Source of the DNA: Clostridia bacterium
GTDB taxonomy: Bacteria; Bacillota; Clostridia; Christensenellales; Aristaeellaceae
DNA: 48,230 nucleotides
Reading direction: 5' to 3'
Assembly: GCA_017437265.1 (NCBI GenBank)
Contig: JAFSBN010000169.1
Location: 1 to 48,230, forward strand
The notes under the pieces were generated by a model. It did no database searches, was not told where the DNA came from, and worked only from the letters and a program-made list of their open reading frames with translations. This document shows positions 1-48,230 of this stretch, piece after piece. The position numbers were made by a program, and so were the translations under genes. Numbering within the stretch: the stretch's first letter is position 1; every line of letters starts with the position of its first letter.

Positions 1-873
1 ATCGAGGAGAACATTCCTCTGGGCCCCCTGCACAACCCCGCCAACCTGCAGGGCATTCTGGCCTGCGAACAGGTTATGCCCAACACCCCCAATGTGGCTG
101 TGTTCGACACCGCTTTCCACCAGACCATGCCCGCCAAGGCATATATGTACGGCATTCCCACCGAGTACTATGAGAAGTACCAGATCCGCCGCTACGGCTT
201 CCACGGCACTTCTCACCGCTTTGTGAGCAAGCGTACCGCCGAATTCCTGGGCAAGAAGCCGGAAGATCTCCGCATCATCACTGCGCATCTGGGCAACGGC
301 TCCTCTCTGGCCGCTGTGGAATACGGCAAGTGCGTGGATACCTCCATGGGCCTCACGCCTCTGGAAGGCGTGCTGATGGGCACCCGCTCCGGTAACCTGG
401 ACCCCGCCGTGGTGGAATTTGTGTGCGACAAGGAAAAGCTGACCGTGAACGAAATGCTGAACCTGTGCAATAAAAAGAGCGGCTTGCTTGGCATCAGCGG
501 CATCTCCAACGACATGCGCGATGTGGATAACGCCGCCAAGGATGGCCATCCCCGTGCTCAGCTGGCCCGGGATATGCTGGTTTACGGCATCCGCAAGTAC
601 ATCGGCTCCTACGCTGCTGCCATGAACGGTGTGGACGTGATCGTGTTCACCGCCGGTATCGGTGAAAACAACTATGGCCTGCGTGAAGACATCATGGCCG
701 GTTTCGAATACATGGGCGCCAAGCTGGATAAGGAAAAGAACGCTGCTCTGGCCTGGCCCAATGTGCATGAAGCCGTTATCTCCGCCGATGACAGCAAGGT
801 GCTCATCTGCGTGATCCCCACCAACGAAGAAATCGCCATTGCCCGGGATACCCTGGAACTGGTGAGCAAGTAA
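1..873 (+). CDS. ackA: Acetate kinase, C-terminal ~290 aa (5' end cut by window edge)
   Basis: The frame is open from base 1 and the track ORF 76..873 continues it. Motifs PLHNPANL, AFHQTMP, YGFHGTSH and IPTNEE are typical of AckA. Stop TAA at 871-873. Confidence 0.95.
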   Translation: MEENIPLGPLHNPANLQGILACEQVMPNTPNVAVFDTAFHQTMPAKAYMYGIPTEYYEKYQIRRYGFHGTSHRFVSKRTAEFLGKKPEDLRIITAHLGNGSSLAAVEYGKCVDTSMGLTPLEGVLMGTRSGNLDPAVVEFVCDKEKLTVNEMLNLCNKKSGLLGISGISNDMRDVDNAAKDGHPRAQLARDMLVYGIRKYIGSYAAAMNGVDVIVFTAGIGENNYGLREDIMAGFEYMGAKLDKEKNAALAWPNVHEAVISADDSKVLICVIPTNEEIAIARDTLELVSK

Positions 874-888
874 TTTTCTCATATTCAG

Positions 889-927
889 AAAGCATCTGTT
901 TTCTACGGAAAGCAGGTGCTTTTTTTC
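889..927 (+). terminator. Intrinsic terminator after ackA
   Basis: AGCATCTG (891-898) pairs with CAGGTGCT (913-920, one G-U pair), followed by TTTTTTT. Confidence 0.6.
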
Positions 928-1001
928 TGTGAAGGTATGGAAAACGATGGGTATATATGATAGAATATGATCAATGCATGAAAACAAAGGAGAAATGTGC
1001 C

Positions 1002-2408
1002 ATGAAAAAGCTTCACATGGGCCCTGCCCATTGCGCATTGGATTTGGGCGACGGCAGCGAACGTGCCGAATACGTCAATCAGGATTATATCCTGCATAAG
1101 ATGGGCCGGCCCCACCGTGCCGTGAATATTATGTACACTTACTATCCCCATGACAAGGAATGGCCTGCCCGTATTTCCGAAGCATGGAAGGACAAGAACG
1201 TCACCTTCCAGTGGGATTATCCCTATGATGATTATTTCCCCTACAATGTGAACGGTCAGCCCTTTGAACAGATGAAGGACATCCGTCGTCACGGTCAGGA
1301 AGTGCTTCTGACCCTGACTCTGGACTGCGGCTGCACCGATGAAGAACTGAAAGAAATCGCCCTGCAGCTCAAGCCCTTTGGCCGGATGTGGATCCGCATC
1401 AATCATGAATGCTGCGGCACTTGGTTCCAGCACAACAAGCGCTACACCTACCCCGAAGTGGGTGCGTTTTTCAACCGTTTTGCCGGCATCATCAAGGAAT
1501 ATGCTCCCAATGTCAGCGTGATTTTCTGCGGCGGCTGGGGCATGCCCGACGGCCATGTGGAACAGGAAGAAGCGTTCAAGGATTGCTACAAAGTGGCCGA
1601 TGCATGGAGCTGCGACGGGTATCTGGCGCTGCACTACGGCTGGCCTTATGATATTGCAGAAGTGGGCGGCGGCCGCTACAAGGGCGGCTGCGTGGCGGAC
1701 ATGGTGCAGCAGTTTGAACGAACCTACAAGCGTGCCTGTGAGTTGGCAGGAGAACACCGGCCCATGATCACCGCAGAATTCAATACCGACGGCGACGTGA
1801 CCGGCCCCCGGCTGCAGGGTGAATCCATTGTGCGCTTTGCTCATCACTGGCGGGACAACAAGGTGGAATGGTTCCGCGCCATCAGCCTTTATCAGTTCCG
1901 TGACCGGGGCAGGCTGGGTCTTGAAATTGAAGACCCCAACAATAAGGGCGTGGGCATTGAGCAGCCCATGCTGGCAGAGTACCGGGACAAGGTGCTCCAC
2001 GATGATTGGTTCATGCCGCAGATGACCGAAGGGGAAGAAGCTTCCGTCCCGGCACAGCTGCGCTGGGGCGGCAGTGAAGATGCTGACGGCCTGGCCATGG
2101 AAATTGAGTTTGAGGGCAATCCGGAATTCTGCGAAATGACCGTGGAACAGAAAATCGGCCTGATGGTGGAGCTGAACGGCCGCTGGTTCTACAAAGCCCC
2201 CGGTACCAAAACCATCGATTTGATGAGCGCTTTCTTTGATAAGCCTCTGTCCGGCCCCTGCAAAATGACCATGAAGATTTTTGCACCGCCGGCTGACGGC
2301 GTGAACGTGGACGACGGCAGCGCCGACTGGACGGAAAACTATCGCACCGTGCTGGAGGAAGCGCCTAAGATGCGCATCCGCTACGAACTGCCCGGCAGCG
2401 TGACCTGA
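1002..2408 (+). CDS. Hypothetical cytoplasmic protein, possibly a clan GH-A-like (beta/alpha)8 glycoside hydrolase with a C-terminal beta-rich domain
   Basis: ORF 957..2408. ATG 1002 has AAGGAG 9 nt upstream. WIRINHECCGTWF resembles the acid/base NE(H) motif of GH26/GH5-type barrels, and ITAEFN is a possible nucleophile strand. No signal peptide. The function call is weak. Confidence 0.55.
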   Translation: MKKLHMGPAHCALDLGDGSERAEYVNQDYILHKMGRPHRAVNIMYTYYPHDKEWPARISEAWKDKNVTFQWDYPYDDYFPYNVNGQPFEQMKDIRRHGQEVLLTLTLDCGCTDEELKEIALQLKPFGRMWIRINHECCGTWFQHNKRYTYPEVGAFFNRFAGIIKEYAPNVSVIFCGGWGMPDGHVEQEEAFKDCYKVADAWSCDGYLALHYGWPYDIAEVGGGRYKGGCVADMVQQFERTYKRACELAGEHRPMITAEFNTDGDVTGPRLQGESIVRFAHHWRDNKVEWFRAISLYQFRDRGRLGLEIEDPNNKGVGIEQPMLAEYRDKVLHDDWFMPQMTEGEEASVPAQLRWGGSEDADGLAMEIEFEGNPEFCEMTVEQKIGLMVELNGRWFYKAPGTKTIDLMSAFFDKPLSGPCKMTMKIFAPPADGVNVDDGSADWTENYRTVLEEAPKMRIRYELPGSVT

Positions 2409-2414
2409 ACGAGG

Positions 2415-2827
2415 CAGGGGGCTTACGCAGCCCCCTGTACCCCCGGCAGCAGGGCCATTGGCCCTGCACCCGTTCTGCGATACAGAAAACTGATTAAACA
2501 AACTTTTTTCCGCATGTTACTTGAGGAAACGGAAAGAGAGCCCACGGGCGCAATGAAAACAAAGAAAAAGCCGGAGGAAAGTGTACTTTCCTGCCGGTCT
2601 TTTTCTATTGTTTTCCCCGGATGCATAGCATCCGGTTGGCGGTGTTTCACCGCCCAGCCCGTGGCATCAGTGCCGCAGCCAACCGAAAATGTTGGGCCTC
2701 TCTTTTGCAAGCCTGTTGCTGACGGATACTTGCAACAGCGGGCAATTGCTTGTTGGTCACGCCAACTACTTTCGCTATTGGGTCCAGGGATGAAATCCCT
2801 GGTGGGGTGCAGGGGCGAAGCCCTGCA
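2415..2827. repeat. Copy A of a ~413-nt structured intergenic element (unclassified ncRNA or MITE-like)
   Basis: Aligns block-wise with 27770-28181 in the same orientation. Shared hairpins, a 30-nt identical block (2780-2809), compensatory helix changes, and no shared ORF. Confidence 0.8.
2557..2616. terminator. Bidirectional terminator-like hairpin embedded in repeat copy A
   Basis: CCGGAGGAAAG(2571-2581)/CTTTCCTGCCGG(2586-2597), with an A-rich 5' flank (AAAACAAAGAAAAAG) and a T-rich 3' flank (TCTTTTTCTATTGTTTTCC). Confidence 0.5.
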
Positions 2828-2833
2828 TAGGGT

Positions 2834-3232
2834 TTACAATTCAATAATGGAAAGGCCCTGTTCCATGGCGTCTTTTACTTTCAGCAGAGCCTGCACAGCT
2901 TCTTCCTTGGTTTTGTAGGCGCACAGGTTGTTCCAGCTGCTGATGCGGGTTTGCACCTGTAAGGTGGTGCCGTCGATACGCAGGCCGCCGTAGCAGGGAT
3001 ACAGCCTGGTTTTGTCCGGGCTGAGCACTTTGGTGCGCTGCCGGGGCTGAATGACCGTGCCGTCCTTGAGAACAAACTGATGGCTGTGCAGCACCTCTTC
3101 CATGCCTTCGGCGAAAAAATCGCTGATGGAATCGCTGACCAATTCCTGCAGCTTGTCTTCCATTTCTTCCCGAATAACTTCCAGGGCATCTTCCAGCATG
3201 GCTTGCAGATCATCCATCATTTCGTTATCCAT
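2834..3232 (-). CDS. Hypothetical protein with a very acidic helical N-terminus, co-transcribed downstream of punA
   Basis: 132-aa ORF with AAGGGAG upstream of the ATG. Lies 12 nt after punA. No motif recognised. Confidence 0.65.
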   Translation of the reverse strand: MDNEMMDDLQAMLEDALEVIREEMEDKLQELVSDSISDFFAEGMEEVLHSHQFVLKDGTVIQPRQRTKVLSPDKTRLYPCYGGLRIDGTTLQVQTRISSWNNLCAYKTKEEAVQALLKVKDAMEQGLSIIEL

Positions 3233-3244
3233 ACTCGTTCTCCC

Positions 3245-4060
3245 TTACATCCTTTCGATCACAGCGGTGACGAGGGCGGCAAAGCTGTCCCGGGCCTTCA
3301 GGCCCATTTCCATCACTTCCTGATGGTTGATGGGCTGATCCAGTACGCCGGCGGCCATATTGGTAAGGCAGGAAATACCCAGCACTTTGATGCCGGAATG
3401 GTTGGCCACGATGGTTTCGGGCACGGTGCTCATACCCACGGCATCGCCGCCCAGCGTGCGCACCATGCGGATTTCCGCCGGAGTTTCGTAGCAAGGGCCG
3501 CTCATCCAGGTGTAAACGCCCTGCTGGAGCTTGAGCCCCATGTCCTGCGCACAGTCAAGGGCCGTCTTCCGCAGATCCTTGTCAAAGGCATTGCTCATAT
3601 CGGGGAAGCGGGGGCCAAATTCGGAAAGATTTTTGCCGATGAGGGGGTTCATGCCGGAGAGGTTAATGAAATCGGTGATGAGCATCAGGTCACCGGGATA
3701 GAAAGCGGTGTTCACAGCGCCGGCAGCATTGGTGACGATCAGCTTCTTCACTCCCAGCTTTGCCATCACCCGGACAGGCAGGGTCACGTCCTCCATGGGG
3801 TGGCCTTCGTAGGCATGGAAGCGGCCGCTCATCACCAGAATGCGCTTGCCGCCCTTGATGCCGGTGGACAGCACGCCGGCATGGCCCTGCACGGAAACGG
3901 AGGGGAAGCCGGGAATTTCGGAGTAAGGGATGGACTTTGCGTCGGAAAGGGTATTGCCAAAGTCGCCCAGACCGCTGCCCAGGATGATGGCGATTTCCGC
4001 CGTGCCGATTTTTTCTTCAATGGCTTTTGCGGCCAGATTGATGCGTTCCATGTAATCCAT
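3245..4060 (-). CDS. punA: Purine nucleoside phosphorylase (trimeric PNP family, PunA/PupG type)
   Basis: Motifs ILGSGLG, VEGHAG-like SVQGHAG, SGRFHAYEGH, VTNAAG and VGMSTVPE. Same drm-punA order as B. subtilis. Confidence 0.9.
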   Translation of the reverse strand: MDYMERINLAAKAIEEKIGTAEIAIILGSGLGDFGNTLSDAKSIPYSEIPGFPSVSVQGHAGVLSTGIKGGKRILVMSGRFHAYEGHPMEDVTLPVRVMAKLGVKKLIVTNAAGAVNTAFYPGDLMLITDFINLSGMNPLIGKNLSEFGPRFPDMSNAFDKDLRKTALDCAQDMGLKLQQGVYTWMSGPCYETPAEIRMVRTLGGDAVGMSTVPETIVANHSGIKVLGISCLTNMAAGVLDQPINHQEVMEMGLKARDSFAALVTAVIERM

Positions 4061-4063
4061 TGT

Positions 4064-5230
4064 TCAGCCCTCCATCTCTTTTGCAAAGGATACAGCGGGG
4101 AAGGAGGCCTTTGCCCCCAGGTAATCGCAGATGGTTTGTGCAATATCGGCAAAGGAAGTGCGGGTGCCGATGTCACAAAGGCCCTTCATGCCCTTTTTCC
4201 AGCAGAGGATGGGGATATATTCCCGGGTATGGTCGGTGCCGCGGTGGGCAGGGTCGCAGCCGTGATCGGCGGTGATGATGAGAAGATCCTCTTCTCCCAT
4301 CCGGGCGGTGAATTCGGGAATGCGGCTGTCAAAGTATTCCAACGCCTTGCCGTAGCCCTGCACATCCCTTCTGTGGCCAAAGAGCGTATCAAAATCTACA
4401 AGATTGACAAAGAGCAGGCCGTTGAAATCGGTTCTGAGGTATTCCAGCGCCGCATCGATGCAGGCGGGATTGCCGGATGCATGGTTGCTGCCGGTAATGC
4501 CCCGCATGGCGAAAATATCTTCGATTTTGCCCACGGCCAGGGTGTCATAGCCTTGTTCCTTCAGCACGTCCAGCATGGTAGGGGCAATGGGTTCCATGGA
4601 GAAATCCCGGCGGTTGCCGGTACGGGTGAAGGCACCGGCCTTTTCGCCGATGAAGGGACGGGCGATGACCCGGCCCACACCGTGCTCGCCCTGCAGTTGT
4701 TTCCTTGCAATGCGGCACATGTCATACAGCTTTTCCGGGGGATAGAGCCTTTCATGGGCGGCAATCTGGAACACACTGTCGGCGGAGGTATAGACGATGG
4801 GATAGCCGGTACGCAGGTGTTCTTCTCCCAGTTCATCCAGAATGGCGGTGCCGCTGGCAGGCTTGTTGCCCAGCACTTTGGTGCCGATGGCCTGTTCAAA
4901 AGCGGCGATCACGTCCTCCGGAAAGCCGTCGGGGTAGACAGGGAAGGGCCGGTGCAGAATGATGCCGCTCATTTCCCAGTGACCGGTGGTGGTATCCTTG
5001 CCCATGGATTTTTCCATGGCACGGCCGAAAACACCCTTCGCCTTTTCTGATGCTTCCAGATGCAGGCCGGGCAGATGACCAAGGCCCATCTTCAGCATGT
5101 TGGGCACTTGCAGGGGCATGCTTTGGGCAATATGGCCGATGGTATTGGCGCCTTCATCCCCAAAGGATGCGGCATCGGGCAGGGCACCGACGCCGGCGCT
5201 GTCCAGTACGATCAGGGTTACTTTTTTCAT
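4064..5230 (-). CDS. deoB: Phosphopentomutase
   Basis: 388 aa. N-terminal LIVLDSAGVG, plus TADHGCDP and HTREYIP motifs typical of DeoB/Drm. Confidence 0.93.
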   Translation of the reverse strand: MKKVTLIVLDSAGVGALPDAASFGDEGANTIGHIAQSMPLQVPNMLKMGLGHLPGLHLEASEKAKGVFGRAMEKSMGKDTTTGHWEMSGIILHRPFPVYPDGFPEDVIAAFEQAIGTKVLGNKPASGTAILDELGEEHLRTGYPIVYTSADSVFQIAAHERLYPPEKLYDMCRIARKQLQGEHGVGRVIARPFIGEKAGAFTRTGNRRDFSMEPIAPTMLDVLKEQGYDTLAVGKIEDIFAMRGITGSNHASGNPACIDAALEYLRTDFNGLLFVNLVDFDTLFGHRRDVQGYGKALEYFDSRIPEFTARMGEEDLLIITADHGCDPAHRGTDHTREYIPILCWKKGMKGLCDIGTRTSFADIAQTICDYLGAKASFPAVSFAKEMEG

Positions 5231-5250
5231 AACAATACGCTCCTTTCGGG

Positions 5251-5799
5251 TTAAGGAACAAGGGGTTCTGTTTCTTCTGCCGGTTTATTGTCATCCGGCG
5301 GGGCGGGCAGATCATTCAGCGAAGAAAGGCCAAAGTGGGAGAGGAAAAAATCCGTGGTGCCGTACAGCATGGGGCGGCCCAGGGTTTCTTTTCGGCCCAC
5401 CACTTCGATCAGGTTTTTGTTCACCAGGGACTGTACCGAATAATCGCATTTCACGCCGCGGATGGCCTCGATTTCCAGCTTGGTAACCGGCTGGCGGTAG
5501 GCAATAACGGCCAGGGTTTCCATGGCGGACTGAGAAAGGCTTTGCTTCTGGATGGGCTGCAGAAGCCTTTCCACATAGGGGGCGTAATCCGCCCGGGTGG
5601 ACAATTGGATGTGGTTGCCAAAACGCTTCAGGCAAATGCCCCGGCGGTGGTAGGAATAATCGCTGTCCAGCGCATCAATGGCCTGCCAGGTTTCGTCTTC
5701 CGTCACTTCCAGGGCCCGCTGCAGTTCATGCACCTCCACCGGCTCCCCGGCAACAAACAGGATGGCCTCAATCACATGGGCCAATTCATTCATATCCAT
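5251..5799 (-). CDS. scpB: Segregation and condensation protein B
   Basis: IEAILFVAGEPV start, YRQPVTK..IEAIRGV winged-helix motifs. Overlaps the scpA stop. Confidence 0.9.
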   Translation of the reverse strand: MDMNELAHVIEAILFVAGEPVEVHELQRALEVTEDETWQAIDALDSDYSYHRRGICLKRFGNHIQLSTRADYAPYVERLLQPIQKQSLSQSAMETLAVIAYRQPVTKLEIEAIRGVKCDYSVQSLVNKNLIEVVGRKETLGRPMLYGTTDFFLSHFGLSSLNDLPAPPDDNKPAEETEPLVP

Positions 5800-6550
5800 C
5801 GATTTTCATGTCTCCTTCCCCGGGGTGTTCCGGTTGTCTGGGCTCCAGCAGGATATCACCGAAAACGCCGTCCTGCACTACGCCGGCCCGGCCCAGACGC
5901 AAAAGCTCCAGCACGGCCAGAAACAGCGTTACCACTTCGTCACGGGAGGGATGTTCGCTGAAGAGTTTATCAAAGTGCACCGGGCCTTTTTTCAGATGCT
6001 TCAGAATGTGGGCCGTGCACCGGGGCACGGTGTATTCATCCCGGATGATACGCCGGGCTGTCTGCACCGGCTCTTCTTCCGTGTCCTCCTGAATACGGGC
6101 CATCACCCTTGCAAAGGCGGCCAGCAGCCCGTCCATGGTGAGCCCGGTCAATTCCAGGGTGGGGGGCGGCAGGGGGTATTCCTCCGGCAGCTTCTGGTAC
6201 ATCAGCGCCGCTGCCTTTTCAAAGCCCTGCATGTCCTGAGAAATCTGCTTGAACCGCTGGTATTCTTCCAGCTGACGGATGAGGGCAGCTTCCGGATTTT
6301 CCTCTTCCGTCTCATCCTTGGGCTTTGGAAGCAGGGAACGGCTTTTGATTTCCAGCAGCGTGGCCGCCATGGCGATAAATGCACTGGCATCGTCCATATC
6401 CAAATCCGGCGCATCCTGTACGGACTGGATATACTGATCCGTTACCTGAGAGACGAAAATATCCTTGATATCAATTTTTGCCTTGCCAATCAGGAACAGC
6501 AGCATATCCAGCGGCCCTTCAAACTGATCCAGGCGTAATGTAATGGCCAT
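5786..6550 (-). CDS. scpA: Segregation and condensation protein A (kleisin)
   Basis: FEGPLDMLLFLI N-terminal kleisin motif, immediately upstream of scpB. Confidence 0.9.
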   Translation of the reverse strand: MAITLRLDQFEGPLDMLLFLIGKAKIDIKDIFVSQVTDQYIQSVQDAPDLDMDDASAFIAMAATLLEIKSRSLLPKPKDETEEENPEAALIRQLEEYQRFKQISQDMQGFEKAAALMYQKLPEEYPLPPPTLELTGLTMDGLLAAFARVMARIQEDTEEEPVQTARRIIRDEYTVPRCTAHILKHLKKGPVHFDKLFSEHPSRDEVVTLFLAVLELLRLGRAGVVQDGVFGDILLEPRQPEHPGEGDMKIDGYE

Positions 6551-7357
6551 TTACAGCCCTCCGATAATCCAAAGTAAGAACCAGATCACCTTGTCCTGCA
6601 CAAAGAACAAGGCGGTGGACAGCAGACCGTCCAGAAAGCTGGTGAATGCCAGCAACAGCATAAACACCAGGGTGATGCCCCGCACCGCTTTGGCCGGGAT
6701 GTGCAGTTTGCCCCGGAAGAGGATATCGTTGAAAAGGTGATACCCATCCAATGGGGGAATGGGCAAAAGGTTAAACAGCGCCAGGCTCATATTCACCATG
6801 GAAAACCGCATCAGAAACCGCTGCACATAAAGCAGCCATTCGTTCTGCAAAAAGGGCGTCAGGCCTATTTCCGCAAAGATGGACAGGTTGTGATCCTGCA
6901 TCAGAACAAGGGAATAGACGTCCTGGAAGGAAAGGAAGCTTTTGTTTGACAAAAAAGGAGCGGCGGTAAACAGTTCCGGCTTGAACAGGAACATTTGCAC
7001 GATCACCATCAGCACGCTGGAACAAAGGAACAGGAACAGGTTTACTGCAATACCGGCAAAGGACACCAGAATATCGTCCCGTTTGAAATTCTTGTAATTC
7101 CGGGGGTTCACCGGCACCGGTTTTGCCCAGCCGATGCCAAACAAAAACATGCACACGGTGCCGATAGGGTCCAGATGGTGCAGGGGATTGAGCGACAACC
7201 TGCCCAGCATCTGAGCGGTAGGGTCGCCGCATTTCATGGCCATATACCCATGGGCCACTTCGTGCAGCGTCAGTGCAATCAATACTGCGGGAATCTGATA
7301 TAAAAGCGTGATAATAGCATTGATATCGCCGCTTAACACATTGGATAGTATGCCCAA
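6551..7357 (-). CDS. Site-2 protease family (M50) membrane metalloprotease
   Basis: HEVAHG zinc motif, NLLPIPPLDG second motif, multiple hydrophobic segments. Confidence 0.85.
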   Translation of the reverse strand: MGILSNVLSGDINAIITLLYQIPAVLIALTLHEVAHGYMAMKCGDPTAQMLGRLSLNPLHHLDPIGTVCMFLFGIGWAKPVPVNPRNYKNFKRDDILVSFAGIAVNLFLFLCSSVLMVIVQMFLFKPELFTAAPFLSNKSFLSFQDVYSLVLMQDHNLSIFAEIGLTPFLQNEWLLYVQRFLMRFSMVNMSLALFNLLPIPPLDGYHLFNDILFRGKLHIPAKAVRGITLVFMLLLAFTSFLDGLLSTALFFVQDKVIWFLLWIIGGL

Positions 7358-7485
7358 TTGATACGGCCTCCTTTTGCTTCTTTACCATCCACATTATACT
7401 ATATCCGCATCAAAAACACAAGCAAGAAGCATGGGGGATGCATTATATAGAAAGAAGTATGAAAAATGTAGGAAATTCGACACAA

Positions 7486-7514
7486 TTGATGGTGCATATC
7501 CATTGATTTATACT
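7486..7514 (+). promoter_or_regulatory. Candidate sigma-A promoter for the giant TasA-like gene
   Basis: TTGATG (7486-7491), 17-nt spacer, TATACT (7509-7514). About 100 nt upstream of ATG 7616. Confidence 0.3.
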
Positions 7515-7615
7515 ACAAAATGTGGTATTCTTATCGTTGGATAAATTTGTAATTTGAAAGCGTGGAAAATAAAGCGTATATCCGCATGATTTCTTTGGAG
7601 GAGGCGTCATCCCCT

Positions 7616-10600
7616 ATGCGTAAACACCGCTCGCTTGTACTGGTATTGATGATGATCGTTCTTTGCGCCACCATCATTGTAGGCTCCACCATGGCCTACT
7701 ATACCGACGAAGTGCCCGCAGGTGAAAATCTGGTCACTTCCGGTGATCTGGAAGTGAAATTTGAATGGGCTGATAAACTGGGTGAAGGGTGGCAGGACGC
7801 CGCCTCAGCCGGTCCGATTTTCAATCAGACCCATTGGGAACCCAATTTCACCACGGTGAAATACATTCGGGTTTCCAACACGGGCGATATGCCTTTCCAG
7901 TATGAGTTGAACGTGGTGCCCACGCTGGTGCCGGAAAACGGCGTGAACCTGATGGACGTGATCGACGTCTATTTTGGCGTTGTAGACGAGAATACGCCTG
8001 CCATTACCGCTGCCAACTATGCCGATGAACTGCAGAAAGTGGGCAATCTGACAGCGCTTCTCAAAAATGAAAACGGTGCCGGCTATGGCATTGTGCTTCC
8101 CAAAGACGCCAAAGGCACGCTGCCTCAGGGCGCAATAGCCTATAATGAATCCGTCACCGTCTGTATTGCGCTCCATATGCAGCACACCGCCGGCAACGAA
8201 TATATGAACCGGTCCGTGGGTGAAGGCTTTAACGTGCAGCTGGCAGCCACTCAGTACACTTATGACGATGCTTTCGGAACGCTTTTCTCCGGCGGTGCGC
8301 AGCTGCCTGAAGTGGAATATGCCACCAGCAAAACCGTCTCCGTCACGCCCGATGAAAACGGCCTTGTGCCTTACGATATCGTATTCGAAAGCGATACCGG
8401 CGTCATTGCCGTCGTGCCCAAGGGTGCCAGGATGGAACAGGGTGCCAATCAGCTGATCCTGATCGTTTACCCCAAAGCCAAATCCGATGCCAATCTTACC
8501 CTTTCCGAAAATGAACAGGTGAAGGCCTGGGAAGTGGAAGTGGAAGGCCTGGCCGATGACAATACCGTGCCTGTCCGCTTCACCCTGCCCGAAGCCATGC
8601 AAAAGGGCCTGAACATCGGCAACTATTCCCTCTACCATGTGGAAAACGGCACTTCCGTTCCCATGACCCGTGTGGAAGAAATCACTGCCTCCTCTGCTCA
8701 CAACTCCTTCTCCTACAACCCCGCCACCGGTGACATGGGCCTTGCCCTGGCCACCTTCAGCGAAGTGGCGATTGTGTCTGATACCACCAAAGCCTGGGAA
8801 GGCAATTTCGATTATTCCTGGTACACCAACGCTGTGGTGCCGGTTGCTGAAGGTGAGGCTGATTATATCATCGCCAATGCCGACCAGCTGGCCGCCTTCG
8901 GCGCCATCGTAGGCGGTATGGACGGCCAGACCCAGGATTCCTTCTCCGGCAAAACCGTCAAGCTGATTGCCGATATCAATCTGGGCTATGATGAAGAAAA
9001 TAAAGATGAAGAAGGCAATAGTAAGAATATCATCTTCTATCCCATCGGCTACTACAACAGTGAGAAGTCTTACGAAAAGGTCAGCGGTGGTTCTGTTACC
9101 AGCAGTGTTTCTTCCTTCGAAGGCACCTTCGATGGCAACGGCCACACCGTCAAAAACTTCTACCAGAACACCTGGGAGATGTTCGGTGACTATAATGATG
9201 GCTATTCCGACACGCCCAACCACTACAAGGATGCCATGGGCCTGTTCGGCTATGTGGTGAACGGCACCATCAAGAACCTGACCGTGGACCATTTCTCCTC
9301 CGACGGTGAATTCACCCCCACCGGTGTGATCGCCGCCTATGCGGTGAACTCCACCTTCGAAAACATCGCCATCACCAACTGCAACCCCCGTGTCTACAAC
9401 ACCGGCAACGGCGGCATCGTGGGCATCGGCGGCAATTCCGACGATCCCGATACCTACAAGCTCACCTTCAACAATATCACCATCGATAACACCAACAAAA
9501 TCTCCGCCCTCTGGGGCAGCTGGGACGTTGCCTGCGGCGGTCTGGTGGGCATGTTCCGGGGTGCCGGCCATGTTTATATGACCAACTGCCATGTGGCCGC
9601 TCAGATGGACGTGAACAATGACGTTTGCGGCAACTATCAGTACTATTGGTACCGCTACTCCGGCATGATGGTGGGCACCAACAAGAACATGACCACCGAT
9701 GCCAACGGCTACACCGTTCCCGAAACAGAAAAATTCCACGCTGAAGGCTGCACCGTCCATTTCGGCGACTGGAACGATTATTACTACTGCGAACTGGTGG
9801 CCAATTCTCTGGCTTCTTACACCCACGATCATCAGTTCAGCCGTCTGACCGAAATCAGCAGCCTTGACGAAATCAAGTCCGGCGATACCTGGACGAAGGC
9901 GGGCAACTTCCTGCTCATCAGCGACGACACCAAGACCTGCTACCATATCGTAAATAAAGACGGCACTCTGACCCAGCACCTGCACACCGATGCCGGTAAA
10001 GAAACGGTTGCGGGCATGTCTGGCATATTGAAGGAAGACAAGCAAATCATCTACTTGCCTTTCAATCAGCTTTTTACAGGTTATGGCTGGGGCGTGAAGC
10101 ACATCCCTATTTACGATGATGGTACGCCGAATCCGTTTGTCGGGGTAACCATTCATGAGCGAAAGATTGCCAAGTCTGTTGAAAAATTTACCGCTAATGG
10201 CAATGTGCTGAAATTGAAGAAAGATACATCCTATACGTTGGACGTGTTGTTCTCTGCAATTGAAGAGGCAGAAGTGCCGATCAACGATTCATCTGTGACT
10301 GTTGGTATTACCAACCATTCTGAGGAAAATCCCGTAACCGCGACATTTGACGGCACGCCTACAAATTGGCAAGAAAAAACCATTACCTTTACCAGTAATG
10401 GAACAATTGATATTATCATTCAGGACTATCAGTTCTGTATTCCCACAAAATTGACTGTTGATATTGCTGATGCAGAAGAAATTAAAAAAATTGAAAAATT
10501 CGAAGTTGCATTTGATCATGATACAATAACAGATGGTAATCAAAATTATACCGAAAAATATATGTATCGTGTAGGTAATGCGAATCCCGTTTCGATGAGT

Positions 10601-13294
10601 TCACTGTTTGAAGCGAAGCTTGATGCAACAATCGGCACTGTAGAAGTGACAGTTGAAACGATTGATGGTAATGCTTCCGGCACTTACACCTCCAATGCCA
10701 CCGATTGGACGAAGGGCACCATCCAGTTCAGCGGCACCGGTGTGGTGAAGGTGACCATCACGGATAACGTTTACTGTATTCCCACCGAACTGACTCTGGA
10801 AGTGGTGGATGCTGTGAACGCCACCACCGCCGCCAGCGCAACCAAGAACAACGTGGTGCTGCTGAATGACTGTGGGTTCGGTTCGCTGGAGGTGTCCGGC
10901 GGCTATACGCTGTACGGCAACGGCTTCACCATGACCTGCGGCAGCGACTCGGCTGCGCTGGATATGGGTTATGCTTTTGTGACGCTGAACAATGGTATAC
11001 TGGACAATGTGCAGATTGATTGCCCCAACTTCGATTATGCAGTATTGTACAAGTCCAATATGACCGAAAGCGGTAACCGTAGCGAAACTACCGACAGAAC
11101 CCGTTACTTCAATGTGAAGAGCGGTGTGATGGTCTCCGGCAACAGCCAGATCCTGAACAGCCGCATTTCCGGCGGCCGTGCTGCTGTGAACGTGACCGGC
11201 GGCAATGTGGTGATCGATAATTCCCGCATTGAGCTGGGTGCTGTGGCCAGCCTTCTGGTGGGTAGCGCCAACAGCCTGACCCTGCGGGATGTGACCCTGG
11301 TGCAGAAGCCCACTGCTTCCACCTATGACAGCAACAAGACACTGATGGGTTTCAGTGTGCTGTTTGTCTGCGATGCAAACGGTGATGCGGCCCCTGTAAC
11401 CCTGGAAGGCACGCTGGTGCAGAATGCTTGGGTTGATGAAAACGATAAGCAGTATGTGCCCAGCGCCGGTCAGAGCATTATCAGCACGGTGCTTGGAAAG
11501 ACGGAATATCTCCATGACCTTGACGGTAACGGCACAAAGGAATCTCTGAACCTTGGCTTTGCCTACATGCCGGAATCCCTGACTTCCAAGGTGAATACCA
11601 CCACCATCACCGATAATCGTACCAACAAGGATACTGTTCCTTATGATTATGCGGAAGTGAGCATTCTCAATGGCAAAACCTATGTGTACTCCTACAAGAA
11701 CACCCATGGCACGGAAGATTCCTTCAAGACGGAAAGCGAATATAAGCCCAACAAGTATGGTGATATCATCACGGTAAACTATTCCGATACGGCGGATGGC
11801 CTGATCACCGGCAAATCCTTCGGTACGGATGGCTGGGTGTACGAGCTGAATGTGGATCTGGACAAGCTGAGCGGCTATGCGCTGGATTTCAGCAAGCTGA
11901 GCATGAGCGTCAATGGCGTGACGGTGACCGACTTCAAGGTGAATGGCAATGACAAGCCCACTTCCCCTGTAGCAGTAACGGCAGGCGGCACCACCTACAC
12001 CCTGACCGCTACCATTGACGATAAGGAATACACCGCCACCTATAAAGTGACCGGCACCGAAACCAGTAAGGAATCACCTTCCAAGATTTCGGGACCGACT
12101 GCAGAAGGCTTTGGTGTGGCCAAGAGTTATGGCGGTGACTGGAGCGGGGCAGCAGATGTGCTTACCGGTGTGAAGGTAAAGTATTGGAGTGTTGCGGAAA
12201 ACAAGTATGTTGAGTTTGATTTCTCCCAATTCACAGTACCTGGCAACGCTGGAAAGCTGAATGGAACGAATAACTATTGGGAGTATACACATACCAATAA
12301 TGACTTCACATTGAAGGTTACCAATACAGTGGCGATCCATTCCGGTAAATCCGTTTATGGTATGCCGATTCGCGGTACTGATGGAAAACTGTATTTTACA
12401 ATTTCCTCTACGAATGGTTATGTGGGCTCTGGTACTACAAGCCGAGCGATTACCATGCAGTATGAATTCACTGATAATAACGGCGGAGAAAAGCTCACAT
12501 TTACACACACATTTAACATTTCCTATAGTAAAAACGGGCAGTATAGCTATAGTGACTTGTCGGGGAGTGGCAAGCTGACGGAGTTGACAGACAACAGTGG
12601 TGGCGGTATCACAGAATGCGTCACCCCCGACACGCTGGTCACGCTGGCGGATGGAACGCAGGTGCGGGTGGATAGCCTGACGGGGGATGAAAAGCTGCTG
12701 GTGTGGAACATGGAAACCGGCAAGCTGGACGAAGCGGGCATCCTGTTTGTGGATCATGACCCCGAAGCGGAATTTGAAATTGTGCATCTGTACTTCTCCG
12801 ATGGCACGGATGTGAAGGTGATTTACGAGCATGGCTTCTGGGACTATGACCTGAACCGGTATGTGTATCTGGACAAGGATGGGGCAAAGTACATCGGCCA
12901 CAGCTTCTTCAAGCTGAACGGCAACGGCGGCGAAAAGGTGCAGCTGACGGATGTGGTGATTGAAAAAGAAATGACCACGGCCTGGAGCCCTGTGACGGAA
13001 AACCATCTGTGCTACTTTGTGAACGGTATGCTCTCTATGCCCGGCGGTGTGGGCGGATTGTTCAACATCTTTGATGTGGACGCCGATACCATGATGTATG
13101 ACATGGAAGCGCTGGCGAAGGATATTGAAACCTATGGCCTGTTCACCTATGAAGAACTGAACGCCATTGTGGAACTGCCGGAAGAAATGTTCAATGCGGC
13201 CGGCGGTGCTTACCTGAAGATTTCCATCGGCAAGGGGAACCTGTCCATGGATGAACTGATCTACATGATCAACCGCTACAAGCCCTTCTTCTGA
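7616..13294 (+). CDS. Giant (1,892 aa) secreted TasA/camelysin-fold fusion protein with adhesin-like modules and a C-terminal Hint domain
   Basis: ATG 7616 has GGAGGAGG upstream (the track ORF opens at GTG 7562). The N-terminus MRKHRSLVLVLMMIVLCATIIVGSTMAYYTDE is a SipW-cognate type signal. The TasA-like core ends GNEYMN..FNVQLAATQYTYDD. FEGTFDGNGHTVKN / GGLVG marks a GLUG-type region (~8790-9700). There are two tandem Ig-like modules (~10170-10820), beta-helix-like repeats (~10850-11300), and a Hint domain starting at Cys codon 12617. Confidence 0.85.
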   Translation: MRKHRSLVLVLMMIVLCATIIVGSTMAYYTDEVPAGENLVTSGDLEVKFEWADKLGEGWQDAASAGPIFNQTHWEPNFTTVKYIRVSNTGDMPFQYELNVVPTLVPENGVNLMDVIDVYFGVVDENTPAITAANYADELQKVGNLTALLKNENGAGYGIVLPKDAKGTLPQGAIAYNESVTVCIALHMQHTAGNEYMNRSVGEGFNVQLAATQYTYDDAFGTLFSGGAQLPEVEYATSKTVSVTPDENGLVPYDIVFESDTGVIAVVPKGARMEQGANQLILIVYPKAKSDANLTLSENEQVKAWEVEVEGLADDNTVPVRFTLPEAMQKGLNIGNYSLYHVENGTSVPMTRVEEITASSAHNSFSYNPATGDMGLALATFSEVAIVSDTTKAWEGNFDYSWYTNAVVPVAEGEADYIIANADQLAAFGAIVGGMDGQTQDSFSGKTVKLIADINLGYDEENKDEEGNSKNIIFYPIGYYNSEKSYEKVSGGSVTSSVSSFEGTFDGNGHTVKNFYQNTWEMFGDYNDGYSDTPNHYKDAMGLFGYVVNGTIKNLTVDHFSSDGEFTPTGVIAAYAVNSTFENIAITNCNPRVYNTGNGGIVGIGGNSDDPDTYKLTFNNITIDNTNKISALWGSWDVACGGLVGMFRGAGHVYMTNCHVAAQMDVNNDVCGNYQYYWYRYSGMMVGTNKNMTTDANGYTVPETEKFHAEGCTVHFGDWNDYYYCELVANSLASYTHDHQFSRLTEISSLDEIKSGDTWTKAGNFLLISDDTKTCYHIVNKDGTLTQHLHTDAGKETVAGMSGILKEDKQIIYLPFNQLFTGYGWGVKHIPIYDDGTPNPFVGVTIHERKIAKSVEKFTANGNVLKLKKDTSYTLDVLFSAIEEAEVPINDSSVTVGITNHSEENPVTATFDGTPTNWQEKTITFTSNGTIDIIIQDYQFCIPTKLTVDIADAEEIKKIEKFEVAFDHDTITDGNQNYTEKYMYRVGNANPVSMSSLFEAKLDATIGTVEVTVETIDGNASGTYTSNATDWTKGTIQFSGTGVVKVTITDNVYCIPTELTLEVVDAVNATTAASATKNNVVLLNDCGFGSLEVSGGYTLYGNGFTMTCGSDSAALDMGYAFVTLNNGILDNVQIDCPNFDYAVLYKSNMTESGNRSETTDRTRYFNVKSGVMVSGNSQILNSRISGGRAAVNVTGGNVVIDNSRIELGAVASLLVGSANSLTLRDVTLVQKPTASTYDSNKTLMGFSVLFVCDANGDAAPVTLEGTLVQNAWVDENDKQYVPSAGQSIISTVLGKTEYLHDLDGNGTKESLNLGFAYMPESLTSKVNTTTITDNRTNKDTVPYDYAEVSILNGKTYVYSYKNTHGTEDSFKTESEYKPNKYGDIITVNYSDTADGLITGKSFGTDGWVYELNVDLDKLSGYALDFSKLSMSVNGVTVTDFKVNGNDKPTSPVAVTAGGTTYTLTATIDDKEYTATYKVTGTETSKESPSKISGPTAEGFGVAKSYGGDWSGAADVLTGVKVKYWSVAENKYVEFDFSQFTVPGNAGKLNGTNNYWEYTHTNNDFTLKVTNTVAIHSGKSVYGMPIRGTDGKLYFTISSTNGYVGSGTTSRAITMQYEFTDNNGGEKLTFTHTFNISYSKNGQYSYSDLSGSGKLTELTDNSGGGITECVTPDTLVTLADGTQVRVDSLTGDEKLLVWNMETGKLDEAGILFVDHDPEAEFEIVHLYFSDGTDVKVIYEHGFWDYDLNRYVYLDKDGAKYIGHSFFKLNGNGGEKVQLTDVVIEKEMTTAWSPVTENHLCYFVNGMLSMPGGVGGLFNIFDVDADTMMYDMEALAKDIETYGLFTYEELNAIVELPEEMFNAAGGAYLKISIGKGNLSMDELIYMINRYKPFF

Positions 13295-13327
13295 GGGATT
13301 CAGAAAACAAAATAAGGAACGCCCTGC

Positions 13328-13370
13328 ATGGCTGGAAACGGCTGTGCAGGGCGTTTTGTTGTGGGTGTGA
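13328..13370 (+). terminator. Intrinsic terminator of the giant gene
   Basis: AACGCCCTGCA (13328-13338) pairs with TGCAGGGCGTT (13355-13365), followed by TTTTGTT. Confidence 0.7.
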
Positions 13371-13559
13371 ATAGGAGGGGGCAAGGGATGGGAAAGACGC
13401 TGTGATGCGGTTGTAAAGGGCAGAGAATGGGCTGGAGGGGAGGGACGTTTGGATGGTGAGGATAAGGCTGAAATAAAGGCTGTGAAGGGATTTTTGATGG
13501 GGAAGGAAGAGGGGACGAGAGCGAGAGAGGCGGCTTTGGGAAAGGCTAAAAAAGGGTAC

Positions 13560-13601
13560 AAAAAAAGCTGCCGTATGCTTTCGCACACGGCAGCATTTTT
13601 A
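13560..13601. terminator. Bidirectional intrinsic terminator (serves the minus-strand TasA-like gene)
   Basis: AAAAAAA-GCTGCCGT (13567-13574) ... ACGGCAGC (13587-13594)-ATTTTT. Confidence 0.7.
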
Positions 13602-13614
13602 TAAAAGGAAAGAA

Positions 13615-14877
13615 TTACTGGGCCATAACATCGAGGTTGTACTGCAAGGGGGTTTCCAGTGCGTACACCGTACGGGCAGCCACAACATAATGGCCGGTTT
13701 CGTCTTCGTTATTTTCATTGTTCATGGTGTCACCCTGCAGTTCGTAGAGGCGAAGTTCCACGGTCAGCTTCGTGCCTACGTTTTGTTCGTCAAGGTTGAA
13801 CACACCGCACATGAATTCGCCCACATCGCTGCAGATGGATTCATAGCTGAACTGGATACCGCGGCCGCTGACATCCTTCAGCAGACGGTATTCAACACCG
13901 GGAACAGCATCCTGGGGAATCAGGAAACCAAGAGAACCGTAGGAACCATAACCGCCTACCAAACCAGCAGACTCTGCTTTGATCTCCTTATCAACAGTGA
14001 TAACATAGTCAGCATGCCAATCGCCATAGGGGCCAGCAGCTGCTTCTTCAGCAGTTTCAGTAGCTTTGAACAAATAAGCTACGTCTGCCTTCAGATCCTT
14101 ACCAACGGGCTGGAAGCTGGCAAGGTTATAAAGAGTGAAGTCGGGATTGGTATTATCGACAATGATGTCAGCCTTGGGAAGGTCGTTGTCATAATCGGCT
14201 TCGCCATCATAGGTATGATCGAAGTCGTCGTTTTCCCAAGTGTACTGGGTGGCCAGCAGTTCGAGAACAAAGCCGTCGCCGCCGATGGACAGGTTCTGGT
14301 ATTCGTTGCCGGCAGATTCCTGCATCTTCAGAGCGATGATCATGCCCACTTCGCCACGAGGAGAAGTATCGTCTTCATTCACATCCGTGGAGCCCACGCC
14401 TTCAGCAGGCAGCAGCACACCGTGAGCAGCGCCATCGATGTCACCCATCAGATCGGCGATGGTGCCGACAGGGGCGGTAGAAGCGATGACGTCACGGTCG
14501 ACGGTGGTGCCGGCGGGGAAGGTGTATACATCAATTACTTTGGCCAGCTGATATTCGCCGGTGGAAGCAACATCTTCCTTCACGTTCAGCTGATATTTGA
14601 AAGCCAGGTCGCCCAGGTTGGCAATCTTTACGTCACGAACCTGAACATAGCCGGGTTCCCAATATTTATAGTCAAAGATGGCACCGGTAGAAGCATCTTT
14701 GTATTCATCGGAACCATGCTCGGCCCAGGTGAAGCCCAAATCCAGCGTACCGGACTTGATGATGTTGCCGGTGGATTCTTCGGAATCCGTGAACCAGGCG
14801 AAGGTGCCGCCGATGGCAGTGGCGAAAACGGCCACGATCAGCAGGGCAACCAGCAGGGTGCGGTTGTACTTTTTCAT
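13615..14877 (-). CDS. TasA/camelysin-family secreted protein (420 aa) with an extra ~200-aa C-terminal domain
   Basis: MKKYNRTLLVALLIVAVFATAIGGTFAWFTDSEE is a SipW-type signal. Also SGTLDL, YWEPGY, and AGNEYQN..FVLELLATQYTWEND. ATG 14877 has GGAAGGAA 8 nt upstream (the track ORF starts at 14898). Confidence 0.85.
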   Translation of the reverse strand: MKKYNRTLLVALLIVAVFATAIGGTFAWFTDSEESTGNIIKSGTLDLGFTWAEHGSDEYKDASTGAIFDYKYWEPGYVQVRDVKIANLGDLAFKYQLNVKEDVASTGEYQLAKVIDVYTFPAGTTVDRDVIASTAPVGTIADLMGDIDGAAHGVLLPAEGVGSTDVNEDDTSPRGEVGMIIALKMQESAGNEYQNLSIGGDGFVLELLATQYTWENDDFDHTYDGEADYDNDLPKADIIVDNTNPDFTLYNLASFQPVGKDLKADVAYLFKATETAEEAAAGPYGDWHADYVITVDKEIKAESAGLVGGYGSYGSLGFLIPQDAVPGVEYRLLKDVSGRGIQFSYESICSDVGEFMCGVFNLDEQNVGTKLTVELRLYELQGDTMNNENNEDETGHYVVAARTVYALETPLQYNLDVMAQ

Positions 14878-14922
14878 AGTGTCGTTCCTTCCTTTCATGT
14901 AGGCAGAAATTTACATATACAC

Positions 14923-14951
14923 ATTATATAGTAGAAAGCAAGGGATGTCAA
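14923..14951 (-). promoter_or_regulatory. Near-consensus sigma-A promoter for 13615..14877
   Basis: On the minus strand: TTGACA (14951-14946), 17-nt spacer, TATAAT (14928-14923). Confidence 0.55.
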
Positions 14952-15054
14952 CCAGTACTGATAGGTTTTGAATGGAAAATTTTAGGGAAATGGGGCGTTT
15001 TTATCTGCGATTGATTACATGAGGGGAAAGAACGGGAGACAGGGGGAACAGGGA

Positions 15055-15085
15055 AAGAAAAAAGCCCGGCAAAAGCCGGGCGGGA
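15055..15085 (-). terminator. Intrinsic terminator after 15107..16129
   Basis: Minus strand reads GCCCGGC-TTTT-GCCGGGC followed by TTTTTTCTTT. Confidence 0.65.
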
Positions 15086-15106
15086 AAACGGATGGTGTGA
15101 TGAGGG

Positions 15107-16129
15107 TCAGGGCTGATTTTCGGTGGTTTCGGGGGCGGTTTTGTCGATGCAGTGATCGAAAAGGATTTCACCGGTGGTGGGGTTTGTGGTGTAACCGGCA
15201 ATGAAGGTGACTTCCTGGAAGGAGCCGTGGCCGGTGAAGAAAAGGGCGTTGGGGAAGACGACGCCGTCGATTTCGATATCGTAGCCGGAGAGGGTGGCGT
15301 TGGTGATTTCCACATCGGTGTCCATGGCGAAGATGCGGATGCCGTTGGGCAGGGTTTCCGGCAGGGTATAGGTGCCTTTGTAGAGGCCGATGCGGGTGTT
15401 GTAATCGGATGCGGCGTTTGCAATGGCGGTGTCCAGCTCATCCTGGGTGGCGGCGAAAACGACCGTCTGCCAGGGGTGATGGTCTTTGCCGAAGGTTTCC
15501 AGCATGGCTTCGTTGGCATTTTCGAAAACGATGGCCTGGCTGGCTTCGGTGGCCACCAGAATGTTAAAGCTTTCGCTGGTGCCCAGCGGGATAAGCGTGG
15601 AACCGTCACGCCAGACATATTCTGTGCCGTCCTGGCTGACCTTGGGGGAAACCGTGTAGCCCATGAGAGAGGGAGTGGTGGTTTTGCCGGGGTTCAGGGG
15701 CGTGGTATAAGTGGCCACGTAGATGTCATACAATACGCCGTCAATGGATTGGCCTGGAATGGGAGCGTCGCTCCATACCCAGCCGTTGTTTTCGGCTTCG
15801 TTGACGCTCAGCTCAGCCAGAGACTTGCCTTCGCCGGCAGTGGGCACGGCAATGAAGGTGCGCACATAAGCCACGTTTTTGCCGATGTTCTCCACGGTGA
15901 CCACCTTATTGACCGATACACCGGGATAGATCATCTGGCCCTGGGTGTAGGGCGTGCAGGCAGCGGGATTGGCAGCGTCGTAGACGTCGTATTCGTGCTG
16001 CAGGATGCTCAGTTCGCCGGAAGCCGCCTGGCCATAGCCTTCCACGGTATCGGTGAAGTAGGCGATGGTGCCGGAAACGGCCGCCAGCAGCGTGATAACC
16101 ACTGCGCAAATCAGCAAAGCTTTTTTCAT
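15107..16129 (-). CDS. TasA/camelysin-family secreted protein (340 aa) with an extra C-terminal domain
   Basis: MKKALLICAVVITLLAAVSGTIAYFTDTVEG is a SipW-type signal. TasA-like core ends NILVATEASQA. GAGGAAG RBS. Confidence 0.85.
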   Translation of the reverse strand: MKKALLICAVVITLLAAVSGTIAYFTDTVEGYGQAASGELSILQHEYDVYDAANPAACTPYTQGQMIYPGVSVNKVVTVENIGKNVAYVRTFIAVPTAGEGKSLAELSVNEAENNGWVWSDAPIPGQSIDGVLYDIYVATYTTPLNPGKTTTPSLMGYTVSPKVSQDGTEYVWRDGSTLIPLGTSESFNILVATEASQAIVFENANEAMLETFGKDHHPWQTVVFAATQDELDTAIANAASDYNTRIGLYKGTYTLPETLPNGIRIFAMDTDVEITNATLSGYDIEIDGVVFPNALFFTGHGSFQEVTFIAGYTTNPTTGEILFDHCIDKTAPETTENQP

Positions 16130-16177
16130 CTGCGTTTCTTCCTCTCAGTTATTCGGATGGCGCAAGAAGGGGTTTAC

Positions 16178-16801
16178 TTAAAATTCCGTGGTGCCGGGTG
16201 CATAGTCGGCATTGACGCGGAGATTGAATGTCAGCGGGAGCTGTTTGTTGGCATATTCGTTGGTGGCGCTTTCGCTCATATGAAGGCCAACGGCGAAATA
16301 AACGGTTTCGCCTGCATTGAGAACGGTCAGGGGGTAGGCGGGCAGTTCACCCTGAATCATGTTGTTTTCCTGCTGGAGGATTTTGAAATCTGTAGAATTT
16401 TTGAAGCCGTTCCAATCCTGGGGATGGTTTGCATCATTGCGCTGCAGGTTTTTCAGTACGGCGTAGGTGAACACATCGTTCAGTTCGCTTTCGCCTGCTA
16501 CCATTGTCAGGCCGCATTCCACAGGAAACTTTTCGCCATTTGTGAGCTTCAGGTAGAGAACTTCGGTACGACCGGGACACCAGGCAAAGGTTTCGTCAAA
16601 AACCTTGTCCAGTTCTTTATAGCCCTGAGGTTCATTCCAGTAATCGTAATATTCCAGGGTTACATTGAAAGCGTTTTCGGATGCTTCTTCATCGCCTTCT
16701 TTATTGACCCCGGTGGCGAAAGTTCCGCTCAGGGCAGTGACGCCCACGGCCAGCACAACCAGGGCAATGAGCAGGAATAACTTTTTACTTTTTTTCGTCA
16801 T
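16178..16801 (-). CDS. Short TasA-fold paralogue (207 aa) lacking the A-[YW]-F-T-D motif
   Basis: MTKKSKKLFLLIALVVLAVGVTALSGTFATGVNKEG, AWCPGRTEV, and SATNEYANKQLPLTFNLRVNADY parallel the other three genes. GGGAG lies upstream of ATG 16801. First gene of a two-gene operon. Confidence 0.72.
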   Translation of the reverse strand: MTKKSKKLFLLIALVVLAVGVTALSGTFATGVNKEGDEEASENAFNVTLEYYDYWNEPQGYKELDKVFDETFAWCPGRTEVLYLKLTNGEKFPVECGLTMVAGESELNDVFTYAVLKNLQRNDANHPQDWNGFKNSTDFKILQQENNMIQGELPAYPLTVLNAGETVYFAVGLHMSESATNEYANKQLPLTFNLRVNADYAPGTTEF

Positions 16802-16876
16802 GGCAGATGCATCTCCCATCTATGGTTCATGGCCCGAAAAGGCATAAATACACCATATTTACAGTATTACTCATGT

Positions 16877-16905
16877 ATTATATCACTACATATAGTAAAT
16901 TGCAA
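16877..16905 (-). promoter_or_regulatory. Near-consensus sigma-A promoter for the 16801..15107 operon
   Basis: On the minus strand: TTGCAA (16905-16900), 17-nt spacer, TATAAT (16882-16877). Confidence 0.55.
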
Positions 16906-16994
16906 TCGGAAATATACCATATTTTAGAAAAAATATTACATGAATGATTACATAATGAGAAAAAGTCGATTTTGACAATTCAACATGCTCTCTC

Positions 16995-17023
16995 TTGTCA
17001 AGCGGAAGGGTTTGTGATAAAAT
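16995..17023 (+). promoter_or_regulatory. Candidate sigma-A promoter for plsX
   Basis: TTGTCA (16995-17000), 17-nt spacer, TAAAAT (17018-17023). Confidence 0.4.
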
Positions 17024-17071
17024 AACTTGTTCCCTTATACACAAAAGGAAACGTAGGAGTGGAAAAGAAAG

Positions 17072-18088
17072 ATGACGCACATTTATCTGGATGCCATGGG
17101 CGGAGACAATGCGCCGCAGTGTACCGTGGAAGGTGCCATGGAAGCGCTGCGGCTGAATAAGGAACTGAAAATCACGCTGGCAGGGCCTGCGGCGGAAATT
17201 GAACCGCTTTTGAAGGAATGCGACGATATCCGGGACCGCATCCTGCTGGATGATGCAACGGAAATCATCACCAACCACGACGCTCCGGTGATGGCCGTTC
17301 GGCAGAAGAAAAATTCTGCCCAGGTGAAGGGGATGCTGGCGGTGAAGAACGGCGAAGTGGACGGCTTTGTGTCTGCCGGGTCCACCGGGGCCACCCTGGC
17401 TGCAGGTATGTTCCGGCTGGGGCGTATTGAAGGGGTGGAGCGGCCTGCGCTGGCGCCGCTGCTGCCCAACGGCAAAGACTTTTTCTGCCTGATCGACTGC
17501 GGCGCCAATGTGGACTGTCTGCCCCATTATCTGCCCCAGTTCGGTATCATGGGCAGTGCCTACATGAAGTGCGTGCGTGGTCTTGAAAATCCCCGGGTGG
17601 GCCTTGTGAACAACGGCGCCGAAGCGGAAAAGGGCAATGAAATGACCAAGGCTGCCTATCCGCTGATGGAAAAAGCACCTTTCAATTTTGTGGGCAATGT
17701 GGAAGGCCGGGATATTACGGCGGACGTGGCCGACGTGGTGGTGGCAGACGGCTTTTCCGGCAACCTGATCCTGAAATTCATGGAAGGGGTGGCCGGGACG
17801 CTGATGGGCATCATCAAGAATGAAATGTATGCAGACCTCAGGGGCAAGATCGGCGGCCTGATTGCCAAGCCTGCCTTCCGCCGGGTGAAAAAGATGATGG
17901 ACTATACCGAAGTGGGCGGCGCACCGCTGCTGGGCGTCAAGGGCGTGGTGGTAAAAGCCCACGGTTCCTGCAATGCCCATGCCATTGCCTGCGCCATCCG
18001 CCAGGCGGTCATTATGAAGGAAAACCATGTGGTGGAAACCATCACATCGGAAATTGAAAAGCAAATCAAAGCAAATGAAAATGCTTGA
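17072..18088 (+). CDS. plsX: Phosphate acyltransferase PlsX
   Basis: N-terminus LDAMGGDNAP, 338 aa, followed by acpP. Confidence 0.95.
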   Translation: MTHIYLDAMGGDNAPQCTVEGAMEALRLNKELKITLAGPAAEIEPLLKECDDIRDRILLDDATEIITNHDAPVMAVRQKKNSAQVKGMLAVKNGEVDGFVSAGSTGATLAAGMFRLGRIEGVERPALAPLLPNGKDFFCLIDCGANVDCLPHYLPQFGIMGSAYMKCVRGLENPRVGLVNNGAEAEKGNEMTKAAYPLMEKAPFNFVGNVEGRDITADVADVVVADGFSGNLILKFMEGVAGTLMGIIKNEMYADLRGKIGGLIAKPAFRRVKKMMDYTEVGGAPLLGVKGVVVKAHGSCNAHAIACAIRQAVIMKENHVVETITSEIEKQIKANENA

Positions 18089-18108
18089 AAAGCAAGGAGG
18101 AAACAACC

Positions 18109-18336
18109 ATGGTATTTGAAAAAGTGGCCGGTATGATTGCAAAGCAGCTGCGTCTGGACGTGAGCGAAGTGACCGCCGACAAGCGGCTGGTGGAAGACCT
18201 GAAGGCCGACAGCGCCAACGTGATGGTGCTGATCATGGACCTGGAAGACGCTTTTGACATGATGGTGGACGATACCGCTATCAACACCCTCAAAACTGTC
18301 GGAGACGTGGTCAAGTACATCGAAGATCATCAATAA
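18109..18336 (+). CDS. acpP: Acyl carrier protein
   Basis: 75 aa from ATG 18109 (AAGGAGG upstream). DLKADS phosphopantetheine-site region. Confidence 0.88.
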   Translation: MVFEKVAGMIAKQLRLDVSEVTADKRLVEDLKADSANVMVLIMDLEDAFDMMVDDTAINTLKTVGDVVKYIEDHQ

Positions 18337-18344
18337 TGGATTTT

Positions 18345-18388
18345 CATCAGCTTCGGGGCCGGATGTGTTTCCGGCTCCGGAGCTGATG
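18345..18388 (+). promoter_or_regulatory. 18-bp stem-loop in the acpP-rnc spacer (candidate RNase III processing or autoregulatory site)
   Basis: CATCAGCTTCGGGGCCGG / CCGGCTCCGGAGCTGATG pair over 18 positions (two G-U pairs) with an 8-nt loop. No U tract follows. Confidence 0.4.
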
Positions 18389-18404
18389 CTATGAGGAAAA
18401 GGCA

Positions 18405-19073
18405 ATGACGGATCTTTCCAAACTGGAAAAAACGCTGGGATACCGTTTCCAAAACCGGCAATACCTGATCACCGCCCTCACCCATCCTTCCATGGGAGGC
18501 GAGCATAACCAGCGCATGGAATTCCTGGGGGATGCGGTGCTGGAAATGTGCGTGAGCGAAAAGATATACGAAATGCACCCCGAAATGAAGGAAGGGGCCA
18601 TGACAAGGCTGCGGCAGAAGCTGGTGCGTGAAGGCAGGCTGGCAGAAGTGGCCAAAGGCATGCAGCTTGGTGAATACCTTCTGATGGACCGGGGCTGTGC
18701 GGCCGGCGGCGGCAGGGAAAACCCTTCCGTGCTCTGCGATGCGTTTGAAGCGGTGCTGGCGGCGGTATATCTGGACGGCGGCATGGAAAAGGCCCGGCAG
18801 ATGGTGATGCGCTTTATCGGCGATTGCACCGAAAAAGATGAAATGGACGCAAAATCTGCTTTGCAGGAATATCTGCAGGGCCGGAAAAAGCCCCTGCCCG
18901 ATTATCTGGTGATCGGGGAGGAGGGGTTGCCCCACGAAAGGGTATTCACGGTGTCGGTGCAGCTGGAGGGCAGGGAAATCGCTTCCGGCAGCGGCACCAG
19001 CAAAAAGCGGGCGGAACAGAATGCGGCCATGGCGGCATTGCAAAAGATCAAAGGCTTGGGGGAAAAAGCATAA
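18405..19073 (+). CDS. rnc: Ribonuclease III
   Basis: MEFLGDAVLE signature and a C-terminal dsRBD (SGTSKKRAEQNAA). Confidence 0.95.
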   Translation: MTDLSKLEKTLGYRFQNRQYLITALTHPSMGGEHNQRMEFLGDAVLEMCVSEKIYEMHPEMKEGAMTRLRQKLVREGRLAEVAKGMQLGEYLLMDRGCAAGGGRENPSVLCDAFEAVLAAVYLDGGMEKARQMVMRFIGDCTEKDEMDAKSALQEYLQGRKKPLPDYLVIGEEGLPHERVFTVSVQLEGREIASGSGTSKKRAEQNAAMAALQKIKGLGEKA

Positions 19074-22000
19074 ATGCGGCTGAAAAAGCTGGAAATACAC
19101 GGGTTTAAGTCCTTTGCGGACAGGACGGAGATCGTCTTCCATGAGGGCATCACCGGCATCGTGGGGCCCAACGGCTCCGGTAAGAGCAACATCGGCGACG
19201 CCATGCGCTGGGTGCTGGGGGAACAGAGTGCCAGGGTGCTGCGCGGCACCAAGATGGAAGATATCATTTTCAACGGTACGGCAAAAAGAAAGCAAGCCTC
19301 CTTCTGTGAGGTTTCTTTGGTGTTCGATAATGAGGACGGGGCGCTGAAAAGCAATTTTGCTGAGGTAATGGTCACACGGCGGGTGTACCGCAACGGCGAC
19401 AGTGAATATTACCTGAACAAAACCGCATGCCGCCTGCGTGATATTCTGGAATTGTTCCGGGATACCGGTATCGGCCGGGAAGGCTATTCCCTGATCGGTC
19501 AGGGCCGCATTGACGAAATTTTGTCCGTAAAAAGCGAAGACCGCCGGCAGGTGTTTGAAGAGGCTGCCGGTGTGATGACCTTCCGTGTGCGCAAGGAAGA
19601 AGCAGAACGCAAACTGGCCAGAACCCGTGAGAACCTTTCCCGTGTGAACGATATTCTGGCCGAGCTGGAAGCCCGTGTGGGTCCCCTGGAAAGCCAGGCG
19701 GAAACGGCCCGGGAATATATTGAACTGGCCCAGCGGCTGAAGGAACTGGAAATCAATATTTTCCTGATCCGCCATGATAAAGTGAAAGAAAAAATTGCTG
19801 CCCTGGACCAGACGCTGGAAGGCCTCCGGGATATCCTTTTGCACCATGAAGCCCGGCTGAACGAAAGTGCTCAGGAGCGTGAGAAGCTGGCAGAGGCGAT
19901 TGCGCTGGTGGAAGAAGAACTGTCTTCCGCCCGGCAGGAGCATCTTGCCTGCAGCGACAGCCTGATGGAAGCCAGAGTGGAAAAGGAAAGAACGGACAGC
20001 CAGATCACTTCTCTTTCCGAAAACCTGGACAGGCTGCGCACCGAACAGGAAAATACCCGCACAAGGCGGGAAAATCTGCTGCGCCTTTTTGAACAGGGAG
20101 AAGCCGATACCCGGGAAAACGACCTGGCCCTGTCTCAGGCCCAGCAGGAAATGGAAAAGGAACAAAAGAAGCTGGATGCTTATCTGGAAAAGGCACAGGA
20201 AAGGGAAGACGAGCTGGACGAGCATAAGCAGAACATCCTGCTGGCGGTGAACCGCTTGTCCGATGCCCGGAACCAGCAGGCCCGGCAGCAGGCCATCTGC
20301 GCCCAGATGAAAAAGCGGCTGGATGAAATTGTATCTGCCATTTCCGAAAATGAAGAAAAGCAGAACGAGGCGGTGGCCCAGCTGCGTGCGGCCGAAAAGC
20401 AGGCGGCTCAGGTGGAAGAAGGGCTGCAGGCGCTGAAAGACGACGCCGCAAAATGCGAAGGGCAATTGCGTGCCCTCACCCTGGAAACCCAGGAAAAGGC
20501 CGAAAAGGCACAGAACCTGAACCTGCAGTACCAGCAAAATATCAGCCGGCTGAAGCTGATGGACGAAATGAGCCGGGAAATGGAAGGCTACAATCAGGCC
20601 GTGCGCAGGGCATTGCAATATGCCCAGGGCGACAAGAGCGTCCGGGGCGTGGTGGCCCGGCTGATGCAGGTGCCCCGGGAATTGGAAACCGCCATTGACA
20701 TGGTGCTGGGTGGCGCATTGCAGAATATCGTGACAGAAGACGAAAATGCCGCCAAGCGCATGATTGATTATCTGCGTAATAATAGACTGGGCCGGGCTAC
20801 GTTCCTGCCCATGACCAGCGTGAAGGGCCGGGTATTGAACAACGAAGAGCGGAAACTGCTTTCCGTGCCCGGCTGCATCGGTGTTGCCAGCGAATTGATT
20901 TCCTTTGCTCCCGAATACCGGGGTGTGATGGAAAACCTGCTGGGCCGCACTGTGATTGCCAAAGATCTGGACAGCGGTATCCCCATCATGCGGGCAGGCC
21001 GGCATGCTTTCCGGCTGGTGACGCTTTCCGGCGACGTGATGCACTCCGGCGGCTCCATGACCGGCGGTACGGCGCAAAAGAGCGCTGTGAGTTTGCTGGG
21101 CCGGGAACGTGAAATGACCGACCTGAAAAAAACGCTGGAAGACCAGAAAAAAACGCTGGTGTCCCTCCGGGATGAATTGACAAAAATGCAGGCGGAAAGG
21201 GAAGAACTCAAACGCCTGCGCAATGAAGCCATGGAACGGGTGCATCAGGAAGAAATCGGCGTGGCAAGGGAACAGGAGCGTGTGTTCAACGCCAAGGCGG
21301 AACTGAATGCGGCCTCTCAAGCACTGGAACGCACCCTGGCTGCCCGGGATCAATTGACTGAGGGCATTGCCGAAATTGAACGGGATCTGCAAAATGTGCT
21401 GGCCCAGACGGAAAACGAGGCTGTGGACCGGGAAGCCATGGATCAGAAAACAGAAGTGCTGCAAAAGGCGCTGGTGCAGGCCCGTGAAGAAGCGGAAAGG
21501 CAGCGTGAGCTGGTATCTGCTCTGCGGCTCAAATTTGCCGAGCTTTCCCACGCGCTGGATACCCTGCGCCGGGACAAGGCACGGCAGGATCAGGAACTGT
21601 CTTCCATGGCCCTTTCTCTGGAAAAGCTGGGCCTGGAAATTCAGGAAAAGGAAACGCTGCTTGCTGATCTGACGGAAAAGGCAAGAAATCAGGAAACGGC
21701 CTGCCGGGATCTGGAAAGCGCCCTTGCCCTGCGCCAGCAGCAGGTGGACCTGCTGGAGGGCCAGCGTCAGGAGAAAGTTTCTCAGGAACGTGCGCTGGTG
21801 AACCTGTCAGAAGAATTGCATAAAACCTACGACGAAGACAGCCAGAAGCTGCATAAGGCGGAGCTTTCCCGGGATCGTGCGGAAAATGACCTGCGGGTGA
21901 TGACGGACCATATCTTCAACAGCTATGAGCTGACCTACGCCATGGCGGAAGAACTCAGGAGCCAGGAGCCCTTTGAATTGACCCATGGGGAGCGGGAAGC

Positions 22001-22631
22001 TGCATCCCTGCGGGGCCGTATCCGGGCCATGGGCACGGTGAACGTGAACGCCATTGAAGAATACGCAGAAGTGAAGGCCCGCTTTGACGAAATGACCACC
22101 CAGCAGCAGGATCTGGATAAAGCCCAGCAGGATCTGCAGCAATTGATCGAGCGGCTTTTGAATCAGATGGAAAAGCAGTTTGTGGTGGAATTTGCCAAGA
22201 TGGGCGAATATTTCAAGGAAACCTTTGCCCGCTTGTTTGGCGGCGGCCAGGCGGAACTGAAATTGATCGACCCCGACGATGCCCTCAACTGCGGCATCGA
22301 AATTGTGGCACAGCCTCCGGGAAAGAAGCTGCAGCTGCTCAGCCTTTTGTCCGGTGGCGAAAGGGCATTGACGGCCATTGCCATCATTTTTGCCATGCTG
22401 AAGCTCAAACCCACGCCCTTCTGCGTGCTGGACGAAGTGGAAGCGGCTTTGGACGAAGCAAATATCGGCTATTTTGCCGATTATCTGGCGGAATATGCCA
22501 AAACCACCCAGTTCGTGGTGGTTACCCACCGCAAGGGTACCATGGAACGGTGCGATTCCCTGTACGGCGTGGCCATGCAGGAAAGGGGTATTTCCGGGAT
22601 GGTATCGGTGAATTTGCAGGATTACGAATAA
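19074..22631 (+). CDS. smc: Chromosome partition protein Smc
   Basis: 1,185 aa. Walker A GPNGSGKSN, long coiled coils, hinge, LSGGE signature, Walker B LDEVEAALD. Confidence 0.97.
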   Translation: MRLKKLEIHGFKSFADRTEIVFHEGITGIVGPNGSGKSNIGDAMRWVLGEQSARVLRGTKMEDIIFNGTAKRKQASFCEVSLVFDNEDGALKSNFAEVMVTRRVYRNGDSEYYLNKTACRLRDILELFRDTGIGREGYSLIGQGRIDEILSVKSEDRRQVFEEAAGVMTFRVRKEEAERKLARTRENLSRVNDILAELEARVGPLESQAETAREYIELAQRLKELEINIFLIRHDKVKEKIAALDQTLEGLRDILLHHEARLNESAQEREKLAEAIALVEEELSSARQEHLACSDSLMEARVEKERTDSQITSLSENLDRLRTEQENTRTRRENLLRLFEQGEADTRENDLALSQAQQEMEKEQKKLDAYLEKAQEREDELDEHKQNILLAVNRLSDARNQQARQQAICAQMKKRLDEIVSAISENEEKQNEAVAQLRAAEKQAAQVEEGLQALKDDAAKCEGQLRALTLETQEKAEKAQNLNLQYQQNISRLKLMDEMSREMEGYNQAVRRALQYAQGDKSVRGVVARLMQVPRELETAIDMVLGGALQNIVTEDENAAKRMIDYLRNNRLGRATFLPMTSVKGRVLNNEERKLLSVPGCIGVASELISFAPEYRGVMENLLGRTVIAKDLDSGIPIMRAGRHAFRLVTLSGDVMHSGGSMTGGTAQKSAVSLLGREREMTDLKKTLEDQKKTLVSLRDELTKMQAEREELKRLRNEAMERVHQEEIGVAREQERVFNAKAELNAASQALERTLAARDQLTEGIAEIERDLQNVLAQTENEAVDREAMDQKTEVLQKALVQAREEAERQRELVSALRLKFAELSHALDTLRRDKARQDQELSSMALSLEKLGLEIQEKETLLADLTEKARNQETACRDLESALALRQQQVDLLEGQRQEKVSQERALVNLSEELHKTYDEDSQKLHKAELSRDRAENDLRVMTDHIFNSYELTYAMAEELRSQEPFELTHGEREAASLRGRIRAMGTVNVNAIEEYAEVKARFDEMTTQQQDLDKAQQDLQQLIERLLNQMEKQFVVEFAKMGEYFKETFARLFGGGQAELKLIDPDDALNCGIEIVAQPPGKKLQLLSLLSGGERALTAIAIIFAMLKLKPTPFCVLDEVEAALDEANIGYFADYLAEYAKTTQFVVVTHRKGTMERCDSLYGVAMQERGISGMVSVNLQDYE

Positions 22632-22651
22632 TGTGAAGGAGGCTTCGGGTT

Positions 22652-23548
22652 ATGGGATTTTTTCAGAGGCTGAAGCAGGGCCTGACCAAAACAAGGGGCG
22701 GGCTGACCAATAAAGTGGACGAGCTGGTGAAAAACACCCGCGAGATTGACGAGGATTTTTATGAAGAGCTGACGGATATTCTGATCCTGGCTGACGTGGG
22801 CGTTGCTGCCACCACGGAAATCATTGAAAAACTGCAGCAGGAAGTGGAAAAGCTGGGCGTGAAGGACGCCGATGCCGCCAAGGAGATTTTCAAGCAGATT
22901 CTGGTGGACGAAATGAACATCCCCCGGCCGCCGCTGAAGTGGCCCATGGTGATGTTTGTGGTGGGGGTCAACGGCGTTGGCAAAACCACCACCATCGGCA
23001 AAATGGCCCTGCGTTTTCAGGAAATTGGCCGAAGCGTGATGCTGGCCGCTGCCGATACCTTCCGTGCCGCTGCCGATGAGCAGCTGGCCGTTTGGGCAGA
23101 ACGTGCCAATGTGCCGATCATCCGCCATCAGGAGGGGGGAGACCCTGCTGCTGTGGTGTTTGACGCCGTACAGGCAGCCAAGGCCAGAAAAACGGACCTG
23201 CTCATCGTGGACACCGCCGGCCGGCTGCATAACAAGAAAAATCTGATGGACGAGCTGTCCAAAATGCGCCGCATCATTGACCGGGAATACCCCGAAGCCA
23301 ATGTGCGCTGCATGCTGATTCTGGACGCCACCACCGGCCAGAACGGTATTCAGCAAGCCAAGCAGTTCAAGGAAGCGGCGGATATCGGCGGCAGTGTGAT
23401 CACCAAGCTGGACGGCACCGCCAAGGGCGGTGTGGCCATTGCTATCCGAAAGGAACTGAATGTTCCTGTGTGGTACATCGGCGTGGGTGAAGGGATTGAC
23501 GATCTGCAGGCCTTTGACGCCAAGGAATTTGTGGAAGCCCTGTTCTGA
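22652..23548 (+). CDS. ftsY: Signal recognition particle receptor FtsY (short form)
   Basis: GVNGVGKTTT, DTAGR and TKLDGTAKGG motifs. Confidence 0.95.
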   Translation: MGFFQRLKQGLTKTRGGLTNKVDELVKNTREIDEDFYEELTDILILADVGVAATTEIIEKLQQEVEKLGVKDADAAKEIFKQILVDEMNIPRPPLKWPMVMFVVGVNGVGKTTTIGKMALRFQEIGRSVMLAAADTFRAAADEQLAVWAERANVPIIRHQEGGDPAAVVFDAVQAAKARKTDLLIVDTAGRLHNKKNLMDELSKMRRIIDREYPEANVRCMLILDATTGQNGIQQAKQFKEAADIGGSVITKLDGTAKGGVAIAIRKELNVPVWYIGVGEGIDDLQAFDAKEFVEALF

Positions 23549-23574
23549 TAAAACATAAAGGAAGAGCAAAAAGC

Positions 23575-24024
23575 ATGCGCTGGTTTTCCAAGAAACCCAT
23601 GTTTACCGACGGTGAAGTGGACCTGGTGCTTTCCAATGAAGATGTATCGGATGCCATATGCGGCATTGTGGATGGGTTCACTTTCTATATGTACAAGGCA
23701 AAAACCCGGCATTATATGGGCTATGTGAGCCTGCGCCTTGGCGAGAGCCCCGCTCTTTATTACCTGGGCCATATCGGTTATCGGGTGGAGCCTGAGTACA
23801 GGGGAAGGCATCTGGCGGAAAGAAGCTGCCGGATGATGCTGCCCTTGATCCGCAGGCTGGGCATTCGTTCCCTTGTGATTACCACCAATGTGGAAAATGC
23901 GCCTTCCCGAAAAACGGCGGAAAGGCTGGGATGCCAGCTGGAAAGCATTGTGCCGGTGCCCCAGGAATACCGGGCTATTTGTGCCGGGGCAACCCATAAA
24001 TGCCGCTATATCTGGCGGGTGTGA
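23575..24024 (+). CDS. GNAT family N-acetyltransferase
   Basis: YRGRHLAERS (motif A-like) and NAPSRKTAERLGC. Confidence 0.72.
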   Translation: MRWFSKKPMFTDGEVDLVLSNEDVSDAICGIVDGFTFYMYKAKTRHYMGYVSLRLGESPALYYLGHIGYRVEPEYRGRHLAERSCRMMLPLIRRLGIRSLVITTNVENAPSRKTAERLGCQLESIVPVPQEYRAICAGATHKCRYIWRV

Positions 24025-24097
24025 AAAAGCGCATGCTGGAAAAGAAAAGACATATACTAACAATGGCTGAACAGGCCATGAAGGGAGGCCGGAAAAG

Positions 24098-24865
24098 ATG
24101 ATGCTCACCGCAAACGGCGCACAGGTGTACTGTGAGCAGACGGGAGAAGGAAAGGACGTTTTGCTGCTCCATGGCTGGGGCTGCACCACGGAGCATTTCC
24201 GGCCCATTATCAGCGATATGCAGGAAAGCTACCGCCTGACGGTGATCGATTTTCCCGGCCACGGCAAAAGCGGCAGGCCGCCCGAACCCTGGGGCGTGGG
24301 CGATTATGCAAAATGCGTAAAAGACGTGCTGCAGCAGCTGAAGATCGAAAAATGCTCCCTGATTGCCCATTCGTTTGGCGGGCGGGTGAGCCTGCATCTG
24401 GCAGCCCATCACCCGGAAATGATTGATAAAATGGTGCTCACCGGCTGTGCCGGCCTGAAAAAGCCCCAGACGGAAGAACAGAAAAAAAGAAGCGAAGCTT
24501 TTCAGAAGAAAAAGAAGCAGCTGCAGAATTTGCAAAAGCTGCCGCTGGTGGGAAAAATGGCGGAAAAGGCCATGGAAAAGCTGCGCAGGCAGTATGGCTC
24601 GGCCGATTATAATGCGCTGGACGAAGAAATGCGCAAAACCTTTGTGAAGGTGATCGGCGAAGATCTGTCCCCGCTTTTATCAAAAATTCAGGCATCCACG
24701 CTGCTTGTGTGGGGGGAAAAGGATCAGGACACCCCCCTTTGGATGGGACAGAAGATGGAACAGGAAATCAAGGATGCCGGGCTGGTGGTGTTTGAAAATG
24801 ACGACCATTTTGCCTATCTGCGTCAGTGGCCCCGGTTTGTAAAAATCGTAAGGACGTTTTTGTAA
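24098..24865 (+). CDS. Alpha/beta hydrolase
   Basis: LLHGWG, nucleophile elbow AHSFGG, and a C-terminal DHF histidine region. Confidence 0.8.
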   Translation: MMLTANGAQVYCEQTGEGKDVLLLHGWGCTTEHFRPIISDMQESYRLTVIDFPGHGKSGRPPEPWGVGDYAKCVKDVLQQLKIEKCSLIAHSFGGRVSLHLAAHHPEMIDKMVLTGCAGLKKPQTEEQKKRSEAFQKKKKQLQNLQKLPLVGKMAEKAMEKLRRQYGSADYNALDEEMRKTFVKVIGEDLSPLLSKIQASTLLVWGEKDQDTPLWMGQKMEQEIKDAGLVVFENDDHFAYLRQWPRFVKIVRTFL

Positions 24866-24880
24866 GAAAGGAAGGCCGTT

Positions 24881-26512
24881 ATGGAAAATCTTGTGAATAT
24901 TTTCCTGGCGCTGCAAGCGCCTGTGGCCATGCTGTTTGTTTCCCGGCAGCTGATGCACTATTTCCAGCTGGAAAGCTATCAGTTCCAGGGTTATTTCCGC
25001 ACCCTGTGGCGGCAGAAGAAAAAGGTGATTGTGCCGCTTTTGCTTTTGACGGCGGTGCATATTGCGGCGTATCTGGTATCCACCTATTTCATTTATCAGA
25101 CACATGATATCCGCACGGAAAACCCGGAAATCAAGCGGATCCTTTATGCCGGCATTTCCTTCCTGCTGGTGGCGGCAATGGGCTTTTTGCTGCGCCGTCA
25201 GGCAAAAAGTGCCCCGGCCAAGAAGCCTTTTGTGGTCACCAGCCGGGTGAAGCGGCTGTATGCGGTGCACCTGATTGTGGTGGTGGGCATCGGGCTGTTG
25301 ATCGGCTTTGCGCAGATGAATCTGCCGCTTTTGCTTTTGTATTTCTTTTATCCACTGCTGCTGCCCTTGGTGGTGGCGCTGTCTGCCGTGCTGGCTCTGC
25401 CCATCGAGAAGATGATTTTCCGGATGTATTTTAAGGATGCGGAAAAGAAGCTGCTTCAAAACAAGTGGCTCATCCGCATCGGCATTACCGGCAGCTACGG
25501 CAAAACCAGCACCAAATTTGTGCTGAACACCATTCTTTCTCAAAAGTATAATGTGCTGTGTACGCCGGCCTCCTTCAATACCCCCATGGGTGTGACCAGG
25601 ATCGTCAGGGAGCGGCTGCAGCCCTCCCATCAGGTGTTCATTGGCGAAATGGGCGCCCGCCATGTGGGGGAAATCAAGGAGCTTTGCAATCTGGTGCACC
25701 CTGAAATCGGCATTCTGACGGCGGTGGGGCCCCAGCATCTGGACACCTTCCGCACCATTGAACGCATTGAAAAAACCAAGTATGAACTGATTGAAGCACT
25801 GCCGGAAGACAGCTATGCCGTGTTTTTGAACGATGACGGCATCGTAACACGGCTGTATGAAAAGACGGAAAAGCCCAAGTGTCTGGTGGGCAGGGAAGGC
25901 AGCGAAGTGTGGGCGGAGGATGTGCAGGTATCTGCCACCGGCTCCTCTTTCATGCTGTGCTTTAAGGATGGCGAAAAAATCCCCTGCGAAACAAGGCTGC
26001 TTGGCGAACATAATATTCTCAATATTCTCACCGCTGCCGCTGTGGCAAAATATCTGAAGCTGACCGGTGATCAGATTGCCAGGGGCATTGCCGCCCTGCA
26101 GCCTGTGGAGCATCGGCTGCAGCTGCTCAAATCTGCCGGCGGCGTTACCGTGATCGACGATGCCTTCAACACAAACCCCCGTTCCGCCAAGAAGGCATTG
26201 GATGTATTGAAAGCCTTCCCCGGCCGGCGCATCATCGTTACCCCCGGTATGGTGGAGTTGGGTGCGGAGGAAGAAAAGTATAACGAAGAATTCGGCAGCT
26301 ATATGGCCGATTGCGTGGATATTGCGGTGCTGGTGGGCAAAAAGCATACGGCCCCCATTGTGAAGGGCTTGCAGGAAAAGGGCTTTAAGGCAGAGAATAT
26401 CCATGTGGTTTCTTCTTTGGATGAAGCCATTCGCCTGAACCAGACCATGCTGCGCTCCGGCGACGTGGTGATGTATGAAAACGATCTGCCCGATCATTAC
26501 AGTGAGGGCTGA
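24881..26512 (+). CDS. Mur ligase family protein (MurF-like central and C-terminal domains) with a ~190-aa polytopic N-terminal membrane domain
   Basis: About 5 hydrophobic segments, then the ITGSYGKTSTK P-loop, GEMGARHVGEI, DDAFNTNP and TPGMVELG. Confidence 0.8.
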   Translation: MENLVNIFLALQAPVAMLFVSRQLMHYFQLESYQFQGYFRTLWRQKKKVIVPLLLLTAVHIAAYLVSTYFIYQTHDIRTENPEIKRILYAGISFLLVAAMGFLLRRQAKSAPAKKPFVVTSRVKRLYAVHLIVVVGIGLLIGFAQMNLPLLLLYFFYPLLLPLVVALSAVLALPIEKMIFRMYFKDAEKKLLQNKWLIRIGITGSYGKTSTKFVLNTILSQKYNVLCTPASFNTPMGVTRIVRERLQPSHQVFIGEMGARHVGEIKELCNLVHPEIGILTAVGPQHLDTFRTIERIEKTKYELIEALPEDSYAVFLNDDGIVTRLYEKTEKPKCLVGREGSEVWAEDVQVSATGSSFMLCFKDGEKIPCETRLLGEHNILNILTAAAVAKYLKLTGDQIARGIAALQPVEHRLQLLKSAGGVTVIDDAFNTNPRSAKKALDVLKAFPGRRIIVTPGMVELGAEEEKYNEEFGSYMADCVDIAVLVGKKHTAPIVKGLQEKGFKAENIHVVSSLDEAIRLNQTMLRSGDVVMYENDLPDHYSEG

Positions 26513-26526
26513 GGGGAGTAAGAACA

Positions 26527-27747
26527 ATGAGCAAAATTCAGCTGGGCGTCATTTACGGCAGCCGCACCTGCGAACACGAAGTATCCATCATCAGTGCAGT
26601 ACAGTTGATGAAAAATGCCGATCCCGAAAAATATGACGTGATCCCGATTTATGTGAGCCAGAAGGGCGAATGGTTTACCGGCAGTGCGCTGCTGGATATG
26701 AAAACCTATACCCCTTTTGATCCTTTCAGCAAGGGTATCATTCCCGTCCGGCTGGATATGACCGCCGGCAGCGGTGCCCTGATCCGCTTTGTGCCCCCCA
26801 AGGGATTATTTGGCGGCGGCAAAGAAGAAGTGGTGGCACGGCTGGATGTGGTGATTCCGGTGCTCCATGGCATGCACGGGGAAGACGGCTCCGTGCAGGG
26901 GATGCTGGAACTTTCGGATATTCCTTATGCTTCCAGCGGCATTACGGCTTCTGCCGTGGGCATGGATAAGATCACCATGAAGCGTTTCTTCCGGGGCATG
27001 GGCTATCCCATTTTACCCGATTGCGCCGTGACCCGCGCCCAGTGGGAACAGGATAAAAACGCCGTGATGGATACCATCGAAAAGGCGCTGCCGTATCCGG
27101 TGTTCACCAAGCCTGCGTATCTGGGCTCCTCCATCGGCGTCAGCCGGGCCGGGGACAGAAAAGAGCTGGAAGAAGCACTGGAACTGGCTTTCTCTTATGA
27201 CCGGCGGGTGCTGGTGGAAGAAGGACTGGATATGCCCATCGAGGTGAACTGCTCTGTGCTGGGCTTTGATGGGGATGTGAAGGCCAGCGTGCTGGAAATG
27301 CCCAACACCGGCTCTGCTTTCCTGGATTTTTCCGAAAAATATCTGGCTGGTACCGGCAGCAAGGGTATGGCCAGCCTCAAGCGCATCGTGCCTGCCCCCA
27401 TCGGCGATGAACTGACAAAGGAACTGCAGCAGCTGTCCTGCCGCATTTTCAGCGATATGGATTGCAAGGGCGTGGTGCGTATCGACTATATGCTGGACCG
27501 CCACAGCGACCATTACTACATCACCGAAATCAACACCATCCCCGGCAGCCTTGCCTTCTATCTGTGGGCAGAGACGGGGCTGAAGTATCCGCAGCTGATT
27601 GATGAAATGGTCAAGTGCGCCATCAAGGCTCACGAAGAAAAGCACAAGAACAATTTTGCCTTCACTTCCGATATCCTTTCCGGCGTGACCCTTGGCGGTA
27701 CCAAGGAAAGCAAGCTGGGCGGTGTGAAGGGCGGCAAGCTGGGCTGA
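26527..27747 (+). CDS. ddl: D-alanine--D-alanine ligase (long form with a Gly/Lys-rich C-terminal tail)
   Basis: SCEHEVS-like CEHEVSI, HGxxGEDG, and EINTIPG ATP-grasp motifs. Confidence 0.92.
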   Translation: MSKIQLGVIYGSRTCEHEVSIISAVQLMKNADPEKYDVIPIYVSQKGEWFTGSALLDMKTYTPFDPFSKGIIPVRLDMTAGSGALIRFVPPKGLFGGGKEEVVARLDVVIPVLHGMHGEDGSVQGMLELSDIPYASSGITASAVGMDKITMKRFFRGMGYPILPDCAVTRAQWEQDKNAVMDTIEKALPYPVFTKPAYLGSSIGVSRAGDRKELEEALELAFSYDRRVLVEEGLDMPIEVNCSVLGFDGDVKASVLEMPNTGSAFLDFSEKYLAGTGSKGMASLKRIVPAPIGDELTKELQQLSCRIFSDMDCKGVVRIDYMLDRHSDHYYITEINTIPGSLAFYLWAETGLKYPQLIDEMVKCAIKAHEEKHKNNFAFTSDILSGVTLGGTKESKLGGVKGGKLG

Positions 27748-27769
27748 TAAAACAGGAGAGAACAGGAAA

Positions 27770-28181
27770 CAGGGGCTTTCGCAGCCCCTGAAACCCTGCG
27801 GCAGGGGTGTCACCCCTGCACCCGATCTGCGATGGAGAAGTTTTATCACTCTCAGTTTATTCCGCATGTTACATGACCTGCGGAAAAAAGCGATACCACG
27901 GGCTAAATGAAAACGAGAAAACGCCGTGGGAGAAAGTGAACTTTCTCCCACGGCGTTTATCACGTTTTCACCGGATGCCAAGGCATCCGGTTGTCGGCAG
28001 AATGCCGCCTCAGCCCGTGCGCTGATATTAGTCCAGGCTACATAAGAAAACCGGTTTACGAAAAGAATTGCTGCATCTTTTGTGGAAACAGCGGAAGAAT
28101 GTCAGAAGTATAAAGCAAGGCCTGTCCGCTGCTGGGTCCAGGGATGAAATCCCTGGTGGGGTGAAGGGGTGAAACCCCTCA
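27770..28181. repeat. Copy B of the ~413-nt structured intergenic element
   Basis: Same block order, orientation and length (412 nt) as 2415-2827. Fills the ddl-ldt gap. Confidence 0.8.
27908..27969. terminator. Bidirectional terminator-like hairpin embedded in repeat copy B
   Basis: CGCCGTGGGAGAAAG (27922-27936) / CTTTCTCCCACGGCG (27941-27955), a perfect 15-bp stem. A-rich 5' flank and TTTATCACGTTTTC 3' flank. Confidence 0.55.
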
Positions 28182-28211
28182 TATTGTTCAGGTACATAAA
28201 AGGAGAAACGA

Positions 28212-29249
28212 ATGAAAAGAATGATTGTGATGCTGCTGGCGCTTTGCATGTTGCCGGTATGCAGCCTGGGCGAAGGGGCATATACGCCTTCCCGGGAAGC
28301 GGTATGCCATCATGAAAACTGTTTCTGGACGACAGAAATGGATGTGGCAGACGAAGAGAAAATGTGGCAAATGCTGCAGTCGCCGGTAACGGTGCTGGAC
28401 GGCAACCAGAAGAGCCAGTATATGCTGCGGGCAGAGCCGGATAAGAATGCCGAAGCGGTGGGGGAAATCACCTGCGCCTCTCAGAGCGTGCACGTACTGG
28501 AAACGCTGGATAACGGCTGGAGCAAAGTGGAATGCTATTCCAGCTCCTTCCACGACAGCAAGACGGAAAAATGGAATGCACTGGTGCAGGGCTATGTGGA
28601 AACGGAAAAGCTGAAAACGGTGGTTCCCCATGAATATATGGGCCTGATTGTGGACAAGCTGACCCAGCGGCTGTATGTGTTTGTGGAAGGAAAATTGTTC
28701 AGCACGCTGAAAATTTCCACCGGCCTGCCCAACGAACGCCAGCCCTACAACGAAACCAGAAGCGGCGAGTTTCTTTTTGTCAGTGCGGTGGGGGATTTCA
28801 AAAGCGACAATCTGACCTGCGAAAAGGGCATCCGGTTCAACTTTGGTGATCTGATCCACACCGTGCCCCATACAGGCAGCGGCGATAGCAAGAATTACGA
28901 ATCCTTCGAAAAACTGCTGGGGGAAAGGGCCAGCCACGGCTGCATCCGTGTGCAGAGAAAGCGCACTCCGGAAGGCGTGAACATGACCTGGATCTGGAAT
29001 CATTATAAGAAAAACACAAAAATCGTTATCTGGGAAGACTGGGAAGGCAGAACAGTTCCCGAAACACCCATGGAGACCCCGGTTTTCTACAATGAATCCG
29101 GCGGCAGGAATTACCACAGCCAGGAAACCTGCTATGGCGTGAACAAAGATAAATGGCCCCTGACGGAAATCACCTATGCCGATCTGTTTATCGAAGCCTA
29201 TCAGAAGCTGACCCCCTGCGCCTATTGCGCACCGCCGGAGAAAGAATAA
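28212..29249 (+). CDS. L,D-transpeptidase (YkuD domain) with signal peptide and SH3-like domain
   Basis: SHGCIRV catalytic motif, N-terminal hydrophobic signal, AAAGGAG RBS. Confidence 0.85.
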   Translation: MKRMIVMLLALCMLPVCSLGEGAYTPSREAVCHHENCFWTTEMDVADEEKMWQMLQSPVTVLDGNQKSQYMLRAEPDKNAEAVGEITCASQSVHVLETLDNGWSKVECYSSSFHDSKTEKWNALVQGYVETEKLKTVVPHEYMGLIVDKLTQRLYVFVEGKLFSTLKISTGLPNERQPYNETRSGEFLFVSAVGDFKSDNLTCEKGIRFNFGDLIHTVPHTGSGDSKNYESFEKLLGERASHGCIRVQRKRTPEGVNMTWIWNHYKKNTKIVIWEDWEGRTVPETPMETPVFYNESGGRNYHSQETCYGVNKDKWPLTEITYADLFIEAYQKLTPCAYCAPPEKE

Positions 29250-29260
29250 AAATGAATATG

Positions 29261-29300
29261 AAAAACCCTGCTTGCCAAACGGTAAGCAGGGCGTTTTTTG
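29261..29300. terminator. Bidirectional terminator between ldt and metQ
   Basis: AAAAA-CCCTGCTT (29266-29273) ... AAGCAGGG (29284-29291)-CGTTTTTTG. Confidence 0.7.
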
Positions 29301-29310
29301 TTGCGAAAAA

Positions 29311-30150
29311 TTACTTGACGGTGAAGGTGGGGGCGAAGCCGGCTTCCACAATCAGGTCATACACCTTCTGGGTGTAGATCACTTCTTCCAGAGCCTTTAC
29401 CCATTCAGCGTCAGCATTTTCGGGCTTGACAACCACGATGTTCACATAAGCCTTGGCAGCTTCACTGTCAGCAGCTTCCACATACAGGCCGTCCTTGTTG
29501 GGGATCAGGTCCACCAGGGTGGCGTTGTTGCCGTTGATGACGGCATAGGCCACGTCGGCGCGGGCGCCGGGGATCAGTTCGGCGTTCAGTTCCACGATGT
29601 TCAGGTTGTAGGGATTTTCCACGATATCCAGGGGGGTGCAGGTGCTTTCCAGGGTGGTGCCTTCGGGCAGCTTGATCAGGCCGGCATTCTGGAGCAGCAG
29701 CAGGGCGCGGTTCTCGTTCACGGGGTCATTGGGCACGGCGATCTTGTCACCATCGGCGATGGCGGTCAGATCGGTCTTGGTGCCGGCATAGATGGCCATG
29801 GGTTCGAAGTGGGTTTCGATAACGGAAACCAGCTGATCCTTTTCTTCCACGCTGGCGTTATACTGGGCCAGGTAGGGGATGTGCTGGAAGAAGTTAGCCA
29901 TTACGTCACCGGCGGCGGTGGCGGGATTTTCCACCACATAGTCGCTGACAATCTGCAGTTCCAGTTCGTAGCCCAGCTTAGCCAGGTCTTCCTTCACCAG
30001 TTCCAGCACTTCGGCATGGGGATTGGGGGTGGCGATCATGGTAAGCTTCTGAGCCTTTTCCTTGTTACCGCCCAGGGTGAGAACCAGCACCACGGCGATG
30101 ATGGCAACCAGAACGATGGCAGCCAGGGCAATCCATGTCTTTTTCTTCAT
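29311..30150 (-). CDS. metQ: Methionine ABC transporter substrate-binding protein (MetQ/NlpA family)
   Basis: NlpA-family body (ATPNPHAE..FFQHIPYL). ATG 30150 is preferred over GTG 30159. The N-terminal anchor has no lipobox Cys. Confidence 0.88.
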   Translation of the reverse strand: MKKKTWIALAAIVLVAIIAVVLVLTLGGNKEKAQKLTMIATPNPHAEVLELVKEDLAKLGYELELQIVSDYVVENPATAAGDVMANFFQHIPYLAQYNASVEEKDQLVSVIETHFEPMAIYAGTKTDLTAIADGDKIAVPNDPVNENRALLLLQNAGLIKLPEGTTLESTCTPLDIVENPYNLNIVELNAELIPGARADVAYAVINGNNATLVDLIPNKDGLYVEAADSEAAKAYVNIVVVKPENADAEWVKALEEVIYTQKVYDLIVEAGFAPTFTVK

Positions 30151-30168
30151 GATGTACACCTTTCTTTC

Positions 30169-30831
30169 TTAGCGTTTTTTATGATCAAGGGCACGGGTGA
30201 GCCGTGTACCCAAGACTGTGATGATTTGTACAATGGCAACCAGCACCATGCTGGCAGAGAACATCACCCGGTAATCACTCAGGTTCAGGCCCTTGGTGAT
30301 GGCCAGGGCACCCAGGCCGCCGCCGCCGGCAGCGCTGGCCATGGCGGTGTATGCCAGGATGGTGGTGATGGAAATGGCGGCGCCGTTGATGAGGGAAGGA
30401 ACGGCTTCCGGCAGCAGCACTTTGGAAATGATCTGCCAGTTGGTGGAGCCCATGGACTGGGCAGCTTCAATGATGCCGTGGTCCACTTCGTCCAGGGAAC
30501 CTTCCACCATTCTGGCGATATAGGGGAAGGCGCTGATCACCAGGGGGAAGATGATGGCGTTGGTGCCGATGGCGGTGCCGACGATGGCACGGGTGACCGG
30601 GAAGAGCAGCGCCAGCATGATGATGAAGGGGATGGAGCGCAGGAAATTGATCACGGCGCCCAGGACGGCGTTAAAGGTGGGGGCAGGGCAGATGCTGGAT
30701 TTTCGGGTGATCACAAGCAATACGCCCAGGGGCAGGCCGATGATGTAGGCAATGAGGCTGCTGGTCAGGGTCATGTACAAGGTTTCCAGGGCATTGCTCC
30801 ACAAAAGGGGCAAAAGCTTTTCCCAGCTCAC
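30169..30831 (-). CDS. metI: Methionine ABC transporter permease
   Basis: 220 aa, 5 TM segments, EAAQSMG EAA loop. Confidence 0.9.
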   Translation of the reverse strand: MSWEKLLPLLWSNALETLYMTLTSSLIAYIIGLPLGVLLVITRKSSICPAPTFNAVLGAVINFLRSIPFIIMLALLFPVTRAIVGTAIGTNAIIFPLVISAFPYIARMVEGSLDEVDHGIIEAAQSMGSTNWQIISKVLLPEAVPSLINGAAISITTILAYTAMASAAGGGGLGALAITKGLNLSDYRVMFSASMVLVAIVQIITVLGTRLTRALDHKKR

Positions 30832-31835
30832 GAAGCATGCACCTCCTCAACCGTCAGTCCTTCTTTGCGCAGATATTCCAGAATGCGCTTTACGTCCACC
30901 GGGTCTTCCGGCCGGGCGATCATCATCTGGCCGTAGCTTTTGCCGTTCAGCTGGCGGATATCGGCGGAGAGGATGTTTACATCCATGTCCATATCCTTGA
31001 TCAGTTTGCTGATCATGGGCTGGCCGGCGGCATTGGCGTCAAACACGATGCGGATAGCGGATTGCCGGGGAATTTCTTCCTGTTCCGGCAAAATGCCGAA
31101 CAGCCTGCGGCCGGCGGCAGATTTGGTGTGCATGAACACATCGTCCACCGTGCCTTCTTCCACCATTTTACCGCCGTCCAGAATGGCCACCTTGTTGCAG
31201 ATCTGGCGGATAACTGCCATTTCATGGGTGATGAGCACCACGGTGATGCCCATATCCCGATTGATTTCCTGCAAAAGGGCCAGGATGGACTGGGTGGTCA
31301 TGGGGTCCAGGGCGGAGGTGGCTTCGTCGCAAAGGAGCACGTCCGGGTCGCTGGCCAGGGCCCTTGCAATGGCCACACGCTGCTTCTGCCCGCCGGACAG
31401 CTGGGCAGGATAGGCATTGGCCTTTTCTTCCAGGCCCACAATGCGAAGCAGCTCCATCACCCGCTTGTTGGCCTTTTCTTCATCCACACCGGCAATTTCC
31501 AAAGGATAGCGCACGTTCCGGGCCACCGTCTTTTGCATGAGCAGGTTAAACTGCTGAAAGATCATGGCGGTGCGCCGCCGGGTTTGCAAAAGCTCCTTCT
31601 GGCTCATGGCCAGCACGTTTTTGCCGCCGATGAGCACCTGGCCTTCGGTGGGGGTATCCAGCTTGTTGATGCAGCGGATGAGGGTGGATTTACCGGCACC
31701 GCTCATACCGATGATGCCGTAAATCTGTCCCCGTTCGATGGAAAGATTGATGCCGTTTAAGGCCACCACTTCGCCGCCGGGCACCTGATACACTTTTTTC
31801 AGATCCTTGATCTGAATGATGGGCTGTTCAGACAC
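30828..31835 (-). CDS. metN: Methionine ABC transporter ATP-binding protein
   Basis: Walker A GMSGAGKST, LSGGQKQR, and a C-terminal NIL domain. GTG 31835 has AAAGGAAGG 8 nt upstream (the track ORF opens at GTG 31859). Confidence 0.9.
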   Translation of the reverse strand: MSEQPIIQIKDLKKVYQVPGGEVVALNGINLSIERGQIYGIIGMSGAGKSTLIRCINKLDTPTEGQVLIGGKNVLAMSQKELLQTRRRTAMIFQQFNLLMQKTVARNVRYPLEIAGVDEEKANKRVMELLRIVGLEEKANAYPAQLSGGQKQRVAIARALASDPDVLLCDEATSALDPMTTQSILALLQEINRDMGITVVLITHEMAVIRQICNKVAILDGGKMVEEGTVDDVFMHTKSAAGRRLFGILPEQEEIPRQSAIRIVFDANAAGQPMISKLIKDMDMDVNILSADIRQLNGKSYGQMMIARPEDPVDVKRILEYLRKEGLTVEEVHAS

Positions 31836-31865
31836 GGAAGAAACCTTCCTTTCGTACACTGTAGG

Positions 31866-32033
31866 ATGGAAAAAGCCCGCTTACGCACCATTTGCGAAGC
31901 GGGCCTTGGAAACACGAATGTATTTCAAGCGGCGCAGCACAAATCAGTGCAGGGAATGGCCCGCACGCATGAACATTCGCATAGTGCCTTTCTTCATGAA
32001 TGGAGCCCCCTTTCCAATGCTTTGCCAAATGAA
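31866..32033 (-). promoter_or_regulatory. metNIQ 5' leader with terminator/antiterminator (riboswitch-like, class unassigned)
   Basis: On the minus strand, terminator GCCCGCTTCGCA..TGCGtAAGCGGGC+TTTTT (31870-31905). Upstream GCGGGCC is complementary to the terminator's left arm GGCCCGC. Nested helices TTGGAAA/TTTCCAA and CGAATG/CATTCG enclose ~110 nt. Confidence 0.5.
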
Positions 32034-32040
32034 TATATGT

Positions 32041-32069
32041 ATTATAGCGGATGAGGTATGCTTTGTCAA
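32041..32069 (-). promoter_or_regulatory. Consensus sigma-A promoter of metNIQ
   Basis: On the minus strand: TTGACA (32069-32064), 17-nt spacer, TATAAT (32046-32041). Confidence 0.6.
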
Positions 32070-32076
32070 CCCTGGA

Positions 32077-33126
32077 TCACTTTTCCACGGAGAAAGCGTA
32101 GATGGTGGTGGACTGGAAGGTGTCACCGGCTTTCAGGGGGGTGGTGGGGAATTCGGGATGGTTGGGGCTGTCGGGATAGTGCTGGGTTTCCAGGGCGATG
32201 CCGGCGTAGTTGCCATAGTGGGCGCCGCCGTGGCCGATGAGGTCCATGCTGTTGGCGGTGTAGATCTGCATGGCGGGCTCGGTGGTTTTGACGGTCATGA
32301 CCCGGCCGGTCTCTTCGTCCTTCACAACGGCAGCGGTGCGCAGGCCTTCGCCGCGGATGACGAAGTTGGTGTCGTAGCCGGCAACAGCCTTCATCAGGGG
32401 GCATTCGTCCATTTTTGCCAGCCGGTTGCCGATATAATCGCCTTCCCGCAGATCAAAGAGGGTGCCGTCCACGGGCAGCAGCTCGCCGGTGGGGATGAGG
32501 CCCTCATCCACGTTGGTGATATAGTCGCTGTTCACCTGAACAAACAGGCCTTTGATGTCGGGCTTGGCGGAGATATTGAAGTAGGAATGGTTGGTAAGAT
32601 TAATGACGGTGTCCTGATCGCACTGGGCCATGTAGCGGATGGTGAGGGCGTTGTTTTCGTCAAAGGCATAGGTGATCTGCACCTTCATGGTACCGGGGAA
32701 GCCTTCTTCGCCGTCGTGGGAAACGTAGGTGAAGATCACGGCGTCTTCGTGTTCGCTTTCCAGCATCTGGCCCTTCCACCATTTCTTGTCAAAACCTTCC
32801 CGGCCGCCGTGGAGGGTGTTTTCACCGTCGTTTTTGAAAAGGGTGTAGGTTTTGCCGTTCAGGGTGAACTTGGCACCGCCGATGCGGTTGGCATACCGGC
32901 CCACGGAAGCACCCAGGAAGCCGGATTTTTCGTCGTATTCCTGATAGGTGTCAAAGCCCAGGTTCACTTCCTGCAGGTTACCGTTTTTATCGGGCACGAT
33001 GATGGAAACCAGCGTGGCACCGAAATCCAGCACGGACACGGAAGCACCGTTTTTGTTTTTCATGGTGTAGAGGGTCATGTTGCGGCCAATCAGGTCCACG
33101 CCGTAAGATTTGGTGGTAATGCTCAT
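32077..33126 (-). CDS. galM: Aldose 1-epimerase (galactose mutarotase)
   Basis: VGRYANRI, NTLHGG and GIALETQ motifs. Confidence 0.9.
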   Translation of the reverse strand: MSITTKSYGVDLIGRNMTLYTMKNKNGASVSVLDFGATLVSIIVPDKNGNLQEVNLGFDTYQEYDEKSGFLGASVGRYANRIGGAKFTLNGKTYTLFKNDGENTLHGGREGFDKKWWKGQMLESEHEDAVIFTYVSHDGEEGFPGTMKVQITYAFDENNALTIRYMAQCDQDTVINLTNHSYFNISAKPDIKGLFVQVNSDYITNVDEGLIPTGELLPVDGTLFDLREGDYIGNRLAKMDECPLMKAVAGYDTNFVIRGEGLRTAAVVKDEETGRVMTVKTTEPAMQIYTANSMDLIGHGGAHYGNYAGIALETQHYPDSPNHPEFPTTPLKAGDTFQSTTIYAFSVEK

Positions 33127-33263
33127 AGAAGAAAAACCTCCCGATTGTTAAAATTCAGATTATTTTTATTATACAATAATTCCTGAAGAAAGAAAAGAAT
33201 AAAAAAGCAAAAACATGGAAAAATACCTGTAGAAATGATGCTATACAGGGAGGAAAGAAGCGT

Positions 33264-34154
33264 ATGCGGACAGGATTGGCCATTTTGATGTGCCTGACCA
33301 TGTGGGTGATGATGCAGACGGCGAATGTTTCCCGGGAAGAAACAGGCGGGGAAATTTTTGCGGAAAAGGACGGATACCGGGCGTGTGCCGCTCTGGATGG
33401 GGAGGAAACGGAAAAGGTGAGGCTGAAAAACCTGCCCCCTGAAAACGATTTTTTGTTTCTGGTGAATGAAAAAAATACGATTTCTGAGGTAAAGAAAATG
33501 ACCACATCTGTTCGCTCCATGGTGGGCAGTTTTCTGCCGCTGGAGGGAGATTTTGCCCTGCGGCCGGAGGTGATTTATGCGCTTTGTGAAATGGCGGTGG
33601 ATTATCCCTTGCATGAAGGCATGACGTTTATCCGCGGGTATGTGTCTGCGGACGAACAGAACGCATGGCAAAGGGAGGCGGTGGAAAGGTATAAGAAAGT
33701 GGGAAAGACGGAAAAGGAAGCCCTTTCCCTGGTGCCATGCGGCGGATGCAGCGATCATCAGACGGGGCTTTCGGTGGATATCCGTCTGGAGGGAAAACTG
33801 TCTCTTGGAAAAAAGGACAGGCTGCAAAGAAGCGAAACGGGCAGATGGCTTATGGAGAATATGTGGAAGTATGGCTTTGTATATGAAGAAAATGCGGCCT
33901 GTGAGGAGATTCATATCCGATACGTGGGCAAAAGCCACGCCCAAATGATGCATGCGCTGGATATGGGATTGGAAGCATATCTGGCTTTTCTGGAAACGAA
34001 AAAGGCCGCCGTGCTTTACAGCGGCGACCGAGTGATCCTGTATGTGAAATGGCTGGAAAAGGAAGAAACGCTGGTATCAGTTCCGGAGGCTATGCCGGTC
34101 ACTTTATCCCAGGACAACCGGGGGAATACCATCCTGTGTGCTACGGCAGAATGA
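33264..34154 (+). CDS. M15B (VanY-type) D-alanyl-D-alanine carboxypeptidase family protein
   Basis: SDHQTGLSVDI zinc/active-site motif, an EEIHIRYVG-type C-terminal His motif, and an N-terminal hydrophobic segment. Confidence 0.78.
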   Translation: MRTGLAILMCLTMWVMMQTANVSREETGGEIFAEKDGYRACAALDGEETEKVRLKNLPPENDFLFLVNEKNTISEVKKMTTSVRSMVGSFLPLEGDFALRPEVIYALCEMAVDYPLHEGMTFIRGYVSADEQNAWQREAVERYKKVGKTEKEALSLVPCGGCSDHQTGLSVDIRLEGKLSLGKKDRLQRSETGRWLMENMWKYGFVYEENAACEEIHIRYVGKSHAQMMHALDMGLEAYLAFLETKKAAVLYSGDRVILYVKWLEKEETLVSVPEAMPVTLSQDNRGNTILCATAE

Positions 34155-35598
34155 ACTGAAGGGCTTCGTCGAATTGGTATTGCCCGTCATACAGGGGGCA
34201 GAGGGCAATGATGCGGGTGTTTTCGTCCACATCGGGGATGAGCATGCTGAAGGAATGGAGGAAAGGCGATTCCGCACCCGGTATATCATTCCATGAGGAC
34301 ACCTTCTGATTGCAAAGGGCAGCGTAGCCGTTGGGCAGATGGGTTTCGCCTTCCGCATATTCCAGCAGCATATCCACCCGGGTTTCGCCGCCCTGCAGGG
34401 TGAGGATGGCGGTTATTTTGTACCAATCGGTTTCCAGAGTGGCAGTTTGCTGAAAGTCCTGAATGTGCTTGGCTACATCGTCCGCATGGACAAATCCCCG
34501 CTGGGGATTTTCGCCCTTTGTTTCAATGTACACATCATTCCCAAGCTGTGCCAGCCAGACGACCTTTTCGCCGCCCGCCATCTGCCGGACGGCTTGTCTG
34601 GAATAGAGCGGGTCGTCCGTCAGGGCGCAGGGGTTCACCATCGTGGCAGCGGCGTTTTCCAGTGTCAGGGCGGAAACGGTGTGTCCCTTGGGAAGATATT
34701 TTTCATCAATATAGCCAAAGCGCATGTGATCGGCGGAGATGGCGTACTGAATCAGGGCATAGCCGTTTTCCGTGCCGAAAACCTGAATCCAGTCGTTGGT
34801 GGAAACGGTGGCCTTGCCCTCGGCTGCCCGCACATAATTTGTGCCGGGGCCGGAATAGACAGGGAATTTCTGCCCGCCTTCAAAGGAAATTTCCTGTCCC
34901 ACCAGTTCGCTTCCCCAGGGGATAACCGGGGCGGAAGACAATTTTTCCTGAGCCGCCTGAAGGGAAGATGGAAGGGCGGAAAGGTTCAGATAACGCATGT
35001 TCGTTTGCACATACCCTTCTGCCTTGCCCAGGGAACGGCCGTTTTGCGTGAGATAATGCAAATGATCCTCATACACCAGTACGGAGAAAACAGGGGTGTC
35101 CCGGAGAGTGGATGTCTGGTTCACATATTTCAGCCGCCATTGGCCGGAGGTGCCTTCGTTGGCGTAGACGAGCAGCATTTGCGTCTCGTCTTTTTCGTCG
35201 TGCCATTCTATCATCAGCACCGGGCCCTTTACATACCGGCTGTGGCCTTCGGATGAAGAATAGTAGGTCCATTCGTCTTCAATCCACAGGGAAAAATCGC
35301 CTTTTTGCTGAGGCAGGGCGGTGCCGGAAAGCAGCCAGTACCGGAAGGAATCATCCTTCTTTTCAAAGCCGTAGAGCAGGGTTTGGTTCTTTTTTCGGCC
35401 AATGGCAAAGGCGTAATCGCCGCTTTTTGTGCCCTGGGCCACGATGTAGTTGGTGATGGTCAGGTCGTTGAATTTGCTTTGGGTGAAAAAGGCTTTTACC
35501 TCCGGATGCACATCGCATAAAAAGGCTGCGCCTTCCGCCTGTGCGGCAAAAAGGGGCAGAAAAGCAAGGCATAAAATCAGAAGCAGCAATTTTTTCAT
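34141..35598 (-). CDS. Secreted hypothetical protein (485 aa), third gene of the sigma/anti-sigma operon
   Basis: MKKLLLLILCLAFLPLFAAQAEG is a cleavable signal. An SH3b-like stretch (FPVYSGPGTNYVRA..WIQVF). No catalytic motif recognised. Confidence 0.65.
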   Translation of the reverse strand: MKKLLLLILCLAFLPLFAAQAEGAAFLCDVHPEVKAFFTQSKFNDLTITNYIVAQGTKSGDYAFAIGRKKNQTLLYGFEKKDDSFRYWLLSGTALPQQKGDFSLWIEDEWTYYSSSEGHSRYVKGPVLMIEWHDEKDETQMLLVYANEGTSGQWRLKYVNQTSTLRDTPVFSVLVYEDHLHYLTQNGRSLGKAEGYVQTNMRYLNLSALPSSLQAAQEKLSSAPVIPWGSELVGQEISFEGGQKFPVYSGPGTNYVRAAEGKATVSTNDWIQVFGTENGYALIQYAISADHMRFGYIDEKYLPKGHTVSALTLENAAATMVNPCALTDDPLYSRQAVRQMAGGEKVVWLAQLGNDVYIETKGENPQRGFVHADDVAKHIQDFQQTATLETDWYKITAILTLQGGETRVDMLLEYAEGETHLPNGYAALCNQKVSSWNDIPGAESPFLHSFSMLIPDVDENTRIIALCPLYDGQYQFDEALQFILP

Positions 35599-35626
35599 AG
35601 GGGATCCTTTCTTTATTTCTGAAGGT

Positions 35627-36469
35627 TTACTCTCCCGTCACCTGCTTTATGCTATCTGCTATTTGAAGCAGTGTTTCCGCATCGCCGTCCGGTGCAAAGA
35701 TGGACAGCGTGCGGTCCTCCACATCCCAGGTAAGGGTGTATTGCCCGGCCCGGTCCTCTGTCAGCAGTGCCGGTGTATGGCCCACCATCACATACCGGTA
35801 TTCCTTTTCTTCCGCTGCGTCTGCGGAAAGGGTGGTGTGATGGGTATATTCGGTGTAGACGTAATTATCGTCCATTACGGCGCAAAGCATTTCATCCCCA
35901 TCGGTTTCCTGAATGAGCCAGCGATCCTTTTCGAAAGCGGGGAAATAGCGGCCGCTCCAGGGAGAGATGCGCTCCGGCGCGGCGGTTGCTTCAGGCGTGG
36001 GCGCAAAAGTGGGGGAAGAGGTGGGCGTGGGAGCGGGTGTATTGGTTGGGAGTGGTGTTGAAGTGGGAGAAGGAGAAATGAATTCTGTGATAATTGGTTG
36101 TTCGGTGGGGGTGAAAGGGTAGTGTGTGGGGGATGGCGGTGCGGCAGTGGGGGGGACGGATGCCGTTACAAAGGGCTGCAGCGGCAGGGCGGTTGGCGGT
36201 GCGGCAGGTTGGGGCGGCTGGGAAGCGGGCCGCAAAAGCCAGATGCCCCCCACAATGACGGCAATCACAGCGGCCGTGCGCAGGTATACCGAAGGAGAAG
36301 CGGAACGGGTGTTTTTCCGGATAAGGGAAAGGGCGGTTTTGCTGTGGGCATGCTGCAGATCTTTGGCTTTTTGCATGTCCCGGAAAGAGAGGGCTTGGCT
36401 CAGGCGGCTTGTTTCCTCCATGGCAATTTCATAAAGCGCCTGTTCCAGTAATTTTTCTGATTTGCTCAT
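35627..36469 (-). CDS. Anti-sigma factor-like membrane protein (single TM, Pro/Thr-rich linker, DUF4367-like C-terminal domain)
   Basis: ATG 36469 overlaps the sigma stop (ATGA). TM segment AAVIAVIVGGIWLL, ~90-aa P/T/A-rich linker, C-terminal YTLTWDVEDRTLSI..IADSI. Confidence 0.68.
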   Translation of the reverse strand: MSKSEKLLEQALYEIAMEETSRLSQALSFRDMQKAKDLQHAHSKTALSLIRKNTRSASPSVYLRTAAVIAVIVGGIWLLRPASQPPQPAAPPTALPLQPFVTASVPPTAAPPSPTHYPFTPTEQPIITEFISPSPTSTPLPTNTPAPTPTSSPTFAPTPEATAAPERISPWSGRYFPAFEKDRWLIQETDGDEMLCAVMDDNYVYTEYTHHTTLSADAAEEKEYRYVMVGHTPALLTEDRAGQYTLTWDVEDRTLSIFAPDGDAETLLQIADSIKQVTGE

Positions 36470-37068
36470 GCTTCCCCCCTCCCTTCCTGAAGCAGTGTTT
36501 TCAGATGCTGCCGGGCACGGCTGAGCGTTACCCGGACGGTAACCGGCCGCACCTGCCACCTGCGGGCAATTTCCTCTTCCGAATGCTGCAGGAAATAGCG
36601 CATCATCATGGCATCCTTTTCCCTTTCCGGCAGGGAAAGGATGGCCTGTTTGATCCGATCCACTCCGGCTGCTTCCATCAGACGATCCTCCGGCAGCGTT
36701 TCAGAAACGGCGTCCGGACCTTCTTCTTCCCGGGAAACATCTTCTTTTTGCAGCCTGCGGTAGCGGTCGATTGCCAGGTGCTTCACTGTTATGACGGTGT
36801 AGGCCTTCAGTTTGTTACATGGCATATCTCTCAAAATTGAAATTTTTTTGATCAATGCCAATATGGCGTCGCTGACGGTATCCTGTGCGTCAGCGTCGCT
36901 GCGGCAAATAAGCCGGGCCTGATGGTACATCAGTTTGCCGAAATCGGCATACAATTTTTCCATAAAAGCCCGGTCGGATTCGTTTTCAATGGCCAGCAAT
37001 ATAAACGGAATGGGAAGCACAAAATGCGCCGCCTTTCTTTTGTGATGCATTCTTGAATATTTATACAT
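36466..37068 (-). CDS. Sigma-70 family (ECF-type) RNA polymerase sigma factor
   Basis: Region 2 (DAQDTVSDAILALIKK) and region 4 (LPEREKDAMMMRYF..VRVTLSRARQHLK). ATG 37068 has AGGAG 5 nt upstream (the track ORF is over-extended to 37356). Confidence 0.85.
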   Translation of the reverse strand: MYKYSRMHHKRKAAHFVLPIPFILLAIENESDRAFMEKLYADFGKLMYHQARLICRSDADAQDTVSDAILALIKKISILRDMPCNKLKAYTVITVKHLAIDRYRRLQKEDVSREEEGPDAVSETLPEDRLMEAAGVDRIKQAILSLPEREKDAMMMRYFLQHSEEEIARRWQVRPVTVRVTLSRARQHLKTLLQEGRGEA

Positions 37069-37188
37069 TATATCTCCTGCGGATATATTTGTCAAACCGA
37101 GCGGAAGCGGATGCGGGGACTGCCGCAAACGGCGGACTGGACTGTATAAATGAATCATCGGAAAACAAAATACAAAGGAGGGAAAGAG

Positions 37189-37323
37189 ATGTTTGACAAT
37201 ATAGGCGAAAAAATACAGGGGGCGGTAAAGTTTGTTCTCCGGGTCAGGATTGACGCATGTGCACGGACGGGTGTGATCCGGCTGTGGTTTTTTGATGACG
37301 GAGAAAGGGCAAATTGTATATAA
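37189..37323 (+). CDS. Unannotated 44-codon small ORF with a strong Shine-Dalgarno
   Basis: AAAGGAGGG lies 6 nt before ATG 37189. Product MFDNIGEKIQGAVKFVLRVRIDACARTGVIRLWFFDDGERANCI. Below the track's length cutoff. Coding status is unproven. Confidence 0.25.
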   Translation: MFDNIGEKIQGAVKFVLRVRIDACARTGVIRLWFFDDGERANCI

Positions 37324-37378
37324 ATGTGGCGAAAATGTTCTTTCATTGTAACACAAAGTCGGAAGGGATTGCTATTTT

Positions 37379-37406
37379 CTGTATTTTGTGTATAATAATA
37401 TGCAAT
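37379..37406 (+). promoter_or_regulatory. Candidate sigma-A promoter for the GT4-lactonase operon
   Basis: TTGCTA (37379-37384), 16-nt spacer, TATAAT (37401-37406). Confidence 0.4.
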
Positions 37407-37421
37407 GGGAGGTGAATTTTC

Positions 37422-38609
37422 ATGCTGAAAATCGGTCAGTTTACAGATACATTTTTGCCCATTGTGGACGGTGTGGGCCGGGTGGCCCTGGCGTATGCCG
37501 AAACGCTGTGCAAGCTGGGGCATCAGGTAACGGTGGGGTGTCCCATGTATGACACAGGCTATCGGGGCGGGCTGCCCTTTGAAATTGTGGATTACAAGGC
37601 TGCGCCGCTGCCCGGCATGAAGCAGTATAAGCAGGGCGAAGCGCCTATGGATCCTCACTACAGAAAAAGAATGAAAATGGTGCCTTTGGATATTGTCCAT
37701 GCCCACAGCCCATTTACTGCCGGCAGCGAAGCGCTGCGGCTGGCTGTGCAAAGGAAAATTCCGCTGGTGGGTACTTTCCATTCCAAATATTATGACGATT
37801 TCCTCAAGGCCACCAAGTCCGAAACCATTGCAAAGCTGGGCACCAAATTTGTGGTGGATTATTTTGAACGGTGCGACGAAGTGTGGGCTGTGGGGGACAG
37901 CACGGCAGACGTGCTGCGCAGCTACGGCTATGAAGGGGACATCCAGGTGATGCCAAACGGCGTGGCGCTGCGTCAGGTGGAAAAGGACGCTGTGGAAGAA
38001 GTGAACCGCCGCTGGCAGCTGGGCCACGATCCCGTGTTCCTGTTTGTGGGCCAGATGAACTGGAAAAAGAATATCCGGACGGTGCTGGAGGCCTGTGCCC
38101 TGTTGCGGCAGGAAGGACGGCATTTTCATCTGGTGATGGCCGGCCAGGGGCCGGACATGAAAGAAATTGAAGAAAAGATCTATCAGCTGGGCCTGCAGCC
38201 CTGCACCCATCTGGCCGGACATATTACGGACATGAAGCTGCTGGACGGCCTGTATGCAAGGGCGGACGTATTTGCCTTCCCGTCCCTGTACGACAGCGCC
38301 CCCATGGTGATCAGGGAAGCGGCGGTGATGGGCACCCCAAGCGTATTGGTGCGGGGCAGCTGTGCTGCTGACGTGGTGACGGATGGCAAAAATGGCTATT
38401 TGTGTGAAAATACGGCAGAAAGCCTGAAGGATGTTCTGCAGGATGTGCTGGACGATCAGGAAAAGCTGAAAGCAATCAGCTGCTGCGCGCAGGAAACCAT
38501 TCCGGTGCCGTGGGAAAAGCTGCTGGAAAATGCGGTGCTGCGCTATGAAAGGTTGATTGCCCTGAACAAAGAAGGCAAACTGCCCAAAAAGAGCCTGCGG
38601 ATGATTTGA
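37422..38609 (+). CDS. Glycosyltransferase family 4
   Basis: GT-B fold hallmarks: N-terminal F.P..DGV and an EX7E-type region FPSLYDSAPMVIREAAVMGTP. Confidence 0.87.
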   Translation: MLKIGQFTDTFLPIVDGVGRVALAYAETLCKLGHQVTVGCPMYDTGYRGGLPFEIVDYKAAPLPGMKQYKQGEAPMDPHYRKRMKMVPLDIVHAHSPFTAGSEALRLAVQRKIPLVGTFHSKYYDDFLKATKSETIAKLGTKFVVDYFERCDEVWAVGDSTADVLRSYGYEGDIQVMPNGVALRQVEKDAVEEVNRRWQLGHDPVFLFVGQMNWKKNIRTVLEACALLRQEGRHFHLVMAGQGPDMKEIEEKIYQLGLQPCTHLAGHITDMKLLDGLYARADVFAFPSLYDSAPMVIREAAVMGTPSVLVRGSCAADVVTDGKNGYLCENTAESLKDVLQDVLDDQEKLKAISCCAQETIPVPWEKLLENAVLRYERLIALNKEGKLPKKSLRMI

Positions 38610-38628
38610 TAAAAACGGAGGAAAACGC

Positions 38629-39633
38629 ATGCTGATTGCAGTGGGCTGCTACACAAGCATGGGCGGCCCCGGTCTTTCTGTGGTAAAAATGACCGGCGAC
38701 GCCATGGAAATTGTGGCTGCGGATCATCAGTTGAAGGATCCTATCTGGACAGAACAGGGCAAAAAAAGCGGCCTTTTGTACGTTGCCGCTGCGCAGGAAG
38801 ACGGCGTGCATGCCTGTGTGGGTGCCTATCGGTGGGAAAATGAAGGGCTGGCCCTTGTGTCCCGGCAGGATGACCACGGCATGGGCAATTGCCATCTGTG
38901 TCTGAACGAAGAAGAAACGCATCTTTATTCCGCCAACTATGACAATGGGTCGGTGGCGGTATTCCCGCTGGACGAGAAGGGGTACATTCTGCCCTGCATT
39001 CAGTATTTTGAGCGTCAGGCACCTCTGGGCCCGCAAAAGGAGCGGCAGGAACGCACCCACGCCCATCAGGTGTCCTTCCGTCCCGGCACAAAGGAATTGT
39101 TCCTGTGTGATCTGGGGGCGGATCAGGTGGTGGTTTATGGGGCGGGGGAAGACGGAAGGCTGACCCTGAAGGAAGAAATTCTGTGCCAGGCAGGCTCCGG
39201 CCCCCGGCATCTGATTTTTGACGGGCCGGATGCATTTTATCTGGCGGGGGAACTGAACGGATGGATGAGCCGGTATGAACGCATAGCAGAGAAATGGCAG
39301 TGCGTGCAGACGCTTTCCTCCCTGCCGGAGGGGTATCGGGGCCCTGTCAATACGGCGGCGGCCGTGCGTCAGGATGAAGGGCATGTGTACCTTTCCAACC
39401 GGGGCCATGACAGCATTGCGGTGTTCAAAAAAATGAAAAACGGCAAACTTGAAAAGCCCTTTTTCATCCGCACCCCCGGTGCTTTTCCGCGGGATTTTTT
39501 GCTGATGGGCGGCGGTTTTCTCCTGGCCCAGCAAAACAGCGGTACCGTAACATCCATCAATGAAAACGGCGTGCCCCTGTCCCAGGTGATGCTTCCCGGT
39601 GCGGTGAGCCTGCTTTTGATCCAAGAAAAGTAA
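38629..39633 (+). CDS. Lactonase family protein (7-bladed beta-propeller, 6-phosphogluconolactonase-like)
   Basis: HAHQVSFRPG..LFLCDLGADQVVVY and GSGPRHLIF motifs. Confidence 0.83.
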   Translation: MLIAVGCYTSMGGPGLSVVKMTGDAMEIVAADHQLKDPIWTEQGKKSGLLYVAAAQEDGVHACVGAYRWENEGLALVSRQDDHGMGNCHLCLNEEETHLYSANYDNGSVAVFPLDEKGYILPCIQYFERQAPLGPQKERQERTHAHQVSFRPGTKELFLCDLGADQVVVYGAGEDGRLTLKEEILCQAGSGPRHLIFDGPDAFYLAGELNGWMSRYERIAEKWQCVQTLSSLPEGYRGPVNTAAAVRQDEGHVYLSNRGHDSIAVFKKMKNGKLEKPFFIRTPGAFPRDFLLMGGGFLLAQQNSGTVTSINENGVPLSQVMLPGAVSLLLIQEK

Positions 39634-39652
39634 ATATGTATAGACACTGAAC

Positions 39653-39701
39653 AAAAAACGCATCCTAACCTCTGAAAAGGAGGAAAAAGGATGCGTTTTT
39701 T
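39653..39701 (+). terminator. Terminator-like hairpin after the lactonase gene that contains the spoIIR-like RBS and start codon
   Basis: AAAAAA-CGCATCCT (39659-39666), a 21-nt loop containing AAAGGAGG, then AGGATGCG (39688-39695)-TTTTTT. ATG 39691 lies in the 3' arm. Confidence 0.45.
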
Positions 39702-40092
39702 ATGGATGTTTGCATTATGCTTCTCTTTGATGTGGGTGCCCTCTTTTGCGGAAGAGACAGTATATATGCGGGTGGTGGCACGAAGCGATGAAACAGGGGC
39801 ACAGCAGGAAAAGATGCTGGTGAGAAACACGGCGATTTTTCTGTATCCGGACAAGGTGAAACTGCTGGAGAAACTTTTTCCTGATTGCCGGGTGACGATG
39901 AAACCCTGGCAGCCCGACAAACACACAGCCCCTGCCCAAACGGTGTATATCACCATCGGACAGGGGCTGGGGCAAAACTGGTGGGGCGTTCTGTTCCCGG
40001 ACAGTGTGCACTGGGCTTCCCGGGGGGAAGGGGAGATGCACATCACATTTCCCATTTTTGAATGGCTGCTGTCATTTTTCAGGGGGCGATGA
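39691..40092 (+). CDS. spoIIR: Short SpoIIR-like protein (stage II sporulation protein R family)
   Basis: Signal-like N-terminus, RVVARSDETGAQQEKMLVRN (compare the RLHVIANSD..Q.LK..VRD motif) and GQGLGQNWWGVLFP (compare G.G.NWWCVLFP). 133 aa, against ~220 aa in Bacillus. Confidence 0.68.
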   Translation: MRFLWMFALCFSLMWVPSFAEETVYMRVVARSDETGAQQEKMLVRNTAIFLYPDKVKLLEKLFPDCRVTMKPWQPDKHTAPAQTVYITIGQGLGQNWWGVLFPDSVHWASRGEGEMHITFPIFEWLLSFFRGR

Positions 40093-40555
40093 GGATGGAT
40101 TGCAGCTGGGTCAGGTGGGACAGAAGCAGAGTGCGGATATCATGGGTGGAAGTGGTGGACGCCTGGGTTTGGGCTTCGTATTTATTCAGATCGTCATAGA
40201 TGGCGGTGAAAGCATCGGCCGGCGCCATGCGGGCGCCTTCGCCGGAAAGATGAATGGCCATGTTGTTCAGTTGGTCCGCCAGGTACACATACTGACGCAC
40301 GACGGCAAGCCGGGAGGCGGTATTGGAGGTGACCAGACCGCCCATGCGGTTTACCTCTTCAATGGCAGAGGAGATGGCGTTGACAGTGCGCTGCTCCAGC
40401 TGGGCATTGGTTTTGCTGCGGAAGATGCTGTTTCCGCCTACGGTGCAGGCCAGCACGATGGTGGAAACCATAAAGATGAGGCACAGAAGCAACACAATGC
40501 GGTAGCGTCTGCGGTTGTTCACATTGCCGTTCATTTGGAATGAATTGCGGTACAT
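40079..40555 (-). CDS. Hypothetical single-pass membrane protein
   Basis: ATG 40555 has AGGAG 8-9 nt upstream. TM segment IVLLLCLIFMVSTIVLA. No recognised domain. Confidence 0.6.
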   Translation of the reverse strand: MYRNSFQMNGNVNNRRRYRIVLLLCLIFMVSTIVLACTVGGNSIFRSKTNAQLEQRTVNAISSAIEEVNRMGGLVTSNTASRLAVVRQYVYLADQLNNMAIHLSGEGARMAPADAFTAIYDDLNKYEAQTQASTTSTHDIRTLLLSHLTQLQSILIAP

Positions 40556-40746
40556 AATGTATACTCCTTTTATATTTGTTCCCATGTATCCGCCGGAAAC
40601 GCAGATATTATAGCACATTTTTCTCTTCTGTGCAAATATTGGCGGGGAAGTATGCAAAGGCTTTACAATTTGTTCATGCACGGCGGCGGATAATGTGCTA
40701 TAATATATTGTCACATTATAAGGATAAAGAAAGGACTAGAAGCAGC

Positions 40747-41673
<927 letters not shown>

Positions 41674-41689
41674 AAGGGGGCCGGTGTCC

Positions 41690-42400
41690 ATGCGGGCCGT
41701 ATTCAAAAGGGAAATACAAAGCTTTTTCTACACACCGGCCGCCTATGTGTTCATGGGCGTGTTTCTGGCCATATCCGGCGTGTTTTTCATTCAGGGGAAT
41801 CTGCTGGCCCGCTCCGGCGATCTGACTCAATTGATCGCCGTGATGGGGTATTTGTGGATGCTTTTGTCCCCGGTGCTCACCATGCGGCTGATGGCAGGGG
41901 AAAGGCACCAGAAAACGGACCAGCTGCTGTTTTCTTCCCCCGTTTCCCTGGGCGGCATTGTGGGGGGCAAATTTCTGGCCGCGTCTGCGGTGCTTTTGAG
42001 CACGGTGGGCTGCACGTTTTTGTATGGCGTGATCGTTGCCTTCTGGGGTAAATTGTATGTGGCGGAAGTCATGGTCAGCTATCTGGGGCTGATATTGCTG
42101 GGGCTCAGTTTCCTGGCGCTGGATCTGTTTGTTTCCTGCTTTGCCAAAACCCAGATGACGGCAGTGATGATGGGCTTTGGGGCGAACCTGCTTTTATGGC
42201 TGTCCGATCTGGCGGCGTCTGCGGCCGGAGAAGGGCTGTTGAAAAACATACTGCATTTTATCAGCCTCTATCAGCGGTTTGAGCCTTTTACCCAGGGGCT
42301 TTTGAGCTTTTCCAATGTGCTGTTTAACCTGATTTTTGTTGCGCTTATGCTGTTTTTGAGCGTCAGGGTACTGGATGCCCGGCGATGGAGCGAGGCCTGA
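41690..42400 (+). CDS. ABC-2 type transporter permease (GldF-like)
   Basis: Six hydrophobic segments. N-terminus FKREIQSFFYTPAAYVF is typical of COG1277-type permeases. Confidence 0.8.
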   Translation: MRAVFKREIQSFFYTPAAYVFMGVFLAISGVFFIQGNLLARSGDLTQLIAVMGYLWMLLSPVLTMRLMAGERHQKTDQLLFSSPVSLGGIVGGKFLAASAVLLSTVGCTFLYGVIVAFWGKLYVAEVMVSYLGLILLGLSFLALDLFVSCFAKTQMTAVMMGFGANLLLWLSDLAASAAGEGLLKNILHFISLYQRFEPFTQGLLSFSNVLFNLIFVALMLFLSVRVLDARRWSEA

Positions 42401-42403
42401 GGA

Positions 42404-43870
42404 ATGAAGAAGACAAACGAGATCTGGGGAAAAATGAAAAAGAACAGGAAATTGCGCTGCGGCGGCTTTTCTGTGCTGCTTTCCTGCCTTGCGGTAATGA
42501 TCTGCGTGCTGGTTATTTTCCTGTGCGATGCGGTGGAAAACAAATACGCCCTGACCCGGGATTTTTCCTTCAATGCGGCCACCATGCAGGGGGAAGTGAG
42601 CCGGACGGTGATCGACCAATTGGAAAAGGACGTGCACATTTACGCTGTTATTCCTCAGACAGGGGAAAACAATACCCTGATGCAGCTGCTGGAAAGATAC
42701 GATGCCGCATCGGAGCATATCTCCCTGTCCCGGGAGAGCATCCTGAAAAACCCGGTGCTGATGGAAAGATTTTCCGATGCCATTGGGGAAAATAAAGTAT
42801 CTGACGATTGTCTGATCGTTCATTGCGCGCAAACGGGCCGCACCCGGGTGTTGGATGCGGATGATTATTATGTGTATGCTTACGACACCCAGACCGGCGT
42901 TTTTTCGGAAGCGGGGCTGACATACGAAAAAAGCATTACGGAGGCCATCTTGTATGTGAGCGGGGATGAACTGCCGCTTTTGCAGATCCTCACCGGTCAG
43001 GGAGAATTGACAAAAAGCGATGTATCGGCCATGGAAAGCCTGCTGGTATCGGCCAATTACGAGGTAAAATGGGTGCAGCTGGGGGAAGACCCATTGGATG
43101 CACAAAGCCCTCTGATGATTCTCAGTCCCTATTTTGATTTTTCGGAAAATGAGCTTTCGGAGATGATGGATTTTGCCATGGCCGGCGGCGATTTCCTCAT
43201 TGCCACCCAGTATACAGATCCGTTGGATATGGAGAATTTCAATGCGCTGCTCAGGGCCTATGGGGTGGAGATGCTGCCCGGTCTTGTGATTGCGGACAGT
43301 GAGGATACCGACAGCTATTATGCCGATACGCCGGTGTGGCTGATGCCTTATATGCAGGAAACCGTGGCCACGCTGCCCCTGATGGAAAGCGCCATGGATA
43401 TTCTGCTTTTGCCCGGTGCCAGGGCCTTTGAAATTCTGGAAACTGCCGGGGCGAACATGAACGTGTTTCCTGTGCTGGAAAGCGGAAAGGCCTATATCCG
43501 CAATTATCACGACGGACAGGATACCACGGTGCAGCAGCCGGAGGATTTGACCGGATATTTCCCCCTGGCCGTGTGGACGGATAAAATGTTTGACGACGGT
43601 GCCATCTCTCATGCGCTGATCATCGGCAATGTGGACGTGCTGACGGACAGCTGGCTGCAAAACAACACCCATGCATCTTCCTTCCTGCTGCAGATGCTGC
43701 GGTCGCTGCAGGGAAAAAGTCCTGTGAATCTGGATATTGTGCCCAAGAACGCCCTGAGAGAGGGATTGAAGCTCACCGGCATCACCCCGGCGGTGATTGT
43801 AACGGTGCTGCTGCCGCTGCTTGTGTTATGCGGGGCGCTGCTTGTGCTGCTGCCCAGAAAGAGGCGGTAA
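42404..43870 (+). CDS. GldG-like ABC transporter auxiliary protein
   Basis: N- and C-terminal TM anchors flanking a large extracytoplasmic domain, immediately after the ABC-2 permease. Assignment rests on architecture and context. Confidence 0.7.
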   Translation: MKKTNEIWGKMKKNRKLRCGGFSVLLSCLAVMICVLVIFLCDAVENKYALTRDFSFNAATMQGEVSRTVIDQLEKDVHIYAVIPQTGENNTLMQLLERYDAASEHISLSRESILKNPVLMERFSDAIGENKVSDDCLIVHCAQTGRTRVLDADDYYVYAYDTQTGVFSEAGLTYEKSITEAILYVSGDELPLLQILTGQGELTKSDVSAMESLLVSANYEVKWVQLGEDPLDAQSPLMILSPYFDFSENELSEMMDFAMAGGDFLIATQYTDPLDMENFNALLRAYGVEMLPGLVIADSEDTDSYYADTPVWLMPYMQETVATLPLMESAMDILLLPGARAFEILETAGANMNVFPVLESGKAYIRNYHDGQDTTVQQPEDLTGYFPLAVWTDKMFDDGAISHALIIGNVDVLTDSWLQNNTHASSFLLQMLRSLQGKSPVNLDIVPKNALREGLKLTGITPAVIVTVLLPLLVLCGALLVLLPRKRR

Positions 43871-43876
43871 AGAAAA

Positions 43877-45325
43877 ATGCAGAAAGTACCCCGGAAACAA
43901 GGAAAAAAAGACAGAAAAATGAGCCTGGTGCTGCTTGCGGCAGCCGGGCTCTTGCTGCTGTGCGCAGGGGCATATTTGCTGCTTTCCCGGCCGGCGGATT
44001 TGCCCGCTCCGGAAAAGGCGGAAGAAATATGGATTGTGGACGAAGAAGCCGAAAACATTCTGGGGCTTCTGATTGCCCCGGGGGAGGGCGCTTCCTATCC
44101 GCTGGTGAGAATAAATGAAGGCATGCGCCTCTTTGGTCAGGAAGAAATGCCGCTTCGGGATGATGTGGTGGAAGAAATGCTGGAGGCAGCCGGGCATCTG
44201 AAGGCGGTGCACGTGATCGGCCGGCCGGAAGAAATTTCGGCCCGGCTTTCGGACTTTGGGCTGGAGGAGCCTTCCCTTCGGGTGGCGCTGACGCTTTCCG
44301 AAAATGAAAAGAAGGAAATTCTCTTTGGCAATTCTGTGCCGGAAGCGGAAGAGGAAATGTATTATTGCCTGGCGGATGGCGTGGTATACACTGTGCTGGC
44401 AGCGCCCTGCGATGCATTGTTTCACGATGCGGAATACCTGCGGGCGTTTGATCAGCCGGAATTGCAAAGCGATCTGATTGACCGGATTGAACTGACGGGC
44501 GATAAGGAAATGACGCTGCAGTACACGCCTGTTGGGTTTCTGATGGAAAGGCCATACCAATATCCCGCCGATAAGCAGAAAATGAATGCTCTGCTGAAAA
44601 AGCTGGACGATATGGCCTTTGAAGCCTATCTGGGTACCCCGGAAGAAAACGATATGGCGGCCCTGGGGCTGGAAAAGCCCTGCCTCACCGTTGTATTGAC
44701 CCAGGCAGAAAGCGTGATCAGCGGTATTACGGCAGAAGGGGAAAGCGTCTCCTTCACTGTGCCGGAAAAAAAATACACCCTTCAGATTGGCAATGAAACG
44801 GGAAAGAGCGGCGTGTACGTATGCTGGGAAGGCGGCGTGTACAAGGCCAGCAATTTCCTGCTGGGTTTGTGGAAGGAATTGCAGACAGAAGAATTTTTGT
44901 CCCGCACGCCCATGGATTTTCAGGTGGAGCAATTGTCTTCCCTGACGGTTCAAAAAGACGGTGTTCAAACCTGTTACCGGGTGGAGATGGTGGAAGCAGT
45001 GACGGAAAACAACGAAATTGCTGCCGATGAATACGGACAGACCCTCTATGATGCCAGGGTGTATAAAAACGGCATGGAGACAGATGCGTCCGCTTTTCTC
45101 TCCTGGTATCTGCAATTGAACAGCCTGGCTTTCTCCGGAAAAGTGCAGGACGGATGGGAAAAAAGCGGAGAGAAGCTGGCGGAAATTGTAATAGATACGG
45201 ATGTGCTGGCGCGCAGCATTGCCTTTTATCCCTACGATGCGCTGCATGCGGTGATGACGGTGGATGGAAAAGGGGTGTATTATCTGGAAAAAACGGCCCT
45301 TTCACTGCTGGAAAATCTGCCGTAA
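43877..45325 (+). CDS. DUF4340-like membrane-anchored protein
   Basis: N-terminal TM segment (LVLLAAAGLLLLCAGAYLLL) and position directly after the GldG-like gene. The family call is by context only. Confidence 0.55.
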   Translation: MQKVPRKQGKKDRKMSLVLLAAAGLLLLCAGAYLLLSRPADLPAPEKAEEIWIVDEEAENILGLLIAPGEGASYPLVRINEGMRLFGQEEMPLRDDVVEEMLEAAGHLKAVHVIGRPEEISARLSDFGLEEPSLRVALTLSENEKKEILFGNSVPEAEEEMYYCLADGVVYTVLAAPCDALFHDAEYLRAFDQPELQSDLIDRIELTGDKEMTLQYTPVGFLMERPYQYPADKQKMNALLKKLDDMAFEAYLGTPEENDMAALGLEKPCLTVVLTQAESVISGITAEGESVSFTVPEKKYTLQIGNETGKSGVYVCWEGGVYKASNFLLGLWKELQTEEFLSRTPMDFQVEQLSSLTVQKDGVQTCYRVEMVEAVTENNEIAADEYGQTLYDARVYKNGMETDASAFLSWYLQLNSLAFSGKVQDGWEKSGEKLAEIVIDTDVLARSIAFYPYDALHAVMTVDGKGVYYLEKTALSLLENLP

Positions 45326-45367
45326 ATTGCAAAGGGATTGAAAAATTGTTAAGTTTTTCAGACTGGA

Positions 45368-45396
45368 TTGCATAAAAATTGTATTCATGCTATACT
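45368..45396 (+). promoter_or_regulatory. Candidate sigma-A promoter of the BMP/ABC operon
   Basis: TTGCAT (45368-45373), 17-nt spacer, TATACT (45391-45396). Confidence 0.5.
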
Positions 45397-45442
45397 GAAG
45401 GCACAAAGAACCCTGAAGGGAAATATTGAGGAGGAGATACCC

Positions 45443-46639
45443 ATGAAAAAGTTTGCTGCTCTTTTGCTGGCCGTTGTGATGCTGATGGGCATGGTGTCCT
45501 TTGCATCTGCCGAAGACACCAAGATCGCCATGATCACTGACTACGGCGATATCACCGACCAGTCCTTCAACCAGACCACCTGGGAAGCCGTTGTGAAGTT
45601 CGGCACTGAAAACAATGTGGAATACAAGTATTTCAAGCCTGCTACCAACGACACCGCCGGCCGCGTGGCTCAGGTGGAAGTGGCCATCGATGAAGGCTAC
45701 AACGTACTGGTAATGCCCGGTTACGCTTTCGGCGGCACCATCGCTGAAATCGCCGGCGAATTCCCCGAAGTGAAGTTCATTGCTCTGGACGTTGCCAAGG
45801 GCGACCTGCTGGAAGGCGGCGTGGCTCTCAAGGGCGAAGCTTACGACTATAACCCCGACAACTGGAACCTGACGGACTATGTGCACATGGACAATGTGTA
45901 CTGCGCCATCTATCAGGAAGAACTGTGCGGCTACATGGCCGGTTACGCTGCTGTGAAGCTGGGCTACACCAAGCTGGGCTTCCTGGGCGGCATGGCTGTT
46001 CCCGCTGTTATCCGCTACGGCTACGGCTTTGTGCAGGGCTGCGACGCTGCTGCCAAGGAACTGAACATCAACGTTGATGTGAAGTATGTGTACGGCAACC
46101 AGTTCTTCGGCGATGCCGACATCACCGCTTACATGGACAACTGGTACCAGAACGGCACCGAAGTTGTGTTCGCCTGCGGCGGCGGTATCTACACCTCTGC
46201 TGTTGACGCCGCCAAGAAGGTGGAAGGCGCCAAGGTGATCGGTGTTGACGTGGACCAGGCTGCTGTTATCACCAACTATGCTGCCGGCGAAGGCGCTTCT
46301 GAAGAAGAAATCGCCAAGTGGGCTGACCTGACCGTGACCTCTGCCATGAAGGGTCTGGAACCCGCCACCATCGACGCCCTGACTGACGTTGTGATCAACG
46401 GCAAGTGGGAAGACTATGCCGGCAAGATCGTCACCCTGGGCCTGGTTGGCGAAGATCCCGCTCTGAACTATGTGCAGATCGCCGGTTCCACCCAGTTTGA
46501 AGACGGCAAGTTCACTCAGGAAGATTACAAGGCTCTGGTGAAGGGCATGCTGGACGGCACCATCGTGGTTTCCGCCGACATCGCTGCCGAACCCGTTGTG
46601 ACCAACTCCAACGTGGAATACCTGGGCAACATCAAGTAA
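45443..46639 (+). CDS. BMP family (PnrA-like) ABC transporter substrate-binding protein
   Basis: ATG 45443 follows GAGGAGGAG. Signal MKKFAALLLAVVMLMGMVSFASA, then KIAMITDYGDITDQSFNQ. Confidence 0.88.
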   Translation: MKKFAALLLAVVMLMGMVSFASAEDTKIAMITDYGDITDQSFNQTTWEAVVKFGTENNVEYKYFKPATNDTAGRVAQVEVAIDEGYNVLVMPGYAFGGTIAEIAGEFPEVKFIALDVAKGDLLEGGVALKGEAYDYNPDNWNLTDYVHMDNVYCAIYQEELCGYMAGYAAVKLGYTKLGFLGGMAVPAVIRYGYGFVQGCDAAAKELNINVDVKYVYGNQFFGDADITAYMDNWYQNGTEVVFACGGGIYTSAVDAAKKVEGAKVIGVDVDQAAVITNYAAGEGASEEEIAKWADLTVTSAMKGLEPATIDALTDVVINGKWEDYAGKIVTLGLVGEDPALNYVQIAGSTQFEDGKFTQEDYKALVKGMLDGTIVVSADIAAEPVVTNSNVEYLGNIK

Positions 46640-46658
46640 TTTCAAAAACAGAAATTCG

Positions 46659-46695
46659 CTGCGGCGCCGATGAAAACCGGCGTTGCAGTTTTTTC
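46659..46695 (+). terminator. Intrinsic terminator or attenuator after the BMP gene
   Basis: CTGCGGCGCCG / CGGCGTTGCAG (two G-U pairs) followed by TTTTTT. Confidence 0.6.
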
Positions 46696-46829
46696 TTTGC
46701 CGCCAAAAAGCCTTTGCAAAGAAGGAAAGGCTGTGTTATACTATCATATAAGAAAAAACCACACAAAAACGGATGTGTATCGGATAGGCAGGGGGCATTT
46801 TCCCTGCATGCACGAAGGAGGTTGGCAAA

Positions 46830-48230
46830 TTGGAACAGTATGCAGTAGAGATGCTGCACATCACCAAACGCTTTCCCGGGATCATTGCCAATGATGATAT
46901 CACCCTGCAGCTGAAAAAGGGTGAAATTCATGCATTGCTGGGCGAAAACGGCGCAGGCAAATCCACGCTGATGAGCGTGCTTTTTGGTCTGTATGAGCCG
47001 GAAGAAGGGAAGATCCGCATCAACGGCAAGCCTGCCAGGATCAAAAATCCCAACGACGCCAATGAACTGGGGATCGGCATGGTGCACCAGCATTTCAAAT
47101 TGGTGGAATGTTTTACGGTGCTGGATAACATCATTCTGGGCGTGGAACCGGTGGACAGCCTTACGTTCCTGCAAAAGAAAGAGGCCCGGAAGAAGATTCT
47201 GGAAATGTCTCAGAAGTGGGGGCTGCATGTAAATCCGGACGCACTGGTATCCGACGTGACGGTGGGCATGCAGCAGCGCACCGAAATCCTGAAAATGCTC
47301 TATCGTGAAAACGATATCCTCATCTTTGACGAGCCCACCGCTGTGCTTACGCCTCAGGAAATTGACGAGCTGCTGCAGATTATGAAAAACCTGGCCGCGG
47401 AAGGCAAGTCCATCCTGTTCATTTCCCATAAGCTGAATGAAATCATGGCTGTGGCAGACCGGTGCAGCGTGTTGCGCAAAGGCCAGTACATCGGCACGGT
47501 GGATATTAAGAATACCACCAAGGCAGAGCTTTCACGGATGATGGTGGGCCGCGATGTGAAATTTGCTGTGGACAAGGAAGCGGCAACCCCCGGGGAAGAA
47601 GTGCTGCGGGTAGAAAAGATGACGGTTGCATCCCGGCAGCATGAAAATGATGCGGTGAAAAACGTTTCATTCTCCGTCCGGCGGGGGGAAATTGTGTGTA
47701 TTGCCGGTATCGACGGCAACGGCCAGAGCGAACTGGTCTTTGGCGTAACGGGGCTGGAGCCGCTCAAGAGCGGCAGCATCACCCTCTGCGGCAAAAACAT
47801 TTCCAAGGCCCCCATCCGTCAGCGCTCCCTTTCCGGCATGAGCCATATCCCGGAGGATCGGCATAAGCACGGTCTGGTGCTGGATTATACGCTGGAAGAC
47901 AATATGGTGCTGCAGCGGTATTACGAGCCCACTTTCACCAACCCCATGGGTTTCCTCAAGCGCAAGGCGATCCGGGGCTATGCGGAAAGGCTGATTGAGC
48001 AGTACGACGTACGCTCCGGCCAGGGGCCTGTTACCATGGCCCGCAGCATGTCCGGCGGCAACCAGCAAAAGGCCATCATTGCCCGCGAGATCGATAAGGA
48101 TCCGGAATTGCTGGTGGCGGTTCAGCCCACCCGCGGCCTGGACGTGGGTGCCATTGAATACATCCATCAGCAGATCGTGGCCCAGCGGGATGCCGGAAAG
48201 GCCGTGCTGCTGGTGAGCCTGGAACTGGAC
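46830..48230 (+). CDS. Two-domain ABC transporter ATP-binding protein (nucleoside/sugar type), 3' end cut by window edge
   Basis: Open frame to the window end, not in the track because it has no stop. GENGAGKST, HISHKLNE, second domain GIDGNGQSE, LSGGNQQK. TTG 46830 lies 8 nt after GAAGGAGG (alternative start ATG 46851). Confidence 0.88.
   Translation, partial: MEQYAVEMLHITKRFPGIIANDDITLQLKKGEIHALLGENGAGKSTLMSVLFGLYEPEEGKIRINGKPARIKNPNDANELGIGMVHQHFKLVECFTVLDNIILGVEPVDSLTFLQKKEARKKILEMSQKWGLHVNPDALVSDVTVGMQQRTEILKMLYRENDILIFDEPTAVLTPQEIDELLQIMKNLAAEGKSILFISHKLNEIMAVADRCSVLRKGQYIGTVDIKNTTKAELSRMMVGRDVKFAVDKEAATPGEEVLRVEKMTVASRQHENDAVKNVSFSVRRGEIVCIAGIDGNGQSELVFGVTGLEPLKSGSITLCGKNISKAPIRQRSLSGMSHIPEDRHKHGLVLDYTLEDNMVLQRYYEPTFTNPMGFLKRKAIRGYAERLIEQYDVRSGQGPVTMARSMSGGNQQKAIIAREIDKDPELLVAVQPTRGLDVGAIEYIHQQIVAQRDAGKAVLLVSLELD

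Follow-up and report, generated by a model that had tools for sequence, protein, structure and literature searches.

Paired structured elements in a Clostridia contig: a probable family of modular interspersed repeats

Pneumococcal and S. suis BOX elements have the layout boxA-(boxB)n-boxC, with boxE/boxF variants, and the SPRITE repeat, which resembles a terminator, is found preferentially between convergent genes (Croucher et al. 2011, PMC3049150). We analyzed a 48,230-nt stretch of DNA from an uncultured member of the Clostridia (the window), in which one element occurs twice. This element can be likened to SPRITE and resembles BOX in being non-coding and interspersed, with a fixed order of modules, a variable number of internal modules, and terminal modules that are inverted repeats. 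Like BOX, it would fold tightly if transcribed and is enriched downstream of genes, and its arms are similar in size to the S. suis BOX end modules (115-133 nt). However, the element is larger (400-690 nt), its end modules also occur in tandem, and it has a conserved three-way-junction core that BOX lacks. The likeness is one of layout, not sequence; because the phylogenetic group and GC content differ, no sequence relationship or homology is expected.

A second likeness is to the REP/BIME/REPIN-RAYT systems of Proteobacteria (Bertels & Rainey 2011, PMC3116915; PMC3337134). Both have short, GC-rich palindromes with a conserved head that occur singly, in tandem, and as inverted pairs, lie outside genes at gene 3' ends, persist as long-lived diverged copies, and join other motifs in mosaics, as in BIMEs. 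In contrast to REPIN-RAYT, no RAYT was found among the ORFs that we scanned, the host is a Firmicute, and the short spacer of a REPIN is replaced by a conserved, structured interior of ~300 nt.

MITEs such as Correia elements, ERIC, and Nezha (reviewed in PMC3049150 and PMC3184786) are likewise small, non-coding, and multi-copy, with inverted-repeat ends and presence or absence at orthologous sites, and they pair strongly and can influence how neighboring genes are transcribed. Unlike MITEs, the element is GC-rich rather than AT-rich, and neither a target-site duplication nor, among the ORFs scanned, a cognate IS was found for it. Its inverted repeats are of unusual length (70-90 nt) and consist of hairpins themselves. 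Within the Firmicutes, the bcr1-bcr18 repeats of the Bacillus cereus group (Kristoffersen et al. 2011) are also Firmicute-specific and interspersed; as cited in PMC6542083, they are 100-400 bp long and have mobile-element features in some groups. They are an unrelated family, and the TTTAT motif to which the mobility of bcr1 is tied is not seen here.

We read the two copies as non-coding, modular interspersed repeats in the chromosomes of uncultured gut Clostridia, MITE-, BOX-, or BIME-like and mobile or recombinogenic, with a probability of about 0.7. The family is previously undescribed, while the kind of repeat DNA is familiar.

Two homologous copies and their modules

The copies, A (2415-2827) and B (27770-28181), lie on the same strand (+) and had been described in the initial annotation as look-alike regions of 413 and 412 nt, with an identity by eye of 55-65%. 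They are indeed homologous: global alignment gave 301 matches in 441 columns, or 68% identity, so that the similarity seen by eye was real and its figure slightly low, and the alignment score was 143, compared with -273 +/- 23 for shuffled sequences. In BLAST, the first ~230 nt matched at 72% identity and the final 51 nt at 90%. All of the conserved blocks listed previously were located in A and B in one sequence order. These include the 30-mer GGGTCCAGGGATGAAATCCCTGGTGGGGTG, which is common to A (2780-2809) and B (28134-28163) with no differences and has no further match in the window at 3 or fewer mismatches (chance expectation 0). As the initial annotation stated, no ORF is shared between the copies. 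It had also matched neither to tRNA or tmRNA, and an ARAGORN scan of both found none. The Rfam search that had been suggested, run with Rfam 15 on the whole window, gave 0 matches at the gathering score; at E<10 it returned only microRNA-type hairpin noise, all far under the family thresholds.

We based the architecture of the element on an alignment of 14 copies and four module HMMs. The full layout is (arm5)1-5 - three-hairpin core - (M)0-3 - [extra terminator] - (arm3)1-3, in which the core spans ~125 nt and holds three hairpins within the closing helix CCACGGGC/GCCCGTGG, and the optional plus-strand intrinsic terminator is present in 4 copies. The modules and hairpins of the two window copies are as follows.

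2415..2520, + strand: A, 5' arm (arm5 HMM, E=1e-21)
2415-2437, + strand: A, hairpin 1, CAGGGGGC..GCCCCCTG
2449-2467, + strand: A, hairpin 2, GCAGGGCC-ATT-GGCCCTGC, covarying across 15 copies
2467-2471, + strand: A, CACCC within the 5' arm
2476-2479 / 2511-2514, + strand: A, helix TGCG/CGCA, covarying across 15 copies
2542..2664, + strand: A, core three-way junction (core HMM, E=7e-33; consensus fold and pair counts)
2542-2549 / 2657-2664, + strand: A, closing helix CCACGGGC/GCCCGTGG of the 123-nt three-hairpin junction
2555-2615, + strand: A, long central hairpin, preceded by an A-tract and followed by a T-tract
2617-2635, + strand: A, core hairpin CCGGATGC-ATA-GCATCCGG
2638-2654, + strand: A, core hairpin GGCGGTG-TTT-CACCGCC
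2667..2735, + strand: A, M module (M HMM, E=3e-9), poorly conserved in this copy
2736..2827, + strand: A, 3' arm (arm3 HMM, E=1e-23)
2780-2825, + strand: A, REP-like double hairpin GGGTC-CAGGGATGAAATCCCTG-GTGGGGTG-CAGGGGCGAAGCCCTG, ending the 3' arm
27770..27872, + strand: B, 5' arm (HMM, E=4e-21), with hairpins at 27770-27790 and 27802-27818
27896..28020, + strand: B, core three-way junction (core HMM, E=2e-30)
27919-27958: B, central terminator-like hairpin of 18 bp
28021..28088, + strand: B, variable region in the place of M, aligning poorly to A and with no match to the M HMM
28089..28181, + strand: B, 3' arm (HMM, E=1e-17, family D5), with a REP-like double hairpin at 28134-28179

The three-hairpin junction proposed in the initial annotation is present in A as drawn, whereas the closing helix of B is one base pair short, with 7 of 8 formed.

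The number of modules varies among copies. The 5' arm is repeated five times at locus L018, the 3' arm three times at L010, and M three times at L005, and M occurs in 2-3 tandem units at L005, L014, L016, L019, and L025. Solo 3' arms were also found without the rest of the element. More distant genomes carry only the last 50 nt of the 3' arm, as a solo double hairpin (ATGGGTC-CAGGGATGAAATCCCTG-GTGGGGTG-CAGGGGTGAAACCCCTG-C) directly after an ordinary terminator hairpin. From genus to genus these 50-nt units hardly vary, in contrast to the sequence around them.

Both arms are built of REP-like units, GGGT[C/G]-CAGGG-loop-CCCTG, which are inverted between the arms and also occur solo and in tandem; this composition gives the element terminal inverted repeats of ~70-90 nt. 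The loops are GAA triloops closed by a C-G or T-A pair, which we take to be of the very stable d(GCGAAGC) type of DNA mini-hairpin. The arm5 HMM matches arm3 regions on the opposite strand (in A at 2822-2739, minus strand, E=8e-5), and arm5 aligned to the reverse complement of arm3 scores 42-44, compared with 18 +/- 3.7 for shuffles, with inverted-repeat homology that reaches past the palindromes. We considered a long-range RNA helix joining the 5' and 3' arms and rejected it, as complementarity is not element-specific (43.9 for arms of the same element, 41.3 for arms of different elements). Arms of one element being no more complementary than mixed pairs, the two are ends of common ancestry rather than halves of a co-evolving RNA helix.

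Copies in other genomes and at the same site in relatives

The initial annotation rested on two copies; the element is in fact a multi-copy family across related genomes, and the search for further copies that had been proposed found many per genome. A 21-mer from the identical block of the 3' arm, searched in a collection of species-representative genomes, occurred at 25 loci in 11 MAGs, with ~10 in RGIG1827 and ~8 in EPI_MAG_00147. All of these MAGs are labeled Clostridia, Eubacteriales, or Ca. Limiplasma, and they come from gut samples of goat, sheep, roe deer, and other sources. An nhmmer search with a model of A and B recovered both full and partial copies as well as 3' parts on their own, and a single 8-kb locus often held several. 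A three-block core pattern matched one contig with one further copy in a metagenome collection and thus barely enlarged the alignment. A phage or plasmid origin was ruled out, as no viral contig held the 21-mer, no phage record matched, and the single plasmid match covered 46 nt of the 3' arm on a small cryptic plasmid. A literature search for the motif returned no papers.

Identity among the copies is 60-84%, with none nearly identical. Identity is lower between copies at the same position (61% for B and the copy at L031, 66% for those at L001 and L016a) than between paralogues inside RGIG1827 (75-84%), and A is 76% identical to a copy of another genome, compared with 70% to B. Since the copies are old and none is nearly identical to another, they give no evidence of recent transposition, and part of the pattern may be due to gene conversion.

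To compare sites, we identified the genes that flank the window copies.

957..2408, + strand: conserved hypothetical protein of 468 aa (a 483-aa ORF as listed; homologues have 468 aa), abutting A on the left
2834..3232, - strand: 132-aa gene convergent on A, its stop codon 7 nt from the 3' end of A
26527..27747, + strand: ddl (Pfam match), its stop codon 23 nt before B
28212..29249, + strand: ykuD-type L,D-transpeptidase gene downstream of B (Pfam match and gene calls)

The plus-strand genes that the initial annotation placed 7-23 nt upstream of the copies are therefore real, encoding the conserved 468-aa hypothetical protein and Ddl. Copy A lies 7 nt from the stop codon of each of its convergent neighbors. 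The 132-aa gene is the last of a scpA-scpB-phosphopentomutase-PNP operon and was called on 8 contigs, with a 425-nt spacer in all. Across copies, the element sits between unrelated gene pairs and at synteny breaks, and the Pfam-confirmed neighbors are housekeeping genes (MreB, RecF-like ATPase, methyltransferase, acyltransferase, Ddl, and YkuD). The window ORFs that were scanned are chromosomal housekeeping genes or lack a Pfam match, and no transposase, RAYT, Y1, or TnpB gene was found among the ORFs scanned in the 8-kb flanks and the 48-kb window, several of which, being crudely called, are probably shadow frames. A TnpB/IscB guide RNA had come into consideration because the copies start just after a gene; it was ruled out, as the upstream genes, for Ddl and a hypothetical protein, are unrelated to one another.

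The behavior of the element at orthologous sites is the decisive evidence. Among organisms whose Ddl proteins are 92-95% identical, the ddl-ykuD spacer has three alleles: it is empty at L041 (51 nt with a plain terminator, AAAAGACGGGCAAACGCCCGTTTTTT; Ddl 92%), holds the element forward in the window (copy B), and holds it reversed at L031/L032 (Ddl 95%). More distant relatives have no element downstream of ddl. In a further pair, L001 and L016, the flanks are colinear at 87-89% identity and the elements lie in opposite orientation; L001 carries an inverted M remnant as well. Site A was empty in 5 of the 5 orthologous contexts examined (L043-L047). The closest of these, L043, matches the window at 93% of nucleotides as far as the last codons of the gene for the 468-aa protein, beyond which come a plain bidirectional terminator and then different downstream genes. 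Empty spacers hold a complete and different simple terminator, without any remnant of the element.

At the junction with copy A, the adjacent gene differs from its relatives. The 468-aa protein ends in ..PGSVT* in the window and in ..PGxVG* in three relatives, so that its last codon is replaced at the junction. No direct repeat was evident at the junctions, where filled and empty flanks are too diverged to give exact ends; a target-site duplication cannot be read, as the spacers around the sole clean empty site have diverged too far. Taken with the paralogue identities, the same-site patterns fit a moving or homogenized repeat family and do not fit a vertically inherited RNA gene.

Base pairing, strand, and the competing readings

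The initial annotation had also reported helices that change sequence and keep pairing, and this was confirmed on a larger set. Folding z-scores against dinucleotide shuffles were -8.5 for A and -9.5 for B. A consensus fold of the 5' arm and core from 15 copies (RNAalifold) predicted hairpin 2, the TGCG/CGCA helix, the closing helix of the junction, the long central hairpin, and two smaller hairpins. With hairpin 1 added, 59 pairs were counted over the 15 copies, in which 96.3% of stem cells were standard pairs (88.4% with partners shuffled) and double changes were present in 20 pairs (76 cells); these pairing and double-change values were reached by 0 of 500 shuffles, and slid controls gave 45-51%. 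The helices really are maintained by compensatory change, whichever strand is read. Unpaired blocks are conserved beside the covarying stems, a combination that is also how a functional RNA looks and that counts against the repeat reading.

The two strands showed no asymmetry. We tried to assign the plus strand by wobble pairs and by folding energy, and neither favored it: G.T cells showed no clear excess over A.C cells (24 versus 15), and in 10 of 15 copies folding of the reverse complement was as good or better. A search in and beside A and B gave no promoter-like site. Because of these three results, RNA is not shown to be the selected molecule.

The long central hairpin lies between AAAAA and TTTTT in nearly all copies. 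With its GC-rich stem-loop, preceding A-tract, and following T-tract, it looks like a candidate bidirectional intrinsic terminator, and terminator-like sites were called on the minus strand at 2592-2575 in A and as an 18-pair site in B. We considered that it might be a host terminator caught between two insertions. This was ruled out, as the same variants of the hairpin recur, identical, at different loci of one genome, which makes the hairpin part of the element and not of the host site.

The initial annotation implied a discrete structured RNA gene of ~413 nt, present twice. As a family of such genes, the copies would encode a cis-acting 3'-UTR element or a trans-acting RNA that functions through its three-way junction and single-stranded blocks and is multi-copy by chance. 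The strong covariation of the stems, the conserved unpaired blocks, and the low folding z-scores are all consistent with this, as is the position of both window copies 7-23 nt after a gene on the same strand, with which they would be co-transcribed, and the plus-strand intrinsic terminator of 4 copies hints at transcription in that direction. Yet close relatives differ in how the element is oriented to one and the same upstream gene, orthologous spacers lack the element altogether, modules are duplicated or solo, and the arms are inverted repeats without element-specific covariation. Moreover, G.U pairs show no strand bias, folding of the reverse strand is equal or better, neither a promoter-like site nor an Rfam match was found, and the terminator-like central hairpin would stop a read-through transcript ~200 nt in. 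A discrete structured RNA gene is thus disfavored by the flips, modularity, lack of strand bias, and internal terminator, and we regard it as unlikely. Slightly more doubtful still is a non-mobile origin, in which an old, vertically inherited terminator-region sequence has been homogenized and reshuffled solely by homologous recombination and gene conversion. Concerted evolution of this kind would fit the closer similarity of paralogues within a genome than of copies at the same position, the tandem duplications and inversions of modules, and the lack of near-identical copies and of a target-site duplication. It fits poorly with empty spacers that hold a complete, different simple terminator and no remnant, with the occurrence of the element between unrelated gene pairs and at synteny breaks, and with the replaced last codon at the A junction, which looks like insertion or rearrangement.

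A more credible alternative, though still a minority possibility, concerns how an interspersed repeat of this type would move. The element may be a unit recognized by its hairpins as single-stranded DNA, either a REPIN-like inverted REP cluster moved by a single-copy RAYT (a Y1 tyrosine transposase) or a non-autonomous element of IS200/IS605 type, with the 300-nt interior as cargo. This would account for arms made of short GC-rich palindromes with the conserved 5' head GGGT[C/G], for units that are single, tandem, or in inverted clusters and nearly invariant across genera in differing surroundings, and for the absence of a visible target-site duplication. The GAA triloops, presumably of the stable DNA mini-hairpin type, point the same way. 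So does the age of the copies, old and persistent with no recent bursts, as has been described for REPINs (PMC3116915, bioRxiv 10.1101/2022.05.22.493013). Weighing against it, no Y1 transposase or TnpB gene lies beside any copy in the limited sample covered, the element is 4x the typical REPIN length, and no conserved target tetranucleotide was established. The IS200/IS605 variant has a further difficulty. Ends of IS200/IS605 elements are same-strand subterminal hairpins without inverted-repeat homology, whereas the arms here are inverted repeats. A non-autonomous IS200/IS605 element with a guide RNA (PATE) was rejected for this reason and because the neighbors checked are housekeeping genes without a TnpB-like gene. 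A hairpin-recognized unit of this sort belongs to the same element class as the repeat that we favor and competes with a DDE-transposase MITE on mechanism.

The interspersed-repeat reading removes a false lead, an apparent large new structured RNA. No named IS or MITE family was matched, and of the outcome that the initial annotation had said would refute it, an assignment to such a family, what holds is the behavior of an interspersed repeat. When only a few copies are compared, covariation by itself does not tell a functional RNA apart from a palindrome-rich repeat; what settles the matter is how many copies there are, how they are oriented, and whether empty sites exist. At gene ends the family takes the place of ordinary terminators; it also marks synteny breaks and causes breaks in assemblies, and its description should be of use in MAG annotation, strain typing, and ncRNA mining in the genomes of these poorly studied gut Clostridia.

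Possible movement and effects at gene ends

As an interspersed repeat, the element would spread as DNA, by transposition in trans through an enzyme that recognizes the REP-like arms or by recombination or gene conversion between copies, and its module number may shift through slippage or unequal exchange. Among the possible means of movement, we rank a hairpin-recognizing Y1 enzyme (REPIN-like) above a DDE enzyme acting on the inverted repeats, and the latter above pure recombination or gene conversion. If a RAYT-type enzyme serves the REP-like arms, the REP-RAYT system, best known in Proteobacteria, would extend to this Clostridia clade. A bolder version, which we hold to be improbable, is a REPIN-like unit of Firmicutes, mobile through recognition of its hairpins, that takes a functional module with it from place to place in the genome. 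The module would be the conserved three-way-junction interior, perhaps an RNA or single-stranded DNA structure bound by a dedicated protein, and the hairpins would be selected beyond a terminator role. If true, this would be mobile structured cargo of a new kind, in contrast to a plain MITE.

For the host, the predicted effect is on transcript ends. Judging from its stem and flanking tracts, the element would end transcription from both directions and give mRNA 3' ends protective hairpins, and it would supply a bidirectional terminator where empty sites have simple terminators. Host tolerance or benefit could follow from the ability of the central hairpin, with its A-tract and T-tract, to end transcription either way. 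Elements directly adjoin gene ends: by a crude measure in which some of the ORFs are shadow frames, 17 of 40 element ends had the stop codon of a long ORF reading inward no more than 40 nt away, compared with 6.3% of random positions.

Position of the element at gene-order breaks

The two window copies of the hairpin-rich element, A and B, each sit exactly at a break in gene order relative to close relatives. The gene next to copy A has had its final codon replaced.

Window 2397-2408; 3895-3960 in L043, the closest relative with site A empty: break at copy A
Window 27748 onward; 4222-4351 in L033, a locus from a related genome: break at copy B

The window also encodes a giant protein in otherwise housekeeping surroundings, for which a Pfam search at E<1e-5 returned no match.

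Window 7562-13294, plus strand: 1910-aa ORF

Terminators, inserted hairpins and the core closing helix

Four copies (at loci L005, L025, L001 and L016) carry an additional strong predicted intrinsic terminator, GCCTCCCTTTCACAAGGGAGGCTTTTT, between M and the 3' arm, on the plus strand of the element. Another copy (L004, about 6300-6380, minus strand) has a 78-nt hairpin inserted 3' of TTTCCGCACGAAAC.

The empty ddl-ykuD site of L041 holds a plain terminator (2088-2140) with the stem ACGGGC/GCCCGT. These six pairs are identical to those in the helix closing the element's three-way junction (window 2542-2549/2657-2664). The match could be a coincidence; alternatively, the shared stem sequence hints that the element core may have grown within a terminator loop.

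The double hairpin outside the element, and other repeats

The 3' arm's 50-nt double hairpin shows almost no sequence variation. In other genera it occurs as a solitary unit, directly 3' of ordinary terminator hairpins, and a copy with 87% identity is present on the 1.7-kb cryptic plasmid pRGF00221.

Loci L002, L008, L009, L012 and L020-L024; HG796849.1 445-489 (pRGF00221): 50-nt double hairpin of the 3' arm

Several repeat families seem to be present in these genomes. In a relative with Ddl 80% identical, the region 3' of ddl holds a tandem repeat of about 130 nt that differs from the element and contains the palindrome GGGAGGGTGTTCTTTTTGAAAAAAGAACACCCCTCCC (L036 4210-4486, L037 4210-4470); at this repeat, the L036 assembly contains an N-run and homopolymers. 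At locus L008, three REP-like heads (2011-2060) follow one another at a 22-nt spacing close to the start of the mreB ORF (2044-3135), with heads 1 and 2 upstream and head 3 just inside. At L013 (2713-2917), a tandem REP array is closely followed by a poly-C run, in which the locus ends.

Follow-up and report, generated by a model that had tools for sequence, protein, structure and literature searches.

The Hint (Hedgehog/intein) fold is all-beta, shaped like a horseshoe and some 140-150 residues long, with a nucleophilic Cys or Ser at position 1 and a block-B His. In any such fold, as seen in the structures of inteins and of Hedgehog, the chain leaves the domain beside its first residue, Cys1. 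BIL domains of types A and B, reportedly described by Amitai et al. in 2003 and by Dassa et al. in 2004, are Hint folds in non-conserved secreted or surface proteins of bacteria. They have a variable residue at position -1 and are expected to undergo N-terminal autocleavage; they lie in hypervariable regions and are followed by variable sequence, type B being without the canonical intein C-terminal motif. Sortases proceed through a thioester, which is resolved by a nucleophile of the wall. The BIL2 domain of Tetrahymena BUBL1 (6Y75, 6TMM), in a polyubiquitin-like locus with intein-like domains, is eukaryotic and intracellular and is flanked by ubiquitin-like domains. Through its thioester and without ATP, BIL2 joins the domain ahead of it to external nucleophiles, forming Lys isopeptide bonds, which shows that a Hint domain can carry out transfer (PMC8616854).

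The Hog domains of Hedgehog and of nematode and protist proteins (PF01079; 1AT0, 6TD6) stand at the C-terminus of secreted proteins, begin with a nucleophilic Cys, have no terminal Asn and do not splice, and continue directly from the Hint fold into a helical extension of ~70-85 residues. For recruitment of the adduct, Hog domains need a C-terminal extension of ~60-100 residues. Hedgehog D46/D303 is the general base that coordinates both autoprocessing steps (PMC9163320), and an Asp or His at position 46 is described as marking Hog-type domains off from other Hint types (PMC7765530). A branched intermediate has recently been demonstrated on C143 of Hedgehog (PMC12054796), and the sterol-recognition region is a hydrophobic, membrane-associating helix-loop-helix (PMC7906309).

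Here we consider a previously unannotated module at the C-terminal end of thousands of surface proteins of uncultured gut Clostridia, which may cut off or covalently re-attach its passenger without a helper enzyme. The best reading is that of a new 'Hog-like' family in bacteria, in which a Hint domain is joined to an adduct-recognition-like region. The window, i.e. the whole stretch of 48,230 nucleotides that was analysed, holds the gene whose features are listed below.

Gene, export signal and passenger

7616..13294, + strand: complete gene for an exported protein of 1,892 residues; start at ATG 7616 probable, ribosome-binding site upstream
7616..7711, + strand: N-terminal export signal MRKHRSLVLVLMMIVLCATIIVGSTMAYYTDE, probably of SipW/TasA type
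7712..12616, + strand: passenger region (profile scans), with the Gly-rich linker DNSGGGITE at its end (12590-12616)
12614..12619, + strand: bond Glu(-1)/Cys1, the predicted cleavage site; with ATG 7616 as start, Cys1 is residue 1668
12617..13036, + strand: Hint fold, module residues 1-140 (AlphaFold2, Foldseek, hhalign, conservation)
12752-12754, 12830-12832 and 12899-12901, + strand: Hint codons for Asp46, His72 and His95
12986-12997, 13004-13006 and 13010-13012, + strand: Hint codons for Ser124-Pro125-x-Thr127, His130 and Cys132
13022-13027 and 13034-13036, + strand: Hint codons for Asn136-Gly137 and Ser140
13037..13102, + strand: connector MPGGVGGLFNIFDVDADTMMYD, more conserved than any other part of the module
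13103..13291, + strand: family-specific C-terminal domain of five helices (AlphaFold2 prediction)
13615..14898, - strand: neighbouring gene in convergent orientation, product camelysin/TasA-like (PF12389, E 2e-5), with a clear SipW-type signal peptide

The mechanical open reading frame (7562..13294, +) opens with GTG 7562. A ribosome-binding site (GGAGGAGG, 7597-7604) lies ahead of ATG 7616, which is probably the true start, and a full-length orthologue in locus L035 shares 61% identity over 1,864 residues. For the export signal of the window protein, no score reaches threshold (TIGR04090, E 7e-5 to 1e-4; TIGR04088, 13.4 bits vs a cutoff of 19), and a family member of similar size with the same type of N-terminal signal, P0202, passes TIGR04088 at 26.2 bits; that of the window protein is probably of the SipW/TasA type. 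The passenger, put at ~1,650 residues by the first-pass annotation, is close to that size but slightly longer, at 1,667 residues from ATG 7616 or 1,685 from the GTG. Profile scans found no Pfam or NCBIfam domain in it, and 'adhesin' is a putative label only. The module makes up the last 225 of the 1,892 residues.

Fold and active-site residues of the Hint domain

Cys1 is encoded by TGC 12617-12619, with the Glu codon (12614-12616) directly before it, after the Gly-rich linker. An AlphaFold2 model of the module, made with a 63-sequence alignment as input, has a pLDDT of 91.9 and a pTM of 0.86, and its residues 1 to ~145 match 63 PDB chains of Hint fold in Foldseek (E <= 1e-3), with TM values of 0.73-0.85 when normalised to target. 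The best of these are BIL2 (6y75; E 3.3e-9, TM 0.81), Hedgehog (1at0; E 3.3e-8, TM 0.78, spanning all 145 residues of 1at0) and the BIL domain of Clostridium thermocellum (2lwy; E 6.9e-8, TM 0.81), and inteins are also found among the matches, the values for all these groups lying between E 3e-9 and 1e-7 with TM about 0.8.

Alignment of the family with Hedgehog-C by hhalign gave an E value of 4.4e-4. PF01079 (Hint) was matched by 39/63 members, always below threshold (best E 5e-5), and is the sole Hint-type Pfam model that most members match; for the window protein, the single-sequence Pfam scan gave E 6.6e-4 to 1.1e-3 and 19-20 bits against a gathering threshold of 29.7. None of the 63 members matched PT-HINT, Hint_2 or Vint in Pfam, with nothing for PF13403 or PF07591 at E <= 0.1, and one matched Intein_splicing (PF14890; E 0.027). 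The window protein also matched TIGR01445 intein_Nterm (E 0.13, 13.3 bits vs a cutoff of 24.5) and, weakly, an intein-containing DnaB model; no Pfam or NCBIfam match of Hint or intein type reaches the curated thresholds. Of the profiles that had been suggested for this domain, Hint is thus seen, albeit sub-threshold, and PT-HINT is not.

Across 238 family modules, Cys1 is present in 235 (the exceptions being two alignment gaps and one Met), His72 in all, and Asp46 in 236, with Glu in the other two. His95, Ser124, Pro125, Thr127 and Cys132 are invariant or near-invariant, in modules attached to unrelated passengers. Conservation sets in exactly at Cys1; the sequences upstream are mutually unrelated, their linkers are often rich in Gly and Ser, and residue -1 varies among Ser, Gly, Glu, Thr and Asn. 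We regard the Hint fold and the family membership of the domain as very well founded, and the fold model, Foldseek matches and catalytic residues all bear out the first-pass annotation, which had a Hint domain start at Cys 12617 on the strength of the segments CVTPDTLVTLADGTQVRVDSL and SPVTENHLCYFVNGMLS, both present in the window protein. A Hint-like domain with a structural or binding role and no cleavage would fit with every profile match being sub-threshold and with the absence of equivalents of the block-B Thr and of Hedgehog C143. It is nevertheless very improbable in view of the near-invariance of the residues just named and the onset of conservation at Cys1 itself; degenerate Hint domains normally lose Cys1.

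At the positions of the intein His-Asn and +1 residues stand Ser140-Met141-Pro142-Gly143, with Ser140 near-invariant and Met141 in 230/238 modules. The intein C-terminal His-Asn and the +1 Cys/Ser/Thr occur in none of the 238, and hence neither splicing nor Asn-mediated C-terminal cleavage is expected; the window protein has M-P-G-G where His-Asn/[CST] would stand, and the lack of the intein residues, noted at first for this one protein, holds for the whole family. A further idea is an intein, with the tail as its C-extein, or a PT-HINT cassette, with the tail as a toxin that the Hint domain sets free. The structural matches to inteins, the weak TIGR01445 and DnaB matches and the Hint domains that polymorphic toxins carry ahead of a C-terminal toxin (PMC3113570 for context) speak for such a cassette. 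Yet the splice residues are missing, the host proteins are not conserved and the upstream junction varies, the tail is conserved (59% identity) and not polymorphic, PT-HINT goes unmatched, the genomic setting is one of chromosomal housekeeping genes, and no conserved immunity-like gene was found downstream in 80 loci. We consider this explanation barely tenable.

Assignment to known classes was considered separately. A class 1 intein, which inserts into a conserved site of a conserved host and needs His-Asn and a +1 Cys/Ser/Thr for Asn cyclisation and splicing, was rejected, as the proteins that precede the module share no relationship (LRR, subtilase, Flg_new and others), the module sits at or near the C-terminus, the splice residues are absent, and TIGR01445 and PF14890 are not passed. 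BIL type A was rejected on the lack in the family of the conserved C-terminal His-Asn by which it is defined (PMC7765530). For BIL type B, Hint_2 and PT-HINT, judged on the PF13403 and PF07591 models alone, 0/63 members match.

Connector and C-terminal tail

The connector occupies the place of the intein His-Asn/+1 and of the Hedgehog 'CYA'. Its mean top-residue frequency is 0.78 over the 238 modules, with Pro142 in 237 and both Gly143 and Asn150 in all. Together with the helical domain it forms a tail of 85 residues (13037-13291) with a pI of 4.05 and 14 Asp/Glu vs 5 Lys/Arg, for which AlphaFold2 predicts five helices whether or not the Hint domain is included; an acidic helical tail of ~80 residues had been described from the start. 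The tail has no fold match in PDB or BFVD (best E 4.9 and 2.7) and no Pfam match. Mean pairwise identity across the modules is 59% for the tail vs 68% for the Hint domain, and to judge from sequence the two form one jointly conserved module. We infer that the tail packs over the active site.

Comparison with Hog and BIL domains

The resemblance to Hedgehog proved stronger than first noted. The family aligns with Drosophila Hedgehog-C without a gap from Cys1 to His72, these two falling on Hedgehog C258 and H329 (hmmsearch, hhalign), and the motif 'ILF[MV]D' places Asp46 at the identical position to Hedgehog D46/D303. As in Hog proteins, the module is C-terminal on a secreted protein with the nucleophilic Cys first, there is no terminal Asn, and a helical extension directly follows the Hint fold. 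The differences are that the hosts are bacterial, save for one archaeal copy, and that PF01079 scores only ~20 bits in the window protein; that Hog T69, the block-B Thr, is Ile in 231/238 modules; that the position of C143 ('SCY') is taken by the invariant Pro142 in a hand alignment of Hedgehog with SPVTENHLCYFVNGMLSMPGG; and that the family has an invariant His95, His130 and Cys132 of its own. The analogy that had been drawn between the tail and the sterol-recognition region survives in size, position and conservation alongside the Hint domain, but not in character: the tail is acidic and is predicted as a compact five-helix domain, not a hydrophobic helix-loop-helix, with no similarity in sequence or fold. 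Cholesterol is not expected as a substrate in these anaerobes.

With BIL domains of types A and B the family shares its non-conserved secreted or surface host proteins, its variable -1 residue and the expectation of N-terminal autocleavage, and with type B the missing intein C-terminal motif, but its Hint fold is followed by a helical domain that is fixed and conserved, not by variable sequence, and the module lies at or close to the C-terminus. BIL2, although its top structural match, is 16% identical in sequence, has no helical tail, and retains the C-terminal Asn (crystallised as the mutant N143A) that the family does not have.

Distribution, passengers and the question of anchoring

At least 1,800 to 3,590 protein clusters contain the module, nearly all of them from uncultured Clostridia of the gut; in the best 150 of the 3,590 its place is the extreme C-terminus or close to it. 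In eight members the tail is followed by a short, low-complexity, basic extension rich in His, Asn and Gly. An export signal is recognisable in 95/146 representative proteins; the other 51, which lack either a Met start or a recognised signal, may be truncated at the 5' end. Among 50 passengers the domains found include LRR_5 (19), Flg_new (15), subtilase (13) and IgA peptidase M64 (4), while SLH, cell-wall-binding, LysM and LPXTG anchors were found in none. Some family members have lipoprotein-like or prepilin-type anchors at the N-terminus. One intact copy of the module lies in an archaeal chromosome (Methanomethylophilaceae), flanked by genes for aIF2-alpha, PAC2 and diphthamide synthase; this host has neither murein nor teichoic acids.

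There is a functional analogy, and no homology, with LPXTG/sortase signals, which fill the same slot at the extreme C-terminus of adhesin-like and protease proteins bearing signal peptides. An LPXTG signal consists of a short motif and a transmembrane segment, whereas the module is 225 folded residues and is predicted to be self-catalytic. The first-pass annotation had proposed that the module replaces a missing sortase signal, a specific version of the explanation preferred below, and a subset of it, in which a peptidoglycan amine, teichoic acid or membrane lipid would resolve the thioester. Its position, where a sorting signal would stand, on adhesin-like and protease passengers with no other anchor is in keeping with covalent wall anchoring, as is the window of 48 kb in which no sortase motif or LPXTG signal was found; the module would also leave the Sec channel last, near the membrane. 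However, sortases coexist with the family in related genomes, with a sortase gene 70 nt downstream of the family gene in locus L007 and another ~4 kb downstream in locus L040, there with an SPxTG-type substrate, and the idea of a sortase replacement is weakened accordingly. Members that already have an N-terminal anchor count against it as well, the strongly acidic tail is ill suited to anionic wall polymers or membranes, and the archaeal copy makes a nucleophile found only in the Gram-positive wall less credible. To say that the module replaces a missing sortase is therefore too strong, and wall anchoring of this kind is unlikely.

Proposed mechanism of autoprocessing

We propose that an exported surface or extracellular protein carries a self-contained 'Hog-like' autoprocessing module, which would fold after export. 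By analogy with the Hint superfamily, Cys1, aided by His72 and Asp46, would carry out an N-to-S acyl shift at the Glu-Cys bond. The connector and helical domain would then position an external nucleophile at the active site for attack on the thioester, with the tail acting like the sterol- or adduct-recognition region of Hedgehog, or the module working like BIL2 of BUBL1, which transfers its cargo to lysines. The ~25-kDa module would be released and the C-terminus of the passenger modified, possibly tethered; neither splicing nor C-terminal cleavage would take place, as the terminal Asn and +1 nucleophile are missing in the family. Self-cleavage at Glu/Cys is likely. Transfer to a nucleophile other than water is put forward tentatively, and the full explanation, which includes that step, is held with the same reserve. 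Conservation of Asp46 is no proof of transfer, since in Hedgehog this residue also serves the first, acyl-shift step. Further points count against the explanation: known bacterial Hint domains (BIL types A and B, PT-HINT) for the most part do no more than cleave, the acidic, globular tail is dissimilar to the sterol-recognition region, Ile and Pro stand in place of Hedgehog T69 and C143, the Hint profile matches are all sub-threshold, and there are the archaeal copy and the sortases in related loci. The observation made in the first-pass annotation is confirmed, and its interpretation partly supported.

The simpler course is hydrolysis, in which water resolves the thioester and the passenger is shed as a step of maturation or release, the helical domain serving for transient non-covalent retention at the surface, for folding, or for the timing of cleavage. 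Most characterised bacterial Hint domains (BIL types A and B, PT-HINT) are cleavage devices (PMC7765530). Secreted proteases (S8, M64) are common passengers, the module is kept in an archaeon with a different envelope, the basic extension of the eight members could bind a surface, and no gene for an acceptor or partner is conserved nearby in 80 loci. Hydrolysis alone makes it hard to explain why an 85-residue tail keeps 59% identity, why the connector is conserved even better than the catalytic domain, or why the Hog-specific Asp46 is kept; constitutive self-cleavage would also defeat the role of an anchor in retention, and Hedgehog-C deprived of its sterol-recognition region has a water-stable thioester that needs an added nucleophile. 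We regard hydrolysis only as a serious possibility, if a doubtful one.

The proposed transfer, carried to its furthest reading, would make the module a bacterial counterpart of Hedgehog cholesteroylation, an enzyme-free C-terminal ligase whose helical domain chooses a nucleophile other than water and attaches hundreds of adhesins and proteases; this we consider rather unlikely. If true, the nucleophile might be a glycolipid or polysaccharide of the envelope, a further protein subunit, or a glycan of host or mucus origin, and at least one methanogen of the gut, as well as the gut Clostridia, would attach proteins covalently in this way. On this reading the module could also be, among prokaryotic domains, the one most closely related to the ancestor from which the eukaryotic Hog domain arose.

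Genomic context

The absence of a conserved partner gene near family genes in the 80 loci fits with an autonomous, self-catalysed module. The camelysin/TasA-like neighbour of the window gene scores 31.5 bits with TIGR04088 (cutoff 19) and has homologues in 20/80 related loci; it is given as context only, with a candidate link to the module. A terminator-like hairpin lies near the camelysin/TasA-like gene, at 13567-13594 on the minus strand.

The window gene and its C-terminal module

The gene that carries the module, and the parts of it referred to below, are as follows.

7562-13294, + strand: the window gene as a mechanical ORF call
7616, + strand: likely ATG start, 11 nt past the ribosome-binding site GGAGGAGG (7597-7604), giving a protein of 1,892 residues
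7712-12616, + strand: passenger, the ~1,640 residues upstream of the module
12617-12619, + strand: TGC codon of Cys1668 (Cys1 of the module), with Glu and a Gly-rich linker directly before (DNSGGGITE)
13037-13291, + strand: connector plus helical domain, the latter at 13103-13291

Both strings quoted in the first-pass annotation are found in the translation. M-P-G-G comes right after ...FVNGMLS, and the gene stops 85 residues on; these residues form the acidic tail that had been described (pI 4.05, 14 Asp/Glu vs 5 Lys/Arg). A full-length orthologue is encoded at the related locus L035 (1,864 residues aligned, 61% identity). At E <= 1, neither Pfam nor NCBIfam has a domain that matches the passenger. 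GLUG-like 'GG(I/L)VG' motifs and 'FEGTFDGNGHTVKNF', noted by eye, hint at a possible beta-helix. The window protein belongs to a subgroup with SipW-type signals; its own signal falls under the threshold, and a family member with a like signal passes it.

The Hint profile match sought by the first-pass annotation was obtained in part: Pfam PF01079 (Hedgehog-type Hint) does match the module (E 0.0007-0.001), but at 19-20 bits it stays below the cutoff of 29.7. NCBIfam gave traces only (intein_Nterm, E 0.13, and an intein-containing DnaB model) and no model covering the module, while sequence searches of the PDB, family profile included, returned weak, N-terminal matches only (DnaB intein, E 0.068; Drosophila Hedgehog, E 1). 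From sequence alone the Hint identity was inconclusive, and these indecisive searches made structure prediction necessary. AlphaFold2, given a 63-sequence alignment, predicted an all-beta fold from module residue 1 to ~145, then five helices (pLDDT 91.9, pTM 0.86). Foldseek matched this model to 63 PDB chains at E <= 1e-3, and all 50 of the 50 listed are Hint folds. They include the BIL2 domain from BUBL1, a Tetrahymena locus that is polyubiquitin-like and carries intein-like domains (6y75; E 3.3e-9, TM 0.81), Hedgehog-C (1at0; E 3.3e-8, TM 0.78 over all 145 residues), a Clostridium thermocellum bacterial intein-like (BIL) domain (2lwy; E 6.9e-8) and DnaB mini-inteins. The earlier observation of a Hint domain starting at Cys is therefore real, and the predicted structure settles the Hint fold far past chance.

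A large family conserved from Cys1 onwards

A word-indexed search with the last 245 residues returned 271 proteins, all unnamed or 'hypothetical'; for none of them is a Pfam domain precomputed over the module. When 1.84 billion cluster representatives were searched with a profile, 3,590 clusters matched at E <= 1e-3, 1,801 of them at E <= 1e-30, which puts the family at no fewer than 1,800 to 3,590 protein clusters (50% identity). In the best 150 of the 3,590, whose representatives were listed, the proteins are 279 to 4,264 residues long and the module sits at their extreme C-terminus or close to it. About 1,100 weak matches (E 1e-10 to 1e-3) fall outside these 150 and might form a bridge to other Hint families.

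The Cys is precisely where conservation sets in. The linkers before it are unrelated and often Gly/Ser-rich, and various residues occupy position -1 (Ser 27, Gly 21, Glu 12, Thr 9, Asn 7, others).

Conserved positions among 238 modules (module numbering)
Cys1: 235 (exceptions: two alignment gaps, one Met)
Asp46: 236, plus 2 Glu
His72: 238
His95: 237
Ser124: 238
Pro125: 238
Thr127: 238
His130: 233
Cys132: 236
Asn136: 234
Ser140: 237
Pro142: 237
Gly143: 238
Asn150: 238

Mean pairwise identity across these modules is 68% in the Hint part and 59% in the tail, and the connector between Hint fold and helices (MPGGxxGLFNIF...) is the most conserved stretch of all. This shared conservation of Hint part, connector and tail indicates that they evolve as one unit.

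Eight members add a short low-complexity stretch past the helical domain. In P0062, P0063, P0095, P0129, P0158, P0183 and P0189 the extension is 40-60 residues long, His/Asn/Gly-rich (NGHGNGN...) with a basic end (RRRGR), and might at a guess bind metal or a surface; that of P0102 is ~90 residues long and unrelated. At the related locus L001, a 386-residue 'short' member (2495-3655) lies 20 nt downstream of an LRR_5/Flg_new ORF (831-2474) in another frame. The pair looks like one larger gene broken by a frameshift, through assembly error or as a pseudogene, and several further matches of 300-400 residues on long contigs may be like fragments.

Comparison with Hedgehog

The Drosophila Hedgehog-C sequence was checked against PDB 6td6 and 1at0. 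The family profile aligns to it without gaps from Cys1 to His72 by both hmmsearch and hhalign (hhalign E 4.4e-4), and the near-invariant Asp of the family 'ILFVD' corresponds to D46/D303 in the Hedgehog 'ILFMD'. D303 serves both autoprocessing steps of Hedgehog as their coordinating general base (PMC9163320), and Asp or His at this position has been cited as a mark of Hog-type as opposed to other Hint domains (PMC7765530). PF01079 is also the sole Hint-superfamily Pfam model matched by most members (39/63); Intein_splicing is matched by 1/63, and PT-HINT, Hint_2 and Vint by none of the 63. The layout of the parts agrees as well. Hog domains are defined as a Hint fold followed by a helical extension of ~70-85 residues (PMC2362128), and the module likewise has a helical extension directly after its Hint fold.

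There are also differences. Every family score lies under the curated thresholds, Hedgehog T69 is replaced by Ile, and C143, which bears a branched intermediate in Hedgehog (PMC12054796), is an invariant Pro by hand alignment of the last strands. Invariant His95, His130 and Cys132 are particular to the family. Raw scores do not clearly favour kinship with Hog domains over inteins or BIL domains; 'Hog-like' describes features and architecture, short of a demonstrated sister relationship.

When the family alignment was compared with Hedgehog-C residues 95-163, hhalign paired the Hedgehog C-terminal subdomain 'NQVLVRDVETGELRPQRVV' with the family N-terminal subdomain 'EKLLVWNMETGKLDEAGILF', a visible mark of the pseudo-twofold duplication within the Hint fold. 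Because hhalign mispairs the subdomains, the structural match of the whole domain and a hand alignment are the basis for the block F/G correspondence.

The tail also departs from the Hedgehog model. The sterol-recognition region of Hedgehog is a hydrophobic, membrane-associating helix-loop-helix (PMC7906309), whereas the family tail is acidic and confidently predicted to form a compact domain. Predicted alone, it gives the same helices (pLDDT 85). Pfam has no match for it, and fold searches of the PDB and BFVD found none either (best E 4.9 and 2.7, respectively). By eye, 'DIETYGLFTYEEL' and 'GKGNLSMDELIYMINRY' could be read as EF-hand- or dockerin-like; this was rejected, as the predicted loops have only 4-5 residues, the would-be ligand residues lie in helices and Dockerin_1 gives no match.

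Proposed mechanism and implications

The intein C-terminal residues had been reported missing from the window protein, which has M-P-G-G in their place; the absence of His-Asn and of a +1 nucleophile extends to the whole family, and we infer that neither splicing nor Asn-mediated C-terminal cleavage can occur. A thioester would still arise at Glu1667-Cys1668 by an N-to-S acyl shift and might be resolved by a nucleophile recruited through the connector and helical domain, in a Hog- or BUBL-like transfer, or by water. Hint-type transfer to lysines has a precedent in BUBL (PMC8616854). The tail may shape the active-site pocket; the main reason to suppose so is that the chain of any Hint fold exits beside Cys1, so that the ultra-conserved connector should emerge from the catalytic centre. 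On this circumstantial evidence, transfer to a nucleophile is tentatively favoured over hydrolysis only, at somewhat short of an even chance. Resolution of the thioester by water alone is rated somewhat less likely, as it would leave unexplained an extra domain that is obligatory, highly conserved and accompanied by the Hog-specific Asp. Even plain self-cleavage would define a large new domain family that is now 'hypothetical' in databases.

The fold and chemistry of the Hint superfamily are known; what is new is a family that joins a Hint domain to a new helical domain and sits at the C-terminal end, or close to it, in thousands of exported proteins. The module is absent from Pfam and NCBIfam, and the searchable literature yielded nothing relevant on the family or on Hint-based anchoring in Gram-positive bacteria. 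If self-cleavage with transfer of the passenger is true, gut anaerobes would have an unrecognised and very widespread means of processing or tethering surface proteins that needs no sortase or other helper enzyme. It would also represent prokaryotic Hedgehog-type chemistry with the same general-base Asp, bearing on the origin of animal Hog domains, and provide a small tag, of 25 kDa, with which proteins could be modified site-specifically at the C-terminus. Plain self-cleavage alone would alter the annotation of Christensenellales-like and Oscillospiraceae-like metagenome-assembled genomes, for thousands of their adhesin-like, LRR, subtilase and IgA-peptidase proteins.

Carriers, export signals and passengers

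In GTDB contigs (one genome per species) the module is encoded on 267 stretches. The 80 kept are nearly all from uncultured gut or rumen Clostridia, labelled Clostridia, Eubacteriales or Oscillospiraceae bacterium, Christensenella sp., or Candidatus Coproplasma, Scatosoma or Gallimonas. An N-terminal export signal is recognisable in 95 of 146 newly returned representative proteins: 78 Sec-like, 6 SipW/TasA-type (FAWFTD), 2 prepilin-type and a few lipoprotein-like. The other 51 show no Met start or recognised signal and may be truncated at the 5' end. Varied signals are seen in family proteins P0196, P0209 and P0032; P0134, P0185, P0188, P0202, P0214 and P0243; and P0144, P0154 and P0265. The module thus pairs with at least four kinds (Sec, SipW/TasA, prepilin (GFTMIEMLVVIAVIA; PF07963) and lipoprotein-like), which makes its role independent of how the protein is exported.

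Passengers are diverse, with BspA-type LRR_5 (19), Flg_new (15), subtilase S8 (13), LRR_8 (8) and IgA peptidase M64 (4) domains among 50 full-length representatives, none of which has an SLH, cell-wall-binding, LysM or LPXTG anchor. In each of two pairs (L011 and L022; L043 and L074), two module-bearing genes of one metagenome-assembled genome share 80-81% DNA identity over the module, and one of these pairs has no similarity outside the module. Different passengers have thus acquired the module by shuffling, and gene conversion has not been recent; concerted evolution within a genome was rejected on the same identity values.

Genomic neighbourhood, sortases and an archaeal copy

The window gene is surrounded by chromosomal housekeeping genes (ackA, scpA/B, plsX, smc, ftsY, Mur ligase, ddl, others). 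The window as a whole is housekeeping DNA of a chromosome, and a reading as intein, polymorphic toxin or mobile element was rejected.

13567-13594, - strand: terminator-like hairpin beside the camelysin/TasA-like gene
13615-14898, - strand: camelysin/TasA-like neighbour, 427 residues, convergent, with a clear SipW-type signal peptide (FAWFTD)
24881-26512, + strand: Mur ligase
26527-27747, + strand: D-Ala-D-Ala ligase
28212-29249, + strand: YkuD L,D-transpeptidase
33264-34154, + strand: VanY-type D,D-carboxypeptidase

In 20 of the 80 related loci, camelysin/TasA-like homologues neighbour the family gene. The window itself shows no signal peptidase S26/SipW motif. The cell-wall gene run (24881-34154, +) has no apparent tie to the module. 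All-against-all clustering of 1,060 ORFs from the 80 loci gave no conserved partner gene, returning antisense artefacts and the minority TasA-like neighbours.

The proposal that the module replaces a missing sortase signal is weakened. Some members carry N-terminal membrane anchors, and sortases (PF04203) occur at two related loci.

L007, 6107-6898, + strand: sortase (E 5.5e-11), starting 70 nt past the family gene
L040, 10883-11608, - strand: sortase (E 2.4e-10), ~4 kb downstream of the family gene
L040, 7367-8398, + strand: SPxTG-type substrate, ending in a 'SPFTG...hydrophobic...KKKKD' sorting signal

Proteins with a Hint tail thus occur together with sortase-dependent ones, and the module is a parallel device rather than a stand-in in organisms that lack sortases.

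A contig of 1.17 Mb with the label Ca. Methanomethylophilaceae archaeon carries one intact module.

L059, 6001-6681, in gene 55-6708: intact module, 61% identity, with Cys1, Asp46, His72 and SMPGG kept

The protein exceeds 2,217 residues and has MBG domains, with the module at its end. The flank (7057-12680) holds the archaeal signature genes PAC2, aIF2-alpha and diphthamide synthase, and GC content is 46% in the gene and 50% in the flank. This suggests horizontal transfer from gut Clostridia to a gut methanogen, and the archaeal copy argues against a nucleophile specific to the Gram-positive wall.
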